Positions 1 to 64,000 of a stretch of DNA of 64,000 bases are shown piece after piece. The notes below the pieces were generated by a model. That model had not been told where the DNA came from. It worked only from the letters and a program-made list of their open reading frames with translations, and did no database searches. Numbering within the stretch: position 1 is the first letter of the stretch; every line of letters starts with the position of its first letter. Origin of the DNA: a virus; the IMG/VR virus record IMGVR_UViG_3300036652_000269, positions 25,279-89,278 of that record. One strand, 5' to 3'. Both the position numbers and the translations under genes were made by a program.

Positions 1-1260
1 GATGCCGTGGTTCATTGTGTTGCCCCAGGACGTTGCGCCCTGGAAGACGTGGTACAGCCCTAAGCCGAACTGACCGATGATGTGCAGCCATTCCTTCAAC
101 CGGGTGTAGCCGTTGTTGAAGAAGCGAGTGATCTTGTCCGTGTTGGCCGACGCGAGCTTGTTCAGCTTCTCGGCCAGGTTGGCGACATCGCCTGTCATGC
201 TTTGCAAGTACGGCTGTGCGGCAGCCAGCGTTGTCAGTCCGATACCCAGACCCGATGTGGCTGCCCGGCCCACGTTCTTGATGATGTGGTTGTTGCCATT
301 CAGGATGGTGCCGACCTGACCCTGCCGGTTCTGCAACATGCTGGACACACCGTGCATAGTGCCGTTCAGCACGGTGGCCGTGTCACCCAGTTGCTTGCGT
401 AGCATCGGCATGTACTGGTTACTCAGTGTCTTGATCTCGCCACCGAGCCCCTTGAAGAACTTGCCAGCAACGTCGGTACGCAACTGCTGGAACTGCGGGT
501 GCAGCTTGGCGACTTCCAGCGCGAACTCACGAGCAGGTGCGGGCAGATTCTTCATGTCGTTGGCTAGCGTCTTGACAGATGCGGTACCCGAAGTCAGGTC
601 CTTGATTGTCTTTCCGACACCAGCGGTGGCCAGCTTGAAGACGCCCATCCCCTGTGCGGCCGCCACCATCAAGCCGGGCATGGCGATGATGTTCGATGAC
701 ATCGGTGCCAAGTTGTTTGTCAGTGCGACAGCCGCACCACCGAGAGCATTGACACCGTGCACAGCTTGGTTCAAACCATCCAAGATGCCACCGAACTTGA
801 ACCCTTGCAGAAGCGCCTTGAAGGGAACGAGGCCCTTCAACGTCTTGGTCAGCTGCGCTGCTGCGTCCCCACCGGCACTGCTGGCGATGCTTCGCTTGGA
901 ACCGCCACCACCCGAACCGTCACCAAACTCACTGCGCATCGCGCGAAAGTAGCTCTTGTCACCGGTCTGCGTGCTCTTGATGGATTCACTATTCAGCACT
1001 TTCAGTGCGGCGATGTCTTCCCATACAGCATCACGCTGCTGCTTCAGTGCACGGGTGTTGAAAGCAATCGCTTCACGAGTGATGAGGTTCTGGTCCTTGA
1101 CCTTCTTCAGTTCTTCGGCAAGGACTTTCAGATCGACAGCGGTTTCCTTGGCCTGCGTGCCGACCTTCTCTGTGGACTTGCTGACCTTCTCGGCACCAGC
1201 GGCAGTTTGATCAGCACCCTGCCATTCAGACCGGATGACGATCTTCTCTTCGTCAGCCAC
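1..1260 (-). CDS. Tape measure protein, N-terminal part (runs off window start)
   Basis: Not in ORF track because it is open-ended. GTG at 1260 after GGAAGGAGG RBS; reads MADEEKIVIRSEWQGADQTAAGAEKVSKS... with no stop to position 1; Ala/Gly/Leu helical composition; follows tube and chaperone genes. Confidence 0.85.
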   Translation of the reverse strand, partial: MADEEKIVIRSEWQGADQTAAGAEKVSKSTEKVGTQAKETAVDLKVLAEELKKVKDQNLITREAIAFNTRALKQQRDAVWEDIAALKVLNSESIKSTQTGDKSYFRAMRSEFGDGSGGGGSKRSIASSAGGDAAAQLTKTLKGLVPFKALLQGFKFGGILDGLNQAVHGVNALGGAAVALTNNLAPMSSNIIAMPGLMVAAAQGMGVFKLATAGVGKTIKDLTSGTASVKTLANDMKNLPAPAREFALEVAKLHPQFQQLRTDVAGKFFKGLGGEIKTLSNQYMPMLRKQLGDTATVLNGTMHGVSSMLQNRQGQVGTILNGNNHIIKNVGRAATSGLGIGLTTLAAAQPYLQSMTGDVANLAEKLNKLASANTDKITRFFNNGYTRLKEWLHIIGQFGLGLYHVFQGATSWGNTMNHGI

Positions 1261-1277
1261 CGCTGGTGCCTCCTTCC

Positions 1278-1484
1278 TTAGCTAGTTGCTTGTTGTGCTG
1301 CCTGTTCTTTTGCTGCCCGTTCTTCGTCCGCTACAACGACCTCGTAGGCGGCTGCCCGAATCAACCAGTTCCACTTGTCAGCCTTCAGGACTTCTATCGG
1401 ATCGATACGAAAGGCACGGGCGATCCTAGCTGCGGTCTTGACACGTGGGTCATCGGTCAGTTCGTCTACGAGTTCACCGTAGGG
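1278..1484 (-). CDS. Tail assembly chaperone -1 frameshift extension
   Basis: The -1 frame after GAC CCT reads (P)YGELVDELTDDPRVKTAARIARAFRIDPIEVLKADKWNWLIRAAAYEVVVADEERAAKEQAAQQATS*, ending just before the tape measure RBS; no ATG of its own. Confidence 0.65.
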   Translation of the reverse strand, partial: PYGELVDELTDDPRVKTAARIARAFRIDPIEVLKADKWNWLIRAAAYEVVVADEERAAKEQAAQQATS

Positions 1485-2014
1485 TCGTCGTCACCACCCC
1501 AGTTCACTTCGTCCCCGTAGCCCGCTTCCTCCATGACGCGCTGGGTGGTCTGCATGATGGCCGCATCCGGGCCGTACATGGCCTTCACTGCGTCGATGGG
1601 TCGGGTGACCCCCAGCATCCCGCACAGGATTGGGTGGTTGAAGGTGACATTCTCACCGCTTGTCGTATCGACAACCTTCTGGCCCTGCACGTAGATGCCC
1701 CGGCAACGGTCCAGCAAGACGATGCTAGAGAACTTGCGGATGTCCAGGTTGTCGGGAAGCGAAGTGTCACGGGAACGCTTCTGCCACATCTGCAAGATGT
1801 TGGCGTCGATGTCCACGTCGAACTCCACCTCGATGGTGGGACGGGTCGGCACCGTGCAGCGGAACAGCGGGATGATGACCTTTTCCTGAAGCACGCTGCG
1901 CAACTGGTCGAGCACGTTGGTCGGCTCGGACAGGGTTTCAGGTTGAAAGGCCTGGGCAGGTGCATCGGGCAAGCCTGGCACCACGATGTCCTGATCGTTC
2001 TTGGCTGTCGCCAT
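1466..2014 (-). CDS. Tail assembly chaperone (short form)
   Basis: 182 aa between tail tube and tape measure; ends ...GGDDDPTVNS*. Confidence 0.75.
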   Translation of the reverse strand: MATAKNDQDIVVPGLPDAPAQAFQPETLSEPTNVLDQLRSVLQEKVIIPLFRCTVPTRPTIEVEFDVDIDANILQMWQKRSRDTSLPDNLDIRKFSSIVLLDRCRGIYVQGQKVVDTTSGENVTFNHPILCGMLGVTRPIDAVKAMYGPDAAIMQTTQRVMEEAGYGDEVNWGGDDDPTVNS

Positions 2015-2061
2015 GATGTTCTATCTCCCTGACAGTTGGATGGGTTGTGGATGGTGGTGAA

Positions 2062-2103
2062 GGTGTGGGGCTGACGACCCATCCAAACCGCCAGCCCCAC
2101 ACC
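2062..2103 (-). terminator. Stem-loop after tail tube gene
   Basis: GGTGTGGGGCTG-18nt-CAGCCCCACACC, 12-bp inverted repeat. Confidence 0.55.
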
Positions 2104-2109
2104 GGTCTG

Positions 2110-2517
2110 CTACTGGAACGCCCCGATAGCGAACACGAGGTCCCAGCGTGCTTCGTTCCCAGCGGATGCGTCAGCCTCGGGTTCGGTGAGGCCGACGAGT
2201 AATGCGTTGGGGTAGACCGTGGGTGTTCCGGACGCCACCATGTCCCGGTCTGCGGGTTGCACGGTGATAGTCGCGGTGAAGACGCCCACCTGGTTCCGCA
2301 GACTGGCCAGGACACCATCGTCCCGAGCCGGGTCATACGGCTTGGACACGGTGATGTCTGCTGCCTCCGGGGGACCTGCAATCAGGTCTGGGTGCAACGC
2401 ACCACCGTCGTACACCTTGTTGACGGCGGATGTGACGTTGCCGCCCTGCTTGGTCCCGAAGTACCCGTCGATGCCGGACACCGAGACCAAGAACTGCCTT
2501 CTGCTGGCCTTGGCCAT
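2110..2517 (-). CDS. Tail tube protein
   Basis: 135 aa directly downstream of sheath; size, position and beta-rich sequence fit a contractile-tail tube. Confidence 0.75.
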   Translation of the reverse strand: MAKASRRQFLVSVSGIDGYFGTKQGGNVTSAVNKVYDGGALHPDLIAGPPEAADITVSKPYDPARDDGVLASLRNQVGVFTATITVQPADRDMVASGTPTVYPNALLVGLTEPEADASAGNEARWDLVFAIGAFQ

Positions 2518-2564
2518 TTGCCGAACCTCCCTGCTTCCTTCTTGGTCTTACTTCGGTGCCGGAG

Positions 2565-4025
2565 CTACATGCCCGACGAGAACCCGACCTTGGTGATGTT
2601 GACGTTGATGGTTGCACCGGTCGGACTGACACGCACGGAAAGCCGTGCGTTCACCTGGTTGTTGCCCAGGCTGATGACCGAGTTGACGGACGGACCCGTG
2701 TCCACCTTGTAGCCGGGGTCCACCAACCTGCCGTTGCTGTCGTACATCGCGTACAGCCCACCCGCGTCGGCCAACGGCTTGGCGATACCGATCAGGCTGC
2801 CCGCCACCTTCGAGAGCAGCTGGCCTTTCGCATCGATAGGTGCGAAGACGTACTGTTCGAGTTCCGCGACTGCCTGGACGGCCAGGTCGTTCAGCACATC
2901 TCGGGCAGACAAGAACTGGTAGTTGATGGCGTCACCGGAAAGCGAACGCCAGCCGTACAACCGGATGCTGTTGGCGATGCGACGGATGACGCTGACACCA
3001 GCCCCGTCCAAGGAGTTGCCAGTGGTGCTGTCGTAGTACGTGGTCAGGCCGGTGATCGTGTCTGCCACCGCGATCTGGCCAGCCGGTGCACGCCACGGAC
3101 CAGCGGCGTCGATGGCACGGGCCCGAACAGCTGCCACGTAGCCCTCGGGCGGGATGGTGTAGATACCCAACCCGCCATCGCTGACCTGCACCCAGGGGGC
3201 GAACAAACCGGCGTACTCGGCGTTGGCCACTGCCGTGACAGCAGCGGCCGCGGTGGTCAGGTCGGACTGGGTTGCCGCCGACGTGTGCGACAGCAAGGCG
3301 ATCCGGTTGTTGGCCGCTGCGTGGGTGACGAGACCTGCGTGCACTGCCGTGCCCATGCCGGGGATGGCCACTGCACCATCACCCAGGTCCGGGGTGAACA
3401 ACGCCAGTGCGGCGGTGTAGTCGGAAGCGGTCAAGTCAGCACGGTCATCCGTACCGGCACTGAGGCTGAACGTTCCGGTAGCCGGAAGGTTGGCCGGTGC
3501 AGCGGTCGCACTGCCCATGTCCGTCATGGCCACCAGGGAGCTGTTCTGGAACGCGGTCACGATGGCAGCCGGGGTAGCCAGGTTGTCGAAGTATTCGACA
3601 ACTGAGTTGTCCGCCAGTGCCACCGTCACCTTCACCGTGTTGGCGATGGTACCCGCTGCAACTGTCACCTTGACATGGCTGGACCAGGAACCGGCGGACA
3701 GGGCGTCCACCTTGACGGTCGCTGCGGGTGCACCACCCGTGTCGTCCAGAGTCACCGTGCCCTTGGTGGCCGTGCTGCCGACGACACGTGCGACGTAGCA
3801 CTGCACGCCGCCTTCATCGAAGTACAGCTTCACGGTGTCGTACAGGTAGCCGTAGGACTGACGAGTGCCGAAATACTTGGCGTAATCGGCCATCCCCGAC
3901 AGCAACACTGCCTTGGTCGTTAGGCCACGTTCGGCCATTCCGACAACGAAGAGTTGGCCAGAAGCAGCCCGGAGAGGCGTGCTCGGGCCACTCCGCGCTG
4001 CCGTGGTCACACTTGTGCCTGGCAT
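2565..4025 (-). CDS. Tail sheath protein
   Basis: 486 aa; YFDEGG-x-CYVARV N-terminal motif, IPPEGYVAA, GPWRAPAG and IRLYGWRSL motifs of phage sheath proteins. Confidence 0.92.
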   Translation of the reverse strand: MPGTSVTTAARSGPSTPLRAASGQLFVVGMAERGLTTKAVLLSGMADYAKYFGTRQSYGYLYDTVKLYFDEGGVQCYVARVVGSTATKGTVTLDDTGGAPAATVKVDALSAGSWSSHVKVTVAAGTIANTVKVTVALADNSVVEYFDNLATPAAIVTAFQNSSLVAMTDMGSATAAPANLPATGTFSLSAGTDDRADLTASDYTAALALFTPDLGDGAVAIPGMGTAVHAGLVTHAAANNRIALLSHTSAATQSDLTTAAAAVTAVANAEYAGLFAPWVQVSDGGLGIYTIPPEGYVAAVRARAIDAAGPWRAPAGQIAVADTITGLTTYYDSTTGNSLDGAGVSVIRRIANSIRLYGWRSLSGDAINYQFLSARDVLNDLAVQAVAELEQYVFAPIDAKGQLLSKVAGSLIGIAKPLADAGGLYAMYDSNGRLVDPGYKVDTGPSVNSVISLGNNQVNARLSVRVSPTGATINVNITKVGFSSGM

Positions 4026-4065
4026 GGGAGCACCTTCCTGCTAGCGGACCCGGACTGGTCCTGGG

Positions 4066-4359
4066 TTATGACGATGACTTGCTGGTGGCAGCACTAGTAT
4101 CCATGGTCTTGGTGCCTGCCGTCTTGCTCTCGGTGGCTTTCGGCGCGGCGGTAGGTGCCGGTGCCGGTGTGGGTGTTTCTTCCGCGACCTGTTGCTGAAG
4201 CAGAAGACCGTTGTCGATGAGGCTTTTCACCTCATCGTCCAGTTCGACGGTGGCCTTGCTGTGGGCTTCCACCATGGCGAACTGACTGTCGATGACCAGT
4301 GCGTAACTGGCCGGGTTGAAGACCTGGACTTTCACGTGGCCGCTCCTGTTGGTTGTCAC
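4066..4359 (-). CDS. Hypothetical protein (neck/tail region)
   Basis: 97 aa, overlaps upstream stop (translational coupling). Confidence 0.6.
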   Translation of the reverse strand: MTTNRSGHVKVQVFNPASYALVIDSQFAMVEAHSKATVELDDEVKSLIDNGLLLQQQVAEETPTPAPAPTAAPKATESKTAGTKTMDTSAATSKSSS

Positions 4360-4994
4360 AACGTTGTCGAATCGACAGCGATGGTGTTTGCTACGCCGTA
4401 CCCGGTCCGTACCATGCTTTCATCGACCTTCAGCTTGAAAGAATGTGATACGGCAGCAGCCCAGACATTGCCACGTTCCAGCTTGGTGGCATCGCTGTAC
4501 CTCTCGTTGAAGGTTTCTTCCATCACCAACAACGCATCGGGTTGGCCCAACGTCAGCCTGTCAAGAAGACAGTTCCTGACCACTGCACCGATGTCATCCC
4601 GAAGCTGCATGGCGGCAGCCTGCTCGGTGGACTGTTCGGCCACGATGTCGTTGACGACCTGGATTTCCAACCCGGTGTCGGTGGCCGGTGTCTTGACGAT
4701 AGTCACGATCATCACGTCGTACCGGTCTTCGTACTGTTCACCCATCAGGTCGTCGTAGTCCACCCGCAGCAACTGGTCCATCCCGCTAACACTGATGTCG
4801 ATGCTGGGCATCAGGCCGGACAGTTCACGCTCGTAGGTGCGGATGACTTCCGGGTACGGCAGCTGGTCGGCAGTCAGACCCCAGGCTGCCCGGCACTTGG
4901 TGAACATGGCAGGCAGAGCGCTGTCGAAGTAATCGGCGATGGCGTGACGGACAGTCGTGGCCCCACGGAAGACTGTCGCATTGATATTCGTCAT
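4356..4994 (-). CDS. Putative tail terminator/completion protein
   Basis: 212 aa; position upstream of sheath. Function from synteny only. Confidence 0.5.
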   Translation of the reverse strand: MTNINATVFRGATTVRHAIADYFDSALPAMFTKCRAAWGLTADQLPYPEVIRTYERELSGLMPSIDISVSGMDQLLRVDYDDLMGEQYEDRYDVMIVTIVKTPATDTGLEIQVVNDIVAEQSTEQAAAMQLRDDIGAVVRNCLLDRLTLGQPDALLVMEETFNERYSDATKLERGNVWAAAVSHSFKLKVDESMVRTGYGVANTIAVDSTTL

Positions 4995-5488
4995 TCCGCT
5001 ACGTCCTTTCCTTGTCTACCCATCAAGTAGTTGGCGATGATCTGCCTGATGTGGACAGACATATCAGGGGTGAGCACAAGGATCGGCCGGGCTGGGTTGA
5101 CCTGCTTGCCGTGCCGGTGGGTACCGCCGTGGTGGAAGACGGCCAATCTGTCCGAGCTACCGTATTCGGCTTCGTGGCCCATGTACCGTTCGATGTCCAT
5201 CGGGCGGGACGTGAACGAACGCATCATGTCGCCGTTGAAGCGAAGTATCTTGTTGATACCTCCGTGCGCCAGCTTCCAGGTCTTGTATTTCGGTGTCAGT
5301 GGTTTCCACGGTTCACCGAAGTAGGCACCTTCACTGACGAACTGCTTGCGCACTTCCGACGACAGGTAGGAACCCACCTTCCGCCATGCTGGCTCAGGGC
5401 TCCGGGATCGCTTCTTGATGGCGTTCATCCGACGACGCAGGTTCTTCATGCTCTCGTCGCTGACTTTCAAAATGAGACCTTCGGCCAT
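4991..5488 (-). CDS. Phage virion morphogenesis (Mu gpG-like neck) protein
   Basis: F-x-SEG...WKPLTPKY...IL...G.M..S...YG....A.FH..GT...PARPIL pattern. Confidence 0.75.
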   Translation of the reverse strand: MAEGLILKVSDESMKNLRRRMNAIKKRSRSPEPAWRKVGSYLSSEVRKQFVSEGAYFGEPWKPLTPKYKTWKLAHGGINKILRFNGDMMRSFTSRPMDIERYMGHEAEYGSSDRLAVFHHGGTHRHGKQVNPARPILVLTPDMSVHIRQIIANYLMGRQGKDVAE

Positions 5489-6120
5489 CAGACAGCAACC
5501 CTGCGCTTCAATCGCTTCAGGTTGGCCAGTTCGGCGGGCTGCCAGCCGGTAGGACGCTTGTCCGATGCAGCAGCTGTCTCGGTGACAGTTGACTTCCGGC
5601 CCACGTTGTCGTCCAGGATCGGTTCGATGTCACGGGCAGCCACCCGCTTGATGGCCATCTTCAGTGCTTCGTCGGTGTAGCCCTTGTAGCCACCGATGTA
5701 CTCCATCGAGACCCACTGGTTGGGCCAGCCCGCGAAGTATTGATTACCTTGCCTGACATTCTGAAAGAATGTCACATTGACAGCGCCACCCGTCAGCAGG
5801 TCAAGGGTCGGTCGGTTGGCGACGGAATCCGCGGTGAGTGCAGGCGGGGTGACTTCGTACTGGTACCAGGGGATCAGCCCCGGCAGCGTTTCCGGCGTGA
5901 CGTTGTAAACCTGCCAGACGGGCGCTGCCAAGGGGCTGACCAATCCCCGGCTATCGGACAGCAGGGACTCTCGAACGTGGATGACTTCGACCGGACGATT
6001 CAGCTTCACTTCCAGTTCCGACTGAACGCCAGCCAGAATCTCGATGATGGCCTGCCGTTGCGAATCGGTGCAACGGGTCTGGCCCATGTAGCGCATCATT
6101 TCGTCCAGCGAAACTAGCAT
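5488..6120 (-). CDS. Head-to-tail adaptor/connector
   Basis: 210 aa; MLVSLDEMMRYM start, VSMEYIGGY and C-terminal LKRLKRR typical of gp6/gp15-like adaptors. Confidence 0.65.
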   Translation of the reverse strand: MLVSLDEMMRYMGQTRCTDSQRQAIIEILAGVQSELEVKLNRPVEVIHVRESLLSDSRGLVSPLAAPVWQVYNVTPETLPGLIPWYQYEVTPPALTADSVANRPTLDLLTGGAVNVTFFQNVRQGNQYFAGWPNQWVSMEYIGGYKGYTDEALKMAIKRVAARDIEPILDDNVGRKSTVTETAAASDKRPTGWQPAELANLKRLKRRVAV

Positions 6121-6141
6121 TTCGACAGTCCCCTTGGGTTC

Positions 6142-6642
6142 TTAGCTCTGCTTCACCAGCAGCGAACGGGGGATCGTGGCCCCTGCCCGGTACAGCAACA
6201 CGTAGGTGGGGCGCTTCGAACGACGGGGGAAGACCTCGCGGTAGACATCCCGGTCCGGGATCACTCCACCATTGACTTCGTGGCCTTCGACCTGCACCGG
6301 TTCCCCGGCCCGGATGATGATGCCGTCCGGTTCCGTCGTCCGCTCCTGGAAGGCCCGTGTACGCCCCGCAGAGCCTCTGGGGACCGTCGCGGGGTCGTCG
6401 GATGCATCAGGGGGCAGGTTCGGGTCCGTACGGGGGTCTGACGGCTTTTCGTCGCCATCCCCGGCCGTGTCGCCCCCGGTGGTGTCGTTCTGCTCGTCCT
6501 GCTCAGCCGGATCGGTGTCGTCCTGGGTGTCACCGTCTGTGGCACCATCGCTTGTCGTATCGACAAGTGTTTCGTTGTCGTTGTCGTCCAGACCTGGGGG
6601 CAGCGATTCGCCAGCCACCTGGTTGGGTCGGTTGCGAGCCAT
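6142..6642 (-). CDS. Hypothetical protein with acidic N-terminus (head region)
   Basis: Start MARNRPNQ at 6642 with AGGAGTGG RBS. Confidence 0.6.
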   Translation of the reverse strand: MARNRPNQVAGESLPPGLDDNDNETLVDTTSDGATDGDTQDDTDPAEQDEQNDTTGGDTAGDGDEKPSDPRTDPNLPPDASDDPATVPRGSAGRTRAFQERTTEPDGIIIRAGEPVQVEGHEVNGGVIPDRDVYREVFPRRSKRPTYVLLYRAGATIPRSLLVKQS

Positions 6643-6652
6643 CAATCCACTC

Positions 6653-6820
6653 CTACTGGGTACACGTGCCGGATGGGGCACCACACAACGGGCACGTGTC
6701 CGCTGTAGGTGGCAGAACGTACTGGCCAACACCTTGCATGGCCCATTCTTCACCAACAAGGTGATTGCCGGTCTCACGAGTCGGTGCTGGCGTCAGGATG
6801 AAGACTTCGGGCTCAGCCAT
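6653..6820 (-). CDS. Small 55-aa protein with C-terminal CPLCGAPSGTC motif
   Basis: Below ORF-track cutoff: MAEPEVFILTPAPTRETGNHLVGEEWAMQGVGQYVLPPTADTCPLCGAPSGTCTQ*; AGAAAGAAAG upstream; fills the gap after the capsid terminator. Confidence 0.55.
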   Translation of the reverse strand: MAEPEVFILTPAPTRETGNHLVGEEWAMQGVGQYVLPPTADTCPLCGAPSGTCTQ

Positions 6821-6843
6821 GAGACTTTCTTTCTGATGGGCCG

Positions 6844-6883
6844 AAGCCCCGTGCCCCAGTATCGCTACCGGAACACGGGGCTT
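6844..6883 (-). terminator. Stem-loop after major capsid gene
   Basis: AAGCCCCGTG...CACGGGGCTT inverted repeat. Confidence 0.6.
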
Positions 6884-6912
6884 GGCGGTTGGTGCTAAGG
6901 ATCGGCTGTCGG

Positions 6913-8262
6913 TTAGAACGTGCCGACGACGAAGGACTCCGGACGCTTGACGGCGAGGGCAATACGCTCTTCGACCAGCACCGCGATGGCGTTGCGGACG
7001 AAGAAGTCGGCGTGCTGCTCTGCGATCCGGACGTTGGCCTGCTCGCGGTCGTAGACCTGAGCGCCCAGACCGAACGCACCGGTAAGCCAGGTGCCTTCGT
7101 TCATGGCCGGGGTCTCAACAACGGGCTGACGCCAGACCTGCGCCTGGGCACCGATGGCGATGTTGGTGAACAGCATGTACTGGCCGTCACCGCCGTTGGT
7201 CGTGGTGCCCTTCTGAAGCTCGATGTCCTCCCAGTCGAACGGGTGGAGCACGAAGCCGGTGCCGGGGTAGTTGGCGATGACCGACAACGTGGCCGACCGG
7301 CGAAGGGCGTCCGACTTCAGGTCCCCGGCTGCACGGGTGTAGACCTGCACGCCAGGCGTGTTCAGCAGACCCAGCAGGTTGTTGCCGGTGCCGTCACCGT
7401 TGAGCAGCTGGTCGTCCTCTTCGAGCGCGAGGCCGTACAGCAACTCGTTGTTGATGATGGACTGCAACTGCGGCACGTCGCTGATGACGTTGCGGTGGGC
7501 CGCTTCCCAGTGCGCGATGGTGCGGACCGGGGCCTGCGCAGTGTCGAACTGAAGGCTGGACTTCGGCTTGGGGCCGAAGACAGCGACCGAGTTCTCGACG
7601 GCACGGTCAGCGACGGCCTGGGCGTTGCCGTTGCCGTTGTTCTCCGCGAACCCGATGACCCGGAAGAAGTCGATCAGGTTGGCCGACGTGGTGGCGACCG
7701 GGAAGAGGTCACGCACCCGGTAGGTGCGCTGGCCACGCGGGACGATGGGGTCGAACTGGATCGGGCCCCAGCCCTGCGGGTTCACCGTGTCCGGGACCAT
7801 CTGCCCGAACACGTCCTTGGTGCCGTAGCCACCGTTGCCGATGATCCGGCCGTCGATGTCGAACGGAGCGTCCATGCTGGTTTTGCCGGCCTTGACCATG
7901 GCGTTGAACTGCTCGGACTCGGTGAACATCTGGCCGAACGACTTGCGCTGCTGCGGGACGTACAGCCGCTGTGACTGGGTACCGGCACTGGAAGCAGCTG
8001 CGGCCATGGCAGCACTGAAGCCCTCGGGCTCGGCACCGTACTTCTTGACTTCTTCGGTCAGCCGCTTCATGGCGATGAGCGACTTGATCTCCGTGCACTT
8101 GTCGTACGCGGCCTTGATCTGGTCGGCAGTGTCGCGGGAAAGCTCGACGTTCGCGCCATCGACCTTGACGCCCTTCGCCATGCCTTCTTCCACGATCTTC
8201 GCGTTCTGGGTCAGCGCGGACTCAAGGTCCTTGACGCTGATGTCAGCGAGGTCGGTGCTCAC
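6913..8262 (-). CDS. Major capsid protein, HK97 fold
   Basis: 449 aa; VRTIAHW, L..EEDDQLLNGDGTG, F.RNAIAVLVEERIALAVKRPESF; N-terminal delta-like helical domain. Confidence 0.95.
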   Translation of the reverse strand: MSTDLADISVKDLESALTQNAKIVEEGMAKGVKVDGANVELSRDTADQIKAAYDKCTEIKSLIAMKRLTEEVKKYGAEPEGFSAAMAAAASSAGTQSQRLYVPQQRKSFGQMFTESEQFNAMVKAGKTSMDAPFDIDGRIIGNGGYGTKDVFGQMVPDTVNPQGWGPIQFDPIVPRGQRTYRVRDLFPVATTSANLIDFFRVIGFAENNGNGNAQAVADRAVENSVAVFGPKPKSSLQFDTAQAPVRTIAHWEAAHRNVISDVPQLQSIINNELLYGLALEEDDQLLNGDGTGNNLLGLLNTPGVQVYTRAAGDLKSDALRRSATLSVIANYPGTGFVLHPFDWEDIELQKGTTTNGGDGQYMLFTNIAIGAQAQVWRQPVVETPAMNEGTWLTGAFGLGAQVYDREQANVRIAEQHADFFVRNAIAVLVEERIALAVKRPESFVVGTF

Positions 8263-8377
8263 GGGTCTGTCCTTTCTGAATGTCTGAATGATACTTCCGG
8301 GATGACTGTTCAGGTGGTGAAGAGTCCGGTAAGCACCGTGACACCTCGTTGCCCATCAGTGTGACACATTGCAAAGC

Positions 8378-10540
8378 CTATTCCAACGACACACCCAACG
8401 AGGCCAGGTCGAAGGACTTGGTGTCGATGACAACCCGATCCGACTTGCCTTCGGTGTCATCGTCGCTGCCGCCGTCCATCCAGTCTTCGGGCAGCTTGCT
8501 TGTCAGATTGAGATCTTTGGCGCGCTTGATGATGAACTGCTTGGCAGCTTCTTCGTCACTGGCACGACCGATGGACTGGATGGCGTTGTCCAGGTCGTCT
8601 TCGTTCTCGATGGGGAAGCTGAAGCTGCCGTCCGGGTTCTTCAGGGCGTGACCCTGCTTGCCCAGTTCTTCCCGCTTGGCAGTCGTGAACTGCCGCTTGA
8701 TCTGGTAATCGATGTCGTAGTCCTTGACGGCCACTGTGTTCTCCCATGCCTTCGAGTCGGGAACCTTGTGCATGGCCTCCATGCGGGCCACGAAGTCAGC
8801 ACTGCTTTGCTTGATGGTGTTTGTCTTTCCGATACGTGCGATCCGCCGCTTCTTGTCCACGTTCCGGGCCTGACGCATCGCGGCCCAGTGCTGCGATCCC
8901 TGGTGTCGCATCGATGCGTAGATGTGTGCACTGTTCGGGTGCAACGTGGACACGTCCAACGTCTGCTTGGGAGTGAGCTTCAGCACGCCGTAGTTAATGC
9001 CCTGGGTCGGGTGCCCGACCAGACGCCCGTACTTGGCCACACCGGCTTCGGTACGCACCATGGCTTTCGATTCGACAACCATGTTGGGCGACCACGACTT
9101 GGCCGATTCACCGGACATGTCAATGTCACCACCCGACTCGCCTGCCTCGGGGTCCTGGTTGTCGTCCGCCTGGTCGATGGCCTTGGCGATGGCCTGTGCC
9201 ACACCCTTCAGGGCATCACTGCCGTCACCGGTTGCGCTGTCGATAGCCGCGTCGATGGCGTCCAGGATGTTGTCTGCCGCCTTTTCGATGGCTTCGGGGT
9301 CGTCACCGATGATGGCGTGGTCGAAGTTCTGTGCCATCGGTGCCAGCTGGTGCAGGACGTCGGGTTCGATGTCATCTTGATACCCGTCAAGCACCTGCAC
9401 GATGCTGACCGGCTCGTTGTCAGCCGATTCGTCGTCGTCCCCGGTGCCACTGTCTGCGCTGTCCGCTTCCCCGGCCTTTTCACGAGCATCGTTGCTGGCG
9501 TCTTCCAGCGGGTCACGCGGCTGCGGTGGCGGGTTGAAAGGGTTGGACGGCATCGGCAACGATGACCCACCCGTAGGGCCAGCAGGGGCAGCCTTTTCGC
9601 TGATGGTGTCTTCGTTCATCGGGTCCTTGGGCCCGTTCGGGTTCTTGCGAGGCTCTTCACCCGTCATCGCGTACAGCAGTTCCCCGATGGCGTCCTGCAC
9701 CTTGCGCACCAGGTCCAGGTTGGACGCACTGATGCTGAACACGCCATCACCCTGCGGGTACTCGTCCGGGGTTTCCAACGCCTTGTGTTCGCTGTCGTCT
9801 TCGTCATCGAACAGTTCGCCGTCTTCGTCGCCTTCCCCTTCGCCGGTCCCGTCATCGTCGTCCGTGATGTCGGTACCTTCGTGGGTCTCGGCTTCGTCTT
9901 CGGCTTCGTCGTCGTCAGTGTCGTCGGGCACCTTGGTGGCCGACATCGCTTTGACTTCCTGCATGAAGGCATCGGGAGTGGTCCCGAAGAAGTCCTTGAA
10001 CTGGACCCAGGCTTCCTGTGCCGACTTCACCGATTCGGTACGGGCAGCTGACATGGCACCGAACAGCACCGGGCTGTACTCGAACAGGTCGAGGTAGTCG
10101 ATGGTACGGATGCCCTTTTCCTGGGTGGCCCCACCGACCGGGACGTTGTAGCCGATGGACCACTCCTGCTGGTCCCCGAAGAACTTCACGTCTTCGTAGG
10201 CTTCCCGGCCCCGCTGTGTGTTCAGGTTGAACTGCATCTTGACCTGAAGGGCACCGGCAGCCTTGGGCCACGGTGAACCATCCGGCAGAGTCGTTGGCAG
10301 TGCAGGATCGCCAGGCATCAGTTCCTTGATTTCCAAGGTCTTACTGATGCTCTTCTCCCACGAGTGGTGCCAGACGCCCTTGGGAATGCGCTTCTGCAAC
10401 GTCTTGGTGTACGCACCAGGCTTGATGATGTCGGACACGTTGTCCACGATGCCTGTCACACTGACAAGCGCAGTGACCACACCCGCGCCGTCGTCTGCTT
10501 TGACGCCGGTAACACCTACCGACTTGTACTGAAGCTCCAT
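8378..10540 (-). CDS. HK97-family prohead (capsid maturation) protease with long acidic/scaffold-like extension
   Basis: SVTGIVDNVSDII.PGAY, WHH, EWSIGY, LFEYSPVLFGA catalytic motifs in the first ~170 aa; C-terminal GHALKNPDGSFSFPIEN...LPEDW module. Confidence 0.9.
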   Translation of the reverse strand: MELQYKSVGVTGVKADDGAGVVTALVSVTGIVDNVSDIIKPGAYTKTLQKRIPKGVWHHSWEKSISKTLEIKELMPGDPALPTTLPDGSPWPKAAGALQVKMQFNLNTQRGREAYEDVKFFGDQQEWSIGYNVPVGGATQEKGIRTIDYLDLFEYSPVLFGAMSAARTESVKSAQEAWVQFKDFFGTTPDAFMQEVKAMSATKVPDDTDDDEAEDEAETHEGTDITDDDDGTGEGEGDEDGELFDDEDDSEHKALETPDEYPQGDGVFSISASNLDLVRKVQDAIGELLYAMTGEEPRKNPNGPKDPMNEDTISEKAAPAGPTGGSSLPMPSNPFNPPPQPRDPLEDASNDAREKAGEADSADSGTGDDDESADNEPVSIVQVLDGYQDDIEPDVLHQLAPMAQNFDHAIIGDDPEAIEKAADNILDAIDAAIDSATGDGSDALKGVAQAIAKAIDQADDNQDPEAGESGGDIDMSGESAKSWSPNMVVESKAMVRTEAGVAKYGRLVGHPTQGINYGVLKLTPKQTLDVSTLHPNSAHIYASMRHQGSQHWAAMRQARNVDKKRRIARIGKTNTIKQSSADFVARMEAMHKVPDSKAWENTVAVKDYDIDYQIKRQFTTAKREELGKQGHALKNPDGSFSFPIENEDDLDNAIQSIGRASDEEAAKQFIIKRAKDLNLTSKLPEDWMDGGSDDDTEGKSDRVVIDTKSFDLASLGVSLE

Positions 10541-10597
10541 GTCAGCCTGTCCTTCTGTGTGTGGTCGCTCTCGGCAGGATAGCCGACTGACGACTGG

Positions 10598-12709
10598 TCA
10601 ATGGCCCGAAGCGGCCCGAAGGACCGCAGCGGTGTGTTGGTCGAGACTGCCTGTCACTGGTAATCCTGCTTCCCGCTGAACTGTCGAAATGCCAGCTTGC
10701 CCTTCCGGCAACCCAAGGTTCTGCATCGCCTGGTGTGCCTGCGCCACTTGTGCAGGAGACAGTTGTACAGCCGCGGGCTTGGTGGTTCCGGCTGGCTTCT
10801 GGCCACCCGTGGTGTAGGTGAACTTCCCGCCGACCCGTGGGTGCTTGGACGGGTCCCAACCTGCTCCGCTGGGGCCGGTGTTGCTGGCGTTCGGGTCAGC
10901 GTGGTTGGGATCGCCACCCGGCTGCTTGGCTAGTTCTGCCTGCGCTTGGTTGAAGGCGGTCGTGGGGTCGGACGATGCCAACGCAGTGCTACCTGTCTTC
11001 CCGACACCCTTGCCCTTACCGGTAGCCGTCTTCTTGGGGGCCGCAGTCCTACGGCTGCCACTGCTGCCACCACGGGCCGCTGCTCGGTGGGTACCACCGT
11101 GCCCGGCATGGGACGACGACCCCTTGGGCGGGGCTACTGCTGCCGGTGCCTTGCTACCCGACCACGCCTTGCTGTCTTTCTGAACGAAGTCACGCACGCC
11201 TACTACCTCGTCACGCCCCACCTTGTCCTTGGCCCAGTCCACGTGGTCGTCGCACACCGGAACCTGGGCCATCCCTTCTGCCCAGAGCACACCTTTGGTC
11301 GCGGGCTTTGAACAGTCGGGGTTCTTGCAGTGGTAGGTCTTGGTGGCGATGTAGTCAGCACGCTGCATCACGTAGGACTTGATGTCTGCGTAGTCACGAA
11401 CGACTTTCCGTTCGATACCCGGTTCGAACGACTTGCCTCCCGCACGCTGGTTCAACTTGCGCATGACGGCATCACGGGATGCACCTTCGTGCAACACGTA
11501 GTCATGCTGGTCGGTGGCCACCCACTTGTTCGGGGTTTCCGCACCCACGTAGTAGACGTTGTTGTCCGCCCCCTTGTACTTCTCGAAGTTGTCGTATTCC
11601 GACCGCAGCTTGTTCAGGTTTTCGTACGTACCCGCTGGCTTCTTGGCACCGACACGCACCGTCCGTTCCTTCGCACGTTGCAATGCAGCCTGGCGTGCCT
11701 CATCACGACGGGCAGCAGCAGCTGTCCGTTCGACAACCGGGGGTTTGTGGTTCGCCTGCCGGTCGGCATCGGCAGCGTTTGCTGCATCACGCCGTGCACG
11801 TTGCTTCGCAATCTCAACAGCAGCGCGCATCTTTTCGGACGCCGACGTGTCCACCGAAAGGTTTGGCACGCCGTAATACTGCCGCTGTTCATTCCACAAC
11901 GTCGGTGTCATGTCATGCAGGTGTTGTTCAGCTTCCGCTACCTTGCCCTGAGACATCGCGTGGACGGCAGCTTCGATGTGCTTCTGTACTTCGGGGTGTT
12001 TGATAGCCGGAGTCTTTTCATGGTGTTGCAGACCCGCAACCAAACTATTGGCGACGCTTTCATCGTCTTCGAAGTACCCATCATGGATGATGTGCTTGTC
12101 CCCGTTGAGCGCAGTGAACTCGTACTTGGTGTGCTGCGCTGGGTTAGACACCGTTGTGATGGTCGATCCGATGTCGGCACCATGGCGACGGGCACCAGCT
12201 TCGGTAGCCACCCGCCTAACGTGTGAACCTCCGGATGCCCTACTTCCCCGTACGCCAGTGATGTGCCCCTGGGTGTAAGTGGTTCCGTGTTCGTTAGACC
12301 CGAGCATCCGACCAGACGTACCGATGGTCCATCGTCCGTGTTCATCGCGGACTTCGTTGATATTGAAGATTTTCTGTTCGACAGGTGCATCGAACGCTTT
12401 GCCCGACGTACCCTTCATTGCCTCCCACTGGGCCAGTGCGGCCTGTGCCTTAGCCACCGTGTCGGGGTGCACCTTGTCACCACCACGAGCCCACCGCTTG
12501 ATGGCACCGATGGCCAGTTCGATGGCGTTGCTTTCGTCCGCGTGCCCGGTCCGGATCAGGGCATGGGCTATCTCCCTGACATACGGGGGCAGGCCACCAC
12601 GGCGGGTGACCCAGTTGTCCCCCGTGCCCAGGGGTGACGTGTCATGGGGACCGCCAACCACCTTGAACTCTGCGAGAAGTTCTAGCTCGTTGTCAGTCAG
12701 CATGTTCAA
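10598..12709 (-). CDS. Multidomain head-associated protein (tagged polyprotein; Zn-finger, C-terminal PG-binding-like domain)
   Basis: 703 aa mosaic; EQKIFNINEVRDEHGRW tag; C-x4-C...C-x2-H; QREAGLPVTGSLDQHT. Confidence 0.65.
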   Translation of the reverse strand: MNMLTDNELELLAEFKVVGGPHDTSPLGTGDNWVTRRGGLPPYVREIAHALIRTGHADESNAIELAIGAIKRWARGGDKVHPDTVAKAQAALAQWEAMKGTSGKAFDAPVEQKIFNINEVRDEHGRWTIGTSGRMLGSNEHGTTYTQGHITGVRGSRASGGSHVRRVATEAGARRHGADIGSTITTVSNPAQHTKYEFTALNGDKHIIHDGYFEDDESVANSLVAGLQHHEKTPAIKHPEVQKHIEAAVHAMSQGKVAEAEQHLHDMTPTLWNEQRQYYGVPNLSVDTSASEKMRAAVEIAKQRARRDAANAADADRQANHKPPVVERTAAAARRDEARQAALQRAKERTVRVGAKKPAGTYENLNKLRSEYDNFEKYKGADNNVYYVGAETPNKWVATDQHDYVLHEGASRDAVMRKLNQRAGGKSFEPGIERKVVRDYADIKSYVMQRADYIATKTYHCKNPDCSKPATKGVLWAEGMAQVPVCDDHVDWAKDKVGRDEVVGVRDFVQKDSKAWSGSKAPAAVAPPKGSSSHAGHGGTHRAAARGGSSGSRRTAAPKKTATGKGKGVGKTGSTALASSDPTTAFNQAQAELAKQPGGDPNHADPNASNTGPSGAGWDPSKHPRVGGKFTYTTGGQKPAGTTKPAAVQLSPAQVAQAHQAMQNLGLPEGQAGISTVQREAGLPVTGSLDQHTAAVLRAASGH

Positions 12710-12960
12710 CCAACCTTCATGGGCGTGATGGTGTCAGGTTCGACTTGACGGCTCTTGCCTGTTGGCGTCGTCACCCAGTATTGCGTGTAAGCGCCGAACG
12801 GGGTGTCAACATGTGAAGTCGTCAACGTGCCGAGGATGCCAAGCTCATCACCCAGCGGTTCGTCCGGCCCATCTGGTGCATAGACAGCGCCCGGTACATC
12901 GTGGCGTCCATCGAAGTTGTACAGCTTGGCCCGCACCATCGTGCCGTCGTCGGGAATCAT
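12706..12960 (-). CDS. Hypothetical protein
   Basis: 84 aa, GAGGT RBS, coupled to neighbours. Confidence 0.55.
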   Translation of the reverse strand: MIPDDGTMVRAKLYNFDGRHDVPGAVYAPDGPDEPLGDELGILGTLTTSHVDTPFGAYTQYWVTTPTGKSRQVEPDTITPMKVG

Positions 12961-12962
12961 GG

Positions 12963-14789
12963 TTACCTCTTCTGGGGTGGGCCCATGATGCCGGGTGGCA
13001 CGGGCTTCGGGAACGCTACACGTTGGCTGGCAGTGGCACCTCGTTCAGTACCACGCTTTGGCTTTGTCTTCAAGACAGACGCGATAAAAGCAGGCGTATA
13101 CCACGCTGGCTTGGCCGCCTTCAGTCCTGTGCCTTCGTGCATCGGCTTGTCAGAACGAAGTTTGTTGCACCCAGAACACGCCGGGACGATGTTGTTGGTT
13201 CGGTACTTGCCACCCAGGTTGGTGGTGATGATCTTGTCTTGCTCAAACATCGGTAACTTGCCCTTGTTGTGCCACGACATCTTGCACCCGCAATAGACAC
13301 AGGGCACGTAACCCTTGTCCTTGCCCTTGGCGTCCACCCCACCGAACTCGACATAGACCGCCCAGTTGCGATTGTCCCGGTCCAGGTTGTTTCCACGCAG
13401 GTTGCGGAAGGCTTCACCGCCAGCAGCGATTCGTGCCTTGTTGTCAGCTATCTCGATAGGCGTCGGCTGCGGGATAGCTTTGGCCTTGGCAATAGCTTGC
13501 TTCTGCGCTCGCTTCAGTTCGGCGTTGGACACATGTTCGTGCACCACGTCCTTTTCGCTGCGGTGTACCCCAGTGCCTGTCGTTTCGATATGCGTGTACT
13601 TGGTCTTGCCCAATGCAGATCGAGCGGCCCCAAACGCCGACCACCTACCATGGTCATCGCGTAGTTCGGCAGGATCGAACTTCTTACCTTCTTGTGTTTC
13701 GACAATCGGACCGTGGTAGCCGTACTCACTGATGGAGTTGCCATCGGTGTACAGATGCTTGGCCTTGACTGTCGCACTGATAACCGGCAGGTCTTTTTCC
13801 GGGTCAGTGGGGTGCAGCCCGTGTTGCCGGGCGTAGGCAGGGTGTACAGCAACCCAGTCACCAGGGTTGATCTGTCGGACTCCATGCGGGACGGACCGAT
13901 AGATGGTGACATCGGCTTCCGGGTTGCCACGAACCTGTTGTGCTACCTGCATCCCGTACGGGTCGTGTGCCTCGTCGTGGATGTAGAAATGCGGGTTGGT
14001 ATAGACGTCGTCTGGATAGACGCCGTTCTGCGTCAGGTCATGGATCGGGGCATCGTTCTTGTTCGGTGCTGTATGTAGCCCCCGATAGTCGGTGGTTTCC
14101 TGCTTCAGTACCTCGTACGCCTTGCGATACGGGTCCAGTGACGGATCGTTGTCGCCTTCGATCCATTGATATTCCGACATGGGGTCACTGGACTGCTTCA
14201 TGTAGTCGTAAGCCGAGTGCCATGGTTCGTGGATGGCCACGATCTGGCTGGGCTTCACGTCGCCTTTCATGATGACATGGTGGTGACCCTGTTGCCACTC
14301 ATCCAACAACTGGTTACCGGCCAATGACGACTGCGGGTGTTCGGCCCGCTGGCTGATTTCGTCAGGGTGGGCGTGGAACTCGACTACCGCACGCTTGGCG
14401 TGGGCATCCATTTTGGGCATGTATGAAGATGCCCAGACACCTGCTGACGGTTCGTTCCCTGCCCCTAGACCACCATCACCATGAGCATGGCTTTCCAACA
14501 ACCCATGTTGCCTTATCGAATCGACATTTTCGGTAGACGTGTAGTGGAACAGCCTGACGTGCCCTGCCGGGATCGCAGCCCACCGGCCATGCAGGCCACG
14601 GGCTTCGGCAGGGTCGAAAACCTTGGCCTCTAGACGGGCTGTACGGCCCGCTGCCGGGTCAATGGGCTGCCAGACGGGTGCTGGCCCAGCCAGCCCACCC
14701 AAAGCCTTCAGAAAGACGTTCAGCGCAGCTTTGACCTGGACCTCCTGGGCACGAGCCCTGATCCGGTCGCTGATGATCACTTGACCCAC
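12963..14789 (-). CDS. Multidomain protein: two ADP-ribosyltransferase-like domains + HNH nuclease
   Basis: LFHYTSTENVDSIRQHGL; VTIYRSVP..INPGDWV..YARQHG..GNSISEYGY; CVYCG...D.I....GG....NIVPACSGCN; two copies of the tag motif. Confidence 0.65.
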   Translation of the reverse strand: MGQVIISDRIRARAQEVQVKAALNVFLKALGGLAGPAPVWQPIDPAAGRTARLEAKVFDPAEARGLHGRWAAIPAGHVRLFHYTSTENVDSIRQHGLLESHAHGDGGLGAGNEPSAGVWASSYMPKMDAHAKRAVVEFHAHPDEISQRAEHPQSSLAGNQLLDEWQQGHHHVIMKGDVKPSQIVAIHEPWHSAYDYMKQSSDPMSEYQWIEGDNDPSLDPYRKAYEVLKQETTDYRGLHTAPNKNDAPIHDLTQNGVYPDDVYTNPHFYIHDEAHDPYGMQVAQQVRGNPEADVTIYRSVPHGVRQINPGDWVAVHPAYARQHGLHPTDPEKDLPVISATVKAKHLYTDGNSISEYGYHGPIVETQEGKKFDPAELRDDHGRWSAFGAARSALGKTKYTHIETTGTGVHRSEKDVVHEHVSNAELKRAQKQAIAKAKAIPQPTPIEIADNKARIAAGGEAFRNLRGNNLDRDNRNWAVYVEFGGVDAKGKDKGYVPCVYCGCKMSWHNKGKLPMFEQDKIITTNLGGKYRTNNIVPACSGCNKLRSDKPMHEGTGLKAAKPAWYTPAFIASVLKTKPKRGTERGATASQRVAFPKPVPPGIMGPPQKR

Positions 14790-17179
14790 CGTCCGTCGTT
14801 TCGCAGGTATCGAAGTTCCAGTTGCCGGTACGTGTGGTCAGGAAGGATGTCGAAGTATAAAACCATCGGCACCACGAAGGGGAACTTCCCCGCGATGTCG
14901 GCTTCGGTAGCACCCACGAGTACAAGCAGCTTGGTTCGTGTGTCGATGGTACCGGCAGCACCAGCTTCGGTTGCGGACCCGATGGTGATGCTGACGCTGC
15001 GGGTCAACACTCCCGCTGTCCCGGTTTCTGTCACTGTGCCAAACGTGGGCAGCAGCTTCGTCCGGGATAGCGTCTGGGCAGCACCTGTCTCAGTGACAGT
15101 TCCCAGGGTCAATGTCTTGGACTGACCGAACGATCCCGCCTGCCCCGATTCCACGACGCCGGTCAATATCAGGGTCTTGGCCCGCTGCCCCAGGGCGTGG
15201 GCGACATCTGCCTCGGTGGCGACACTGAAGCTAGCCAACTTGCTTCGTGACAAGGTGCCGGTTGCATCGGCTTCACTGGTACCGGTGAAACTAAGTTTCT
15301 TGGCCCGTGTCAGACCTCCGGCGATGCCGGACTCGGTAGCTGTACCAATGACAAGCGATCCGGTCAGTACAAACGTGCCGGTGGTGTCTACTTCCGATGC
15401 AGTCCCCAGGGTCAACGCTGCCCGTCCGACGACAAGACTTCCGGCAGTGTCTGTCTCGCTGGCAGTCCCGATGCCTAAGGTCTTCGTCCGGACGAACGTG
15501 CCTGCTGTTTCGACATCGTTGTCCGTGGCAAGTGTCAGTGCCTTGCTGCGAGTTGTGAAGGCCATCGCGGCACCTGCTTCGGTAGCAGTACCGAAACCAG
15601 CCGACTTCGCACGGATGAACGTTCCTGTCGTGCCCAGGTTGCTGACCGTACCCAGGGTCAACGACTTCGAGTGCGTGAAGGCACCGGTCGTACCGATGTT
15701 GGTGACAGTGGCCAGCCCGATTGTCTTCGCACGACTAAAGGTGCCAGCAATACCGGTGTTGGTGGCCGTCCCCAAGGTCAGTGACTTTGTGCGAGTGAAA
15801 GTGCCAGCTGTACCCGTGTTGGTGGCTGTCCCGATAGTGGTGGTGTGTGAAACGCCACCGGGCAGCGGAATGGCCCATACCGTTGCTGTGCCACCGCTAA
15901 CCGTGCCGTTGAGTGTGATCGAGTTATCGGCTGGAGTGACACCGGACGGCAGCAACTTGACGTACAGCGCACCGTAGATTGCACCGTTGGCCGTTCCGGC
16001 TCCAGAAACACCAGACGCGATCTGTGCCCAGCCATCTGGCAGGGTGGTTGCGTCAGTTGCGCCAGCACCCGCGTCTATCATCATGACAAGCAAACGGTTT
16101 ACGGCCGATGCTGGCAATGTCGAAATGGTGTACGCGAGTGCTGCCCCGCCACCAGAGTGCTTGAACGTCTTCGACCATGCTGTCGAAGCGTCTGCACCAG
16201 CTAGTTTCGCAGTGATCCACAACCATGCTCGGCTAGCGGTGGTGTGTGCAGCCCAGAAGTTCGTGTTCGACGTGTCGTTTGTGCCGTTGAACAACCACGA
16301 CGAAAACGTGGTTGATGTGGCTTGTTCGAAGTCGAACTCTGCCCAGTTGCCCGAGCCAGCCGATCCGTTGTAGCCCAATGTGATGCTGGAACTCGATGCA
16401 CTGGCATTACCGGCACCGGCGACTAGCACAGTGTTGCCATTCACCACCCCAGTTGGGGCAGTTAGTGTCCGGTCAGTTGCCGTCGCAGCATCGTTGGTGA
16501 CGACAGGACCATCAAGCTCTGGCCAGGACCCTTGCACTAGGTTGTAGCAGAAAGCTGCGATCTGCGTGTACGTCGGGCACGTCCACATGCCTGTCGGTGA
16601 GACAGTCCCTGCGGTTGCAACATTCGTGTGCGCCGCTTCGGACGTGTACATGGTTCCGGAAGTCTGGTTGTTGACGCCATCGTCAGTCCAGCCAGAACCA
16701 CCAGCCGCAAGAGTGGGTGACGTGGACGAACGACAGGTGATCGCGTTCACCATGACGCAGTTGTCAACAGCACTAGTCGCAACCGCACCAGCAGGGGTAG
16801 CTGAGCCACCGTTATACGAATACGTTCCGGACAGGCCTCCGTACGTGATCGGGGTCCATGTCCCCGACCATTCGGCAACCCGCCACAGCATCCCTGTGCC
16901 GGACGCGCCGACGTTGCCGAACGTCACAGTCGTCGTAGACAGAGCGTTTTGGCACATCCACAGTTCGAACGTGTACGTGTTGACCGGCTTCCAAACCAGT
17001 TTCCATGTGTTACCCGCGTTGTCGGTCACTGTGTTGGCTGCTGAGTTGCCACCGCCCCAATGGACAGAAGCGATCAGTGTGTTGCCAGCCGTTGTTGCGG
17101 TCGCAAAAGAAACAGTCGAGTTACCAGTGGCCCCAGACTGCTTCTTGCCTAGCGCGACCTGAACTGGGCTGTCGCTCAT
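14777..17179 (-). CDS. Thr/Gly/Ala-rich fibre-like virion protein with ~16 x 20-aa repeats
   Basis: 800 aa; N-terminal beta-sandwich-like domains, then repeats such as TLGTATNTGIAGTFSRAKTI. Confidence 0.6.
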   Translation of the reverse strand: MSDSPVQVALGKKQSGATGNSTVSFATATTAGNTLIASVHWGGGNSAANTVTDNAGNTWKLVWKPVNTYTFELWMCQNALSTTTVTFGNVGASGTGMLWRVAEWSGTWTPITYGGLSGTYSYNGGSATPAGAVATSAVDNCVMVNAITCRSSTSPTLAAGGSGWTDDGVNNQTSGTMYTSEAAHTNVATAGTVSPTGMWTCPTYTQIAAFCYNLVQGSWPELDGPVVTNDAATATDRTLTAPTGVVNGNTVLVAGAGNASASSSSITLGYNGSAGSGNWAEFDFEQATSTTFSSWLFNGTNDTSNTNFWAAHTTASRAWLWITAKLAGADASTAWSKTFKHSGGGAALAYTISTLPASAVNRLLVMMIDAGAGATDATTLPDGWAQIASGVSGAGTANGAIYGALYVKLLPSGVTPADNSITLNGTVSGGTATVWAIPLPGGVSHTTTIGTATNTGTAGTFTRTKSLTLGTATNTGIAGTFSRAKTIGLATVTNIGTTGAFTHSKSLTLGTVSNLGTTGTFIRAKSAGFGTATEAGAAMAFTTRSKALTLATDNDVETAGTFVRTKTLGIGTASETDTAGSLVVGRAALTLGTASEVDTTGTFVLTGSLVIGTATESGIAGGLTRAKKLSFTGTSEADATGTLSRSKLASFSVATEADVAHALGQRAKTLILTGVVESGQAGSFGQSKTLTLGTVTETGAAQTLSRTKLLPTFGTVTETGTAGVLTRSVSITIGSATEAGAAGTIDTRTKLLVLVGATEADIAGKFPFVVPMVLYFDILPDHTYRQLELRYLRNDGRWVK
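14880..15840 (-). repeat. ~60-bp degenerate coding tandem repeat (about 16 units)
   Basis: Protein consensus [TG]-[LIF]-G-T-[AV]-T-[EN]-x-G-x-A-G-x-[FL]-x-R-x-K-x-L. Confidence 0.75.
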
Positions 17180-17199
17180 CAGTTACCCCAGACCATGAA

Positions 17200-17245
17200 C
17201 ACACCCGTGCCTGTACGGGCTATCAGCCTGACAGACACGGGTGTG
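17200..17245 (-). terminator. Stem-loop
   Basis: CACACCCGTGCCTGT...ACAGACACGGGTGTG inverted repeat. Confidence 0.55.
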
Positions 17246-17273
17246 ACCTCTTTCAGAACGTCAGGGGTGCGAA

Positions 17274-17726
17274 CTACGCCGCGAAGAATCCGCCAGCCGG
17301 GCAGTTGATGGTCTGCGTGGTGCCGTCCGTGGTGAAGGGCGCATCGTGAGCGGTCAACGGGATGATGTTCGAATCGGTACCGCCCGTGGTGTCGTTGTCG
17401 TAGCAGACCAGCAGCTTCACGACGGAGTTGTTGATCGCCCCACCCGCGTTGGTGTAAGTCAGCGGGTCGAATGTCACCTTGACAGTGTTTGCAGTGTTGT
17501 CCACCGTCACCACGACGTTCGCGGGATCGAGCCGGGTGTAGTTCGTGAAGGTGGCTTCGGTGTTGCCAGCCGCCGCAATCAGGGTGGCCAGGTCGGTGTA
17601 GTTGTTCAGCGTGTCGTCTGCCTCGGCTGCCTGAAGCAGCACGACGACCAATGCGTCGTTGGTGGCAGGTAGCCCGGCGTAATAGGCCACCTTGCCCTTG
17701 GCACCGTTGAAAACAAAGCTGCCCAT
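17274..17726 (-). CDS. Putative virion structural protein
   Basis: 150 aa, MGSFVFNGAKG...EATFTNYTR; followed by a stem-loop, as for abundant proteins. Confidence 0.55.
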   Translation of the reverse strand: MGSFVFNGAKGKVAYYAGLPATNDALVVVLLQAAEADDTLNNYTDLATLIAAAGNTEATFTNYTRLDPANVVVTVDNTANTVKVTFDPLTYTNAGGAINNSVVKLLVCYDNDTTGGTDSNIIPLTAHDAPFTTDGTTQTINCPAGGFFAA

Positions 17727-17769
17727 CGGGGTCTGCTCACTTTCTCGTTTCGATAGTTGGGTCTGCTGG

Positions 17770-18234
17770 CTAGGCCGTCTGTGGCTTCAGCCATAGGTCG
17801 ATACCGGGGATTGCATCGGCCGGTGGTGGTGGACTGCCCCGCCACTGGACAACTCGGGTTGGATCGTTGGTGATGCTGGCCCTGGTCGGGTAGGTGCCGT
17901 TGCTGTCCGGTACCACGGTCACCGGCACCTGTGGTGGCAGGTCGTCCACCGTGTAGCTGGCGTTGGTTCCCGGAGCACCCTTCAAGGATGCCAGCCAGTC
18001 GTCTTCGTTGCCCTGAAAACCACGGGCCACGGCCAGTTCGTACGGGCTGGCTCCTTGTGGGCCCTGTCCACCCGCATCACCCTTGGTACCCTTCAGCGAT
18101 GCCAGGAAGTCGGCCTGGGTACCGGTGTTCCCTGCTGCCAGCCAGAGTTCATAGGCAGACTGCCCTGGCTGACCGATCTTCAGCGGGATGACGGGGTTGG
18201 TCGGTGCCCCCGAAAAGGTGATCTGCGTGGTCAT
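17770..18234 (-). CDS. Collagen-like fibre protein
   Basis: Two S[AP]YEL...G..G..(D)[FW]LASLKG repeats with G-x-x triplets. Confidence 0.6.
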   Translation of the reverse strand: MTTQITFSGAPTNPVIPLKIGQPGQSAYELWLAAGNTGTQADFLASLKGTKGDAGGQGPQGASPYELAVARGFQGNEDDWLASLKGAPGTNASYTVDDLPPQVPVTVVPDSNGTYPTRASITNDPTRVVQWRGSPPPPADAIPGIDLWLKPQTA

Positions 18235-18240
18235 CGTGGT

Positions 18241-18615
18241 TCACGCTTTCTTCAGGTAGACAGTGCCGAACAACAGGTCGGCGTTCCCGTCCGTGGCACT
18301 GGTGATGGCCAAGCCCCAGGACGAACACTGCACTCCGATTGTCTGGACGACAGACTTCGGCAACTTCAGCAACACGTCACCTTCGGCCAGGCCGTCCGGA
18401 TTCCCGACCGCAGACATGTCACTGAAGTATTGCGACAGATCGAGGATGATGTCCGGTGACCCGCTGGACAGCTTGATTTTCGAAACGAAAGTGTACGGCG
18501 TCACGTCGAACGGCTGCCCGTTGACCACGATGTTCCACTTGCCCCAGAAGTCGGTGGACTCGTCCAGGTACAGGTCGAACTTCTGGGCGTCAATGATGCT
18601 GCTGTTGACGATCAC
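18241..18615 (-). CDS. Hypothetical Ig-like fibre adaptor
   Basis: 124 aa beta-rich, upstream of the collagen-like gene. Confidence 0.45.
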   Translation of the reverse strand: MIVNSSIIDAQKFDLYLDESTDFWGKWNIVVNGQPFDVTPYTFVSKIKLSSGSPDIILDLSQYFSDMSAVGNPDGLAEGDVLLKLPKSVVQTIGVQCSSWGLAITSATDGNADLLFGTVYLKKA

Positions 18616-20111
18616 GTCAGACTCCCTCGATGGGCACGGTCAACGGCTTCCTGCACTTCATCTTTCGACAGCTTGCGACGACGCTGGGGCTTCCCGGACA
18701 ACGGGGCCACCACTATGGGGAGTTGTCCGGACGGCATCCCGGATGGGCTGATGGGTCCGCCACCGAATACGTCCTTGAAGTCGTCCCCGTCCGCACTACC
18801 ACCGCCCGCACCATCGATCCAGCCGTCACTGCCGAAGCTGATGCCACCATCGGCCCCACCACTGGGTTCGAGGTCGTCACCTTCCGACGAGTAGCTGCTG
18901 TCGTTGCAGTAGGTGCCCAGCGGCTGTTCTTGTCCGCAGATCAAACAGCGAGGGTGCCCGTTCGGGTGTGTCCATGCGGCCGGGGTGAAAGCGTGCTTGC
19001 CCTTCGCCTTTGCGGTCTGCTTGTTCTTCTTGATGAGTTCGGTTTCCTCGTCCGCCGTGATCCCGGTCTGGGCGGACATCGCGGATGACAGGTCCTTGTG
19101 CCGCCTGTCTTCTTGATAACCAAGTTGGGCAATCCGCTTACGGCGTTCCTCGCGCTGGTGTTCCAGGAACTGGCCTGCCGTCATAGCCGGGGTGCCAGCG
19201 GCCCTGTAGCGGTCGCTGCGGCCCTGGGGCTTCTTGCTGGCCACTTCCATGGCACGTTCGATCTGGGCAGCCCAGCGACCACCACGGCCACGTGGCTCGG
19301 CGGGGTTGAACGACTTGTCTTCCGTCGTTTGCCCGAAAGGGATGTCCACCCGGTTCGAGCCATGTACGACCGACAGATGGCTGAAGGTCACCTGCCGAGG
19401 TTGCCACCTGTTGATCGGCTGGTCGTCGGTCGGGTCCAGGTAGGCCAAGGTCATGTGCGGGGAATAGCCGTGACTACTGACTGGCTCGTATTTTCTGTCT
19501 GTCAGAAAGGCTTGGGTGACAACCTGTCGCAACCGTTCGACTTCCGGCGCATCGACGTTGACCACCAGCGGGTCCTGGCCACCTTCGTCAGAATCCTCAC
19601 CACTGAACCGGGTGATGCCGTTCAGCTTCGCAGTGATCGGGGCGAACTGGGAAGCGACTTTCTTCCCGATATTCACCAACTCTTTCTGGGTTCCGGCCAC
19701 ATCGCTGCCGACCTTGCCCAGATACAGCACCGTGCAGTGCAGGTCGTCGGGGTACAGCCCGTCCGGTAGAGCGATCTGTTGGGCATCGCCGGGACTGGGG
19801 TGCAGGGCTACCATGACGCCGGTCGAATAGTCCGGGCCAGGTGCCAGCTTCTTGGATTCCGTCTGCCAGATAGCAGCGGCTTCACGCATCAGGTCAGCGG
19901 AGAGGTTCTTGGCTTGCAGACAGTAGGCGGCAGCACCCAGCATGTCTGTCTTCATGATAGTTGCGACCTGCGACACTTTGGTCGCGTCGCTGCCGTCTGG
20001 CAGTTCGACAGGCAGCTGCTTGATCTGGCCTGCCTCGGGACGGGCTAGGCGGTCCTGCAATGCGGCCAGCATCCCCAGCATCTTGGCCGACACACGGATC
20101 GAGCCCGGCAC
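18612..20111 (-). CDS. 2H phosphoesterase (2'-5' RNA ligase/Acb1-like) domain protein
   Basis: GVMVAL...DLHCTVLYLG...YSPHMTLAY, i.e. two H-x-T motifs; followed by EDKSFNPAEPRGRGGRW tag. Confidence 0.8.
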   Translation of the reverse strand: MPGSIRVSAKMLGMLAALQDRLARPEAGQIKQLPVELPDGSDATKVSQVATIMKTDMLGAAAYCLQAKNLSADLMREAAAIWQTESKKLAPGPDYSTGVMVALHPSPGDAQQIALPDGLYPDDLHCTVLYLGKVGSDVAGTQKELVNIGKKVASQFAPITAKLNGITRFSGEDSDEGGQDPLVVNVDAPEVERLRQVVTQAFLTDRKYEPVSSHGYSPHMTLAYLDPTDDQPINRWQPRQVTFSHLSVVHGSNRVDIPFGQTTEDKSFNPAEPRGRGGRWAAQIERAMEVASKKPQGRSDRYRAAGTPAMTAGQFLEHQREERRKRIAQLGYQEDRRHKDLSSAMSAQTGITADEETELIKKNKQTAKAKGKHAFTPAAWTHPNGHPRCLICGQEQPLGTYCNDSSYSSEGDDLEPSGGADGGISFGSDGWIDGAGGGSADGDDFKDVFGGGPISPSGMPSGQLPIVVAPLSGKPQRRRKLSKDEVQEAVDRAHRGSLT

Positions 20112-20202
20112 CGTCTGTCCTTTCGATAAATCTGATGAAGGGGTACCTGCCGTTGAAAGACCGATGGTCGGAATCTCGGGCAGGTACCCCTTCGGCTCAG
20201 GA

Positions 20203-20691
20203 TCAGGTGTAGATGAACGAAGCCGCGTCGGTGACGTTGCCCGCGTCGTCCTGAACGATCACGTCGTACGTGCCCGCAGTCTTCGCCGGGGTCGTGACGT
20301 GGATGGTCTCGTCGTTGACGACCGAGAACGACGTGCCAGCGGTGCCACCGAAGGTGACGCCGGACGCACCGTCGAACCCGGTGCCCCTGATGACGATGGC
20401 CGTGCCACCCGCAGCCGCACCCGTGGCCGGGGTCAGCGAGGTGATGGTCGCGGCACTGTAGTTGCTGTAGAAGAAGTCGCGTTCGGAAGTGCGGATGTTG
20501 GTACCCGCCTTCCACTTCAGACGACGGCCGGTCTCACCCGATTCTCCGACCATCTTGAAGTGCTCGTACACGTCTTCCGTCAGGGTCAGCAACGGATCGG
20601 GGTCGCTGTACCCGGTGGACGGAAACGATGCCTTGGGGATCGTGGTGCCCGATGCGTCGGTCAACCACCGGTCTCCGGTGTCGGTGCCCAT
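20203..20691 (-). CDS. IPT/TIG (Ig-like) domain protein
   Basis: ITSLTPATGAAAGGTAIVIRGTGF...VTFGG...I.VTTP; start MGTDTG with AAGGAAGG RBS. Confidence 0.8.
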   Translation of the reverse strand: MGTDTGDRWLTDASGTTIPKASFPSTGYSDPDPLLTLTEDVYEHFKMVGESGETGRRLKWKAGTNIRTSERDFFYSNYSAATITSLTPATGAAAGGTAIVIRGTGFDGASGVTFGGTAGTSFSVVNDETIHVTTPAKTAGTYDVIVQDDAGNVTDAASFIYT

Positions 20692-20819
20692 GTCTTTACC
20701 TTCCTTGTCGAACGGTGGGTGTGGTACGGACGGGTCTCTTAGAAGCATAGGGCTTCATCTGGCGGAACATACAGAAGCCCAAAACTTCGGGGTGTCCATC
20801 TGTCAGCTAGACAGTCTGG

Positions 20820-21131
20820 TTACAGGCCGGTGACGGTGTACTTGGCTCCAACAGTGGTTGACCGCACGGTGACAACGCCCTGGTGGGTGTCGCCAGTCTC
20901 TCGCTGTTCGGGTAGCCGCACCGTCACCTTGTCACCGGGTGACAGGTAGTAGGCGTCGTCGCCCCCGGTCGCGGTCATGGTTGCGGTGCCGACCACGAAC
21001 TCGATTTCGGCAGCCGCGTCGATGTTGTGTACTTCCACCACCCCATACCCGCCCGTGATGGTGATGACCTCGTTGGTGTCGGCCACCGCGATGCTCTGCT
21101 TGGTGGACTTCTTGCAGGTGTGCGTTGCCAT
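20820..21131 (-). CDS. Hypothetical beta-rich protein (possible head decoration)
   Basis: 103 aa downstream of portal. Confidence 0.55.
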   Translation of the reverse strand: MATHTCKKSTKQSIAVADTNEVITITGGYGVVEVHNIDAAAEIEFVVGTATMTATGGDDAYYLSPGDKVTVRLPEQRETGDTHQGVVTVRSTTVGAKYTVTGL

Positions 21132-21179
21132 CAGTCTGGTCCGTCCTTGTCAGGTTGAAACTTGCTTGCTTGGACCGGG

Positions 21180-23612
21180 CTAGCGCTTGGGAGCCCAGTT
21201 GCACCAGCACCGGCAGTTGATGATTTCGTCCAACGCACCTGCTGGGTCACCAGGGTAGAGCATCTTGGATTCTCCGACAGTGAAACGGTCGCCACCGGAA
21301 ACTGACTTCCCGTCCACCATGGCGTGGGTGTGCCGGACCCGCTCGTCGTCTTCGGTCCACCAGGTCTTCGTCATGTAGTCGGCAGCCGTTCCGTACACCG
21401 CCTGCCGGATGCCTTCAACCGTTGAAGTTGTCAGGTTGACAGCAAGGCCCGTCTTCCAGCTGGACCGAGCGCCCACCATCTTGGTGACCGCCTTCTTGAT
21501 TTCCGTCATGGACGCACCCTGGCTGTCCAGTTCGGCAATCTTGGCAGCGACCTTCTCGGACTGCCGCATGGCTGACGATTCCACGATGCCCAACGCCTGA
21601 CCCAGCACGTCGTACAGCTTGGCTTCCGGATCGATGAACAGCCGGGTCAGTGGAGTGTTGCCGAACTGGTTGATCCGCCCGCTGTCCGCCATCTGGTCGA
21701 TGACCCCGGCTTGGTGCAGGGATCGGGCAGCACGCTTGGCTTCGCGTTCGAGGATGGGCTTCAGCAAGGTGTGCATGTCGCCCACGATGTCCTGCGACCA
21801 TTCGTCACCAGCCACCACGTACATCGGGTCCAAAGCCTTCGTGCCGACTTCCTTGCCGTCCCAGTGCCGGGTGTGCTTCAGCACCTTGGCGTGGTCCAAC
21901 CGGGACAGGAAGACCTTCTCTTGGCGATGACCCCAGACCGTCAGCCCGGTTTCGACTGTCGCTTCGATAGTTGCACGCAGCTGAAGGTACGGGTGTTCCT
22001 TGTATTCGGGCTCGATGACTATTTCGGCGTCGATGATGTCCGGGTCATCACCCCCGGTGTCGGACAGCATCTTTCGTTCGATGAGTTCGTTCATTGATGC
22101 CTTGGCCGCAACCCGTTCCGCACGGGCTGCCACGACCCCCAGGGCTGCCTGCACCGGGTTGAAGGACGACGCCGGTCCACCGATGGGGGCCAACGGCTTC
22201 TGAGAGCCCCCAGGAAGGGCTGCCGGGGCTGCCGGGGCACCGGGAAGGGCCGGGGCCTGTGCAGGGGCACCAGGGGCACCCTGCGTCATCGACTGCCTGG
22301 CCAGGGCGGACTCGGCACGCATCATGCCAGCGATGGCTGCCGCTGCCAGGTTGGGCAGGTTGCGGATCGCTTTTTCGTCGTCCGGGTCCCGCGCGATGAC
22401 CACACCGTTGGGCAGGAACAGGGCACGGGTGCCAGGGATGTCCCAGGGCTTCTCCCCGACTGCCCGGAAGAAATCGTCCAGGGTGGCTGCCCCGGCTGCG
22501 ACTTCGGCCAGCTTGTTCGTGCGCCGGGTGTTGATGGCCCGTTGCAAGACTTCGACTCCGCTGAAGTCGTAGGCCAGGTTGATGTCGTCGTCCAGGTCAC
22601 CGGTCAGGGCGTTCAGCCCCATGGCCATGCCCTTGCAGTGGTCTATCTCGGTGTGCAGCCAGAACCCTTCGAGTTCTGCGTCCGCGTTGTCAAACGTACG
22701 ACCCGAGGCATTGCCCAGCACCGATTCCGCGACACCGAACGCCAGCAGCAGATCGTCCTTACCTGCCTTCAGCCCAGCCAGCCACTCGATGTCGCGGGGG
22801 GTGGCACCCAGGTCCTGCACGCTGATGTCGTCGGCTTCGATGACGATGGTCTGGCCAGCAGCCAACGGACCACCCGTGAACCGGTTCTTGATTTCCTGAG
22901 CATCACCGGGGCTGGTGTCACCCTTGATGCCGACCAACAGACCAGGGCGTCCGTCGTTGGTGATGAAGTTCCGGTTGAACAACCTGGCGAGCCAGTCGCT
23001 TTCCGCCACGATGCCTGCCGACACCATCGGGGTCAGTTGCTGGTACGGATCGGTCGGGTGCGGCATCAGCTTGATCCAGATCACCTGATCGGGAGCCAAC
23101 GTCTGCACCGTGTAGTCGGACCGGGTGACTTCATACCCCGACACGAAGGTGATCGGGTCTGGTATCGGGTTGACAGCTTCTGCGTTCAGCAGGTGCAGTT
23201 GCGACGGCCTGCCATCCCGACCTCGCACCACTTCGACAAAGGCACCTTTGCGGGACAGCAGCAGTTGGGTGGACAGCCGGTACCGGAACATCCAAGCTGT
23301 CTCGTAGATGTTGGCGTTCAGGTTCAGCAGCTTGTACAGCCGGGGGTCGTCAATGGTCGTCCCGGTTTCGTAGTCACCCCGGCGCAGGATGATGGGTAGC
23401 CCGGCCTGCTTGGACGCGATGGCGTTCACACACCGTGCCACCCAGATGACTTTCTCCAAGCCATCCTTGACAGATCGACCCAAGTCCCACGGACCAACCG
23501 GACCTGACGACCGGATCAGTGCACGGCCCAAGGCACCCGACGACCGTGCCACCGCACCAGCCGAGCTAGCCGTACGCCGGTTCAGCAGCGGTGCGAGGAA
23601 GTTGCCTGGCAT
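21180..23612 (-). CDS. Portal protein fused to C-terminal MuF (phage head morphogenesis) domain
   Basis: WVARCVNAIA, LLLSRKGAF, AFGV..S.LG portal motifs; C-terminal KTW.TEDDERVRHTH...DG...F.VG...YPGDP...INCRC. Confidence 0.9.
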   Translation of the reverse strand: MPGNFLAPLLNRRTASSAGAVARSSGALGRALIRSSGPVGPWDLGRSVKDGLEKVIWVARCVNAIASKQAGLPIILRRGDYETGTTIDDPRLYKLLNLNANIYETAWMFRYRLSTQLLLSRKGAFVEVVRGRDGRPSQLHLLNAEAVNPIPDPITFVSGYEVTRSDYTVQTLAPDQVIWIKLMPHPTDPYQQLTPMVSAGIVAESDWLARLFNRNFITNDGRPGLLVGIKGDTSPGDAQEIKNRFTGGPLAAGQTIVIEADDISVQDLGATPRDIEWLAGLKAGKDDLLLAFGVAESVLGNASGRTFDNADAELEGFWLHTEIDHCKGMAMGLNALTGDLDDDINLAYDFSGVEVLQRAINTRRTNKLAEVAAGAATLDDFFRAVGEKPWDIPGTRALFLPNGVVIARDPDDEKAIRNLPNLAAAAIAGMMRAESALARQSMTQGAPGAPAQAPALPGAPAAPAALPGGSQKPLAPIGGPASSFNPVQAALGVVAARAERVAAKASMNELIERKMLSDTGGDDPDIIDAEIVIEPEYKEHPYLQLRATIEATVETGLTVWGHRQEKVFLSRLDHAKVLKHTRHWDGKEVGTKALDPMYVVAGDEWSQDIVGDMHTLLKPILEREAKRAARSLHQAGVIDQMADSGRINQFGNTPLTRLFIDPEAKLYDVLGQALGIVESSAMRQSEKVAAKIAELDSQGASMTEIKKAVTKMVGARSSWKTGLAVNLTTSTVEGIRQAVYGTAADYMTKTWWTEDDERVRHTHAMVDGKSVSGGDRFTVGESKMLYPGDPAGALDEIINCRCWCNWAPKR

Positions 23613-23630
23613 GGGCTGTTGCTCCTAGGA

Positions 23631-23819
23631 CTAGAAACCGATAATGACCCCCACCACCAGCAGGGCTAGTCCCAGTATGGCGATCCCGGCTGCCCAAGAC
23701 CACAACATCCCCACACCCACCACCAACGAGGCGAGTCCAGCCACCATCAAAACGACAGACAGCACGGCTTCCAGTACAGGCGTTTCCGGTGTCCTCGTCT
23801 GTCTTCTGTCAATCTCCAT
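23631..23819 (-). CDS. Small two-TM membrane protein
   Basis: Two hydrophobic segments; sits immediately upstream of portal. Confidence 0.55.
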   Translation of the reverse strand: MEIDRRQTRTPETPVLEAVLSVVLMVAGLASLVVGVGMLWSWAAGIAILGLALLVVGVIIGF

Positions 23820-24285
23820 TTTCGTCACTCCTTGACTTGCGGTGCTTCGGGTCGGATGGGGTAGTGGGCGTGTCGCCATCGATCATCCGGTCGATGTAGT
23901 CGGCCATGGTGCCCACTGACAACTCTTCGTTCTGCGAGTTGCTGAAGTGTTCCCACAGCTGGTTACGGACTATCATGCAGACAACGGTGGCTATCTCGGT
24001 GGCCTGCTGGACCGACACCCCGTGTTCGTCCGCCAGTCGTTCCATGTCTATCTGTTCGAAAGGCTGATGACGTTCGAGATATGCGTCACGTTCGTCCAGG
24101 GTGGCCATCACCACCCAGTAACACCCGGCCAGCAGCAGCAGGGTCCACTGCCCGGTCATCACGGTGTACGCGCCACCGAGTAGGTAGCTGCCCCGCAACA
24201 ACCAGGTCTGGGCATCCGGCCTGCGCATCACCCAACGCATGGCCAGGATGCCAGCACCCAGCAGGGGCAGATACCAGAGTTTCAT
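23809..24285 (-). CDS. Membrane protein
   Basis: 158 aa, hydrophobic N-terminus. Confidence 0.55.
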   Translation of the reverse strand: MKLWYLPLLGAGILAMRWVMRRPDAQTWLLRGSYLLGGAYTVMTGQWTLLLLAGCYWVVMATLDERDAYLERHQPFEQIDMERLADEHGVSVQQATEIATVVCMIVRNQLWEHFSNSQNEELSVGTMADYIDRMIDGDTPTTPSDPKHRKSRSDENGD

Positions 24286-24734
24286 CTTGCTAATACACCG
24301 ATACGCGGGTCCATCACGGATAGCGCCAGTCGGGTATCCGCCATGAACTGGTAGAAGCTACCCCGCATGGCAACGTCGTGCAGCGGGTCGGTGCACAGGT
24401 ATTCGCATACCTCGTCGTAGATCGGGGCGCTGGAATAGACCGGCCCGAACGCAGCCCCGAACAACGGGTCGTGCGGGCTGAACGATTTCCACCTGATGTG
24501 GCCATCCGATGTCCGGGTACCGAAGCAACCACACGGGGCTTCGATGTCTTCCACGATGTCGATCCCCGCCATGTTCATGACTCCACCGTAGATGTCACGC
24601 CGTGGTGCACTGCTGAACTTGGCTTTCAGGTTGGCAATATCTTTCGGGCTCATCCGGATGTTGGTCGTTAGCAGTGCCCCACCGGGCAGATACACACGTG
24701 TCCCACGGGGCCACCAACGAGATAGCAGAAACAT
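24282..24734 (-). CDS. Hypothetical protein
   Basis: 150 aa, coupled to next gene. Confidence 0.5.
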   Translation of the reverse strand: MFLLSRWWPRGTRVYLPGGALLTTNIRMSPKDIANLKAKFSSAPRRDIYGGVMNMAGIDIVEDIEAPCGCFGTRTSDGHIRWKSFSPHDPLFGAAFGPVYSSAPIYDEVCEYLCTDPLHDVAMRGSFYQFMADTRLALSVMDPRIGVLAR

Positions 24735-24763
24735 ATTTCTATCCTATCTTTGTCGATGTGAAA

Positions 24764-24802
24764 GTCCCCCGCCACCGGACCTTGCAGCCGATGACGGGGG
24801 AC
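24764..24802 (-). terminator. Rho-independent terminator
   Basis: GTCCCCCG..CGG / CCG..CGGGGGAC stem followed by TTT on the minus strand. Confidence 0.55.
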
Positions 24803-24824
24803 CGCTGGATGGGGTGGCGCGAAC

Positions 24825-25433
24825 TTAGCTGGTGGGCTGATCGGTGGGCTGGCTGGCCGAGTCCGTGCTGACCGTCATCGGGGCAGCGGTGTCGTTGCCG
24901 GTGGCCGTAGTGGTGCTGATCTGAACACCCGGTGTGGTGTCGCTAGTCGGTGCACTGTCCGCTACCGCCACCGGGTCGCCGGCCACCGTGGTGTCCGCCG
25001 GAGTGCTGGCGTCCGTGGTGCTGGTGGTTGTCGGATCGACAGTCGGGGTCGCTGTGCCGGTCGTGTCGGTCGTGGTGGCGTCAGCCGGGGGTGCAGCCGG
25101 GGCAGCCTGCGGGAGAACGTTGTTCAGTGCCACCAGGTCGTTGTTGACCGCCGACGATGCTGCGCTGATCTGAGTCTGAAGGCTGGCGATGGTGGCCTGG
25201 TCCGCTGCGTCCGCCTGGGTCAGCTGGGACACCTGGGCCTGAAGGCTGTTCACCGAGCCCATCAGACTGACAACCTTGCCGACAACGGCGTCCAGCTGGG
25301 TCAGTTCGTCGGACAGTGCGTTGTTCTGGGTCATGAGTGCTTCTCCGATTTCGTCTACGCGCCGGTATAGCGCGATCAGGATGTCGCGGTCCGACAGTTC
25401 ATGCACTGGCAAGACCGCATGGTGTTCGCCCAC
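24825..25433 (-). CDS. Coiled-coil protein with Thr/Asp-rich tail
   Basis: Heptad region followed by low-complexity tail. Confidence 0.55.
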   Translation of the reverse strand: MGEHHAVLPVHELSDRDILIALYRRVDEIGEALMTQNNALSDELTQLDAVVGKVVSLMGSVNSLQAQVSQLTQADAADQATIASLQTQISAASSAVNNDLVALNNVLPQAAPAAPPADATTTDTTGTATPTVDPTTTSTTDASTPADTTVAGDPVAVADSAPTSDTTPGVQISTTTATGNDTAAPMTVSTDSASQPTDQPTS

Positions 25434-25494
25434 TGGGATGGCCCTTCGGGACGGAGTTGGCTTACGGCAACACTGTGGGTCAACTAGGTCAGCT

Positions 25495-26226
25495 TCAGCA
25501 ACCCCCTTCGACCATGGCCAAGATGGTGTCCGCGTGCTGAATGGCTGTCAGCACGATAGATGAAAACAGATGGTCCTTGAACTGCTGGTCCACCGGCAAC
25601 TGGTCGTAGGGCACCAGACACGGGTGGGTTTTCAACTCGGGGTCCTTGACCGGCCCGTACACCCAGCCCTGTTCTGTCTTGGTGTCGCACCACAGCTGGT
25701 GGGACTGTTCGGGAGTGTTCCCGTTCAGCACCCCACGTACGCCGATCCGCACGCTTTCCTGCATGGCCGGGTCCACGTCGTCCCAGTCCGCTGCCACGTC
25801 GATGCCGGACCACGGCTGCAACTGCTGAACACCTCTGTTGGCTGAATGACAAAAACGGGCAATCGCATCGATCACCAGGTTCTTGTCCGCAGTGGACATC
25901 GGGTCTTCGGCGTCGTGGTCTTCCTCCCGATCCACCTGCAACGCATCGGTAGGCATGTCGGGTGTCTTCACGATGTCCGGGTGCGCTTCCTGCCAGGCTA
26001 CGATCCGGGCAACGTGGGCGTTGAGGCCATCAATGATGTTCTGGTCCCGTTCGACGGTAGGCAAGTGGGCCACTGCTTCCTGGTAACCACGGATCGCGTG
26101 CAGGATGAGCTTGTCCTTGGCCCGAAACAGGATGACCGGTTCGTCTTCACCGATGGTGGTGGTGATGTGCTTGCGCTTGTGGGGCCAGTCCTGAACCCCC
26201 TGATAATCCGCACGTGCGTGCAACAT
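25495..26226 (-). CDS. RyR-repeat domain protein
   Basis: H..W...K...GWVYGPVKDPELKTHPCLVPYDQLP..QQFKD. Confidence 0.8.
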   Translation of the reverse strand: MLHARADYQGVQDWPHKRKHITTTIGEDEPVILFRAKDKLILHAIRGYQEAVAHLPTVERDQNIIDGLNAHVARIVAWQEAHPDIVKTPDMPTDALQVDREEDHDAEDPMSTADKNLVIDAIARFCHSANRGVQQLQPWSGIDVAADWDDVDPAMQESVRIGVRGVLNGNTPEQSHQLWCDTKTEQGWVYGPVKDPELKTHPCLVPYDQLPVDQQFKDHLFSSIVLTAIQHADTILAMVEGGC

Positions 26227-26227
26227 G

Positions 26228-26650
26228 TCATAACTCCACTACTGCATCACGGGTGATGACCGTGGAACCGGGACGGTTCGCGGCCCGCTTGCGACATTCC
26301 CGTTCGGCGTCGGCTGCTGTCGAACTGAAAGCCTCGAAACCGTCTTCGAGTACCCACACCCACTGCTGCTTGCGAACCTTGCGTGGACCCCGCTGGGACT
26401 TGGGTCGTGACTGCACAGCCTGAGCTTCTACTGCCGGTGCCCGATGGTTGTCTGCGGCCTTGGTGCAGCGTTCGCATATCTGGGTGTTGGGTTTCAGTTC
26501 AATAGTTAGCGTCAGGTCGGTGCCACACCAGGCTTTCAGGTCTTCGGTAGACCTGATCAGGTGCTTCATGGTGCCGAACCGAGAATGGGCGTACACAGGG
26601 GTATCTGTCATAACGATAGTTCCTAGCTGTTGTCTGACCGGCGAAGTCAT
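26228..26650 (-). CDS. Hypothetical protein
   Basis: 140 aa; H...WCG...ICERC Zn-type motif. Confidence 0.45.
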   Translation of the reverse strand: MTSPVRQQLGTIVMTDTPVYAHSRFGTMKHLIRSTEDLKAWCGTDLTLTIELKPNTQICERCTKAADNHRAPAVEAQAVQSRPKSQRGPRKVRKQQWVWVLEDGFEAFSSTAADAERECRKRAANRPGSTVITRDAVVEL

Positions 26651-26830
26651 CCTAGCCGGGCCAGGTCGGGTTGGTGCAATGGCCGGTAGCCCGGCTGTAC
26701 GGCACGCTGACGGGCTAACCGGACGGGTTGGCAGTCCAGGTCCGGATCGGGCTGATAATCTGCCTGCTGCGTTGCTGGGCGTTGTCTCCTGATTGGTTAG
26801 TCGTCCCGATCAGCTTGACCGTCAGCACGT

Positions 26831-26891
26831 GTGGTGCCCCGCACCTGTCTGCTGACCGGCAGATCACAGACAGCTGTGTGCGGGGCACCAC
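26831..26891. terminator. Long stem-loop
   Basis: GTGGTGCCCCGCAC...GTGCGGGGCACCAC, 14-bp inverted repeat. Confidence 0.5.
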
Positions 26892-26921
26892 TCATGTTCA
26901 CGCCCGGTTATGGACTGATAG

Positions 26922-27491
26922 TTACTTGGTGAACAGGGTGTTGACGGTCTGCTGGTAATACAGCTTGTCAAGTAGACAAGTGATCGAGCCGGGAGTGACA
27001 TACCCCGGCCAGCGGTGGTCATCGAACAGCTGGTACCCGCCGTCCTGGTAGCACTGGTCGATGTACTGCGAGCAGATCATGTGCTTGTTGCTGGCGATGT
27101 AGTCCTTCAGCAACTGATCTGCCGGGTACAGGTGCAGCCGGTGAGTAGCCAACGCCGCATAGTCCAGGTACGAATACCCCACGTGCAGGTCGGCATAGCG
27201 CTGGGCCGCTGCCACGATGGCGGCACGCTGGTCGTCGGTCGGGTTGATGAGTCCCGACGACCACCGGATCGTTCTGCCGTCATAGATCGACAGGTCACGG
27301 ATCGCGGCCCCGTGCGGTTGGGCCTGGGCTATCTTGCCATCCCCCATGTACATGAGCACATGTTCGTAGTCCTTGTAGCCGTCACCGTTCAGCCACTGGC
27401 CGATCCGGATCGCCTTCCCCACGTCCCCCATCACCTTCACCACTCCGATGTCGGCTGGCTTCAGGGTCGGGGACAAGTTCGTGGTGGTCAT
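26922..27491 (-). CDS. Permuted papain-like (NlpC/P60, YiiX/YebB-like) amidase
   Basis: His before Cys: YEHVLMY...GYSYLDY...MICSQY...VTP. Confidence 0.75.
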   Translation of the reverse strand: MTTTNLSPTLKPADIGVVKVMGDVGKAIRIGQWLNGDGYKDYEHVLMYMGDGKIAQAQPHGAAIRDLSIYDGRTIRWSSGLINPTDDQRAAIVAAAQRYADLHVGYSYLDYAALATHRLHLYPADQLLKDYIASNKHMICSQYIDQCYQDGGYQLFDDHRWPGYVTPGSITCLLDKLYYQQTVNTLFTK

Positions 27492-27747
27492 TGGTGCCTG
27501 CTTCCTTTTTCTGTTTGACAGGTTCCATGTGCGGGCGAGCATGAGCCAGCACACCTATCATCCAAGCAGGCGGCACATACTGTTTGGGTGCATCGGGCGT
27601 GATACCCAACAGGCGTTTCTCTTCCGATTCGACGGCTGCCGTGTAGCGGTCCACTTCCGCTTCGATCCTGGCGTGTGCCTTCTTCGTGTGTTCGGCCAGG
27701 ATGCGACGGCGTAACTCGGCGCGCTGTTGTTCCTGTGATGTCTTCAT
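27382..27747 (-). CDS. Hypothetical protein
   Basis: 121 aa, coupled to upstream gene; 3' end overlaps the amidase. Confidence 0.4.
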   Translation of the reverse strand: MKTSQEQQRAELRRRILAEHTKKAHARIEAEVDRYTAAVESEEKRLLGITPDAPKQYVPPAWMIGVLAHARPHMEPVKQKKEAGTNDHHELVPDPEASRHRSGEGDGGRGEGDPDRPVAER

Positions 27748-28529
27748 GGCGCGGGCACGTAGTGTTCGGTGATGTACCGGGCGGCAGTCTTCGCGGCGTC
27801 CTTGATGCGAACCACTTGATAGCCGTCGTCGTCCGAGTACGAATCCTGGTCCAAGAACACGGATTCCAGGTCAGCGGCCAGCTTGTCCAGTGCTGGCATG
27901 TCGGCAAACGCATCGATCAACGGGGTGCCGATGCTGTAGGTGCCGCCACCGACGTCGAGCGGCTCAAGCAGTTCAAACGGTTGGTTCAGCCGGGCGATGA
28001 TGTGGATGTCCTGATCTTCCAATCGAGCACTGACCACTTCTAGGCTGCCGATGACATCGTACGGGGGCGTACCCGGTGTAGGGGACGGACCGAAACTGTA
28101 GGACTCTTCAAAGTAATCACTGGCGAAGCAGGTCCGTACCCCGTCCGCATAGGTCAGCGATAGATAGTCGCCATACTTGACCGTCATGTCGAACGGCTTG
28201 CCATCTTCTTCGAAGACGAACATCACCCCACTGCCGCGATTCGTATCTTCGACGTACGAGAACTTTTCGGCCTTCAGGAACCGGGCACAGTCGCGTTCGT
28301 TCCCCGGCTGTAGCTGAATCGCCGTCAACACGGCGGGTGTGTACTCTTTGCGCCGGGCCTTGTTGTTCCAGTGATACAGCGACGGGTAACCGCGTGCCAT
28401 GTCAGTCTTGGTTTCCGGCTTCGGCATCCCATGTTCCTTCGGTTCGACGTTGGGCCACTCGGTGGAGCGGGCCGGTGGGCGTTCGGGTGCAGCTGATGGT
28501 TCGGGGTCGTAGGCGTCGTCGCGTCCCAT
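27744..28529 (-). CDS. Hypothetical protein
   Basis: 261 aa; TAIQL...GDYL...YFEESY segment. Confidence 0.55.
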   Translation of the reverse strand: MGRDDAYDPEPSAAPERPPARSTEWPNVEPKEHGMPKPETKTDMARGYPSLYHWNNKARRKEYTPAVLTAIQLQPGNERDCARFLKAEKFSYVEDTNRGSGVMFVFEEDGKPFDMTVKYGDYLSLTYADGVRTCFASDYFEESYSFGPSPTPGTPPYDVIGSLEVVSARLEDQDIHIIARLNQPFELLEPLDVGGGTYSIGTPLIDAFADMPALDKLAADLESVFLDQDSYSDDDGYQVVRIKDAAKTAARYITEHYVPAP

Positions 28530-28533
28530 AGGG

Positions 28534-28827
28534 TCAACCTTTCAGTTCGACAATCTGTACGTGGGCAAGGGATTCTGCACCACAGTTCAGGCAGCTGTCC
28601 CCAGCAGAGCCTGCTTCTTCGTCGTCGGTGAAGATTTCGCAAGACTGGCAGAACCACCCCACCGCCAGCACTGTCGGAGCAGCATCGATCACACCGGGGC
28701 ACTTCAGGATCGCGGTCCGTGAACCGGGACGGTCACGATTGTCGTGCGGTGGGTGCGGCCTGGTGTCCGGACAGGGGCTGTAGGGGAACGCAAGGTGTAC
28801 GTCCTGCTTACCCAACATCGGTACCAT
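28534..28827 (-). CDS. Zn-binding hypothetical protein
   Basis: C..H..H..C plus CxxC/CxxC. Confidence 0.5.
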   Translation of the reverse strand: MVPMLGKQDVHLAFPYSPCPDTRPHPPHDNRDRPGSRTAILKCPGVIDAAPTVLAVGWFCQSCEIFTDDEEAGSAGDSCLNCGAESLAHVQIVELKG

Positions 28828-29044
28828 TCTCCCGAACGACTGTCAGTTCGACATCATCGGTGTGCAGCACCACCTTCACCCGGTCCGCCAGACCAGCCGG
28901 AAGCGCAGCCTTGACGACCTCGCGTACCTGGTCGATGGCACCGTAGTCGGACACCCTGACCAGCAACAGGTCGTCGGGTTGCAACCGCAGCACCCGGACC
29001 TCTGGTACTTCGCTGAGCTCATCCATGTCCCCGCCGCCAATCAT
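28808..29044 (-). CDS. Hypothetical protein
   Basis: 78 aa. Confidence 0.45.
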   Translation of the reverse strand: MIGGGDMDELSEVPEVRVLRLQPDDLLLVRVSDYGAIDQVREVVKAALPAGLADRVKVVLHTDDVELTVVRENGTDVG

Positions 29045-29127
29045 CGTTAGTGACTTTCTTGAAGTAACTGGTCAGTTGGTCATCGACCACATCTTCTATC
29101 CTGTCGAGAAGATAATCCAGTACGTCG

Positions 29128-29928
<801 letters not shown>

Positions 29929-29990
29929 CTAGGACCGCCTTGTCTACTGTCAGGACGACATGTGCCATCGCATCACTTCCGATCTTTGGG

Positions 29991-30572
29991 TTATGGGCGA
30001 CCCCCTAATAGGGCTGCGACCCCTGTCACAATATCCGAAACACCGGGCAACAGACCACCAGCCACAGAAGGCCCTAGAAGGCCCGTAGACGGGCTAACGG
30101 CCACCAGGGGCAGCTGGGCAGCAGTCGATGGGGTTTCGCCGCCCACGAACGATCCTGGCGTGGTTATGCCCCCGGTCTGAGAAGTCTGCTGGGGCTGCGG
30201 CGTCGGGCTGGGTGTCTGCGTGGGTGCCGGTGTGGGCTGCGGCATCGAGGTCGGGGTCACCGCAACCACCTGAGTGACTGTCTTCTTGACAAGTTCTTCC
30301 CGGACGATGACCCGCTGGCTGGGGTTCGGGGTCAGCGTGGCAACCGGGGATGCGGTGACGGTGACTACCGGGTGGGCGGCAACATGGTGAGGTTGTTCCG
30401 CGATCCCCAGCCCAGGCTCGTTCAGCGTCTTAGCAGCCCAGTGCAGCCCGGTGGGCGAAGCAACCGTGCAGGCGATCATCCCGACCAGTAACGGCACCGC
30501 CCACTTCGGTCGGGTGCTGTACCTGTACTTCACGTGCTGCGCAGACTCGTGCTGCCGTTGAAGTATCGACAT
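29991..30572 (-). CDS. Membrane-anchored Pro/Thr-rich protein
   Basis: N-terminal TM segment, PT-rich linker. Confidence 0.5.
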   Translation of the reverse strand: MSILQRQHESAQHVKYRYSTRPKWAVPLLVGMIACTVASPTGLHWAAKTLNEPGLGIAEQPHHVAAHPVVTVTASPVATLTPNPSQRVIVREELVKKTVTQVVAVTPTSMPQPTPAPTQTPSPTPQPQQTSQTGGITTPGSFVGGETPSTAAQLPLVAVSPSTGLLGPSVAGGLLPGVSDIVTGVAALLGGRP

Positions 30573-30679
30573 GACAGTGGCATCCCTTGGTCCGACCAGT
30601 CGTTGTTCCCGAAGAAAGCTACCCGGTCCATGTGCTCGCTACACAGGGTAGCCTTACCGGTGCTGTCGGGCACGCAGGT

Positions 30680-32185
30680 CTAGGCCAGGATGCGGACCTT
30701 GCGACCGAAGGCCAGTTCCTTCAACGCTCCCGATGTTGCGTCCACCTGGTCGTCGTGCGCCCCGTTCGGGAACAATGCCGCTTCGTCCAGGAAGGCTCGG
30801 TTCCAGGTGGCTTTCTTGATGTAGCAGTTGCCTGCCTTGGCCATCGATGACAACGGCTGGGCACGCACCTTCTTGTCTCCGGTGGACCTGATCCCATCGA
30901 AGTTGAAGCCCACCAGGATGTTGCGCCGGTAGTGGCTGATGGCCATCACACCCGAGCTACCCGGTTCCTGTTCCATCCGGATCGGGATGTCGGGTCCGTC
31001 CATCATCGCGGTGTGCCGGATGATGCGTTCGGCTTCGGCTGGACCTCGGCGGAATCGCACGATGTCTTCGATGTAAAGGTTGCCGTCCAGCAATCGGCAC
31101 AGCGTCCCCACGGTCCAGTCGGGATCGTTCTTCTTGTCTTTCTTCTGCTCGGTTGCAGCCATGTCCCAGAACCGGACCAGCTTGCCACCCGCTGGCGTCA
31201 TGTCCAACGCGGTGAACCAGTGCCGCTGGAAGTAGTCACCTTCCTCGGTGACATCCCAGTCGCCGTTCAGCAGTCGTTCCTGGTCCACCGGGTTCAGGTG
31301 TTCCAGCGCTTCCCGGTAGCTGGCCTGGTCCAGTGATGGATTGTCAGAAAGCAAAGAGGGGACGAAGATCGCTTTTTCGTTCCGGGTGCGTTCATCGATG
31401 AACCGGTTCCGCACCCATTCGTGCCCGATGCCACCGGGGTTGGTGGCCGAACGCATCCTGAGCGGCAGATCGAAGATTGTCATTCCATCAGGGGCGGGCG
31501 GGTACTGGCCCAGCACCTGCTGGTCGGGGTAGGGCTCTTTGCAGTATTGCTTGCCTTCGGCGGTGGTGTGCTTGTAATAGACCCCGGTCATCGATCGATA
31601 CTGCCGAAGGTTGGTACGGCAGTTGAGGCAGTTGATCGCAGGCTTCCGCATCCGGCTGAACATGTAGGTGTACATGTCGGTATCGAACTGTGTCAGTTCG
31701 TCAAACCCGATGAACTGGAACTCCGCTGATTGGTAGCGGGTCTTGTCCCGGTTGTATTGCAGATAACCGAAGGTGATTCGAGCCCCCGACGGGAAGGTCC
31801 AGTACCGGCCCCCATCGTGCGACTTCGCATCTGTGCTTTGGAGCCACTGTCTGGCCCGGTCCATGATGGCACCCGGCAGCGCAAGGTCGGACCAGGTACG
31901 GCGCAGCAACAGAGCCGAATATCCCGGCACATCGACGTATTGCAACGCAGCCATCAACAGGGCGTCGCTCTTGCCCCCACCAGCCGCTCCACCGAAGCCG
32001 ACTTCCTTGGTGGTCAACGACAGGAAGACCTGCTGCTTGGGGTGCGGGATGTGCGGGATGTACTTGGTCAACCGAGGGATGACAGCCCGCTGAATCTTGT
32101 GCCGCTGTTCCGGGGTCAGTTCGGCCAGCTTCTTGGCCAGCACTCGGGTTTCTAGTGCTGTGCGTTCGGTCAGGGTCAGGGACAT
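30680..32185 (-). CDS. terL: Terminase large subunit
   Basis: GFGGAAGGGKS Walker A, FIGFDEL Walker B, ATNPGG, RFWDMA and HDDQVDA nuclease motifs. Confidence 0.95.
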   Translation of the reverse strand: MSLTLTERTALETRVLAKKLAELTPEQRHKIQRAVIPRLTKYIPHIPHPKQQVFLSLTTKEVGFGGAAGGGKSDALLMAALQYVDVPGYSALLLRRTWSDLALPGAIMDRARQWLQSTDAKSHDGGRYWTFPSGARITFGYLQYNRDKTRYQSAEFQFIGFDELTQFDTDMYTYMFSRMRKPAINCLNCRTNLRQYRSMTGVYYKHTTAEGKQYCKEPYPDQQVLGQYPPAPDGMTIFDLPLRMRSATNPGGIGHEWVRNRFIDERTRNEKAIFVPSLLSDNPSLDQASYREALEHLNPVDQERLLNGDWDVTEEGDYFQRHWFTALDMTPAGGKLVRFWDMAATEQKKDKKNDPDWTVGTLCRLLDGNLYIEDIVRFRRGPAEAERIIRHTAMMDGPDIPIRMEQEPGSSGVMAISHYRRNILVGFNFDGIRSTGDKKVRAQPLSSMAKAGNCYIKKATWNRAFLDEAALFPNGAHDDQVDATSGALKELAFGRKVRILA

Positions 32186-32294
32186 GGGTCGTAGTCGTCT
32201 TTCTAGTTGACAGTCTGGTTCCCAACCTCAGCGGCCGGTACTGGGACTGCCTAGCGTATTCATCACGTGTACTGCTGGTCATGCGTGGTGCGGG

Positions 32295-32669
32295 CTAGAT
32301 GTGCACGTAAAACCGACCGTTCAGTGCGGTGTGCTCGCTTTGCTTCTGCAAGCTGGACAACCGTTCCGTCTGGTGGCCGTACGGGTCACGCTTGGTCGGG
32401 TCGGTGGACACATAGACCACGTTGATGCACTCGGGCCCATGCACCGCCGTGACCAAACCGAAGTGTTCGACCCCGGTTTCGTCTGTCACCTTGACAACCG
32501 TGCCCACCACCAACTGCTCGCGGTAGGTGCCGGTGTCGATCGACTTCCGGTTTTCGTGGTCCCATCGCGTCACCGGGACCTGTTCCATGTCAGACAGCAT
32601 CTTGTTCACCTCCTTCCGTACGCGGTGTGCGTCCATGCAGTATGTCATCGATCCGGCGCTGGTTGTCAT
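32295..32669 (-). CDS. Hypothetical protein
   Basis: Small beta-rich phage-type protein; start uncertain. Confidence 0.5.
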   Translation of the reverse strand: MTTSAGSMTYCMDAHRVRKEVNKMLSDMEQVPVTRWDHENRKSIDTGTYREQLVVGTVVKVTDETGVEHFGLVTAVHGPECINVVYVSTDPTKRDPYGHQTERLSSLQKQSEHTALNGRFYVHI

Positions 32670-32922
32670 AGAAGCGCTGCGACATAGCTGGTAGCCGTAC
32701 TCCGGCGTGGTAGGCGATGGTGGCGTTCCCGATGGCGTCCAACAGCCCGAACAGGATGTCGTCTGTCATGTGCACATACAGATCGATGGTGTCATACCCG
32801 GTGGCCGGGTAACGCTGGTGCAGGTCAGTGCGCCACTCGTCAGTGATGACCAGCCGGGGTCGGGGTTTGTTTTGCGCCGTGTGCTTGCCGCACCGACACC
32901 CTCGCTGGCAGATCGTACCCAT
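32590..32922 (-). CDS. Hypothetical protein
   Basis: 110 aa. Confidence 0.4.
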   Translation of the reverse strand: MGTICQRGCRCGKHTAQNKPRPRLVITDEWRTDLHQRYPATGYDTIDLYVHMTDDILFGLLDAIGNATIAYHAGVRLPAMSQRFYDNQRRIDDILHGRTPRTEGGEQDAV

Positions 32923-33118
32923 GGCTAACTGTCTAGCAGATACAGGTAGTCCAGTTGGTCATTCAGCGCCATCAGGTCGGGATGGGCCAGGATGTTGTGT
33001 TCCAGCACGTGGGCCCGTGCATGGTCATATCGGGTCTTGTTCACATCCCCGTTCGCGTCTACCCACGCCTTGCAGTCCCGGCAGTAGAACGCTCGAACGT
33101 GCATCCGGTCCGTCATGA

Positions 33119-33403
33119 TTACCGGTTCTTTGGTTTGGTGGGGTGGCCCAGCTTCCGGCAGCTGCACAGGATCGGCTGGTTGTCGGGGGTGAATGCGTTT
33201 CGCAGTGCCCCGTTGCACTTGGCGTGGTCGTTGGCGAAGCAGTGCGTACACATCGGGATCACACAGTCGGGGGTCGTCGTCATGGTCGGCTGCCTTTTGG
33301 TTCGGTTGCTCTGTACCTGTTGTACGGATGCCGGTGACAGCCGGGCTGCGGAATCCAGTGTTAGGTCGCAGGCCAGTCCGGACAACCACAACCCGGCTGT
33401 CAC
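33119..33403 (-). CDS. Small Cys/His-rich protein
   Basis: MCTHC...H..C...CSC...H. Confidence 0.4.
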   Translation of the reverse strand: MTAGLWLSGLACDLTLDSAARLSPASVQQVQSNRTKRQPTMTTTPDCVIPMCTHCFANDHAKCNGALRNAFTPDNQPILCSCRKLGHPTKPKNR

Positions 33404-33417
33404 TCTGAAAGGCTAGC

Positions 33418-34548
33418 CTATGGGATGACGGACCCGTCGGTGTCCAGCGTGTTGCCGGTCCAGGTCGTCACGAATGGCGAACCGATGTGAGTCTTGATGC
33501 CGTACCGGTAGTCGGTGCCGAACCGGTTGTTGGTAAACGTCAACGGTCCCGCCTTGTGGGTGGCCGGGATGCCCGAGTTGTTCGCATTGATCGAGTAGTT
33601 GCCGCCGTCGCACAGGTTGCCGGTGAAGGTCAGTTGGGCCAGGTCACCTTGCAGTGCGCCGATCTGAAGACACGAGTTCATCGGGTCGCCTGCGGTGAAC
33701 GGTATCAGCGTGTTGTGCACGAAGGTTTCGTCCCCACCCGATGTCTGCAAGGTGTCATCATGCGAGGTGGACGACCGCTGCAAGCCGTGGATGTAGCTGT
33801 CCTGCACCACGTTGAACGGGTTCGCCCCGCCACCACCCCAGGCGTCGATACCGTCCTGGCCACCGGACAGGTCAGCCCGAATGACAGTGGCGTCGTGGAT
33901 CGTCATGGCCGCGGTCTGACTGGGTGTCACGATGACAGTCACATCGCTGATCGTGGTGTGCCCGGTGGCCTGGTGCAGATCGATACCGCCGAGTGCATCG
34001 CCACCTGTCACCTTGACGTTTTCGATGATGACGTTGGCCGATGTCACCTTGATAAAGCCGGTGACGTTCAGGTTACGGATGACCTGGCCATCGGTGGTCG
34101 AAGTGATGGACCCAGAAGCGGTGAGGGTGCCGTGCGCCCCGGTGTTGGTGGCGTCGGGCCAGCCGCAGGCAGATGGTGTCTTCAGACAGTGAGTGGCCGA
34201 AACAGCACTGCTCGATGGGGTCGGGCTGACCGTCACGTTACTGGGGCTGGGACTGGCCGGTGGGCTGCTCACAACGGGGGTGCTGCTGCTGGGTGCCGGG
34301 TTGGCGCTGCTGCTGACCGGGACCGGTGGGCTGCTGCTGGGGGCTGCACTGCTGGGCGGCGGGCTGCTGGGCAGCGATGAAGGGCTCGACTGGGACGATG
34401 CGGTCGGCGTGGTCTTGGCCAGTGTCAGTGTCATGCTGACAACCGCTAGCAAAGCGGCCAGTGCAGCGATGACCTCGGCACGGTGGGCGGTGAACCAGGC
34501 GATCCAGGTTTGCCCGGTGGGCGGTGGGGCAGCGGACGGCGTAGACAC
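33418..34548 (-). CDS. Membrane-anchored right-handed beta-helix (pectate-lyase-like) protein
   Basis: TM, Ser/Pro linker, SACGWPDATNTG, then I.N..V/DG/HDD..Q beta-helix repeats. Confidence 0.65.
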   Translation of the reverse strand: MSTPSAAPPPTGQTWIAWFTAHRAEVIAALAALLAVVSMTLTLAKTTPTASSQSSPSSLPSSPPPSSAAPSSSPPVPVSSSANPAPSSSTPVVSSPPASPSPSNVTVSPTPSSSAVSATHCLKTPSACGWPDATNTGAHGTLTASGSITSTTDGQVIRNLNVTGFIKVTSANVIIENVKVTGGDALGGIDLHQATGHTTISDVTVIVTPSQTAAMTIHDATVIRADLSGGQDGIDAWGGGGANPFNVVQDSYIHGLQRSSTSHDDTLQTSGGDETFVHNTLIPFTAGDPMNSCLQIGALQGDLAQLTFTGNLCDGGNYSINANNSGIPATHKAGPLTFTNNRFGTDYRYGIKTHIGSPFVTTWTGNTLDTDGSVIP

Positions 34549-34992
34549 GATGGTGTCCTTTCGTGGAGAGAAGGGAACACCATCGTGTCATGCGCCAAGG
34601 TCAACCAGCCGGTCTTTTGCCCCACCATCGGGGCGGCGTCACTCTGCGTTATAGCCAGTTCTGGTGCACTGCCACTATCAGTTCGACAATGAAGATGGCA
34701 GCCAACAGCACGTCGGTCAACGTGATCCGCACCAAGTACCTCCCTAGTCAGGGACGGGCACCGGGGACGATACCCACGAATCGCCGGGGTTATACCCGCA
34801 CCAGTGATGGCCTGGTTCGCGGGGTCATGTCGTTCGATAACTCGGTGTTGTGGAACACCTGTCGTTCCTGGATGGCATGTCGTTCACACATCAGGTGGCC
34901 GGGGCACCATGCCAGGCAGGCGATGCACCAGACCCGGTATCGGGCGAGTTCGTCACAGTGCCGGGTGTCGCAGACTTCCCGACCTGGGCTGG

Positions 34993-35319
34993 TCACTTCC
35001 CGATCACTTCCCCGCACGACGAACACTGAGCCAACGAATCACTGCCTTGCACACTGTGCCATTGTCCGATGTGCTGACCATGACCCCCGCAGCCAATCAC
35101 GTTCAGCGCTGCTCTGATGTGTTCCAGCTGTTCAGCCAACTGGTCGATGGCTGGTTGGTTGCTGGCCCGGCGCAAGGCTTCGGTCGTGCAGCAGGCTTCA
35201 TCGACGGGTTGATAACTCGACAAGTACCGCAGGGTTTCGGTTTCGAAGTTCCGCAAGGCACGGCGAAGCACCTTCCGACTGGTGGCCGGAAAGGTCAGTG
35301 CTGTCTCTTCGTCGGACAT
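34993..35319 (-). CDS. Hypothetical protein
   Basis: 108 aa with GAAAGG RBS. Confidence 0.45.
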   Translation of the reverse strand: MSDEETALTFPATSRKVLRRALRNFETETLRYLSSYQPVDEACCTTEALRRASNQPAIDQLAEQLEHIRAALNVIGCGGHGQHIGQWHSVQGSDSLAQCSSCGEVIGK

Positions 35320-35474
35320 GGATGGTGGCCTTTCGTCAGGTCGGTCGGCAGGTCGGTCGGTGGGTCAGTCGTCATCGGGGCTGTGGTCCACGCAGATGGC
35401 CGAACGAATCCCCCGGCCCGCTGCATACCCAATCGACGCAGCGAGCACTGCTACGGCCAGTACAGCTAGTTTCA

Positions 35475-35726
35475 CTAGCGGTCCTTGCGTTTGATCCGGA
35501 CGAACCTGGTGTTGTCCGGTGACAACTCGTACAGCTGCCAGAACTGGCCGGTGTGTCGTTCCTGCCTGATCTTGTCCAGGTCATCGGGTTCGATGTCCAC
35601 CGCTGTCGGGTTGATAGTCGTAGTGATCGTCTTATCTCCGTGACGAACATCGACGTACAGCCAGTCGTTGGCGAACTGGTGCAGCACGACCTGCTTGCCC
35701 TTGTGCACACCATTACGCAGCTTCAC
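35475..35726 (-). CDS. Hypothetical protein
   Basis: 83 aa, coupled to upstream gene. Confidence 0.5.
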   Translation of the reverse strand: MKLRNGVHKGKQVVLHQFANDWLYVDVRHGDKTITTTINPTAVDIEPDDLDKIRQERHTGQFWQLYELSPDNTRFVRIKRKDR

Positions 35727-35992
35727 GACGGGTCACCACTGAGTTCTTCGTCGTAGATGCGCTGGCAGTCCGGGCAAACCGGATACTTCTTCGGGTCGCG
35801 AAACGGTACCCACTTCTTCCCGCACAGAGCTTCACACGGGGTGCCGAAGACAGCCGCGTTCATGATGGCTTCCTTGTTCGCGTAGTGCGCGAACCGTTCG
35901 TGGTTGCCGTCGTCGTTACTCAACCTGGGCACCACAACCGTGTCGGTGTCGGTGTCCGGCGAAGACAGCGCGGGCAGGGTTTCGGTGTCCAT
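35723..35992 (-). CDS. DUF3039-family protein
   Basis: HERFAHY......AV.G.P..ALCGK.WVP.RDP..YPVCP.C..IY. Confidence 0.85.
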   Translation of the reverse strand: MDTETLPALSSPDTDTDTVVVPRLSNDDGNHERFAHYANKEAIMNAAVFGTPCEALCGKKWVPFRDPKKYPVCPDCQRIYDEELSGDPS

Positions 35993-36495
35993 CAGGACGT
36001 AGCTCCTTTGTTACGGGCCTGCTTCGTTCGCCGTTCGATTTCGTCGTTGATGTACCAGACCGCTTTCTTCAGGTCTTCGATCGAGTCGTTCTTCAGGTCC
36101 GCCCGCCAGATGTACTTGACGGCGTTACCCAGGTTGAACCCCATGTGCCGGGTGACTTCGATGCACTCGATACCGCTGGGGTGGCTGGTGTAGTGCGGTG
36201 GGTGGTTCACCATGTCTGCGGTAGGTGCTGCGGGAAGACCGGGACACCAGCACTGGTCACCCCACAACCACGTATGTGCAGGGTGTGAGTCGAGCCGTTC
36301 ACACCGGGCGGTCGGTAACGATTGCGGTGGCACGTCGGGTGCCCAGACGGAACTCGTCATTGGCAGGTTGACACCCGGGCACCACTTGGGACCGCTGAAG
36401 TTGGTCCAGCTGTGCGGCTTGTGCTCGATGAGTGCGTCATCACACAACTGCCGGGGTACCCGGTCGGCACTGCCGATGGGCGGCATGGCGATCAC
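35992..36495 (-). CDS. DUF3310 (T7 gp1.7-like nucleotide kinase) domain protein
   Basis: DMVNHPPHY...IECIE...F.LGNAVKYIWRA..K...EDL.KA.WY. Confidence 0.85.
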   Translation of the reverse strand: MIAMPPIGSADRVPRQLCDDALIEHKPHSWTNFSGPKWCPGVNLPMTSSVWAPDVPPQSLPTARCERLDSHPAHTWLWGDQCWCPGLPAAPTADMVNHPPHYTSHPSGIECIEVTRHMGFNLGNAVKYIWRADLKNDSIEDLKKAVWYINDEIERRTKQARNKGATS

Positions 36496-36869
36496 TTCCC
36501 TTCGACCTTGTGCCAGGCCGGGTGGGTGAACTCGCGTAGTTCATAGCGTTCATGCGGGTTCGGGTTCGCGGCCAGCATCACCGCAATGTGGTCGGGGCAG
36601 CACATGGACCGCTTCGGTGGGTCGATGCCGGAGTCAAAACGAGTGACCAACAGCCAGGTCGGTTCGTTGGGGCAGTCGGGCTGTACGCATCTGACGTGAC
36701 TATCCGACCGACAGACGACCCCACAGTGGGGGCAGGTCCCGCTGCACTGGTCGAACTTCTGGTGGACGCACTCGTTGGATATGTAGTACGGGTGTGCTTT
36801 CTGATCCGAATCCAGCGGCACGTTGCCGGTGAACGATGTGTACGACATGGCAGATTGTCTCCTTGACAC
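36492..36869 (-). CDS. Cys-rich hypothetical protein
   Basis: 125 aa, multiple Cys/His. Confidence 0.45.
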   Translation of the reverse strand: MSRRQSAMSYTSFTGNVPLDSDQKAHPYYISNECVHQKFDQCSGTCPHCGVVCRSDSHVRCVQPDCPNEPTWLLVTRFDSGIDPPKRSMCCPDHIAVMLAANPNPHERYELREFTHPAWHKVEGK

Positions 36870-37069
36870 ATGATGGATGGATGGGATGGGTGTTCAGGTG
36901 TTCAGGTGCGGGAATGTCAGGATGACACCGATGATGACCAGGATCGCCGCGACGACCAGCCACACCGTGTGGTGTGCCACCCGCCAACGGGGTACGTCCT
37001 TCTCTTTGTAGAAGAACACCAGGGCGACCAGGAACACCATCCACCCGATGTTGTAGAACAGGTGACCTA

Positions 37070-37390
37070 TCATCCCGACCTCCGCTTGGTGGGTGTGGCT
37101 GTGTGGCTGGCTGCTACCAACCTAGATGCCCAGGTCTTGCCGATGCGGTCCAGCGACGACCGCAGCCGTCGGTTGTCCCGGCGCAGGGTGTCATTCTCTT
37201 CTTGCAAGATACGTAGTTCTTCGTTGACCGGCAGCGGGTCCAGCCGCAGGTCCAGTTCCTTGATGCTGGGACCGAACAGGGTGGGTGTCGTGGTGCCCAC
37301 CATTTTGACCACGGCTTCCTGAGCAGCTTCCTTGGTGGTGTGCACCGACGAAGGTGTCCCGATCACCAGGCTGACGACATACACTTTCAT
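37070..37390 (-). CDS. Hypothetical protein
   Basis: 106 aa. Confidence 0.5.
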   Translation of the reverse strand: MKVYVVSLVIGTPSSVHTTKEAAQEAVVKMVGTTTPTLFGPSIKELDLRLDPLPVNEELRILQEENDTLRRDNRRLRSSLDRIGKTWASRLVAASHTATPTKRRSG

Positions 37391-37418
37391 CTGGACAGTC
37401 TTTCTACTGGATGTGGTT

Positions 37419-37655
37419 CTAGCCGTGACGGAGCTTTATCGTGGCATCGAACAAACCGGGGCTGATGTCTTCCAGCGCATCGATCAGGTCAAGGTACTTG
37501 TCCATGCCGATTGTCGGATAGCTACACGCTTCCCCCTTTGCGCGGGCTCTCTTGCAGCGTTGGTACACAGATGGGCTTGGGAAGGTGGCGACTTCTAACG
37601 CCGCAAACACCAGTCGGTACCCTTCGGCGGGTGTCAGGGTGAACTGTTTGCTCAT
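37419..37655 (-). CDS. Hypothetical protein
   Basis: 78 aa with GGAGA RBS. Confidence 0.5.
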   Translation of the reverse strand: MSKQFTLTPAEGYRLVFAALEVATFPSPSVYQRCKRARAKGEACSYPTIGMDKYLDLIDALEDISPGLFDATIKLRHG

Positions 37656-37810
37656 TTTGGTTGTCTCCTAGATATCTGCCGTGTACAGCGACCTGATGGT
37701 GTGTGCGCCCGCTTCGTTCGGGTCCATCGGCAGGTCTAGCACTTCGCGGTTCGACAGTCCGTGTTGTTCTGGCTGTTCTGGTTGCTGGGGTTTGGCCGGT
37801 GTCGTCATGG

Positions 37811-38758
37811 TCAGTTGTCTTTCTGCGAGTTGGGAGCGTCGTCGTCTTCGTCATCCAGATCGTCGGGGCTGGCCATCCCCGGTGGCAGGGCCAGTTGGCG
37901 CTTCACTTCTTCCGGAGCATCTTCGGCTTCGTCCACCAGTTCGGCATCTTCTATGTCGTCCATGCCCAGTAGCCGGGGGTCGATCAGGTTGGCAGCTTGC
38001 AGGGCCTTCACCACCGCTGCCGTTCGAGCACTGTCGTCCCGCAACAGTTCGTCCTTGATGTTGACTGTCACATCGAAATCCCCGGTGATGCCGATGGGAC
38101 CACCATCCGCCCCGGTTATCTCATGCTTCTGCACGTCGGTGCCCAAGGCCCGCTGGCCCACCTGCTGGAACATCGCCAACGACTTGGACAGGCCATCTAG
38201 CTCGCGGTAGTTGACGGTCGGGTACAGTTCCCACTTTTCCACCGGCAGCCCCGCGTTCAGTCGGGCCACCGCTTCGTTCCGGCGGTCGGTGGCACCGGGT
38301 AGCTCTTTGACAATCTCACTGAGGCGTTGGGCGATCAGGCCCTGGCCCAGCTTAGCCGCGTTCAGTGATGTCTCATCGAACCTCAGAGCTTCGTCACTTA
38401 GCTTTTTGATACGTGCCTTCTGCCGGTCGATGGCCAACCGAGCCTGGAAGTCAGAACGCTTTTCGGACCATCGTTCGGCAGCACTGTGGGCCCGCACTGT
38501 TTCGTACGGTGCCCCGTAGTGTTCGGCTATCTCTTTGAGATTCATCATCTTGCGTTCGTCGGTGTTGCTGCCCAGCGTCAACCCTTCGATGAATGTCTGA
38601 CTGATAGTCTCCCAGTCATACTTCGTGGCATGTTTCCGGGTTGTCACTGTGATAGTGCCGGTACCGGGCTTCTTCCGTGGTCGTCTAGCTGGCTGTCTAG
38701 CTGACTGACTAGGTGCCTGACTAGTGGGCTGACCTGCGGTTTTACGTGGAGTAGGCAC
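37811..38758 (-). CDS. terS: Terminase small subunit (putative)
   Basis: YDW..I...F, HTH (LKEIAEHYGAPYETVR...ERW..KR) and KHEITGADGGPI motif typical of TerS; start uncertain (38758 or 38869). Confidence 0.7.
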   Translation of the reverse strand: MPTPRKTAGQPTSQAPSQSARQPARRPRKKPGTGTITVTTRKHATKYDWETISQTFIEGLTLGSNTDERKMMNLKEIAEHYGAPYETVRAHSAAERWSEKRSDFQARLAIDRQKARIKKLSDEALRFDETSLNAAKLGQGLIAQRLSEIVKELPGATDRRNEAVARLNAGLPVEKWELYPTVNYRELDGLSKSLAMFQQVGQRALGTDVQKHEITGADGGPIGITGDFDVTVNIKDELLRDDSARTAAVVKALQAANLIDPRLLGMDDIEDAELVDEAEDAPEEVKRQLALPPGMASPDDLDDEDDDAPNSQKDN

Positions 38759-39195
38759 TTGTCGTCGTCCTAGTTCGTCCTGGTGGTGGATGGTCTGTGA
38801 ATGACCTGCGGTTGACCTGTGGTGTGATCCGGTCCAGCGTGACTGTGGGTTCGATACTCGTTCCGCCACTGTAGTACAGCTGTGCCCCGTTGTAGGGTCA
38901 TCGCTGCCACCGGGTAGCTGTACGGGCTGCTAAGCCGATAGGACCTTCCCCGCCCGGTCATGTAGGGTCGGTGGGTTTCGGGGCTTCTACGTCCCGCTCA
39001 GCCCGTCCACAGACCCGGTCTGCCGCTGGTGCCGGACCTGCATCCGGTGAACATGGGCGACGAAGTTGGCTCGGGCAGCCTTCTTGGTCGGCCAGGGCTG
39101 GCTACGTCCCAGACAGGCACACCGCCATGTCCACCCGGCACCGTCCCGGCCCATCGCCACCAGGTAGTGCGCGGCGGTCGATGATGGAATGACAG

Positions 39196-39447
39196 TCATC
39201 GGGCGTAGTCGTCAGGTTCTTCTCCAACCAAGTTGGCCACCTGCACTGTCGGATTGACAGGCAGACCTTTGCAGTACCGGTATTCGTAGTCCTGCCAGTA
39301 CCGGTGCGGCAGGTGCTCTCTGGGTTCGTCGCACCGTATGACGAAGATGATCGTGTCGTAGTCGTCAACGTCAACCATGGCTCTCTGCCACCTTTTCATT
39401 GTGAAAGTCAACCGTATCCTGCTTGACCGGTAGCCCCAGCACGGCAC
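39196..39447 (-). CDS. Hypothetical protein
   Basis: C-x5-H-x2-H...C motif; start probably internal. Confidence 0.4.
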   Translation of the reverse strand: MPCWGYRSSRIRLTFTMKRWQRAMVDVDDYDTIIFVIRCDEPREHLPHRYWQDYEYRYCKGLPVNPTVQVANLVGEEPDDYAR

Positions 39448-39610
39448 ACGCGATCAGATACAGACTAGGTAGGTCGGTGTCCCGTGGTGCCGTGAAGTGA
39501 CGGATGGGCAGCGCTGGGTTGCTTGCTCTGGCCCGCCAGACCACACCATCGTCGTCTTCAATGTCCGGTCCCCATGTCGTGACCACACAGTCTGTGAAGA
39601 CGACTGTCAC
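39371..39610 (-). CDS. Hypothetical protein
   Basis: 79 aa, coupled. Confidence 0.45.
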   Translation of the reverse strand: MTVVFTDCVVTTWGPDIEDDDGVVWRARASNPALPIRHFTAPRDTDLPSLYLIACAVLGLPVKQDTVDFHNEKVAESHG

Positions 39611-39933
39611 TGTGGCTCTCCTTGGGTTGGGAGGATGGACCGAAGACGGCGCGCTGCATCGAGGGTCGCGCCAGCCATCACGATCGCCGCTAGGCCGTCC
39701 TCGTCGGTCTTCGCAAGAAGGACTCGGCCGCGATGCTTGTCACACTCAGCGTCGAACTCGTCGGCCAGCGCCTGGATCTTCTCCACTAGCGCGGTCTCTC
39801 GGCGTTGCAGGACGGGAAGGACAGCATCGGCGTGGTCGCGGTAGAAATGCCAGCCTTCGGTGACGTTGTCGCAGCAGCGTCGGCGATGGATTGCCTGCGC
39901 GATCTCGTCTCGTAGCGCCTCTTGGTCACTCAT
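39607..39933 (-). CDS. Hypothetical protein
   Basis: 108 aa with GGAGG RBS. Confidence 0.5.
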   Translation of the reverse strand: MSDQEALRDEIAQAIHRRRCCDNVTEGWHFYRDHADAVLPVLQRRETALVEKIQALADEFDAECDKHRGRVLLAKTDEDGLAAIVMAGATLDAARRLRSILPTQGEPQ

Positions 39934-39960
39934 CGGTGCTGCCCTCCGGTCCTTCCTGGC

Positions 39961-40233
39961 TCATTTCGCATCCTCCATGGGTGTGGCACGACGGTCTGCC
40001 ATGATGCGAACGAGGAACTGTTCGATGTCGTTCAGACAGTCCTTGTTCCACATCGTGTGCTGCGTGGGGAAGAAGACGTACTGCCGCCAGCGACCTGCCC
40101 ACTTGATGATGCCGAGTAAGTCACCGTGGTTGACCGAGTAGATATGCCAAACGTCTGTCTTCCGACCAACCAACGGATCGTGCTTTCGAAACGACAGGTA
40201 CTTGGTGGTGACGGTATTGGTAGTCGCTGTCAT
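39961..40233 (-). CDS. Hypothetical protein
   Basis: KT..W......LG.IKW...WRQY.F.P pattern common in phages. Confidence 0.55.
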   Translation of the reverse strand: MTATTNTVTTKYLSFRKHDPLVGRKTDVWHIYSVNHGDLLGIIKWAGRWRQYVFFPTQHTMWNKDCLNDIEQFLVRIMADRRATPMEDAK

Positions 40234-40443
40234 GATGACAAGATCGCCTTTCGTAGTTCGTCCGCTAGATGGTGATAACCCGATCTGCGTGCTCGGATGC
40301 GGGAATCGCTTTCGGTGTCCAACCCGAAGTGCACATGGCAGTGTGGGTCGGTCCAGCCACAAGAACACCGGACGTAGTAGCCGTGGTGGTAGCTCAGCTT
40401 GACGCGATGGGCTTCCAGTGTCCGCACCAGCACGTCGGGCGAT

Positions 40444-40713
40444 TCAGGTGGTGGCGTCATCTACCGCATTTCCCAGTGCGTGCTTGGCTTCCGGTGAAGG
40501 CCACGGCCCGACTCGCAGTTCGACATACGGTTGCGGGCTGCCGTCGTCACCGTACGGATACCAGATCACCCGCCGCACCACTCCCATCCGGGAGTCACCC
40601 AGTTCGATGATGTCGTCAGTGCGGGGGATCGGGAAGTGCGGGTAGGTGTCCGGCCATTCGATGTCTGGATCGGGCGAGAAGTCTTCCGTCACTACAACGA
40701 CGGGGATTGTCAT
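40444..40713 (-). CDS. Hypothetical protein
   Basis: 89 aa. Confidence 0.45.
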   Translation of the reverse strand: MTIPVVVVTEDFSPDPDIEWPDTYPHFPIPRTDDIIELGDSRMGVVRRVIWYPYGDDGSPQPYVELRVGPWPSPEAKHALGNAVDDATT

Positions 40714-40722
40714 CTTGACATG

Positions 40723-41055
40723 TCACCCCTTCAGGTTGTCATGCAGATAGTGGAGTTCGGTGTTCAGTGCTTCGACTTCGGCTTCAGCTGCGATGGCCCG
40801 GTTCAGCAACGCTGCCACCAGTGGGTCTTCCACGTCCATCGTTTCGGTCAGTGCATCGATGGTGCGCTTCATGTTCCGACGGGCCAAGTCGCGGTAGAAC
40901 CCGACCTCTGATTGCAGCTTGCGTTCCAAGGCTGCTGCTTCCCAGCTGTGTCGACCAAGGTGACCCTTCTTGCGATCACACGCGGTGTATTCGGTCATGG
41001 GCTGAATCCAGCACAGCGGTTCGGGTGATGGTTCATAGTTGTTGGGCAGTGTCAT
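40723..41055 (-). CDS. Hypothetical protein
   Basis: 110 aa. Confidence 0.5.
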   Translation of the reverse strand: MTLPNNYEPSPEPLCWIQPMTEYTACDRKKGHLGRHSWEAAALERKLQSEVGFYRDLARRNMKRTIDALTETMDVEDPLVAALLNRAIAAEAEVEALNTELHYLHDNLKG

Positions 41056-41078
41056 CCTGATAGTTCCCTTCTTAGGGC

Positions 41079-41795
41079 TTACGGTGCGATGGAGCCGTGC
41101 TTGCGGAACAGTTCACGGGTGATCGGCATGATGTTGGCCCACTGTGATTCCATCTTCTGGGCCACTCGCTCGATTTCCCACATCGGGAACGACTTGAAGC
41201 TGCTGTCGTCGTGCTTGGTACGCAGCGACAGAAAGTTCATCAAGGACCGTGCGTTGCAGGTCACGTACATTGACGAGTAGATGTACACCGGCAACACACC
41301 GCGAGACACTTCCTTGGCAATCCCAGCCGCCAGCAGTTCTTCGTATGCACTGTAGGTGTCTTCGAAGTGGCCTTTCATTGTGTCAAGGAGTTGTTCATAC
41401 TGTTCGTGTGTACCTTCCACATAGTTGTAGTGGCCAGGCTTGCCGACCTGCACCAGTGGGCGAACTGGCGGCGGCACGTAGAACATCGGTTCCAACTGCA
41501 TGTAGCGACCGCTGGCTTCGTTGTATGAAAACCCTATCCTGTGTCGCTGGAACTCGCGGAAGACGGCGATGGGTGCCGACACGAAGAAGGTGAAGGCGTT
41601 GTGTTCGAAGGGGCTACCGTGCCGGTTCCGCATCAGGAAGTCGAGGAACTTCTCTGTCTCTTCATTGGTGTAGTTCCTGGTAGCCGTAGCTAGCTGGCCC
41701 AGGGTGCTGACCTTCGCGGCATCGACCACCGCTTCGTCGTTGCCCATGAACCGGATCAGTTCAACTTTCAGTTCACTAGTCAGTTTGACGGGCAT
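41079..41795 (-). CDS. thyX: FAD-dependent thymidylate synthase
   Basis: HGSPFEH, REFQRHR...SYNEASGRY, E.SR.VLP, NARSL.NF..LR, WEI. Confidence 0.95.
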   Translation of the reverse strand: MPVKLTSELKVELIRFMGNDEAVVDAAKVSTLGQLATATRNYTNEETEKFLDFLMRNRHGSPFEHNAFTFFVSAPIAVFREFQRHRIGFSYNEASGRYMQLEPMFYVPPPVRPLVQVGKPGHYNYVEGTHEQYEQLLDTMKGHFEDTYSAYEELLAAGIAKEVSRGVLPVYIYSSMYVTCNARSLMNFLSLRTKHDDSSFKSFPMWEIERVAQKMESQWANIMPITRELFRKHGSIAP

Positions 41796-42087
41796 CAAAA
41801 ACTTCTCCTTTGGTTGGTGGGTCAACGTAAGTCACCTTGTCCAGCCGTATCGCCAGCTGGATCGGTGTGGTTTCATAGCGGTCGAAGAACCCTCGGCAGA
41901 TAGCGTTGTCACCCTGCAAAGTGTCGTGGCAGATCAACGCACTGTCTGCTTGCAAGTTGGCAGCTATGAGATTCTTCAGCCTGCCGGGCGTCAACTGCAT
42001 CAGATTGCCGGGTCGGAAGACACACGTGCTGCACTGTTCGGACAGCACGTGCACCCGTCCGTCCCGGAAGGCATTGTGTCGGGGCAT
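41776..42087 (-). CDS. Cys-rich hypothetical protein
   Basis: CSTCVFR...ICH...ICRGF. Confidence 0.55.
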   Translation of the reverse strand: MPRHNAFRDGRVHVLSEQCSTCVFRPGNLMQLTPGRLKNLIAANLQADSALICHDTLQGDNAICRGFFDRYETTPIQLAIRLDKVTYVDPPTKGEVFDARQTD

Positions 42088-42318
42088 CTACTTGGTGGCT
42101 TCCAGCATTTCGTTGATACGCCGAGCAAGCAACCGGGCCTGGGCACGTGTCAGATCGACAACCAGATGACGGCTATCACCACTGCTGGTGATGAACCCTG
42201 GCACCTCCCTGGCCAGCACGACCCTGACTTCTTTCGTATTGATAGTCCGGACGTACGAACCATCTTTTTCGAGATGGCGGTTGAAGCACCATACTGTGCT
42301 GGGCTTGTGAACGGCCAT
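42088..42318 (-). CDS. Hypothetical protein
   Basis: 76 aa, abuts neighbours. Confidence 0.45.
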   Translation of the reverse strand: MAVHKPSTVWCFNRHLEKDGSYVRTINTKEVRVVLAREVPGFITSSGDSRHLVVDLTRAQARLLARRINEMLEATK

Positions 42319-42442
42319 TAGCTGAACACTTTTTCCGTGAATGAATAACCGTCGATGTCCAGGTACATCCCACCCGCATCGATGAAGTGGCTGGTGTTGT
42401 AGCGCAAGAAGTAGTTCGTTCCCATTAGGTCACCTTTCATAG

Positions 42443-42484
42443 AAACAAAACAGCGGGGCCGAGTCCGAAGACCCGACCCCGCTG
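42443..42484 (-). terminator. Rho-independent terminator
   Basis: CAGCGGGG..CCCCGCTG stem followed by TTTTGTTT on the minus strand. Confidence 0.75.
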
Positions 42485-43148
42485 CCCGAAGGGACTACCA
42501 ACCAGGGACACACATGCGATGCCGATGGTAGGCAGGCGTTCCGCAGACCGTCAAGCGGTGCAGTCGTCACACACCCAGTTCATGCGCCCACGGTACATTT
42601 TGATCTGTGCACTTGACACCGGCACGTCATTCATGCACACCACACATTCGACGGTGTGGTCCTTGGTCTTCTTCACCGCTGTCCTTCCTTGCGAGTGTGG
42701 ATGTGGATGCCGCAACGGTGTGTTCGGTGACTGCCTTGTAGGACACACAGGTCGGTGCAGAAGTCACAGAATCGAGTGCACACCGGCTTGTCACGATGAC
42801 AAAGCTGCCCGCAGTAGCAGTGCCCGATCATGCCGTCCTTGATACCGCAGTGTGGTCCACATTGGTCAGTCAGTCGCGTTAGTTCTGGTTTCATTCAGAT
42901 ACCCTTCGAAGTCCTTTGCTGTCTGGATGACAGTTTCACGTCCGGATGGTTTGGCACTTGCGGATAGACAAGCTAGACCGTGATGGATGACGGCTGCGAA
43001 CAGTGCCCAGACCCTGGTGGGGACCTCGACGGTGGGTCGGGCGGGTGATGGTGCCATGGTGGTGCCTTCCTGACCTGCGTAGGACGCCCGTAGCGGGCTT
43101 GAAGGGGTTCCGGGCTTGTCAGGGGCTTGGGAACGGCCCCGGTGGCTT

Positions 43149-43550
43149 CTAGGACCGTCTGAGGGCTTCGGCCAGGCTGCCGATGACGCCCTTGTGGTTG
43201 AAGAAGATGATCGACCCAGGTATCTGAACGACAACTCCGATCAGCCCAGGCATCGTCGCACGGATGTCGTGCTTGGACGGCAGGGGCGAATGGAAGCTGC
43301 AATGGGTGTGGGCGTACCCGACGATGCGGGGTACTTCATCGACCCCGATGGTGTCGAGAAGGTCTTCCTTGGTGATCTGGTAGTGGTTCTGTGGATCAGG
43401 GTGACTGTTGTGCACCCGAACTATCTCTTCGATAAACCTACGCTGCCCGATGACCCGGCCCAGCATGACGCCACAGTGTTCCTGCTTGTCGTCCCGAACT
43501 AGGTCCATCAGGTGATTGATGTTGACGCGGATGTTGTGTAGCCCCGGCAC
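43149..43550 (-). CDS. JAB/MPN (Mov34) metalloprotease
   Basis: E(HCG)...N...IVGYAHTH-x8-S-x2-D. Confidence 0.8.
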   Translation of the reverse strand: MPGLHNIRVNINHLMDLVRDDKQEHCGVMLGRVIGQRRFIEEIVRVHNSHPDPQNHYQITKEDLLDTIGVDEVPRIVGYAHTHCSFHSPLPSKHDIRATMPGLIGVVVQIPGSIIFFNHKGVIGSLAEALRRS

Positions 43551-43571
43551 GACTTTCTCCTAGATATGAAG

Positions 43572-43608
43572 AAAGGCACCGCCCCCGAAGAAGGTGGGGA
43601 CGATGCCT
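43572..43608 (-). terminator. Stem-loop after Arg-rich protein gene
   Basis: AGGCA.CG.CCC...GGGGACGATGCCT, followed by TTTCTT on the minus strand. Confidence 0.55.
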
Positions 43609-43625
43609 GACTTCAGTGCGGTTGG

Positions 43626-43967
43626 TTAGCGACCCGTGGCCCGACGTGCGGCGGTGGGGCGACGAGCAACCCGCGTGGCAGCCGCAGCCGGGGCCGGGGC
43701 AGCACGACGGGCGGCACCGGGACGACGGGCGACCCGACCGCCACCACCCAGGGCGGCAAGGGCACGCTGACCGGCAGGGGTGGAACGCTCCCGCTCCATC
43801 TGCGCCAGCTGACGACGGCCACCGGAACTGATGTTGCCGGAACGCGCGTCCGAGATCAGCGTGCGCCGGATGCGCTCGTTGCCGGTCGCACCGGAACCGG
43901 GGCGCGAACCCTGGCTGACGATGTTGGGGAGTTCCGCAGCAAGTGCGGTCGCAATGGCATTGGCCAT
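43626..43967 (-). CDS. Small Arg/Ala/Gly-rich basic protein
   Basis: 113 aa from MANAIA; GAAAGGA RBS; 21 Arg, no Lys, no aromatic residues. Confidence 0.7.
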   Translation of the reverse strand: MANAIATALAAELPNIVSQGSRPGSGATGNERIRRTLISDARSGNISSGGRRQLAQMERERSTPAGQRALAALGGGGRVARRPGAARRAAPAPAAAATRVARRPTAARRATGR

Positions 43968-44084
43968 TGGTAACACATCCTTTCGTGACATGGCACCGGG
44001 CCACCATCGCTGGTGTTCTCCCCAGGGCCGGGTTGGCAACCACCATCGTGTCATACCCGATACCAGACTGCCTACCAATCCCGG

Positions 44085-44966
44085 CTACGGGCGTGCCGTC
44101 AGTCGGTCCGACAACCCGAGCAGGCAGTTCATCACCGTGTAGTTGGCCAGTACCGATGTGATACCCGCTGGGTCACGGCTGGGCAGCACTTCGGTCAGCG
44201 ATATGCCACTGATGCCGATCTGTGCGCAGAGGTTCTGCACCCATGGCAGCACCTGTCGTGGGTTCAGTCCCATCGGTTCGGGGGCACCGGTACCGGGTGC
44301 ATAGGCCGGGTCGAACACATCGATGTCGATGGCCAGCCATGTCGATTGCTCGTGGCCGGTCAACTTGTCGTGAATGTCAGCCACCCAGTCAGTGACGTGG
44401 ATGGCATTGTGCCCAACGCTTGCATAGTGTTTCCACACCTTGGCTGTCGGTCCGAAACAGCGATGCCCGATCAGCCATGCTTCCGACACAGTGCCCACGT
44501 CCAGAGCGAACCGCATCCACGAACCGTGGTCGTAGTCTTCGTCGGTTTCCGGTTCCCAGATATCTGAATGAGCATCCAGGTGCACCACCCTGACCTGTTC
44601 ACCCGCCTGGCTTGCCAAGGCGTGCAGGCATGGGTAGGTGATGCTGTCGTCCCCACCCAGCACGATGGGCACGGCACCCAACGCGAGTGTTTCGTACACC
44701 CGGTCGAACACCTGATCGGTTGCCTTCTTGTGACTGGACCTGACATCGGTGTCGCCTAAGTCGCACACTTTCACTGTGACACTGCGTTTGGACGACGCAT
44801 CGTAAATCTCGTTGTGCGGCCAGTTCGCTGCTGATCGGATGGCCTGTGGTGCGTCACGCTGTCCACCGTGCCCCGTGCTGCCACCGTCATACGGCACACC
44901 CAACACCGCGACCTGATACCCGCGTGCCGTCGATACGTACGGGTATCCGTTGTAGGTCAGTTCCAT
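44085..44966 (-). CDS. Arginase/agmatinase-family ureohydrolase
   Basis: GVPYD, DLGD, GGDDS, DAHSD, HGS, DIDVFDP..APGTG.PEP.G, TE; start MELTY with AGGAGA RBS. Confidence 0.9.
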   Translation of the reverse strand: MELTYNGYPYVSTARGYQVAVLGVPYDGGSTGHGGQRDAPQAIRSAANWPHNEIYDASSKRSVTVKVCDLGDTDVRSSHKKATDQVFDRVYETLALGAVPIVLGGDDSITYPCLHALASQAGEQVRVVHLDAHSDIWEPETDEDYDHGSWMRFALDVGTVSEAWLIGHRCFGPTAKVWKHYASVGHNAIHVTDWVADIHDKLTGHEQSTWLAIDIDVFDPAYAPGTGAPEPMGLNPRQVLPWVQNLCAQIGISGISLTEVLPSRDPAGITSVLANYTVMNCLLGLSDRLTARP

Positions 44967-44987
44967 CTTTCTCCTAGACATAGACAA

Positions 44988-45019
44988 GGGCAGGGCCATG
45001 TCGCACCATGGCCCTGCCC
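44988..45019. terminator. Perfect 13-bp stem-loop between DUF4417 and ureohydrolase genes
   Basis: GGGCAGGGCCATG-TCGCAC-CATGGCCCTGCCC. Confidence 0.55.
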
Positions 45020-45033
45020 AGCTTGGGTGTCCG

Positions 45034-47583
45034 TCAGATAGTAGTTTTGCGTCCGCGTGCCTTTGCCTTCTCGGCCAGCTTTTCAAGTCGTGAGTTCACG
45101 ATCCACATCTTGGCACCGTGGAAGTCCCAGGCCCCATCATCGATCAGCTTGCGTGCCTGCTTGCCGATGTACAGCAGGATGCCGTCCGGTGTCAGCGTGT
45201 CGATGACCTTCTGCACCTGAGCGATGTAGTGGTCGATGCCACCGGTCACCGTGTCGGGGTCGATGGTCTGCATCTGCATAGCGATCATCGGCACGTGCTT
45301 GGGCAGGGTGGCCAAGACCTGCTTCTCCAACCACTCCATGTCGCCGTCGATCCAGGTGATGTTCGGGATCACCTTCAGCCCGGCTTCTTGGAAGTAGCGA
45401 CCGACCCACCGGGACCGCATCAGGTTCCACAGCGCATCGACCTTCATCATGAAAGTCTCTTGGCTGTAGTCCGGCGTCAGGATGTGCTTGATGCCGCTGT
45501 TGATGACCTTGGCCGTGTAGCGGTCGGGGTAGTAGTACCAGTTCTCGAAGTAGTCATCGAAGCAGTTTCCCGTGACGTAGACCTTGCCGTTACGGCGAGC
45601 CACGAATGTTCCGTAATCGGTAGTTGGGCACCACACCATGCCGTCGTAGTCAACTGTCGGTTCATTAGTCGCTGAGCTGAAGTTGCTGGTGCCATGCCAA
45701 CCACCTCCACCACGCTTATCGCGGAAGCCACCATGAAAGTCCAGCCCGTTTTGCCCGCTGACAGTCTTCCGCTTCAAGACTGTGGCTTGGTAGATCGGCG
45801 TATCGGTGTATGTGTACCCATTGATTGAAGTGTCTTGCTGGCGAACCCTAGTCGTAGTAGCTCGGCCAGCCATTGCACACAACGCAACGAACGCATCAGT
45901 TGCGGCTTTGTCTTTTTGGAAGAAGTGGTCGAACGTCTTGCTGCGCGTCCCATCTGCGTCAATCATTGTTTCAATCAGCAGGTCCCGCTGGTAGGGCGAC
46001 AACGAAGCCATGAACTCGTTGGTCATGGTCCTGCTAGGTGCGACCTGATGCAGTGCTTCAGCAATGGTTGACTTGATCCTGAATGATCGACAGTTGGTCC
46101 CGCTGTTTGATTCACTCCAAGCAGCGCCTACTAGCTTCAGCGATTGGCGGATACGTCGTTCGCCGTCCGTACCAAGTTTCTGGCTGATGGTCACATACTT
46201 GGTGCTTCCGCCGTCCCGCTTCCGCTCGTAAGTGGAGTAATGGCCTTCGGTGACAGCCCATCCGGCCAGTTCGACAAATGCGTCCGTGTAGACCGATGGG
46301 GAATCTTCTTGCATCGCGTCACCCATCAACAGCAAGATGTCTCGCTTTGTCAGGTAGTCTACAGTTTTGATGGATTGCACACCGGTAGCTGCGTGCCGCG
46401 TCAAGAACTTATGACCTGGCGTTACCAATGCATCAATGCCAGTGCCGGTAAGGTAGTGCATCTTTCCGGTATAGCGGAACCGATTGAACCGGCGAACCGG
46501 AGACCACTTCATCTGGTGGTCGTCAGGGTCCATGCACAGCACGATGTCATCGAGGGTCACCTCGCTACCGTGAAGCCAGCCCCGCTTCGACAAGATTTCG
46601 GTCTCATCGTCAACGCAGTAGAACGACATGATGACCTTCGACACGTCCTTCATGCCGGATGTCGAATCGATACCCCAGTTGTACAGCCACCACTGGTCGT
46701 CGTTGGGCCAGTCCTTGCACGCGCTTCCGGCCCACGAGTCGAGTTCGTCAGGTTCGCACGGCATGTCATCAGGGGTGCACAGCAGTTCGGGGATCAAGCG
46801 GGGGATACCCCAGTACCCAACGGTGTCAAAGTGACACTGGTCCGCAGGCTTCAGGGTCAGCATCCCTTGGAGTTCGCCAGGTGCACCCAGCAACTGGTCG
46901 GGTTCGGTCGGTGCCTTACCGTCCGCATCGTCGTCAACTGCCTTGCCACCACGGTGCACGACGGCAGGCATGTCGTCTTCGTCCAGCATGTCGTCGGTCT
47001 CTTCACCGAGTGGAGCACCGGCGAACGTCTTGGCCTTTCGTTCCCGGTCTTCCATCTGCTGCCTGATTTCCATCGCACGTTGTGCGTCAGACAGTGTGGT
47101 ATCGACTATCGACTGGACACTTTCCAGGATGCCGTCGAGTTCCAGGTTCGAGTAACCGGTACCCACCAGGTCGGGCAGGTCAGACAACAGGTCAGCCAGG
47201 ATTTCGTAATCATATGAGCCGTCTTCGGCTGTTTTATTGTCTGCGACGTTGATGCGGGTTGCCGCAACGTCGTCCACGTCCACGAACGAGACCATGATCT
47301 CGTCCCACTGTTCCTTGCGGGCAGCCAGCCAAGTGTGGTTACCTGCCAAGATTTCGTTCTTGCGGCCAGTCTTCGTCCCGACGTTGACGATGATGGCCCG
47401 GTACTGCCCGTTGCGTCGGAGCGACTCGGCTATCTTGTCGATGTTGCCGATCTTCGGGTTCTTGTGGAACCCGGTCAGTTCACCGATCTGAACCAGCTTC
47501 GTTTCTAGGATGATCTGACGCTTCGGCTCTGGCTTTTCGACAGCCTTCTTCATCGCCCGCTTCGTCGGCGTGGGTGTCGTCAT
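45034..47583 (-). CDS. ParB/Srx-like domain + DUF4417-like domain protein, intein-containing
   Basis: N-terminal NP...I.ESL...G....I.V...ILAGNHT..AA...ADN (ParB-like). After splicing: SFYCFDDYFENW...LTPDYS...WN..RSRWVG.YFQ..G..VIPNITW (DUF4417 pattern). Confidence 0.8.
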   Translation of the reverse strand: MTTPTPTKRAMKKAVEKPEPKRQIILETKLVQIGELTGFHKNPKIGNIDKIAESLRRNGQYRAIIVNVGTKTGRKNEILAGNHTWLAARKEQWDEIMVSFVDVDDVAATRINVADNKTAEDGSYDYEILADLLSDLPDLVGTGYSNLELDGILESVQSIVDTTLSDAQRAMEIRQQMEDRERKAKTFAGAPLGEETDDMLDEDDMPAVVHRGGKAVDDDADGKAPTEPDQLLGAPGELQGMLTLKPADQCHFDTVGYWGIPRLIPELLCTPDDMPCEPDELDSWAGSACKDWPNDDQWWLYNWGIDSTSGMKDVSKVIMSFYCVDDETEILSKRGWLHGSEVTLDDIVLCMDPDDHQMKWSPVRRFNRFRYTGKMHYLTGTGIDALVTPGHKFLTRHAATGVQSIKTVDYLTKRDILLLMGDAMQEDSPSVYTDAFVELAGWAVTEGHYSTYERKRDGGSTKYVTISQKLGTDGERRIRQSLKLVGAAWSESNSGTNCRSFRIKSTIAEALHQVAPSRTMTNEFMASLSPYQRDLLIETMIDADGTRSKTFDHFFQKDKAATDAFVALCAMAGRATTTRVRQQDTSINGYTYTDTPIYQATVLKRKTVSGQNGLDFHGGFRDKRGGGGWHGTSNFSSATNEPTVDYDGMVWCPTTDYGTFVARRNGKVYVTGNCFDDYFENWYYYPDRYTAKVINSGIKHILTPDYSQETFMMKVDALWNLMRSRWVGRYFQEAGLKVIPNITWIDGDMEWLEKQVLATLPKHVPMIAMQMQTIDPDTVTGGIDHYIAQVQKVIDTLTPDGILLYIGKQARKLIDDGAWDFHGAKMWIVNSRLEKLAEKAKARGRKTTI
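45565..46617 (-). mobile_element. Intein (351 aa) with LAGLIDADG-type endonuclease
   Basis: Starts CVDDETEILSKRGW; VTPGH block B; LAGWAVTEG and MIDADG; ends VYVTGN|C. Confidence 0.9.
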
Positions 47584-48155
47584 GGTCGGGTAATCCGCCT
47601 TAGTGGTCGTCGGACAGGTGTGGCCATCCTACGATGACCAGTGGTCTGTTGTTCGTCACGTTGATGAAGCTCTTCGACGTGCAACTTTCGATTCCACATC
47701 TGCAAGCCGTACTGCACGATGCACGCCGAGTCCATCAGGTCGGGGTCACTGTTTGACATGTCCCATGCCTTGGGCCAGTGCTGGTGGACGAAGCGTGCTA
47801 TCTCAGGTTTCTTGGCGGCACCGTTGCCGACGACCTGCTTCTTCCAGGTCGAACTGTTCACCATTTCCACCCGCTCGGCTCCTGCCACCCCAGCAGCTGC
47901 GATCAACGCACCGCTGACCTGGCCCAGCAACAGGGTGGATGCCTTGGACCCCCAGACGATGGGGGCTTCGATGAACACCCACGGATCGGAGTACGGCTCG
48001 ACCAGTGCCTTCACCCATTCGTGCACCAACACTAGTCGGCGCACCTTGTCGGTCGGCAGCTTGCGTGTCTCCATGTAGGACGAATCATGTTCTGACAAGA
48101 CCGTTGCCGCCAACTTCTTACTGGACGGGTCGATCCCCACGATGGTCGGTCGCAT
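47580..48155 (-). CDS. ruvC: RuvC-like Holliday junction resolvase
   Basis: IVGIDPS, VFIE, WKK.V.G.G.A.K, D..DS. Confidence 0.85.
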   Translation of the reverse strand: MRPTIVGIDPSSKKLAATVLSEHDSSYMETRKLPTDKVRRLVLVHEWVKALVEPYSDPWVFIEAPIVWGSKASTLLLGQVSGALIAAAGVAGAERVEMVNSSTWKKQVVGNGAAKKPEIARFVHQHWPKAWDMSNSDPDLMDSACIVQYGLQMWNRKLHVEELHQRDEQQTTGHRRMATPVRRPLRRITRP

Positions 48156-48157
48156 GA

Positions 48158-48640
48158 TCAGGCACCTTCTATGTTGATGACAGTCATGCCAGGGAACAGT
48201 AACTGCACAGCCACCGACGAACCAGCGTCGACGCTCACTTCGTCTACCATGACTTCTATGCAGTCGGTGATGTCCACCATCACGTTGGTGTCTGTCGATC
48301 TGAGAACCACCCGCGACAGTCGTGGTTGGCCGGGTGTCCTAAGCATGACCACTTCGATAGGACCTGTGCCGACGACAGGTTCACCCGATGTCGAAGACAT
48401 CTTGAGGTACTGACGTTCGTGACAGCCAGCCTTCGGACACGCCCAGCGGAGGTCTTCCGGGTTGTACACCATGTAGGTGCCCGTGTGCTGGGGGCACATG
48501 GGCACCCTGGATGGCCGAGGTACCGAAACAGGTGCACTGACCGGGCGCAGCTTGGGTGCCAGTTCGGGTTCGGGCTGGGCGGGCTTGACGTACGGCTTCA
48601 GTCGTCGCCGGGTGGGTTGCTTATCCTCGCTGGTGGCCAC
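48158..48640 (-). CDS. Hypothetical protein (Zn-ribbon)
   Basis: CPQH...WACP..GC. Confidence 0.5.
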   Translation of the reverse strand: MATSEDKQPTRRRLKPYVKPAQPEPELAPKLRPVSAPVSVPRPSRVPMCPQHTGTYMVYNPEDLRWACPKAGCHERQYLKMSSTSGEPVVGTGPIEVVMLRTPGQPRLSRVVLRSTDTNVMVDITDCIEVMVDEVSVDAGSSVAVQLLFPGMTVINIEGA

Positions 48641-49100
48641 CGCTGTCCCTTCCGTAGATCGCCCGGTCGTGTTCCAACTGTGCATCCGACAACCGTCTGC
48701 TGCCCAGGTCCGCTGCCGACTTGGCCAGTTCACGGAACGTACGGAGTTCGCCAGTCCGGAACAGGTACAGCGGTTCGCCCTTGACGACCCGCTTTTCACG
48801 TTCCAGCTTCTGGATCAGCATTGTCATTTCGCTAGCCCGGCCATAGTACGCTTCGGCTATCTCGTAGAGAGTCATGGTCCCGGCTACGTGCGGTGGTGGC
48901 TTCCGCCCCATCAGCACGTCTGCCATGTCGAAAATCTCTTCTTCCATCTTGGGGATGGACGGCAGACCTTCGCCCAGGAGGAAGGCGCGGACCAGGTGCC
49001 GCTGGGGTCTAGGGGTCGGTGTGTCCCTGCCCACCACACGGCCTGTACGCCGTTCTACGGGCTTCAGATCGTGCCGGATGCGTCTTACCACTGGGTCCAC
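48621..49100 (-). CDS. Hypothetical helical protein in recombination cluster
   Basis: 159 aa with GGAAGG RBS. Confidence 0.55.
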   Translation of the reverse strand: MDPVVRRIRHDLKPVERRTGRVVGRDTPTPRPQRHLVRAFLLGEGLPSIPKMEEEIFDMADVLMGRKPPPHVAGTMTLYEIAEAYYGRASEMTMLIQKLEREKRVVKGEPLYLFRTGELRTFRELAKSAADLGSRRLSDAQLEHDRAIYGRDSGGHQRG

Positions 49101-49134
49101 CCTTCCGCAGCCGTACGGACGTCCTCAGCGGTCA

Positions 49135-49977
49135 TCAGTACGTCACCTTGCCATCGGCGGTTATCAGTTCCTTGCTTGGCCAGCTACCGGCCCGTGGGCA
49201 GGCACCGTGCTTCCCTGCAAACGAGCAGTGGGTCCATTCGATCCCGTTGCGCATCTGACAACCGGGCAGCATGGACGGCAGTGTCTTGGTGTCCACGGCA
49301 GTATTCAGTTCGACAAGTTCGGCACGGGCAGCGGCAATCTTCCGTGCGTCGGGCTCGACCACCCATTCGAGCATCCGCTGGGTGGTCTTGTCTTCGTACA
49401 GGAAGACGAACAGGTCGAACCCACTGGCCAGGAAGTATCTGTCCACCTGAGCCTCGTGCTTGGCGTTCGGGTCAGCACCTTCGTACTTGCTGAACTGGAA
49501 CGTGGATACGCCTTTCACTTCGACACCGAACGACTTGCCCCGCCACCGTTGCATCGGGTGGTCCATCGGCACTACACCGGCACCGTCTGCCGTACCCCGT
49601 GATCGCAGCTTGGGCCAAGACAGCACGTACTCAATCTCGTCGATGATCCCGGCTTCCAACATGGCAGCCTGCAACCGAAGATGCCGCCACTTGCCGTCTT
49701 GGAAGATGTTCGCCAGTTGAGGGTCGATGGCACCTTCGCCCACCACCCCCAAGAAGGACAGCACCTGGGCACGCAAGCAGGCACCGGCACCTGACGAACT
49801 GAAAGACGAGTGCCGGATGCGTGGTTTGCTTCGCAGCTGTTCGGCAATCTTGGCCACTGTTGCTTCGCTGTACCCGTCGTCGCCGTGCTGTAGCAACCAC
49901 ATATTCAGCCGTGGTGTGATGATCAGCCTGTCATCTTGAAAGGCTTTGATCAGTGGGCCCAGCTTCAAGCCGCTCAT
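49135..49977 (-). CDS. PD-(D/E)xK (Cas4/RecB-like) exonuclease
   Basis: S.S....C.R, G...H, E, GTADG, VEVKG, Q..RY, C-terminal Cys cluster. Confidence 0.75.
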   Translation of the reverse strand: MSGLKLGPLIKAFQDDRLIITPRLNMWLLQHGDDGYSEATVAKIAEQLRSKPRIRHSSFSSSGAGACLRAQVLSFLGVVGEGAIDPQLANIFQDGKWRHLRLQAAMLEAGIIDEIEYVLSWPKLRSRGTADGAGVVPMDHPMQRWRGKSFGVEVKGVSTFQFSKYEGADPNAKHEAQVDRYFLASGFDLFVFLYEDKTTQRMLEWVVEPDARKIAAARAELVELNTAVDTKTLPSMLPGCQMRNGIEWTHCSFAGKHGACPRAGSWPSKELITADGKVTY

Positions 49978-50151
49978 CGGGGGATGTGCCCGAACGGGTG
50001 TGTTGGACTGTCCGGGCAACCGTACCGTCCACGGTTGTCTTCCCACCCGATGGTTGTCAGGTGCACAAGTGAGAAGCACAGCCTGCACTGGGCCGTGTCG
50101 CCTAGTGCGTATGTCTTGTTGATGGTTGATGGTGTGTCGTCGGGCACGTCC

Positions 50152-50457
50152 CTAGGTCCTTTCGATATGCACGACGCAGCGGTAGCCGGGGAACTCGATG
50201 ACGAGTACCGGTTCCTTGCCTTGTCGCACCGCTACGTCATACAACGTGGCGATGTAGCTACGGTTCATGGCGAACGTCTTTGCTGCCGTCTTTGCTTCTA
50301 TCACTTCGTCTTCGCTGCTGCCGTCGAAACGGATGCGACCCGATCCACTACCAGGGTGAGGTCTCCCACCACGGGACTTGACGATGCGCGTTTCCTGGAT
50401 GCGCCCGTTCTCCTGCGGGGTGGGCTTGCGCCACCGTGGTTCGTTGAAGTCCACCAT
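50152..50457 (-). CDS. Hjc-like PD-(D/E)xK resolvase
   Basis: E......GG...PGSGS....DG......IEAKT. Confidence 0.7.
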   Translation of the reverse strand: MVDFNEPRWRKPTPQENGRIQETRIVKSRGGRPHPGSGSGRIRFDGSSEDEVIEAKTAAKTFAMNRSYIATLYDVAVRQGKEPVLVIEFPGYRCVVHIERT

Positions 50458-52319
50458 CAGGCAGTAGCCCGCCTACGCATAACCCGCTTGGCCGGGGCCA
50501 CGGTGATCGGCTTTGGCTTGATGGCTGCCTTCAACGACGGCGGGATGTAGAGGCCGTGCTCTTGTCTGATCGACACTTCCAAGGCGTTAGCAAGGTCTTG
50601 GTCCGTTGCCACCCGTGCCTTGAAGTTGTCCTTGCCCTGCACTTTCAGGGTGCCGAAGGTCCATGACGGACCGGACTGGGTGATGAGCCCGAGTTCTAGA
50701 CCCTGCGCGATCATGAACGCTGTCAAGTCGATAGTGCCGGTGTTCAGGTCCCACATGAAGTGGATTTCCCGCAACGGCTTGGACAACTTCGACTTCTCCA
50801 AGAGCATCCTGTACTTCTGTGCGGTGCGTACCTTGGTGTCGATCCACTTTTCGCCATCGTAAGACTTTTCATTGGTAGACACCCAGCCGGTCTTCTTGAT
50901 GTTGAACCGGTACGAGGCGTAGTACCCCATTGCCTTGCCGCCGGTCGGTTGTTCAGTTGGGCCGAAGGTGACCCCGATGTTCTGCCGCAGTTGGTTGATG
51001 AACATACACGCGGTCCGTGCATTGGCGGTTGTCATCTTGCGAGACCCGCGGGACATCAGGCTGGCCAGTCGTCCCGGTTGTGCGGTGTCGGACATCGACT
51101 TGTCTGCATCCGCCTTGGGCATGGTGGCCGCGATACTGTCGAACACCAGCAGGTCAAGCCCGTTGCGGATCAGCATTTCCGCTGCGTCGATTGCCGCCTC
51201 TCCTGTTTCGGGGCGAGCCTGGATCAGATCGTCCAACCTGACCCCCACCGATTCAGCCCACTGGGGATCGAAGGCATGTTCGGTGTCTACGATGGCAGCG
51301 ATGCCACCTGCCTGTTGCACTTCACGAATGGCGTTCAGCCCGATGTAAGATTTTAGAGTGCTGTTGTGAGTGAACATCCCATCCGCGATTAGCGTCTGCG
51401 TGCTGGTGCCTATCGCGATGACAGGCTGGTCACCAACGTAACGAATGCTAGTCACCCTGGCCGTTCCGTCAAAGGTGGCGTTCGGGCCACGCGATGCGAT
51501 ACCCACACCGTCATACCAGAGTTTGGATGCCAGTCGTTCTGGCCTGACCTGGCCCATAAACCGCATCCGTTCACGCATTCCGCCTAGCAACGCTAACCGC
51601 TGTACGTCGGCCGAACCTTGGGGCTGGACTATGTATTTGAAACCTAGTTGGTCCAAGCACATCCGCACCTTGTCGAGCACAAGTCCGGGGTTCTGGCCGA
51701 ACTGAATACGTGCATGGCTGTCCACCCACCCTTCGCCGTCATAGACACCAGACAGGTAGGCGGCTTCGTACTGGTAGCTAGGCGCACCCCATGGCTTGCC
51801 GAACCATAGAATCTGGTCACCTGCACCAAGGTCGCAGGTCTTCTTCCACTCTGGCTTGTTCTGATTGTTGCGAACCAACCACAAGTGATTGGTGCTAGCT
51901 ACCGTTGTGGTGCCCTGGTCTGTCTTGATTTCGAACGACGGCAGCTGCTTGTGCCTTGTACGTTCGACAGTTGCACGACGGTACTTGCGAATCTGCCCCC
52001 TGCCAGGTTCGGGTTCTTCATCAAACCCGATGATCTCATCACCGACCCGCAGGCTTCCCATTGGTTGCCAGACGTAATCGGCGGTAAGGACCAAGGTTTC
52101 GGGTGCCAGGCAGAAGTCGCCTGTCACTTCGACAAACCTACCCCTTGGTAGTCCGCCTTGGCACAGCACGTCCACGGGGAGTAAGCCGGTCGGTAGATAT
52201 TTCACCACCAACGATTCGTGACTTGCTGGTACTAGAACGGTACTGCCCATCCGCCTGTTTATCTCGGCCATTAGCTCTTGCGATCTTGTCACGGCGGCGG
52301 GCTTCTTCTTGGGCGGCAA
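50457..52319 (-). CDS. recA: RecA/UvsX-like recombinase, intein-containing
   Basis: GGLPRGR.VE..G, VDTEHAFDP.WA..VGV, VFDS, FINQLR..IGV.FG..E...GG.A..YYAS.R. Confidence 0.92.
   Translation of the reverse strand: MPPKKKPAAVTRSQELMAEINRRMGSTVLVPASHESLVVKYLPTGLLPVDVLCQGGLPRGRFVEVTGDFCLAPETLVLTADYVWQPMGSLRVGDEIIGFDEEPEPGRGQIRKYRRATVERTRHKQLPSFEIKTDQGTTTVASTNHLWLVRNNQNKPEWKKTCDLGAGDQILWFGKPWGAPSYQYEAAYLSGVYDGEGWVDSHARIQFGQNPGLVLDKVRMCLDQLGFKYIVQPQGSADVQRLALLGGMRERMRFMGQVRPERLASKLWYDGVGIASRGPNATFDGTARVTSIRYVGDQPVIAIGTSTQTLIADGMFTHNSTLKSYIGLNAIREVQQAGGIAAIVDTEHAFDPQWAESVGVRLDDLIQARPETGEAAIDAAEMLIRNGLDLLVFDSIAATMPKADADKSMSDTAQPGRLASLMSRGSRKMTTANARTACMFINQLRQNIGVTFGPTEQPTGGKAMGYYASYRFNIKKTGWVSTNEKSYDGEKWIDTKVRTAQKYRMLLEKSKLSKPLREIHFMWDLNTGTIDLTAFMIAQGLELGLITQSGPSWTFGTLKVQGKDNFKARVATDQDLANALEVSIRQEHGLYIPPSLKAAIKPKPITVAPAKRVMRRRATA
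51363..52112 (-). mobile_element. Intein (250 aa) in RecA P-loop
   Basis: GDF|CLAPETLVLTAD...STNH...YLSGVYDGEG...ADGMFTHN|STLKS. Confidence 0.9.
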
Positions 52320-52635
52320 GTTGACTCCTAGTCGGTTTCATGAGTCGATAGAACTTGGTGCGTTCATCGAATGACAGTCGTGCACGTTGACGGTCTAGCT
52401 TTCGGTAATAGCCCTGTTTGCTGCGCACCTTCATGCACGGTTTGCAGATCAGGTCGTCTTCATCCATCCTGCCGTGCCAGATGCTGATGTCTATCCCGAT
52501 GACACCTTCAACCTCGCAGTCACGGCAGGTTGTGGCGTGTTTGATCGGTGGCTGCCTGCGCATGGCCAGCCATCGGTTCAGCCCGTGTAGTTCCAGTTCC
52601 GTGTAGTCGCTGATGTTCTTCATAGGCACGTCCAA
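52138..52635 (-). CDS. Hypothetical Zn-finger protein
   Basis: CRDC...CKPC; 3' end overlaps recA start. Confidence 0.4.
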   Translation of the reverse strand: MDVPMKNISDYTELELHGLNRWLAMRRQPPIKHATTCRDCEVEGVIGIDISIWHGRMDEDDLICKPCMKVRSKQGYYRKLDRQRARLSFDERTKFYRLMKPTRSQLAAQEEARRRDKIARANGRDKQADGQYRSSTSKSRIVGGEISTDRLTPRGRAVPRRTTKG

Positions 52636-52864
52636 TCAGGAACCCCAGCGTGAGTGCCGATGCCGTGCTGTGTTCAACCAACGTATGACCACCCACCGAC
52701 ATGTTCGAGGGGACACCTAGTACAGAGAACATGTCGGATGTATGACCCACCACCCCGGTTGCTTCGTCCATGGCCCACTGCATGAAAGCCGGGGTCTCCA
52801 CATCATCCACCTTCAGTGCATCAGCAGACCAGGTGGCAATGTGGCGGATCAGTTCGATGGTCAT
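52520..52864 (-). CDS. Hypothetical protein
   Basis: 114 aa after dnaE. Confidence 0.4.
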   Translation of the reverse strand: MTIELIRHIATWSADALKVDDVETPAFMQWAMDEATGVVGHTSDMFSVLGVPSNMSVGGHTLVEHSTASALTLGFLIGRAYEEHQRLHGTGTTRAEPMAGHAQAATDQTRHNLP

Positions 52865-52873
52865 GTCTAGGGA

Positions 52874-55696
52874 CTACCTTTGTTCGTGTTCGAGTTGGTC
52901 GAGTGCCCCTGCTTCGTACAGCTTCTTCAAGGTGCCGATCAGGCTGCCGTCCTTGCGGTACTGATCACCACCTGACACTGCACGCTTACTGCACCGGTCG
53001 ATGATGTCGGTGATTGATGCGTAGGGCCGGTTGTTGACTATCTCTACAGCTGCCGCTTCACCGATCCCGGCGATGGACACCAGTCCCTTGCGGATGTTGC
53101 CCCTGCGTTTGTCCATCGACCAGCTAGAGCCGGACATGTTGACATCGGGTGGACCGACCCGGATGCTGATCCGTCGTGCTTCACGGATGTACACCGCTTC
53201 CTTCTTGTCACCGGCCCAGGTCTGCAACAGCGCGGTCATGAACTCCAACGGGTAGTACGCCTTCAGGTACGCGCATCGATAACTGCGCACCCCGTAGCCG
53301 GTGGCGTGTGCACGGTTGAACCCGTATTCCACGAACCCCGCCGTCTGTGCCCAGGCTGCATCGGGGTCGATGCCCTTGTCGGCACACAGCTTGTCGAACT
53401 CTTCGCGGACTTCAGCCATCCGGCCACGGTTGCGTTCGGTGGCACCCTTACCTGAGTCCTTGACCACCTTGAAGAACTTGTTGATGCCTGCGATACCCAT
53501 GCCCATCTTGCGCATGATTTCGATGACCTGTTCTTGGAACACCACGGCACCGAACGTTTCGGACAACACTTCTTCGAAGATCGGGTGGATGTACTTGATG
53601 CGACTACGCAACTCGGGACGGTGCCGGTACTTGTTGTACAGATCAGTCTGCCCAGTGTTCATCGCACCAGGCATGTACAGGGCTTGCACCAGTACGGCGT
53701 CCTTTGTCGTCTTGACACCTAGCTCCTTGCCACCCTTCGACTTAGTGTAACCTTCGAAGTGAAAGATTCCGGTATCGGTTCGACCGTCACGAAGCAGGGC
53801 ACACGCCTTGGGGTCATCCTCCGGAATCCAGGTGAAGTCGCACGGGTCTTCCCGGCCCATCAGTTCCTGACAGATACGCATGGTGCGCAACGTGGCCTGG
53901 CCCAGTACGTCCATCTTCAGCAAGCCGAGTTCTTCCACGTCGTCCATGTCGTACTGGCTGGCACGGGTGTCCGACGATGCGACCAGCATGGTGGGCACGT
54001 AGTCACTGATCTTCACATCATCACCCGATAGCAACACACCGCCAGCGTGGACGCCGTAGGACCGATACGCGCTGTCCATCTTCGCCAGCGTCCTGAGTCC
54101 TATGTAGTCTTCACGGCTGATCTGGGCCACGTCTTCGATGGATTCCACGTGCCCATAGGTACGGGCGAAGATAGCCGCACCGTAAGACTTGATCGCTTCC
54201 TGCGTCGGCTTCCGTGAACCTTCTCGATCCGCCTTGTCCATCAGATAGTCGGATGCACGTTCAGCTGTTTCCCGCCGCTTGGACGCCAACCATGACACCA
54301 GTACGGAACCCCGGTCATCTTCACCGCGAGCACCGAGCTTGCCCCACGTGCCGATCTGTACGGCTTCATACTTCGACAACAAGTACGCAATGGCTTCCGG
54401 ACGACGTGAGTCTTCGATGTCCATGTCGATGTCGGGTGGCTTGATCCGGTCCCTGGACAAGAACCTTTCAAACAGACAGTTCCACCGCACCGGGTCAACC
54501 TGTGTGATCTTCATCAAGAAGTTGACCAGTGAACCGTTAGCCGAGCCACGTGCTTCGATGGCAATCTTTTCTTTCCGACACCACTGCACGAAGTCAAGCC
54601 AGATCATGAAGTAGCTGGCCATGCCCAGATCGTTGATGACCGACAGTTCGTAATCGAGTCGTGCTTCGTACCGCTTCTGGTACCTCTGCCGGTTGCTTGC
54701 TGCCAGGTAGACGGGCAGGGCTGCCTTGACTGCCTTGGTGATGATCTGCTGCGGATTCTTCACCATGGACGGCACATGGGCTTGGAACACATCGAGTGGC
54801 GGGATGACAACCTTGTTCAGTGCCAAGGTGGCATCTGCTGATTCCAGCACCCGATCCCATTGGCCGGGTGTGTAGTGTTCGCCAACCCATTCCGCACTGG
54901 CGAAGTGGAAGCTGTCACCGGGGAACTCGTCTTCTGCACCGCCGTAGACCATCCGCTTCATCAAGGCGTGTGCCTTCTTTTCGCGTTGGTCGGTGTAGTG
55001 GCAGTCCTGCGTGGCGATGACCGGAAGACCTAGCTTGTCCGCCAAACCGAACAGACCAGCCACTAGTGCGTCGTCGGTGATGATGTTCTGCGCTTCGTCT
55101 TGCTCCGGTGTGTGCACGATGTTGTGATGCTGCACTTCCACGAAGGTGTGCGGGAACGAATGGGCGTACATCTTCAGCACCCGCTCGGTGGCACTATCCC
55201 CACGACGCATCATGGTCTGTTGTGCCAACCCGAAGAAGCATCCCGATGTCAGGATGACATCTTCACCGTACTGCTCCCCGAACTCGATGAGGTCTTCCAG
55301 CTGCATCCGTGGGAACCGATTGAACCGTGGCCTGGTGTGCGTCAGGCTGACCAGCCGTACGAGCCCGTGGTACCCACGTTGACTGCGTGCTAGCAGACCC
55401 AGGTGGAACCGGGGAACCTTGCCCGCTTCTTTGTCAGCTAGCGAACCATCGAAGTCGGGGTCGATCAGGTACGCCTCAACGCCGGGGAACGGTGCGATGT
55501 TGTGTTCACGTGCGGCCCGATACAGCTGCACGGTACCTGCCATGTTGCCGTGGTCTGTCAATCCGATAAACGGCTGGCCGTCCAGTGCTGCCTTGGCCAC
55601 TAATCGTTTGACAGTTGACATACCGTCAAGCACAGAGAAGTTGCTGTGGGTGTGCAGGTTGCCCCAACGCTGTTTAATCGGTTGATGTTTTGGCAC
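52874..55696 (-). CDS. dnaE: DNA polymerase III alpha subunit (family C)
   Basis: PHP LHTHS.FS.LDG, TDHG; RGSA.GS; FERFL..DR..PPDIDMD; HAGG; KMDVLG; YGFN.AHA; YP.EF. Confidence 0.95.
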   Translation of the reverse strand: MPKHQPIKQRWGNLHTHSNFSVLDGMSTVKRLVAKAALDGQPFIGLTDHGNMAGTVQLYRAAREHNIAPFPGVEAYLIDPDFDGSLADKEAGKVPRFHLGLLARSQRGYHGLVRLVSLTHTRPRFNRFPRMQLEDLIEFGEQYGEDVILTSGCFFGLAQQTMMRRGDSATERVLKMYAHSFPHTFVEVQHHNIVHTPEQDEAQNIITDDALVAGLFGLADKLGLPVIATQDCHYTDQREKKAHALMKRMVYGGAEDEFPGDSFHFASAEWVGEHYTPGQWDRVLESADATLALNKVVIPPLDVFQAHVPSMVKNPQQIITKAVKAALPVYLAASNRQRYQKRYEARLDYELSVINDLGMASYFMIWLDFVQWCRKEKIAIEARGSANGSLVNFLMKITQVDPVRWNCLFERFLSRDRIKPPDIDMDIEDSRRPEAIAYLLSKYEAVQIGTWGKLGARGEDDRGSVLVSWLASKRRETAERASDYLMDKADREGSRKPTQEAIKSYGAAIFARTYGHVESIEDVAQISREDYIGLRTLAKMDSAYRSYGVHAGGVLLSGDDVKISDYVPTMLVASSDTRASQYDMDDVEELGLLKMDVLGQATLRTMRICQELMGREDPCDFTWIPEDDPKACALLRDGRTDTGIFHFEGYTKSKGGKELGVKTTKDAVLVQALYMPGAMNTGQTDLYNKYRHRPELRSRIKYIHPIFEEVLSETFGAVVFQEQVIEIMRKMGMGIAGINKFFKVVKDSGKGATERNRGRMAEVREEFDKLCADKGIDPDAAWAQTAGFVEYGFNRAHATGYGVRSYRCAYLKAYYPLEFMTALLQTWAGDKKEAVYIREARRISIRVGPPDVNMSGSSWSMDKRRGNIRKGLVSIAGIGEAAAVEIVNNRPYASITDIIDRCSKRAVSGGDQYRKDGSLIGTLKKLYEAGALDQLEHEQR

Positions 55697-56097
55697 AGTG
55701 GTCCTTTGTCGTCGTCGTCCGTGCCCACGATGTTAGCCGGTAGTGCCGACCATCGCAGCCGGTCCAGGAAACGGCCTGTACGCCACGCTGCCGGGCTATC
55801 AGTCAAGCAAGGCTGGGAAGCACCGCCGTAGCTGTTCGGTGGCCCAGATTTCGCGTGCACGGATTTCAGCAAGGTCGGTGTACTTCGCTCGCCAGTTGAA
55901 AGACCCGTTGTGTCCAGCCCACCACAAGCCGTTGCGCAGTATCCGTTCGACATCTGCGCAGGACAGTTCGGTGCCCAGTTCGGTATTGGACACGCAGAGA
56001 AGGTTCAGTGCTTGCCGACTGTCAATGTGATGGGCAACGTGGATTGTCATCCTGACTTTCCCGCCACGTCGCGGGGTAGGTACCAACATGGCGAGTG

Positions 56098-56370
56098 TTA
56101 TCCACGCGACACTTGGACTGTGCGCCAGGCACCCACGGCGTACACAGCAAGCAGGTATTTCTCGCGGGTAGGTGGTGTCATCCCGACCCGGCGTTGGTCG
56201 GGTGTCAGCGGGGCTGTGGATTCGACCAGATGATAGATGTACAGGTTGCCCAGGTCGTCGGTGTCCATGAACAGCATGTCTTCGGTGTACTCCGCCGACC
56301 TCCATTTACCGGTGTACCTGTAAAAGACCGTCATCGTCATGGTGGTGGGTGTGGTGTCATCGGTGGTCAT
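56098..56370 (-). CDS. Hypothetical protein
   Basis: Start MTTDDT with GAAAGGA RBS. Confidence 0.45.
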   Translation of the reverse strand: MTTDDTTPTTMTMTVFYRYTGKWRSAEYTEDMLFMDTDDLGNLYIYHLVESTAPLTPDQRRVGMTPPTREKYLLAVYAVGAWRTVQVSRG

Positions 56371-56563
56371 GTGGTTGCTGTCCTTTCGAAAGTTTACGGT
56401 TGGCGACGAAGTACAGTGGGATCGAGATTGGCCACAGTATCCCCAGCAGCCACACAACTATCGCTTCGACAATCCCGTGCGGTCGTGTCTTCCAGACAAT
56501 GTGCGCGGTGTTGATGATGGCGATGCCTACCCAGACCAGGTAGGCGATGGTGAGAGTGCTCAT
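56357..56563 (-). CDS. Small membrane protein
   Basis: Two TM segments, LWP motif. Confidence 0.5.
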   Translation of the reverse strand: MSTLTIAYLVWVGIAIINTAHIVWKTRPHGIVEAIVVWLLGILWPISIPLYFVANRKLSKGQQPHDHR

Positions 56564-56892
56564 CCATCCACCACCGGTAGCCGGATCATCGTGTCCGGGT
56601 CATCGGTTTCTTCGTGCCACTGCCGGAAGCCAAAGCGGGCGTACCAGTCCACCAGTTGGTGGAAGTCGGGACCGGTGCCGTCCGGTGTGACGGCAAGTAT
56701 CAGAATGACACTCTCCCGATCTGCATCCTTGCAGACCTTACGCAACAGTCGGGTAGCTGCCCCCTGGCGTCGGTACTTGTGATCGACTTCGACGGCAGAC
56801 ACCATCCAGGTCGGGCCAACCACCCCGACATCTTGACATTCGATGAGTGACACCGTTGCCCCGTGTTCTGGGTCGGTGTAGACATCACGCAT
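56560..56892 (-). CDS. GNAT acetyltransferase
   Basis: V...YRRQG.AT.LL acetyl-CoA motif and L..WY.RFGF. Confidence 0.75.
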   Translation of the reverse strand: MRDVYTDPEHGATVSLIECQDVGVVGPTWMVSAVEVDHKYRRQGAATRLLRKVCKDADRESVILILAVTPDGTGPDFHQLVDWYARFGFRQWHEETDDPDTMIRLPVVDG

Positions 56893-57073
56893 CAGGCACC
56901 TTTCAATGTGATAGTTGTGTTGGTTCCCCGACAGGCAGACGCACGTCGTACGGCGAATACGGATGGTGAACGCCTGCCTGCCGGGGTCGAGCATCCCGAC
57001 GTAGGACCCCCGCCCAGTCCTGGTTAGGTGGGTTAGGCATCGGGACGATTGGTACCGGGCGACCCGGCATGAG

Positions 57074-58369
57074 CTAGCTTGCTGTCACTTCGACACCAGC
57101 TTGCCTAGTACCCCAGCCGTTCTTCAGACAGGTCACGATGCCCCAGACCCGAAGTGGCCGGAAGATGACCCAACCCCACACAATGATGAGTGGGCTGAGC
57201 AACCACACCCCGAACTTCTGCCAGAACGTTTCATCTGTCCGATGGACAATCAACGTCCGCAACGTAACACCGTAAGTGAGCAACGGGCTAACCAACAACG
57301 TCGGGATGATGAGCCGGTAGTCGTGGTGCGTAGTCGGCCAGATCACCAGCACGTCAGCAAACACTACTGTCGTGACGATGAACTGCACCCAGCTGATTAC
57401 CTCGAACCACAACGCGATACCGGTGGCGGGCAGATAGCGGTACCGCCAGATCGACCTGATGAACATCCCACGGCACCAACGGAGTTGCTGCCTGACGTGG
57501 TGCGACAACCCTTCCGGCCATGTGGTGAAGGCCACTGCATTGTGCTGTTGGACAGTCTTACCTGCCAACAACGCGAACATGGTCAGCAGTGAGTCATCGC
57601 TGTACTTCACCGGACGACCACCAAAGGTTTCACCTAGATAGGCGTCTTCTGCGTTCCGTACCACATCCGCCTTGTACAGCGCGAACGGTCCAGAGTTCAC
57701 CAACACGTTGTTTGCCACCGACAACGCAGCACGGCTTGTCAGCTGCCACGTAGTGATGACCAGGTCGATGGTGCGAACCAAGATGCCGTGGTGTTTGTTC
57801 AGTGCCAGCACCAGTCCAGCTACCGACGTGACTTCAGGATCGATGAATGGCTTCAACCCGTTCTCGACTGCCTTCGGGTGTAGCAGGGTGTCGCTGTCGA
57901 TGGTGATAAAGATGTCGGCCATGTCACCACGGAACGTCTGCATCTGGGCGTGCCGCTTGCCCGCGTTGTCTTGTCGAGCCCACTCGAACCCAAGACTGTG
58001 GGCGTATGCGATTACGTCCGTGTAATCGACGGACGACCCATCATCGACAACCTGCACCCGATCCACACGGTGAGTCTGATCGGCAATAGACCGCAGCACC
58101 TTCATCAGCAGGGCGGGGTCTTCGTTATACACCGGGACGTTCAGGGTCACCTTCATCGCGCCAACGAGGGAATGTTGTCTGGCTGTTTTCAGTTCGACAG
58201 GGACATCGAACCAAGCTGCGACCAGCTGCCACGCCAGGAACAGGAACACACCAGCGAAGATGATGGTGAACGGGTAGACACTCTCCCGACGTACCAGGTG
58301 CGATACCGACAAGTAGTGGTGGTATGTCCACGCGACGATACCCACCAAGGTCAGGATGAGCGGAAGCAT
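57074..58369 (-). CDS. Processive GT2 glycosyltransferase (hyaluronan/chitin synthase, NodC-like)
   Basis: VPVYNED, VDDGS, GKR, DSDT, SGP, (S)DD..LT, QQLRW; N- and C-terminal TMs. Confidence 0.9.
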   Translation of the reverse strand: MLPLILTLVGIVAWTYHHYLSVSHLVRRESVYPFTIIFAGVFLFLAWQLVAAWFDVPVELKTARQHSLVGAMKVTLNVPVYNEDPALLMKVLRSIADQTHRVDRVQVVDDGSSVDYTDVIAYAHSLGFEWARQDNAGKRHAQMQTFRGDMADIFITIDSDTLLHPKAVENGLKPFIDPEVTSVAGLVLALNKHHGILVRTIDLVITTWQLTSRAALSVANNVLVNSGPFALYKADVVRNAEDAYLGETFGGRPVKYSDDSLLTMFALLAGKTVQQHNAVAFTTWPEGLSHHVRQQLRWCRGMFIRSIWRYRYLPATGIALWFEVISWVQFIVTTVVFADVLVIWPTTHHDYRLIIPTLLVSPLLTYGVTLRTLIVHRTDETFWQKFGVWLLSPLIIVWGWVIFRPLRVWGIVTCLKNGWGTRQAGVEVTAS

Positions 58370-58407
58370 GGTTCGCTTCCGCCCACCCACCTTCACGTCA
58401 GGCGTAA

Positions 58408-58572
58408 TCACTTGTCCGTGGCCTTCTTGTTGCGTCGGTAGCCGATACGCACGGCAACAAAACCGACCACGATGGTTGCAGCTGCGAGACCAGCTAACCA
58501 CAGTTGATTGATGACCAGGCCACCGATACTCAGCGAGGCCAATCCGGTGTAGGGGAGCTTTCCGTACGGCAT
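58408..58572 (-). CDS. 54-aa LPXTG-type sorting-signal mini-protein
   Basis: MPYGKLPYTG + hydrophobic stretch + RIGYRRNKK; GAAGGG RBS. Confidence 0.6.
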   Translation of the reverse strand: MPYGKLPYTGLASLSIGGLVINQLWLAGLAAATIVVGFVAVRIGYRRNKKATDK

Positions 58573-58770
58573 GTGTCTTGCCCTTCTGTGTTGTTGTGCT
58601 GTGTTGGTGTTGACCACCCCGAGCGCGCAGCATCCAGCCACGGTAGTTGTCAGGGTGATAGTCGAATCCGATGTCCCTGATATCGGATAGACAGCGCGAC
58701 TGCCGGTATCGAAACCGGACCGGGCTAGGAGTGAAGTGCCCGGTACTTCCTGTCAGTCGCTACGGGTGAA

Positions 58771-59016
58771 TCAGAACGCCGTGTCGATTGGTTCGACCTG
58801 GATGGTCGCACCCGGATGTCTGACTACCCGCATTAGAGCTTCGTCATGCTTCATGGATCGATAGGCCCGAAAGCCATCGGCCATCACGACGACGTACCAG
58901 CATGGGTCGGGCTTAGGTGCCCGACGACGCATCAGGAACCGGGGCTTACGCCTGGTCCCTTTCTTCTTGACAGTTGGTCGAGCTTCAGTTGGTTGACTGC
59001 TGAGCAGATTCCCCAC
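58771..59016 (-). CDS. Basic hypothetical protein
   Basis: 81 aa. Confidence 0.45.
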   Translation of the reverse strand: MGNLLSSQPTEARPTVKKKGTRRKPRFLMRRRAPKPDPCWYVVVMADGFRAYRSMKHDEALMRVVRHPGATIQVEPIDTAF

Positions 59017-59157
59017 CCCGGATCGTGTCCCTTCACGATTGCCCCTTCATGTGGCCCATGGCAGGGGCATCGTAGGCCCGTTGCATGAGTCCAGACAGTT
59101 GGGCGGGGCACCTATCGTCCGAACGGACGATGCGGGGTAGCTGGCATCAACTAGACA

Positions 59158-59218
59158 TGACGTAGCCCGGCCAGTTGGGATCGTGGGGGGTACGAATCCG
59201 TGGGGCCGGGCTACGTCA
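59158..59218 (-). terminator. 15-bp stem-loop
   Basis: TGACGTAGCCCGGCC...GGCCGGGCTACGTCA. Confidence 0.55.
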
Positions 59219-59259
59219 AGCGCAGTCTAGTCAGATGCTGACGCTATCGGAAGGACGGC

Positions 59260-59853
59260 CTACTCTTCTTCGCCGCCGAGCAGCAGGTCGATCAGCGCGG
59301 GCTTCTTGACCAGCTTGGGATAGGACAAACCCCATTCGTCGGCCAGGGCCTTCAGGTCGGCAAGGGACATTTCTTGAAGCTGCTCTTCGGTGTACTCTTC
59401 CTCGCCCTCGTCGCCTTCCTCTACCTCGGCCTCTTCCTCGGCCTCTTCCTCGGCCTCGTCGCCCTCTTCCTCTTCGCCTTCTTCGAACTCGACGTTGAGG
59501 ATGTTCTCGATCAGGGCGTCTTTGTCAGCCGCCGCGATGTCTTCGGGTTCGAACTCCAACCCCTTGGCGATCTTGCGAAGGGCCACCAGGGTCATCCCCT
59601 GAAGTTCGGCTTCGCGGGCTTCGTACTCGTCGCCACCCTCTTCGGCCTCTTCTTCGGCCTCTTCTTCCGCCTCTTCCTCATCCTCGGGCTCGGCCTCGGG
59701 AGCGGCCTTCTTGGCCGCGGTCTTCTTGGCCGGTGCGGGTGCCGCCTTCTTGGCAGCCGGTGCTGCTGTTGCGGTGTCGTCACTGCCGCCCAACGCCACT
59801 GCGATCAGTTCAGCGATAGCGGTAGCAAGCGCGTCAACATCGATCTTCGCCAC
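59260..59853 (-). CDS. Acidic protein with two Rho-N/HEH-like helical modules
   Basis: LQGMTLVALRKIAK...KDALIE and LQEMSLADLKALA...KKPALID. Confidence 0.6.
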   Translation of the reverse strand: MAKIDVDALATAIAELIAVALGGSDDTATAAPAAKKAAPAPAKKTAAKKAAPEAEPEDEEEAEEEAEEEAEEGGDEYEAREAELQGMTLVALRKIAKGLEFEPEDIAAADKDALIENILNVEFEEGEEEEGDEAEEEAEEEAEVEEGDEGEEEYTEEQLQEMSLADLKALADEWGLSYPKLVKKPALIDLLLGGEEE

Positions 59854-59928
59854 GGTGTAGCTCTCCTTCGGTTGTGTTTGTTGCTTGGGAGGTGTTGTTC
59901 TTGTCGAACGGATGGTGCCGTGGTGCTG

Positions 59929-60675
59929 TTACGACATCCGGCGACGGGCAACCTTGCGTGCGGTTGCCTTAGCCGGGGTTGCGGTTGCCTTCTTGGCGGG
60001 ACGACGGACGGCGGATCGCACCGGCACATCGTCTTCGTCTTCGTCATCCGCGATGGTGGACTTGCCACCCCGAGCAGAAGGCCGTGTCGCTGCCTTCTTG
60101 GCCGGGCGACGACCAGCGGTTCGCGCTGGCTTGTCGTCGTCGTCTTCGTCGTCGCTGTCCGCGTTGTCACCGACCTGCGATTCGAGCAACGCCCACAGGT
60201 CCAGCTTCTTGAACCGGTCCATGGACATCCTCGACGGCGATTCGTGGGTCACGTCGTAGGTGGTGTCCAGCCCGCTGCCTTCCCTGCTGAAGTCGTAGTC
60301 GCGGTCCAGCACAGTGCCGAACTTCTCGTACCGCTTCAGCATGGTTTCCGCTACCGACTTCGGCATTTCGAAAGCGATCACCTTGCCTTCCGTGACATCG
60401 ACGGCGTTGACGAGTACCCGCTTGGTGGCACGGATGCCCTGGGCACAGCCTTCACAGTCGTTGTCCCGGCCCACGCACGGTTCGGCGTGGTCTTGCATGA
60501 AGTGCTGGTAATACTCGATCCAACCGTCGCCCGGTTCGGTCATGAACCTGACGGTGATCCCCGCTTCGGGGATACGCTGCGTGCCCCCGCCGCCGCCCTT
60601 CTTCAGACTCTTACGGAGAGTCTTGGCGTCGGTGGCTTCGGTGGCACGGATCATCGATCTGTTCGCCACGTTCAT
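59929..60675 (-). CDS. Single-stranded DNA-binding protein (gp32-like)
   Basis: VRF...W..Y..H...PC....C..C...VNAVD...RDY...REG.GLDT.Y; acidic tail. Confidence 0.75.
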   Translation of the reverse strand: MNVANRSMIRATEATDAKTLRKSLKKGGGGGTQRIPEAGITVRFMTEPGDGWIEYYQHFMQDHAEPCVGRDNDCEGCAQGIRATKRVLVNAVDVTEGKVIAFEMPKSVAETMLKRYEKFGTVLDRDYDFSREGSGLDTTYDVTHESPSRMSMDRFKKLDLWALLESQVGDNADSDDEDDDDKPARTAGRRPAKKAATRPSARGGKSTIADDEDEDDVPVRSAVRRPAKKATATPAKATARKVARRRMS

Positions 60676-60767
60676 CCTTCCATCTGATAGTGCAAAGGGC
60701 CCGGCACCTGGTGATGCCGGGCGGTGCATTGAATCACGGCTGACTGACAAGAACTACCAGCCGCGAG

Positions 60768-61124
60768 TCACGGCATATCGATCACCTTCCTCATCTTCAG
60801 GACCTGATCCCAACGGTCAGTCAGGTCTTTGGACAGTTGATCGGCCACCGCGTCGAACGATGCCCCTTCACGGGTCGCGGTGTACGAAGCCAGTTCGACC
60901 CAGCCGTCAGCGATTGAGTCCGTACCATCGGCACGGCTGTCACGTATGACGGTGATGGTCACGATGAAGTTGGGGTGCACGGCTTCCGATGCGTTCGGGC
61001 ACACGTCATGACCGAACGACTGTGGGGTTGGTACCCCTTGTTCCTCCGCTGTCTTGGCGACAGCTTCGGTGTCGATGACGATGGGGATGCCGCACCCCTT
61101 GTTGCAAACGACTTCGACTATCAA
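60768..61124 (-). CDS. Hypothetical protein
   Basis: 118 aa, coupled. Confidence 0.5.
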   Translation of the reverse strand: MIVEVVCNKGCGIPIVIDTEAVAKTAEEQGVPTPQSFGHDVCPNASEAVHPNFIVTITVIRDSRADGTDSIADGWVELASYTATREGASFDAVADQLSKDLTDRWDQVLKMRKVIDMP

Positions 61125-61330
61125 GTCGACACACCCTTCCAGCTTTCAGGGAGAAAGCCACCCTGGGTCAGCCAGCCGTCCAATGCGGTGAACAGTTCGC
61201 ACATCCGGTCGCCATTGTCAGTCAGATACTGACTGCCCAGTTCCGTACGCATGATGGCACCGGCCCTGTCAGCTTCGTAGTAGCCATGCACCAGCGTGCG
61301 GAGTTCGTTCAGTGTTGCTTCGGGGTCCAC
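61121..61330 (-). CDS. Hypothetical protein
   Basis: MDP.ATL...F.ALD.WL..GGFLP..W, a motif seen in actinophage small proteins. Confidence 0.6.
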   Translation of the reverse strand: MDPEATLNELRTLVHGYYEADRAGAIMRTELGSQYLTDNGDRMCELFTALDGWLTQGGFLPESWKGVST

Positions 61331-61599
61331 TGCGCCTCTACTTCCTTCTTGGGTCGGCCTACCTTCTTGGTGGACTTGATGACCCGCAGCTTGTCGATGT
61401 CAGCTTCCGAGTACAGCTTGACTCGCACCCCACCGATCCAGGTTTCGTTTTTCAGAACGATACTGCCGGTGTCTTCCCACCGCTTCAAGGTGGATTCAGA
61501 TCGACCGATGATACGTGCGGCCATACTCCGCGTGTAGTAGCCATCGGGTATGCGTGGTGTGATGTGGTCTGTCGGTTTGACATTCATGAGGGTCATCAC
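61309..61599 (-). CDS. MerR-like HTH DNA-binding protein
   Basis: YT...AA..IGRS.STL.RWE..G...R..LYSE.DI..LR.I; GRP tail. Confidence 0.75.
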   Translation of the reverse strand: MMTLMNVKPTDHITPRIPDGYYTRSMAARIIGRSESTLKRWEDTGSIVLKNETWIGGVRVKLYSEADIDKLRVIKSTKKVGRPKKEVEAQWTPKQH

Positions 61600-61620
61600 G
61601 AGCGCTTTCTACTTGAAAGG

Positions 61621-62142
61621 TCAGCCGCTGCTGATAGCGTCTGCCGCTGCCTGGCACCCGTTCGGGTGACAGTGGCTGTGGTCATCGTGTTCGTGCTGGT
61701 TGAGGATGGCTGCACCGGCTGCGCTGCTGGACACACACGCCTTGTGCACGATGCCGATATGGCCGTTGATCGGGTTGCCGCAGATCAGGCACCATTGCAA
61801 GATGATGTCGGACTGGCCCAGTAGCTGTTCGACACTGCCGTTCATGATGGTTTCCGTGGAGACCAAGGATGTCAACCTGACAGACTCTTCATCGTCACCG
61901 AACTGGATGTCGATGTCCGGCATTTCCTGGTCGGTCAACAGGATGGCCACCGGAATCACGACGGTTGTGTTGCCATCGATCTGGTGCATATCAATCAGCA
62001 CCACGACCGACTGGCCCTTGTAAGTACCGGGGCATGGGAATAGCACGTGCTTGTCACTAGTGGCAAGGGTGTGCTTGGCCATTTCCAGCAAGGCGAGGTA
62101 CCGGGGTCCGACATCCCGTGGCAAGCTGTCGAAGTCAGGCAT
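61621..62142 (-). CDS. Hypothetical protein
   Basis: About 173 aa. Confidence 0.45.
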   Translation of the reverse strand: MPDFDSLPRDVGPRYLALLEMAKHTLATSDKHVLFPCPGTYKGQSVVVLIDMHQIDGNTTVVIPVAILLTDQEMPDIDIQFGDDEESVRLTSLVSTETIMNGSVEQLLGQSDIILQWCLICGNPINGHIGIVHKACVSSSAAGAAILNQHEHDDHSHCHPNGCQAAADAISSG

Positions 62143-62476
62143 GGGCACTGTCCCTGTCGTCGGCTTGCAGCAGGTCAATCAACTGAGCTTTGGTCAACCC
62201 GCTGTACCCGTGCAGCCCACGGTCCTTGCACATGCCCCGCAGGTCGGCGGCGGTGTGGTCGTCGTAGTCGTCTGCCGGGGTGCTGTTCACCACCCCGAGC
62301 GGCTTGGGCTGCACGATTGTCACCTTGACAGGCTTCACGTGCAGCTTGGCCAACTCGTCCTGGGTGGCGTTCTTCCAGCCGTCCAGCTTCAGGCAGGCAC
62401 ACTGCCGCCGGACCTTCTTCCCCCGCAGTCGCACGACGTTGCTGAAGTCGTGGGCGTGGGCCTTGGTGTTAGTCAT
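62135..62476 (-). CDS. Rho termination factor N-terminal-like domain protein
   Basis: Y...T.ADLR..CK.RGL.GYS.LTKAQLI.LL. Confidence 0.65.
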   Translation of the reverse strand: MTNTKAHAHDFSNVVRLRGKKVRRQCACLKLDGWKNATQDELAKLHVKPVKVTIVQPKPLGVVNSTPADDYDDHTAADLRGMCKDRGLHGYSGLTKAQLIDLLQADDRDSAHA

Positions 62477-62539
62477 CAGGGTCCTATCTGTTGTCTGCAT
62501 GACAGAGTGCCACGCAGCTGGTATGTGAACTGGGTCGGG

Positions 62540-63082
62540 TTACAGACTATCGCTAAGCACCCGTGCGTGGATCACCGCTTCCCACGCGGTGCTTAGTTCT
62601 TCCCACATGTCGTCGTCCCTTAGACCAAGTGAGAAACCGTATTGTTCGGCTTCGTCAGCTGTCAGGGTGAAAGGTGCACTGGGTGGTGGCGCATCATCCG
62701 GTGCCAGGATGTTGGGGACCACGTTGAAGTAGCCGCCGAAGACATACCCAAGCACGCACATGCACGGGTTCTCCATCGCCAGCCTGCCGAAGATGCGCCA
62801 GTACCAATCGGGCACGTAGGTGTCCAACCACTTGGCACCGTGCATCACCCGCACACCCAGTGACGATCCGGTGTCCGTTTCCATTCCGGCTTCGATCACT
62901 AACTCGGTGCGGGCGTCGTGTGCGGCCCCGTGGTTCTGATAGTTCGTGGGGCAGTCGTCCACGGTTGTTTCGCGGACCATGCCTCCACCGCACGCCTGAC
63001 AGATGCAGGCGTCCCATGGCTGGGCACGACAGGTAGGGCACGGGAAGACCAGTGCCACGGTGTTGAGCAAGTCGGGTGTCAT
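62540..63082 (-). CDS. Hypothetical protein
   Basis: CPTC.A...C and GA.WLD...P.W...C.CVLG motifs. Confidence 0.55.
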   Translation of the reverse strand: MTPDLLNTVALVFPCPTCRAQPWDACICQACGGGMVRETTVDDCPTNYQNHGAAHDARTELVIEAGMETDTGSSLGVRVMHGAKWLDTYVPDWYWRIFGRLAMENPCMCVLGYVFGGYFNVVPNILAPDDAPPPSAPFTLTADEAEQYGFSLGLRDDDMWEELSTAWEAVIHARVLSDSL

Positions 63083-63450
63083 GACGCCACCCGTAGCTGA
63101 CGCCGGGACACGGCACCCATCCTGGCCAGCTGTTCCCTGAGCAGGTCTTCACGAGCCAGCCGACCGCTGCCCGGTTCCAGCAAGTAGCCGGGCTGGTATC
63201 GGACCTGTGTCTTCTTGACAAGCCGGAAGCTGCCGTCGAACGTCTGCACCTGGACGGCACGTTCACAGCGCATACAGGTTGACGTACGAGTGAACTCGAT
63301 CAACCTGCCACGACTGCTGTAGGTCAGGTTCCAGTCGCCGTCGTATCGCCAGGCGTGCTGGTGCCGGTCCCGACATTCCAACACCGCGTCGTTCATCGAG
63401 GTCAGCGCGGTCTTGGCGTCGGGGGTCTTGCGGTTGCGAGTGGTTGGCAT
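63079..63450 (-). CDS. Hypothetical protein
   Basis: CR...H.W...R...C.RC...Y..GY. Confidence 0.55.
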   Translation of the reverse strand: MPTTRNRKTPDAKTALTSMNDAVLECRDRHQHAWRYDGDWNLTYSSRGRLIEFTRTSTCMRCERAVQVQTFDGSFRLVKKTQVRYQPGYLLEPGSGRLAREDLLREQLARMGAVSRRQLRVAS

Positions 63451-63489
63451 GTGTGTTCCTTGTCTGTCCGATAGTCAGGTGACACCAAA

Positions 63490-63533
63490 GACCCAGGGTG
63501 GGTGCCCATCCCTCCGAGGCACCACCCTGGGTC
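63490..63533 (-). terminator. Stem-loop after lsr2
   Basis: GACCCAGGGTGG...CCACCCTGGGTC. Confidence 0.6.
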
Positions 63534-63547
63534 GTCTGCGGTGGTTG

Positions 63548-63955
63548 CTAGTTGACAACCGACGTGCGACGAGTCCGCCTAGTCCTGCGGGCCGGGCGCT
63601 TGGACTTCAGGTAGGCGTTCACCACGTCCTGGGCGATGCGGCCACGTTCGGCAACGGGCTTGCCACCCCAGTGTTCGGCTGCCCACGTACGGACCTCATC
63701 GTTAGACACCTTCGGTTTCGCTGCCGCCTTCCGCTGGCGCGGGACTGGTGTGCTGGTACCGGCGTCGGTGCCATCGACTGCCTTGGGCTTGTGGCTGACC
63801 TTGATGTACGGGGCCAACGTCCGCAGGAACTCGGCACGGTTCTTCTTCGACAAGTGCACTTCGTAGCTGTCGCCGTTGACGCTGAACACCACGGCTTCGG
63901 CGTTGGGAGTGTCATCGAAGTCGTCGTGCTGCACTACGTGGATGCGTGTGGTCAT
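63548..63955 (-). CDS. lsr2: Lsr2-family nucleoid-associated protein
   Basis: DD.D...A..V.F...G..YE..LS..N...L.PY dimerisation domain; VR.WA...V..RGRI...V..AY DNA-binding domain. Confidence 0.92.
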   Translation of the reverse strand: MTTRIHVVQHDDFDDTPNAEAVVFSVNGDSYEVHLSKKNRAEFLRTLAPYIKVSHKPKAVDGTDAGTSTPVPRQRKAAAKPKVSNDEVRTWAAEHWGGKPVAERGRIAQDVVNAYLKSKRPARRTRRTRRTSVVN

Positions 63956-64000
63956 GCTGTCGTCACTTCTTTCTGGTTACGAACCGACGCTTGGGTGCGT

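What the first reader, a model, noticed from the sequence alone, without database searches (positions are those of the whole stretch)
10598..20111. Candidate capsid-cargo system: effector polyproteins marked by a shared 17-residue cleavage/targeting tag
Seen: four copies with identical spacing in three otherwise unrelated genes between portal and protease: EQKIFNINEVRDEHGRW (12329-12379), EGKKFDPAELRDDHGRW (13641-13691), EAKVFDPAEARGLHGRW (14580-14630) and EDKSFNPAEPRGRGGRW (19272-19322). A variant, WDPSKHPRVGGKF, lies at ~10820-10858. Consensus: E-x-K-x-F-[DN]-x-x-E-x-R-x-x-x-G-R-W. Each copy sits at a domain boundary, next to ART-like, HNH, 2H or PG-binding modules. The DNA is diverged, so conservation is at protein level. 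A second motif (RRVATEAGARRHGADIG ~12170-12220; VRTEAGVAKYGRLVG in the protease) is also shared. Known: T4 internal proteins use a capsid-targeting sequence removed by the head protease, and MuF/polyvalent proteins carry conflict domains. Inference: E-x-K is the prohead-protease cut, leaving F[DN]P..E.R...GRW as a new N-terminus that acts as a packaging or ejection address. This would be a modular way to deliver anti-defence enzymes with the genome.
Basis: partly seen in the sequence, partly recalled or inferred. Interest (0 to 1): 0.9.

Follow-up and report, generated by a model that had tools for sequence, protein, structure and literature searches.

The report
Header tag on phage head cargo
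Three head-assembly genes of this 89-kb phage mark the start of each enzyme module with the same ~20-residue peptide, which also heads effector modules in over a thousand families of giant phage proteins and which I could not find described, so it may be the signal for separating or handling proteins a phage carries in its head.

Summary
Observation confirmed. Four copies of E-x-K-x-F-[DN]-x-x-E-x-R-x-x-x-G-R-W (0 expected by chance) and one HPR..GKF variant lie on the minus strand. They sit in three head-module genes between a portal-MuF fusion and an S78 prohead protease. Each abuts a globular module: 2H, two ART-like folds, HNH.

The core, F-[DN]-P-x-E-P-R-D-x-x-G-R-W-T-x-G-G, is not peculiar to this phage. 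It occurs in at least 118 viral contigs and 1,348 protein clusters, with up to 10 copies per giant "polyvalent" protein, usually beside or fused to portals. Modules are shuffled at this point. The motif often starts proteins and never ends them. Its upstream flank (usually Lys at -1/-2) is constant within a protein but differs between proteins, as a cognate protease site would.

Cleavage and capsid addressing remain untested. The tag also precedes toxin domains in bacterial toxin-immunity loci without head genes, so "capsid address" cannot be its whole role.

I found no description in the searchable literature. This scan met the same tag in four other genomes. Verdict: first reading partly supported; a new variant of a known kind (phage polyvalent proteins).

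The parts
21180..23612 (-). Portal protein fused to a C-terminal MuF domain (810 aa). It marks the upstream end of the cargo block.
   Evidence: Pfam Phage_portal 3.1e-33 (res 58-363) and Phage_Mu_F (res 697-802); phrog_2662 1.1e-75.
18612..20111 (-). 499-aa cargo protein: N-terminal part, 2H phosphoesterase, tag, then an unannotated C-terminal module of ~220 aa.
19365..19769 (-). 2H / LigT-like phosphoesterase domain (res 115-249).
   Evidence: Pfam 2_5_RNA_ligase2 6.5e-10, 39.7 bits against cut-off 27. Two H-x-T motifs (HCT, HMT) are visible in the translation.
19272..19322 (-). GRW-type header tag, copy 4: EDKSFNPAEPRGRGGRW (res 264-280).
12963..14789 (-). 608-aa mosaic cargo protein: N-terminal helix, tag, module A, module B, tag, HNH region.
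   Evidence: Homologues each cover only 19-28% of it. AlphaFold model.
14580..14630 (-). GRW-type header tag, copy 3: EAKVFDPAEARGLHGRW (res 54-70), directly in front of module A.
   Evidence: pLDDT below 50. Homologue P0003 has WDEADHPRGADGKF at the same junction.
14091..14579 (-). Module A (res 71-233): ADP-ribosyltransferase-like fold of DarT/KptA type.
   Evidence: pLDDT 75-91. VIA-align: KptA Z 7.7 (rmsd 3.6, 80 aligned), TreX Z 7.7, DarT Z 5.5-6.3. Foldseek top hits are DarT1 and Tpt1 (prob 0.98) but none reaches E<=1e-3.
13692..14090 (-). Module B (res 234-366; phrog_2579 'ParB C-terminal domain'): a small, possibly ART-like fold.
   Evidence: phrog_2579 1.1e-37. Folded alone: pLDDT 82.5, pTM 0.80. 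Best Z is 5.4; nearly all of the 66 chains with Z>=2 are ART folds.
13641..13691 (-). GRW-type header tag, copy 2: EGKKFDPAELRDDHGRW (res 367-383), between module B and the HNH region.
   Evidence: Lies in a low-pLDDT linker.
12981..13559 (-). HNH-type nuclease region (res 411-603). The usual D-H reads D-K.
   Evidence: Pfam HNH 22.4 bits against cut-off 21.4 (res 497-547); phrog_960 3.7e-29. This segment clusters with the segment downstream of the tag in L119.
10598..12709 (-). 703-aa cargo protein with three tags (GRW, VRT-like, HPR..GKF).
12380..12709 (-). N-terminal module (res 1-110). In another phage the same module is fused behind the S78 prohead protease domain.
   Evidence: BLASTP to L069:2-2380:- res 493-608: 44% identity, E 4e-22. 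The alignment ends at the tag.
12329..12379 (-). GRW-type header tag, copy 1: EQKIFNINEVRDEHGRW (res 111-127; Ile replaces the usual Pro).
12167..12205 (-). Degenerate VRT-type tag: ATEAGARRHGADIG.
   Evidence: Family defined.
10820..10858 (-). HPR..GKF variant of the header tag: WDPSKHPRVGGKF (res 618-630), in front of the C-terminal module.
   Evidence: Shown to be the same family by positional equivalence in P0003 and by hybrids such as LHPRDSHGRW.
10619..10696 (-). Possible peptidoglycan-binding helices (res 672-697).
   Evidence: Pfam PG_binding_1 E 0.0036, 17.9 bits, below the cut-off of 23. Weak.
8378..10540 (-). 720-aa prohead protease: S78 domain, long acidic linker, and a C-terminal part of 227 aa.
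   Evidence: Pfam Peptidase_S78 5.4e-11; phrog_80 1e-27.
9014..9052 (-). VRT-type tag inside the protease: (VESKAM)VRTEAGVAKYGRLVG, preceded by E-x-K.
6913..8262 (-). HK97-fold major capsid protein. It marks the downstream end of the module.
   Evidence: Pfam Phage_capsid 1.9e-39.

Best explanation
The repeated peptide is a module header tag: a conserved linear motif of about 20 residues, K/x-x-[FY]-[DN]-P-x-E-P-R-[DG]-x-x-G-[RK]-[WF]-T-x-G-G. It marks the N-terminal boundary of each effector module in phage head-associated 'polyvalent' proteins.

In this phage it heads four modules (five with the HPR..GKF variant) in three genes between the portal-MuF fusion and the S78 prohead protease.

Most likely mechanism:
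1. The multi-module proteins are made with the head proteins and taken into the procapsid through non-tag parts. One candidate is the N-terminal module of the 703-aa protein, which in another phage is fused behind the prohead protease domain.
2. A protease then cuts just upstream of each tag. In this phage that would be after the Lys of E-x-K, and the S78 prohead protease is the candidate.
3. This releases separate enzymes that begin x-F-[DN]-P...GRW followed by a flexible linker.
4. The retained tag serves a common handling step. I cannot yet tell whether that step is recognition by the protease, retention in the head, or exit with the DNA.

Shown:
- The tag is real, selected at the protein level, widespread and head-module associated.
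- It is the junction at which modules assort.
- It is polar: it heads modules and never trails them.
- Its flanks are specific to each protein.

Inferred: cleavage (about 45%), packaging in the virion (about 70% for these three proteins, by context), and the tag acting as an address (about 30%).
For: Reality in the window: 4 copies against 0.00 expected, restricted to three head genes in the 89-kb genome, with diverged DNA.

Generality:
- The back-translated pattern hits at least 118 viral contig stretches. All 131 hits are in frame in long ORFs and show extra unsearched conservation: D after R in 97/115, T after W in 69/115, then G-G.
- A profile search of 1.84 billion representatives gives 1,348 proteins at E<=1e-3 and 168 at E<=1e-10, with up to 10 copies per protein.

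Protein class: tag-bearing proteins include portals of five Pfam families, MuF, an S78 protease, ARTs, ART-PolyVal, Acb1, InPase and HNH.

Context: neighbours in 26 viral loci are dominated by portals (12 hits), terminases, capsid and MuF. S78 protease genes lie just downstream of tagged genes in three loci, as in this window.

Junction behaviour:
- Homology blocks between proteins start inside a tag in 33% of cases (5% at random) and end inside a tag in 30% (5.6% at random).
- The same downstream module follows different upstream modules.
- Median spacing between tags is 233 aa.

Polarity: the first copy is within 30 aa of the N-terminus in 50/147 proteins. The last copy is within 30 aa of the C-terminus in 0/147.

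Signature resembling a protease site:
- Within-protein identity of the flank residues is 0.50 and 0.37, against 0.19 and 0.12 in shuffles.
- Lys is concentrated at -1 (0.35) and -2 (0.28) from the aromatic residue. In naturally N-terminal copies the start Met sits at -2 or -3 and is followed by A, T or V.

Structure: both tags of the 608-aa protein lie in low-confidence linkers directly beside confident globular modules.

Anchoring: residues 6-128 of the 703-aa protein match the segment behind the S78 domain in L069 (E 4e-22), and the match ends at the tag.

Published framework: polyvalent proteins are predicted to be packaged, injected and separated by peptidases (PMC5512222). 2H and ART domains fused to MuF or portal are predicted to be head-packaged (PMC9503650).
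Against: - There are no experimental data: no virion proteomics, N-terminal sequence or structure for any tag-bearing protein. No PDB chain matches the tag profile.
- The tag also precedes Tox-REase-5, M23 and lysozyme-like domains in alphaproteobacterial proteins. Their neighbours are ordinary chromosomal genes plus Imm52, not head genes. The role cannot be capsid-specific.
- Gordonia phage FlyingTortilla has the same layout (portal, 2H, ART, large protein) without the tag. The tag is therefore not required for this kind of cargo.
- Flank type shows no association with a built-in HExxH peptidase (Fisher p 0.82), and 94/149 multi-copy proteins have no HExxH. The protease remains unidentified.
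- Constant flanks within a protein could also come from structural constraint rather than protease specificity.
- E-x-K is not enriched in the cargo proteins apart from the tag sites.
Confidence: 0.55

Rival explanations
1. The S78 prohead protease cuts at E-x-K, and the exposed F[DN]P..E.R...GRW N-terminus is itself the packaging or ejection address, working like the T4 capsid targeting sequence.
For: - Head-module context.
- The tag heads modules and is often naturally N-terminal.
- Lys at -2 is in the same register as start Mets.
- E-x-K precedes all four copies and also the VRT tag in the protease.
- An N-terminal signal is sufficient for packaging in P1 (PMC9024508).
- T4 internal proteins share a conserved targeting sequence (PMC3012670).
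Against: - An address exposed only after cleavage inside the procapsid cannot be what brought the protein there. In T4 the targeting sequence is at the N-terminus of the precursor and is removed.
- The first module of each of the three window proteins has no tag.
- The tag occurs in bacterial toxin-immunity loci without head genes.
- The Glu of E-x-K is not conserved in the family.
Confidence: 0.3
2. The tag is a 'cut here' signal used after delivery, not a head signal. A built-in zincin metallopeptidase, or a conserved protease of the target cell, recognises the invariant core and frees the effector domains in the recipient cytoplasm. This would apply both to phage polyvalent proteins and to bacterial polymorphic toxins.
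For: - One explanation covers both contexts: phage heads and bacterial toxin loci.
- HExxH is enriched in multi-copy proteins, 55/149 against 10 in shuffled sequences.
- Iyer et al. propose separation of the domains by in-built peptidases, possibly after injection (PMC5512222).
- The near-invariant core across phyla fits a universal partner.
Against: - 94/149 multi-copy proteins lack HExxH, and no zincin peptidase domain was recognised in the three window proteins. Their only HExxH is HEPWH, inside the ART-like module A.
- There is no link between flank type and HExxH.
- Protein-specific flanks argue for a cognate protease rather than a universal one.
Confidence: 0.25
3. The tag is a passive, well-tolerated linker cassette. 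It persists because module shuffling succeeds at it, and it has no partner or signal function.
For: Homology breakpoints pile up at the tag. It lies in predicted disordered linkers.
Against: - About 13 near-invariant residues are conserved across phyla, while the DNA is diverged and offers no long identical runs for homologous recombination.
- The strict N-terminal polarity and the conservation of protein-specific flanks are not expected of a neutral linker.
- A second, unrelated tag (VRT type) is used in the same way.
Confidence: 0.1
4. The tag cleaves itself at the Asp-Pro or Asn-Pro bond, which is acid-labile or prone to succinimide formation, without any protease.
For: [DN]-P follows the aromatic residue in most copies.
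Against: - One window copy reads N-I.
- Many library copies read S-P, S-E, D-E or G-P-P-D-E.
- The invariant part is E-P-R-D..G-R-W rather than [DN]-P.
Confidence: 0.05

Closest known systems
Phage-type polyvalent proteins (Iyer, Burroughs, Anand, de Souza, Aravind 2017, PMC5512222; also PMC9503650)
   Same: Several unrelated conflict or effector domains (ART, 2H, HNH, ParB-like and others) are strung in one polypeptide, encoded beside or fused to portal or MuF. They are predicted to be packaged, injected and separated by proteolysis. The top library hits with the tag carry ART-PolyVal, Acb1, MuF and HExxH peptidase modules.
   Different: The papers define the domains and propose in-built zincin peptidases. 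Text searches of them found no conserved separator or header peptide. The three window proteins have no recognisable zincin peptidase. The neighbouring protease is an S78 prohead protease.
T4 capsid targeting sequence (CTS) of internal proteins and Alt (PMC3012670, PMC9026906)
   Same: A short conserved peptide shared by otherwise diverse, injected anti-defence proteins. It is linked to processing by the prohead protease.
   Different: The T4 CTS sits at the extreme N-terminus of the precursor, targets the scaffolding core and is removed by gp21 (own knowledge for the last point). The tag here is mostly internal, repeats up to 10 times per chain, has no sequence similarity, and would be retained if the cut is upstream of it.
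P1 DarB N-terminal packaging signal (PMC9024508)
   Same: The N-terminal 30 residues of a giant, head-packaged anti-restriction protein suffice to load a reporter into capsids.
   Different: No consensus is shared among P1 Dar proteins. The tag here is a strict consensus shared across thousands of proteins and many phyla.
MuF polymorphic toxins of temperate phages (Jamet et al. 2017, PMC5576092; Zhang et al. 2012, PMC3482391)
   Same: A head-associated N-terminal domain is followed by variable C-terminal toxin domains. Some tag-bearing proteins contain MuF.
   Different: In the window, MuF is fused to the portal and not to the cargo proteins. Neither paper mentions a junction motif.
Junction motifs of polymorphic toxins such as VENN in CdiA or DPxGL in Rhs (own knowledge; framework in PMC3482391)
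   Same: A short conserved peptide demarcates the variable C-terminal toxin from the constant part. The alphaproteobacterial proteins found here show exactly this layout, with Tox-REase-5 next to Imm52.
   Different: Different sequence. The tag repeats within one chain, is shared between phage head proteins and bacterial toxins, and is not tied to a known secretion system.

Membership tests
Phage polyvalent proteins (Iyer et al. 2017) | Two or more unrelated effector or conflict domains in one polypeptide | tested here: met
   608-aa protein: ART-like module A, module B and HNH. 499-aa protein: 2H plus a C-terminal module. 703-aa protein: at least 3 segments.
Phage polyvalent proteins (Iyer et al. 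2017) | Encoded by a phage, next to or fused with head or packaging genes (portal, MuF) | tested here: met
   The genes lie between the portal-MuF fusion (21180-23612) and the S78 protease and capsid genes. The window is a virus record of 89 kb.
Phage polyvalent proteins (Iyer et al. 2017) | In-built zincin-like metallopeptidase (pervasive in the family but not universal) | tested here: inconclusive
   No peptidase family was hit in the three proteins. The only HExxH is HEPWH, inside the ART-like module A. 55/149 tag-bearing library proteins have HExxH.
Phage polyvalent proteins (Iyer et al. 2017) | Packaged in the virion and delivered with the DNA | not testable with these tools
   Needs virion proteomics. 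Related classes are detected in virions of AXL1 and phi24B.
T4-type capsid targeting sequence | Located at the extreme N-terminus of the precursor | tested here: not met
   In the window all five copies are internal (residues 54, 111, 264, 367, 618). Elsewhere about one third of first copies are N-terminal.
T4-type capsid targeting sequence | Sufficient to load a foreign protein into the capsid | not testable with these tools
   Needs a reporter fusion experiment.
MuF polymorphic toxins (Jamet et al. 2017) | N-terminal MuF domain in the same polypeptide as the toxin | tested here: not met
   MuF is found only on the portal protein (res 697-802). There is none in the three cargo proteins.
ADP-ribosyltransferase superfamily (module A, res 71-233 of the 608-aa protein) | ART fold | tested here: met
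   VIA-align: KptA Z 7.7 (rmsd 3.6, 80 aligned), TreX Z 7.7, DarT Z 5.5-6.3; 17 of the top 18 rows are ARTs. Foldseek top hits are DarT1 and Tpt1 (prob 0.98) but E>=0.07. Support is moderate only.
ADP-ribosyltransferase superfamily (module A) | Catalytic H-Y-E or R-S-E residues in place | tested here: inconclusive
   Conserved RLFHYT and HEPWH motifs are seen in homologues, but no residue-level superposition was made. Profile comparison with ART-PolyVal was negative.
ADP-ribosyltransferase superfamily (module B, res 234-366) | ART fold | tested here: inconclusive
   Best Z is 5.4 (CNFy domain; rmsd 4.0, 87 aligned). The list is dominated by ARTs, but all Z values are below 6 and Foldseek E>=0.3.
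2H phosphoesterase superfamily (499-aa protein) | Family profile match above the curated threshold, and two H-x-T motifs | tested here: met
   PF13563 39.7 bits (cut-off 27) and PF02834 24.2 bits (cut-off 23.3). HCT and HMT are present in the translation.
HNH endonuclease (608-aa protein, C-terminal region) | Profile match and catalytic His of the HNH motif | tested here: inconclusive
   PF01844 22.4 bits against cut-off 21.4; phrog_960 3.7e-29. The position that is usually D-H reads D-K (by eye), so activity is uncertain.

The most novel reading that the evidence does not exclude
Tailed phages of many lineages share a small set of interchangeable header tags: the GRW/HPR..GKF type and the unrelated VRT..G...[YF]G.PIG type. 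These would form a universal, modular system for cargo. Any enzyme placed behind a tag would be cut free by the head protease at a phage-specific site just upstream, held in the head and delivered with the DNA. Bacteria would have borrowed the same tag for polymorphic toxins. This would be a plug-and-play rule for loading proteins into capsids, comparable to a signal peptide.
Probability: 0.3. Interest if true: 0.85.

Novelty: new variant of a known kind. Interest (0 to 1): 0.68.

Why it matters
Phages are known to carry enzymes in their heads and inject them with the DNA to defeat host defences. How diverse cargo is selected, separated and delivered is understood only for T4 and, in part, for P1.

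A strictly conserved peptide that heads effector modules in more than a thousand protein families gives a concrete handle on that question. The same holds for a second tag used in the same way.

- **Testable:** it predicts exact N-termini that virion mass spectrometry can confirm or refute.
- **Annotation:** it gives a sequence rule for finding unannotated head cargo, including candidate anti-defence enzymes, in metagenomes.
- **Engineering:** if it works as a processing or loading signal, it could be used to load proteins into capsids.
- **Evolution:** its presence in bacterial toxin-immunity loci links phage cargo and polymorphic toxins.

Tried and rejected
- **Close relatives of this phage.** No orthologue-level test of the E-x-K flank was therefore possible.
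- **Short tblastn queries with the tag against annotated phages.** These gave only insignificant hits or none. tblastn of a giant multi-copy protein found only HNH matches. I could not name a cultured phage that carries the tag.
- **Curated libraries.** Pfam, NCBIfam, PHROGs and the PDB sequence profile search have no model or chain for the tag.
- **Literature.** Word searches for the motif returned only unrelated glucocorticoid-receptor papers. The polyvalent-protein, MuF-toxin, polymorphic-toxin and NAD-ADPr papers do not mention it.
- **First regex for the second motif.** It found nothing in 1.15 Mb. It was too strict; the form taken from P0002 and P0003 found 87 loci.
- **Profile-profile comparison of modules A and B with ART-PolyVal.** Negative, probability below 1% with shallow profiles. 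Only fold comparison pointed to ART.
- **Built-in metallopeptidase as the general protease.** Rejected as a general answer because there is no association with flank type.
- **Internal translation start at Met494 of the protease gene, directly in front of its VRT tag.** No convincing ribosome-binding site.
- **Tools unavailable.** The genomic context of the top library hits was not obtained. The search for related loci with P0017 and P0013 gave nothing useful.

Full report
**1. The observation.** The region is read on the minus strand. From 23612 down to 6913 it encodes:
- a portal protein fused to a MuF domain
- a TIG-domain protein
- a 499-aa protein with a 2H phosphoesterase domain
- two small proteins, one of them collagen or tail-fibre-like
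- an 800-aa repeat protein
- a 608-aa protein ending in an HNH region
- a 703-aa protein
- a 720-aa S78 prohead protease
- an HK97-fold capsid protein

The back-translated core matches four times in the window, against none in 100 dinucleotide-preserving shuffles. The window lies in a single 89,278-bp virus record, and the motif occurs nowhere else in it. The four DNA copies share 25-35 of 51 bases, have no identical run longer than 9 bases, and often use different codons for identical residues. Conservation is therefore at the protein level and is not due to recent duplication or gene conversion.

**2. Domain boundaries.** In the 499-aa protein the 2H domain ends at residue 249-261 and the tag is at 264-280. 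The 608-aa protein is a mosaic. Database relatives each share only 19-28% of it, either module A (about residues 71-233) or module B (about 229-367). An AlphaFold model gives confident globular modules at 71-233 and 271-362. Both tags (54-70 and 367-383) fall in low-confidence linkers directly beside them.

By fold, module A resembles ADP-ribosyltransferases of the DarT/KptA kind. VIA-align gives Z 7.7 for KptA and TreX and 5.5-6.3 for DarT. Foldseek lists the same families, but none reaches E<=0.001. Module B, folded alone (pLDDT 82.5), gives only weak matches (best Z 5.4), though nearly all of them are ART folds. Profile comparison with ART-PolyVal was negative. The 'PG-binding' call rests on a sub-threshold Pfam hit.

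**3. The tag is widespread.** All 131 hits are in frame in long ORFs. Positions left free in the pattern are conserved as well. The family consensus is F-[DN]-P-x-E-P-R-D-x-x-G-R-W-T-x-G-G.

A profile of 99 copies was searched against 1.84 billion cluster representatives. It found 1,348 proteins at E<=0.001 and 168 at E<=1e-10. These are mostly proteins with several copies, up to ten in chains of 1,400-3,800 residues.

The HPR..G[KR][FW] form is the same family. In relative P0003 it stands exactly where the window has the GRW form in front of module A, and hybrids such as LHPRDSHGRW exist.

**4. What carries it, and where.** Among 40 tag-bearing viral proteins, Pfam finds portals of five families, MuF, an S78 protease, several ARTs, InPase and a hydrolase; most have no hit. 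The top multi-copy proteins carry ART-PolyVal, Acb1, MuF, HNH, GNAT and several HExxH modules. These are the 'polyvalent proteins' of Iyer et al. 2017.

Neighbours of tagged genes in 26 viral loci are dominated by portals (12 hits), terminases, capsid and MuF. Where an S78 protease gene is present in the fetched contigs, it lies just downstream of the tagged genes, as in the window. In L069 the protease ORF continues into a module 44% identical (E 4e-22) to residues 6-128 of the window's 703-aa protein, and the match ends at a tag.

**5. Behaviour of the tag.**
- **Junction.** In 5,680 pairwise homology blocks among 273 proteins, 33% start inside a tag (5% at random) and 30% end inside one (5.6% at random). 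The same downstream module follows different upstream modules and the reverse also occurs. The window's HNH segment recurs in L119 behind an unrelated N-terminal part.
- **Spacing.** The median spacing between tags is 233 residues, which is one domain per segment.
- **Polarity.** The first copy is within 30 residues of the N-terminus in 50 of 147 proteins. No last copy is within 30 residues of the C-terminus.
- **Flanks.** The residues just upstream are nearly invariant among the copies of one protein but differ between proteins. Examples are K-[YF], D-A-F, K-[AS]-G-P, and E-x-K-x-F here. Within-protein identity is 0.50 and 0.37, against 0.19 and 0.12 in shuffles.
- **Register.** Family-wide, Lys is concentrated at -1 and -2 from the aromatic residue. 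In proteins that begin with the tag, the start Met sits at -2 or -3 and is followed by A, T or V. A cut after the Lys would thus give the same N-terminal register as the natural N-termini.

Together these features are what a cognate protease site in front of a retained header would look like. They are indirect evidence.

**6. What argues against a purely capsid role.** The same pattern in bacterial genomes finds many true copies (72 of 105 have the unsearched Asp), mostly in Alphaproteobacteria. A sub-family has a conserved N-terminal domain of about 100 residues, then the tag (LLKANFNPDEPRD..GRWT), then variable C-termini. These include Tox-REase-5, an M23 peptidase and a lysozyme-like module.

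The neighbours of these genes are ordinary chromosomal genes plus Imm52, the documented immunity partner of Tox-REase-5. No portal or terminase appears among the top families. In addition, Gordonia phage FlyingTortilla has the same cargo layout without the tag. HExxH peptidase modules are enriched in multi-copy proteins (55/149 against 10 in shuffled sequences). However, they are absent from most such proteins and are unrelated to flank type. The protease is therefore not identified.

A viral-contig scan found 87 loci with 84 unique in-frame copies. Of these, 55 lie within 100 residues of the ORF start, several at the head of proteins of 1,700-3,400 residues. One contig has four ORFs with it. 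The tagged proteins carry the same repertoire as GRW-tagged ones: portals, ARTs, 2H, PG_binding_1, Zeta toxin, MuF, ParB_N and HNH. The motif almost never shares an ORF with the GRW tag.

It is thus an alternative header tag. This phage uses both, one of them inside its protease, where it too is preceded by E-x-K.

**8. Comparison with what is known.** The concept is published: phage polyvalent proteins that are packaged, injected and separated by peptidases (PMC5512222), and 2H and ART domains fused to MuF or portal (PMC9503650). Polyvalent proteins are detected in virions of AXL1 and phi24B. T4 internal proteins share a capsid targeting sequence, and the first 30 residues of P1 DarB load a reporter into capsids.

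None of these papers mentions this peptide, as far as text searches show. No Pfam, NCBIfam or PHROG model and no PDB chain covers it.

Earlier reports of this scan described the same tag in four other genomes, with similar and equally untested readings. They are not independent evidence.

**9. Verdict.** 'Header tag of head-associated effector modules' is well supported. 'Cut after the Lys by the prohead protease' is plausible (about 45%). 'The tag is the packaging or ejection address' is weaker (about 30%) and cannot be the whole story, given the bacterial toxin loci. Virion N-terminomics would settle the first two points.

**10. Limits.** The look-up of encoding contigs and the protein Atlas were unavailable. 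No close relatives of the phage could be found.

Noticed in passing
window 14777-17179 (-): An 800-aa ORF sits among the cargo genes with no Pfam or PHROG hit. Its C-terminal half consists of about 17 imperfect protein repeats of ~20 residues (G-T-A-[TS]-x-x-G-x-A-G-x-[FL]-x-R-x-K-x-L-x-L). Tandem Repeats Finder sees no DNA repeat. It carries no tag, so it may be structural (decoration or fibre) rather than cargo.
   Followed up: partly
window 9014-9061 (-), protease residue 494: The VRT-type tag inside the 720-aa protease is directly preceded by a Met (…VESKA-M-VRTEAG…), as in proteins that start with this tag. An internal start would make a 227-aa scaffold-like product, as in lambda C/Nu3. 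The upstream DNA has only a partial 'GAAAG', so this is not supported.
   Followed up: partly
window, upstream of 8262, 10540 and 20111 (-): The capsid, protease and 499-aa genes share a similar upstream element containing the ribosome-binding site: CAGAAAGGACAGAC, CAGAAGGACAGGC and CGAAAGGACAGAC.
   Followed up: no
L121-L239 (bacterial genome contigs), e.g. L130:4613-5626, L147:2876-4105, L121:2230-4359: An alphaproteobacterial protein family, several paralogues per genome. It has a conserved N-terminal domain of ~100 aa unknown to Pfam, then the tag (LLKANFNPDEPRD..GRWT), then variable C-termini: Tox-REase-5 next to Imm52, M23 peptidase, and a lysozyme-like module. It looks like an undescribed polymorphic-effector family with no known secretion system within the 8-kb loci.
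   Followed up: partly
window 11240-11350 (-), 703-aa protein residues ~455-490; P0005 residues ~108-140: By eye, a Cys-rich module (C-x-x-C…PAT…LWAEGMA…P-x-C) is shared between the 703-aa protein and database protein P0005. In P0005 it precedes the ART-like module A.
   Followed up: no
window 8378-10540 (-), residues ~200-480: The protease has a very acidic, low-complexity linker of ~280 residues between the S78 domain and its C-terminal part. The three other S78 proteins found in tagged contigs are similarly long (606-793 aa).
   Followed up: no
window 17770-18234 and 20203-20748 (-): A collagen-like or tail-fibre-like 154-aa protein and a TIG/IPT-domain 181-aa protein are encoded inside the head module between portal and protease. 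Neither carries a tag.
   Followed up: no
L178, L188 (bacterial contigs); L088:6196-8586: Portal proteins whose C-terminal signature (…NEAR..LG…) is followed within ~30 residues by the tag and a further module. The tag thus also joins cargo directly to the portal's inward-facing C-terminus.
   Followed up: partly

Follow-up and report, generated by a model that had tools for sequence, protein, structure and literature searches.

In adenoviruses the basic core-protein precursors pVII and pre-Mu are trimmed by a viral protease, adenain, and canonical JAMM enzymes act on a folded ubiquitin-like domain, cleaving behind its Gly-Gly. The Dpd system of Salmonella Montevideo is a proven DNA base-exchange system, responsible for 7-deazaguanine DNA modification, in which DpdA requires the ParB-like ATPase DpdB (PMC10164549; PDB 7UI4). 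In Type IV CBASS, Cap10 binds the N-terminal tag M(G/S)G(G/S)GG of CdnD, and the tagged protein was proposed to be poised for transfer to a target (bioRxiv 10.1101/2025.04.06.647259). The gene set described here adjoins recombination genes of a soil actinophage and lies in a window of 64,000 nucleotides (IMG/VR record IMGVR_UViG_3300036652_000269, positions 25,279 to 89,278). It is best read as a variant form of a module conserved among phages and not as a four-enzyme pathway of base hypermodification; no published account of its chemistry was found in the literature.

Layout and control elements of the locus

Four consecutive genes, all on the minus strand, occupy the interval between a RuvC-like resolvase upstream (47580..48155, minus strand; PF02075, E 5.4e-8) and the thymidylate synthase ThyX downstream (41079..41825, minus strand; PF02511, E 6.4e-47). 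They encode a ParB-DUF4417 protein, an arginase-family hydrolase, a basic protein of 113 aa and a JAB peptidase; all four were confirmed as real genes, and their orientation, their profile-supported flanks and the family of each enzyme agree with the original prediction. The RuvC gene overlaps the start of ParB-DUF4417 by 4 nt. Downstream of the module are an ORF of 63 aa (42866..43057, minus strand), with homologues in phages L009, L007 and L006, and a Cys-rich ORF of 73 aa with the motif LTDQCGPHCG (42673..42894, minus strand); a homologous 64-aa ORF in L017 sits between ParB-DUF4417 and the basic protein. The block is closed by a strong terminator-like hairpin of 18 pairs (42448..42487, minus strand).

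The genes had been described as punctuated by stem-loops. This was true for two of the four intergenic regions, those before the arginase and the JAB gene; the remaining two contained no significant hairpin in the shuffle test. A terminator scan showed a GC-rich hairpin of 13 bp between the ParB-DUF4417 and arginase genes (44988..45019, minus strand; dG -37.5 kcal/mol, z -4.8, with none of 200 shuffles equally stable). The second hairpin, also of 13 bp and followed by a U-rich tract, is located 3' of the basic-protein gene (43574..43608, minus strand; dG -32.6, z -4.4), and at the equivalent junction of basic-protein gene and JAB the diverged phage L007 has a hairpin of 15 bp, terminator-like as in the window. 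After each of these two hairpins comes one and the same 12-nt leader for ribosome binding, with a Shine-Dalgarno sequence, TCTAGGAGAAAG, directly 5' of the arginase ATG (44967..44978, minus strand) and 2 nt upstream of the GTG start of JAB (43553..43564, minus strand); these are the only exact copies in the 64 kb (2 found, 0.07 expected). Arginase and JAB would thus appear to stand under a common hairpin-plus-leader control element in this phage.

Properties of the four gene products

The ParB-DUF4417 precursor has 849 aa (45034..47583, minus strand). Its DUF4417 domain matched PF14386 with 60.3 bits (cut-off 28.9), and ParB_N reached 21.7 bits, under the cut-off of 26.3; the ParB part was recognized by PHROG 723 (E 1e-46) and by a family profile which matches Noc/ParB structures at 1e-6. 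Alignment with homologues showed an invariant GNHT in place of the ParB nucleotide motif GERR, because of which NTP binding by the domain is doubtful. An intein of 351 aa (residues 323–673; 45565..46617, minus strand), with Cys1, a terminal Asn and a +1 Cys, separates two exteins, and the precursor was aligned with the intein-less homologues P0214–P0218. The N-extein (residues 1–322; 46618..47583, minus strand) comprises the ParB-like domain, an acidic linker and the initial strands of the barrel formed by DUF4417; the C-extein (residues 674–849 plus stop; 45034..45564, minus strand) contains the remaining TGT-like TIM barrel and is 47–57% identical to P0214–P0218. Homologues without intein have 466–489 aa. 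The insertion point is two residues before the sole invariant Asp of DUF4417 (motif F-D-x-Y-F), and tblastn detected the same insert in other phages, within their genes for portal, TerL, ThyX and methylase.

For the fold of DUF4417 the homologous domain of L006 was modelled (pLDDT 91, pTM 0.89, eight strands). In a structural search of 48,161 chains the top four places were taken by entries of the TGT superfamily, as had been predicted when this fold test was proposed; the barrel matched ArcTGT with Z 10.9 (215 aligned), DpdA as second best with Z 9.9 (201 aligned), QTRT2 with Z 9.5, TGT with Z 8.9 and Cap10 with Z 8.0, the margin of the TGT-like entries over aldolases and other TIM barrels being just 1–2 Z. 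A repeat search ranked QTRT1 at the top (10.5), weak viral matches included three phage queuine tRNA-ribosyltransferases, and the conserved residues lie at the C-terminal strand ends of the barrel. Foldseek against the PDB returned no TGT in the top 50, and HHalign against a DpdA mini-profile gave a probability of 0.1%. As modelled, DUF4417 is a TIM barrel and comes closest in shape, among known structures, to the tRNA/DNA transglycosylases, a likeness at the level of the fold without sequence-profile support. HMMs for TGT and QueC had no match in the 89-kb genome, and with these two scans no gene of a polyamine or deazaguanine pathway was found.

The basic protein (43626..43967, minus strand) corresponds exactly to the called gene on three contigs. 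It contains 27 Ala, 21 Arg and no Lys, in accordance with the predicted restriction to Arg; Lys makes up 45% of Lys plus Arg in the other proteins of the phage, which gives P of about 4e-6 for 21 of 21 Arg under independent draws, an independence which the repeats violate. Residues 1–28 form a disordered leader with a Gly/Ser run, 29–73 three helices, 74–77 GGGG, and 78–113 an Arg/Ala tail. The protein is a histone-H1-like polycation. It is not ubiquitin-like; the model (pLDDT 59) has no strands and no beta-grasp fold.

The stand-alone JAB/JAMM metallopeptidase of 133 aa (43149..43550, minus strand) matched PF14464 with 27.9 bits (cut-off 25). Residues E24, H81, H83, S92 and D95, invariant in 30 homologues, are present, and activity is predicted. 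Homologues numbered 83 among 1.8 billion representatives; the best NCBIfam match was desampylase, with 34.9 bits (under the cut-off of 130).

The arginase/agmatinase-family ureohydrolase of 293 aa (44085..44966, minus strand; PF00491, E 2.6e-62) starts at the ATG 3' of the hairpin, not at the TTG of a 333-aa ORF, and is identical to the public gene call P0001. Its scores did not reach the equivalog thresholds for agmatinase, HutG or arginase. The first metal-ligand His is replaced by Asp (GGDDS, D107); His occupies this position in 117 of the 120 best homologues, and Asp was found only in the window protein and P0002. The enzyme keeps five of six metal ligands as well as the Glu that binds guanidinium, and the motifs DAHSD, DIDVFDP and TEV are intact. 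The window enzyme and P0002 group in one clade with the arginase of L007 (SH-aLRT 96 and 94).

Recurrence in other phages and explanations for the gene set

Co-occurrence of the genes is layered. DUF4417 is the most widespread, with 503 phage records, in most of which neither arginase nor this JAB accompanies it; a Gly-run basic protein follows 3' of it in most relatives examined; JAB of this type was found in about 15 phage records, and its position 3' of the basic protein is confined to one clade; arginase is the rarest. The latter was present in three contigs of about 90 kb, is missing from most relatives and from the actinophage records of the phage collection, and any arginase at all occurred there in only 5 records, from unrelated phages. 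One of the three contigs, L007, has the identical four-gene order, its canonical arginase holding the same slot at 31% identity. The expected gene neighbourhood was therefore recovered in part: the order is repeated in L007 and the basic GG protein is linked to JAB across the clade, but there is no obligatory four-gene unit.

ParB-DUF4417 and the Gly-run protein occur together in two genomic settings, 3' of RuvC in phages of about 90 kb, and in a group whose gene for the large terminase lies roughly 1 kb further downstream. RuvC lies directly 5' of ParB-DUF4417 in DalanDe, Hanem, GMA6, L006, L007 and L008; Cantare has an endonuclease gene between them. In the context of DUF4417 genes, gp2 of Che12 begins with a Gly-rich run and orf29 of MM1 contains GGGRGA. 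The clade with JAB comprises the window phage, L007, L008, L009, L017, GMA6, the Hanem group and Cantare; their basic proteins share position and architecture, and each has a non-basic leader ahead of the Gly run. In the JAB-less phages L006, L014, L015 and L018 the proteins start at the Gly run, and that of JAB-less DalanDe has no leader. A leader is thus found only where JAB is present, a correlation drawn from related phages with few independent losses.

We consider, with a probability of roughly 0.4, that DUF4417 and a tagged polycation form a module, the leader being taken off by JAB and arginase serving as an accessory. The small JAB protease probably trims the arginine-rich pro-protein, cutting at the Gly run; this would expose a Gly-rich N-terminus like those of the proteins beside DUF4417 in JAB-less phages. 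By analogy with Cap10 and CdnD, DUF4417 could bind and chemically handle this N-terminus, perhaps on or near DNA, to which both ParB domain and polycation should bind. More tentatively, arginase may be a lineage-specific accessory, most likely an agmatinase-like small-molecule guanidino hydrolase yielding urea and putrescine, a second counter-ion for DNA.

It is also possible, if rather doubtful, that the genes are unrelated neighbours whose adjacency reflects lineage gene order: a DNA-binding or nuclease part of the recombination block, a histone-like binder, a JAB with its own target and a metabolic moron. The wide distribution of DUF4417 mostly without JAB or arginase would fit, as would the synteny of DnaE, RecA, Cas4-like, RuvC and ParB-DUF4417 in all relatives and the varied inserts 3' of ParB-DUF4417 (an HNH gene in L008, others in DalanDe), because of which this junction may be an insertion hot spot. 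Yet the pairing with a Gly-run protein is kept in the different setting near terminase, the leader accompanies JAB, arginase holds its slot in L007, and the unique 12-nt leader is common to arginase and JAB.

The evidence for the tagged-polycation module, together with the proposal of poised transfer for Cap10, could also be taken to mean that DUF4417 links the JAB-matured N-terminal glycine to DNA by transglycosylation, the ureohydrolase editing the adduct. This putative DNA–protein link is unlikely; a nucleobase-conjugating QueC-like enzyme was not found in the genome. Quite unlikely is an exchange by DUF4417 which puts into phage DNA a base derived from a polyamine or guanidino compound, with the ureohydrolase supplying or trimming the group. 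A TGT/DpdA-like fold joined to ParB and the adjacency of arginase in two phages are in its favour, but nearly all DUF4417 phages are devoid of arginase, the HMMs found neither QueC nor a canonical TGT, and the linked Gly-run proteins are left unexplained; a dedicated polyamine–DNA pathway is unlikely as well. The interpretation offered originally is thus partly supported.

An anti-defence role of JAB, stripping host ubiquitin-like or CD-NTase conjugates in the manner of Cap3 or Bil-system JAB and independently of its neighbours, would suit a minimal, stand-alone, predicted active enzyme with desampylase as best match; it is very unlikely in view of the strict position 3' of a leader-bearing basic protein in the window phage and seven relatives, and similarity searches gave no pointer to Cap3. 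Least probable is the suggested conversion of Arg to ornithine in the Arg-only protein, since, despite the adjacency of both genes in one hairpin-bounded unit and the altered metal site GGDD, L007 combines a canonical arginase with a Lys-rich protein (27 Lys, 14 Arg), and the best solved relatives (guanidine hydrolase, proclavaminate amidinohydrolase, guanidinobutyrase and agmatinase) all act on small molecules.

Comparison with known systems

With agmatinase SpeB, GdmH (7ESR/7OI1), guanidinobutyrase and proclavaminate amidinohydrolase the phage enzyme shares the PF00491 fold and about 30–35% identity; it differs in its scores under every equivalog cut-off, in the Asp at the first ligand position, and in being rare and encoded in a replication block. 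JAB has the E...HxH...S..D motif of Mec+/CysO, HvJAMM1/SAMP and Cap3 and a neighbour with Gly runs, although this neighbour is not a beta-grasp protein and the annotated genes around the block include none of E1- or E2-like type.

As in DpdA/DpdB, where a barrel of the TGT fold and an NTPase of the ParB superfamily act together on DNA, the phage pairs ParB with a TGT-like domain. Here, however, the two are fused, DUF4417 has no sequence similarity to TGT/DpdA, no conserved Cys was seen at the zinc site of these enzymes, the ParB motif is GNHT instead of DGQQR or GERR, and the QueC HMM revealed no preQ0 genes in the genome; moreover, Dpd has no Gly-run protein, which accompanies DUF4417 in most relatives examined.

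Type IV CBASS (PDB 9NTN) also offers a TGT-family barrel, Cap10, which binds the Gly-rich N-terminus of its partner. Cap9/Cap10 chemistry is not simply transferable to the phage, because the genome has no detectable partner like the QueC-like Cap9. The phage partner is a polycation and not a nucleotidyltransferase, its Gly tag lies behind a leader and is accompanied by a JAB peptidase, and the setting is a phage instead of a host defence system. Although adenain is a cysteine protease, in contrast to the JAMM metalloprotease of the phage, and adenoviruses belong to another host domain, pVII and pre-Mu with adenain resemble the present pair, for which cleavage is predicted, in combining a DNA-condensing polycationic pro-protein with a virus-encoded protease.

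Genomic setting and the ParB-DUF4417 gene

The virus record containing the window comprises 89,278 bp and was judged complete; every gene of the window is on the minus strand. The replication block (DnaE, RecA, Cas4-like exonuclease, RuvC and ParB-DUF4417, in this order) is collinear with that of the Gordonia phages DalanDe, Hanem and GMA6 (genus Bendigovirus) and of Brevibacterium phage Cantare, at protein identities of 30–50%; thus, the phage is a distant uncultured actinophage relative of Bendigovirus and Cantare. Megablast found no phage sequence matching the region. DNA of the record was present in three soil metagenome runs, which may be its source, and no RNA run containing the phage was among the public runs listed. 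Several other genes of the setting may be recorded. The RecA-like recombinase (620 aa; 50457–52319, minus strand) contains an apparent intein-like insert, starting with C-L-A-P-E-T-L-V after the P-loop region, while RecA proteins of relatives have about 340–390 aa; with this insert counted, there are two intein-bearing genes within 7 kb. In L007, a 91.8-kb contig of a diverged phage, the Cas4-like exonuclease aligns as two pieces inside an ORF of 577 aa (4581–6314), which suggests an insertion, possibly another intein. A family-2 glycosyltransferase of 519 aa (PF00535, E 7e-16) is encoded in the early/replication region at 57074–58633 (minus), and a 197-aa protein with the N-terminal domain of Rho termination factor (PF07498, E 3e-7) at 59260–59853 (minus).

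The four genes named in the original prediction are confirmed. The first of them, at 45034–47583 (minus), has a ParB-like N-terminal domain and a DUF4417 domain above the Pfam cut-off (PF14386, 60.3 bits; gathering score 28.9). The match spans the C-extein only, since an intein (residues 323–673, with C323 as Cys1, N673 as terminal Asn and C674 as the +1 Cys) splits the domain two residues ahead of the sole invariant Asp of the DUF4417 family. Portal, terminase, ThyX and methylase genes of other phages contain the same insert, which five orthologues (466–489 aa) lack. For the N-terminal part, the score with ParB_N (PF02195) was 21.7 bits, under the cut-off of 26.3; PHROG 723 matched at E 1e-46, and the family profile matched Noc/ParB structures at 1e-6. 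The ParB nucleotide-binding motif GERR (GxxRxxA) is absent, the aligned position being A-G-N-H-T, which is invariant in all homologues. In a survey from 2025, ParB-DUF4417 appears among the frequent phage fusions whose function is unknown. In the phage collection DUF4417 was present in 503 records, mostly of Mycobacterium, Streptococcus and Gordonia phages; when metagenome contigs were scanned with P0215, an intein-less homologue of ParB-DUF4417, nothing was found.

The arginase-family enzyme, the JAB protein and their leaders

The arginase-family protein (293 aa; PF00491, E 2.6e-62, 211 bits) has its start at 44966, downstream of a hairpin and a strong Shine-Dalgarno sequence. Its metal site reads GGDDS for GGDHS, so that the first ligand His is replaced by D107; the other five canonical ligands are intact, and the Asp may still coordinate metal. 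Among the 120 best homologues, Asp at this position was restricted to the window protein and P0002, its closest homologue, which comes from a 90.6-kb contig. In a tree of 75 homologues these two were sisters (SH-aLRT 96), and the enzyme of L007 joined the pair (SH-aLRT 94), with long branches in all three. The score with the agmatinase equivalog TIGR01230 (131.7 bits) was below its cut-off of 174.3, and the HutG and arginase cut-offs were not reached either; the best solved relatives are guanidine hydrolase, proclavaminate amidinohydrolase, guanidinobutyrase and agmatinase. No arginase-family gene was found in the actinophages of the phage collection, five unrelated records of which have one, and single-protein scans of viral contigs with the window protein and with P0002 found nothing.

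The small protein following this gene had been described as having Arg as its sole basic residue, and the count agrees (21 Arg, no Lys; elsewhere in the phage Lys makes up 45% of basic residues). A link of such an Arg-only protein to a ureohydrolase is not conserved, however, since L007, whose arginase-family copy has the canonical His, carries beside it a basic protein rich in Lys (27 Lys, 14 Arg). Editing of peptidyl-arginine by the enzyme is retained as a minor rival; most likely is a small-molecule role, with putrescine as counter-ion of DNA.

The JAB protein (133 aa; PF14464, 27.9 bits, cut-off 25) has all catalytic residues of the JAMM motif; those of E...HxH...S..D (E24, H81, H83, S92 and D95) are invariant in 30 sequences. 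Weak PHROGs matches to "tail protein" were rejected as an annotation: the gene belongs to the replication block, and what it shares with tail-assembly proteins is their JAB part. In the phage collection this JAB type occurred only in the Bendigovirus group (13 records, DalanDe not among them) and in Cantare. It was also present in four IMG/VR relatives (L007, L008, L009 and L017), which had been retrieved with the ParB-DUF4417 alignment. Scanning viral contigs with JAB as a single protein found nothing; of the JAB alignments, one was too divergent and the others returned only two cellular loci. Downstream of JAB, at 42551–42894 (minus), are two small Cys-rich ORFs of 73 aa (with LTDQCGPHCG) and 65 aa (zinc-ribbon-like), the former with a homologue inside the module of L017.

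Stem-loops had been noted between the four genes. Two of the four intergenic regions contain hairpins whose stability greatly exceeds that of shuffled sequence (z −4.8 and z −4.4); the other two do not. These two hairpins, each of 13 bp (GGCA...TGCC) and with a U-rich spacer, are in the leaders of the arginase-family gene and of JAB, and directly before both starts is the 12-mer TCTAGGAGAAAG (44967–44978 and 43553–43564, minus strand), of which there are only two copies in 64 kb, with 0.07 expected. Judged from sequence, hairpin and 12-mer together suggest a shared control element, translational or processing, for the two genes. The terminator-like hairpin before JAB has a counterpart between the basic-protein gene and JAB of L007; this arrangement is consistent with a substrate that is abundant and a protease that acts catalytically.

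The basic protein and the layers of co-occurrence

The 113-aa basic protein (43626–43967, minus) is a called gene on three contigs, and its frame was set by gene call and relatives, because codon statistics did not settle it. In the predicted structure (pLDDT 59), the leader and the Arg/Ala tail are disordered, with three short helices between them; as there is no strand, and hence no beta-grasp in the model, a ubiquitin-like reading was rejected. Its Gly runs are internal (residues 19–29 and 74–77), behind the leader. Other Gly-tagged ORFs were not found in the window, and tblastn with the protein gave no match, as expected of a low-complexity sequence.

All relatives encode a small, basic protein of low complexity after ParB-DUF4417, and its architecture varies with JAB. 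Where JAB is present (the window phage, L007, L008, L009, L017, GMA6, Hanem and Cantare), the protein is tripartite, with a non-basic leader (hydrophobic and acidic residues, in many cases with G-A-G at its end) followed by a glycine run and a basic tail. In the JAB-less contigs L006, L014, L015 and L018 it begins directly at the Gly run, and that of DalanDe, also JAB-less, is without a leader. Among the relatives, N-terminal Gly runs were confined to these four contigs and the likewise JAB-less L012 and L013, in the latter two via a likely internal start. From L012 to L018 the DUF4417/basic-protein pair is located upstream of the large terminase gene and not beside RuvC; the pairing thus survives a change of genomic setting. 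Spot checks in other phages gave mixed support for Gly tags beside DUF4417: Che12 gp2, following the DUF4417 protein gp1, has a Gly-rich run at its start; orf29 of Streptococcus phage MM1 (2249–2995 of its record, L093), following ParB-DUF4417, has an internal GGGRGA; LeBron gp111 has no tag at its annotated start. By eye, MM1 orf29 also contains a JAB-like H-x-H...S-x-x-D pattern, with no Pfam match, and its annotated start may be too far upstream.

The complete order RuvC, ParB-DUF4417, arginase-family gene, basic protein and JAB recurs in L007. The co-occurrence, which the original prediction named as a check, is layered: DUF4417 is in 503 records, mostly without this JAB or an arginase. 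The four-gene set is accordingly a sub-lineage variant of a wider module. In L008 an ORF for an HNH-type endonuclease (1841–2428) is between ParB-DUF4417 and the basic protein, i.e., in the arginase slot of the window and L007; apparently, insertions are tolerated at this point. A conserved Cys-rich protein of about 285–300 aa without Pfam match (L004 7118–8023, L005 7619–8521, L006 2840–3694) is encoded together with the basic protein and JAB in Bendigovirus phages, and L006 has it too; blastp with the neighbouring ORFs of the window matched none of its copies, and no homologue was seen beside the module.

Fold of DUF4417, proposed mechanism and known systems

For the fold, an 18-sequence alignment of intein-less homologues was used, and the domain of L006, the closest IMG/VR relative, was modelled (pLDDT 91, pTM 0.89; eight strands alternating with helices). 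In a structural scan of 48,161 chains, ranks 1–4 were all of the TGT superfamily: archaeosine TGT (1iq8; Z 10.9, rmsd 4.9, 215 aligned), the DNA preQ0 insertase DpdA (7ui4; Z 9.9), QTRT2 (6fv5; 9.5) and bacterial TGT (3unt; 8.9). The margin was small, unrelated barrels following at Z 8.7 and below and Cap10 at 8.0. A second structural search had QTRT1 on top (Z 10.5), with aldolases close at 9.3; weak viral structure matches included three phage queuine tRNA-ribosyltransferases, and Foldseek against PDB yielded weak, generic TIM-barrel matches only. The TGT profile PF01702 had no match in the 89-kb genome at E<=10 (14 of 14 control genomes matched), and HHalign of DUF4417 with a mini-profile of DpdA from mycobacteriophage Rosebush gave a probability of 0.1%. 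The barrel of TGT/DpdA type that the original prediction had named as a supporting outcome is thus at the top of the structural ranks, by a small margin and with no sequence-profile support; for this reason we would call DUF4417, as modelled, "TGT-like in shape" and not a member of the TGT family. The alignment has one invariant Asp (F-D-x-Y-F, after strand 3), and Q, E, Y and R are conserved where strands end; as for the zinc-binding Cys/His cluster of TGT enzymes, alignments A3 and A4 show, at the sequence level, no column of conserved Cys. Conservation is concentrated at the C-terminal strand ends, which is where TIM barrels have their active sites.

Taken together, the original interpretation as a DNA modification pathway is supported in part, by fold and by recurrence; the Arg-only/ureohydrolase link is not conserved, and the four-gene unit is not universal. 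The region is a new, richer variant, with leader, JAB and ureohydrolase, of an undescribed DUF4417/tagged-protein module. By analogy with Cap10, JAB would cut off the leader of the basic protein and expose a Gly N-terminus, on which DUF4417 would act in a DNA context; gene linkage aside, we infer every later step. ParB-DUF4417 could perhaps be a protein-to-DNA transglycosylase, by which the N-terminal glycine of the polycation freed by JAB is joined to DNA, or else to a base for subsequent insertion, with the arginase editing a guanidino intermediate or arginines of the protein. We consider this unlikely, with a probability of roughly one in eight; if true, phage DNA would be covalently decorated with a histone-like protein. 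DUF4417, which also occurs in the much-studied cluster A mycobacteriophages, is among the commonest unexplained phage domains, and no fold or function for it was found in the literature searched. The present clade adds two handles, a separate JAB which should create a reactive N-terminus and a rare phage ureohydrolase, and these render the question testable; cultured relatives are available with Gordonia phages GMA6 and Hanem and Brevibacterium phage Cantare.

Two known systems invite comparison. To insert preQ0 into DNA, the TGT-like DpdA requires that the ParB-like DpdB hydrolyse ATP (PMC10164549), and in cluster B mycobacteriophages a ParB-like gene is beside that for DpdA (PMC6392294). ParB-DUF4417 follows the same two-part logic in one chain, although its ParB part has the invariant GNHT instead of the nucleotide motif GERR. 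A TGT-family barrel gripping a protein N-terminus has its published precedent in Cap10 of type IV CBASS, to date the one described system of this kind; Cap10 binds CdnD at an N-terminal M(G/S)G(G/S)GG that carries 7-amido-7-deazaguanine (bioRxiv 10.1101/2025.04.06.647259). The CdnD tag is at the start of the protein, whereas the Gly runs of the window protein are internal, behind a leader. The QueC-like enzyme of type IV CBASS (Cap9) is absent from the phage (no match of PF06508 in the complete 89-kb genome), and therefore the chemistry must differ from that of Cap9/Cap10. DpdA/DpdB and Cap10/CdnD are the nearest known analogues of the DUF4417/tagged-protein module.
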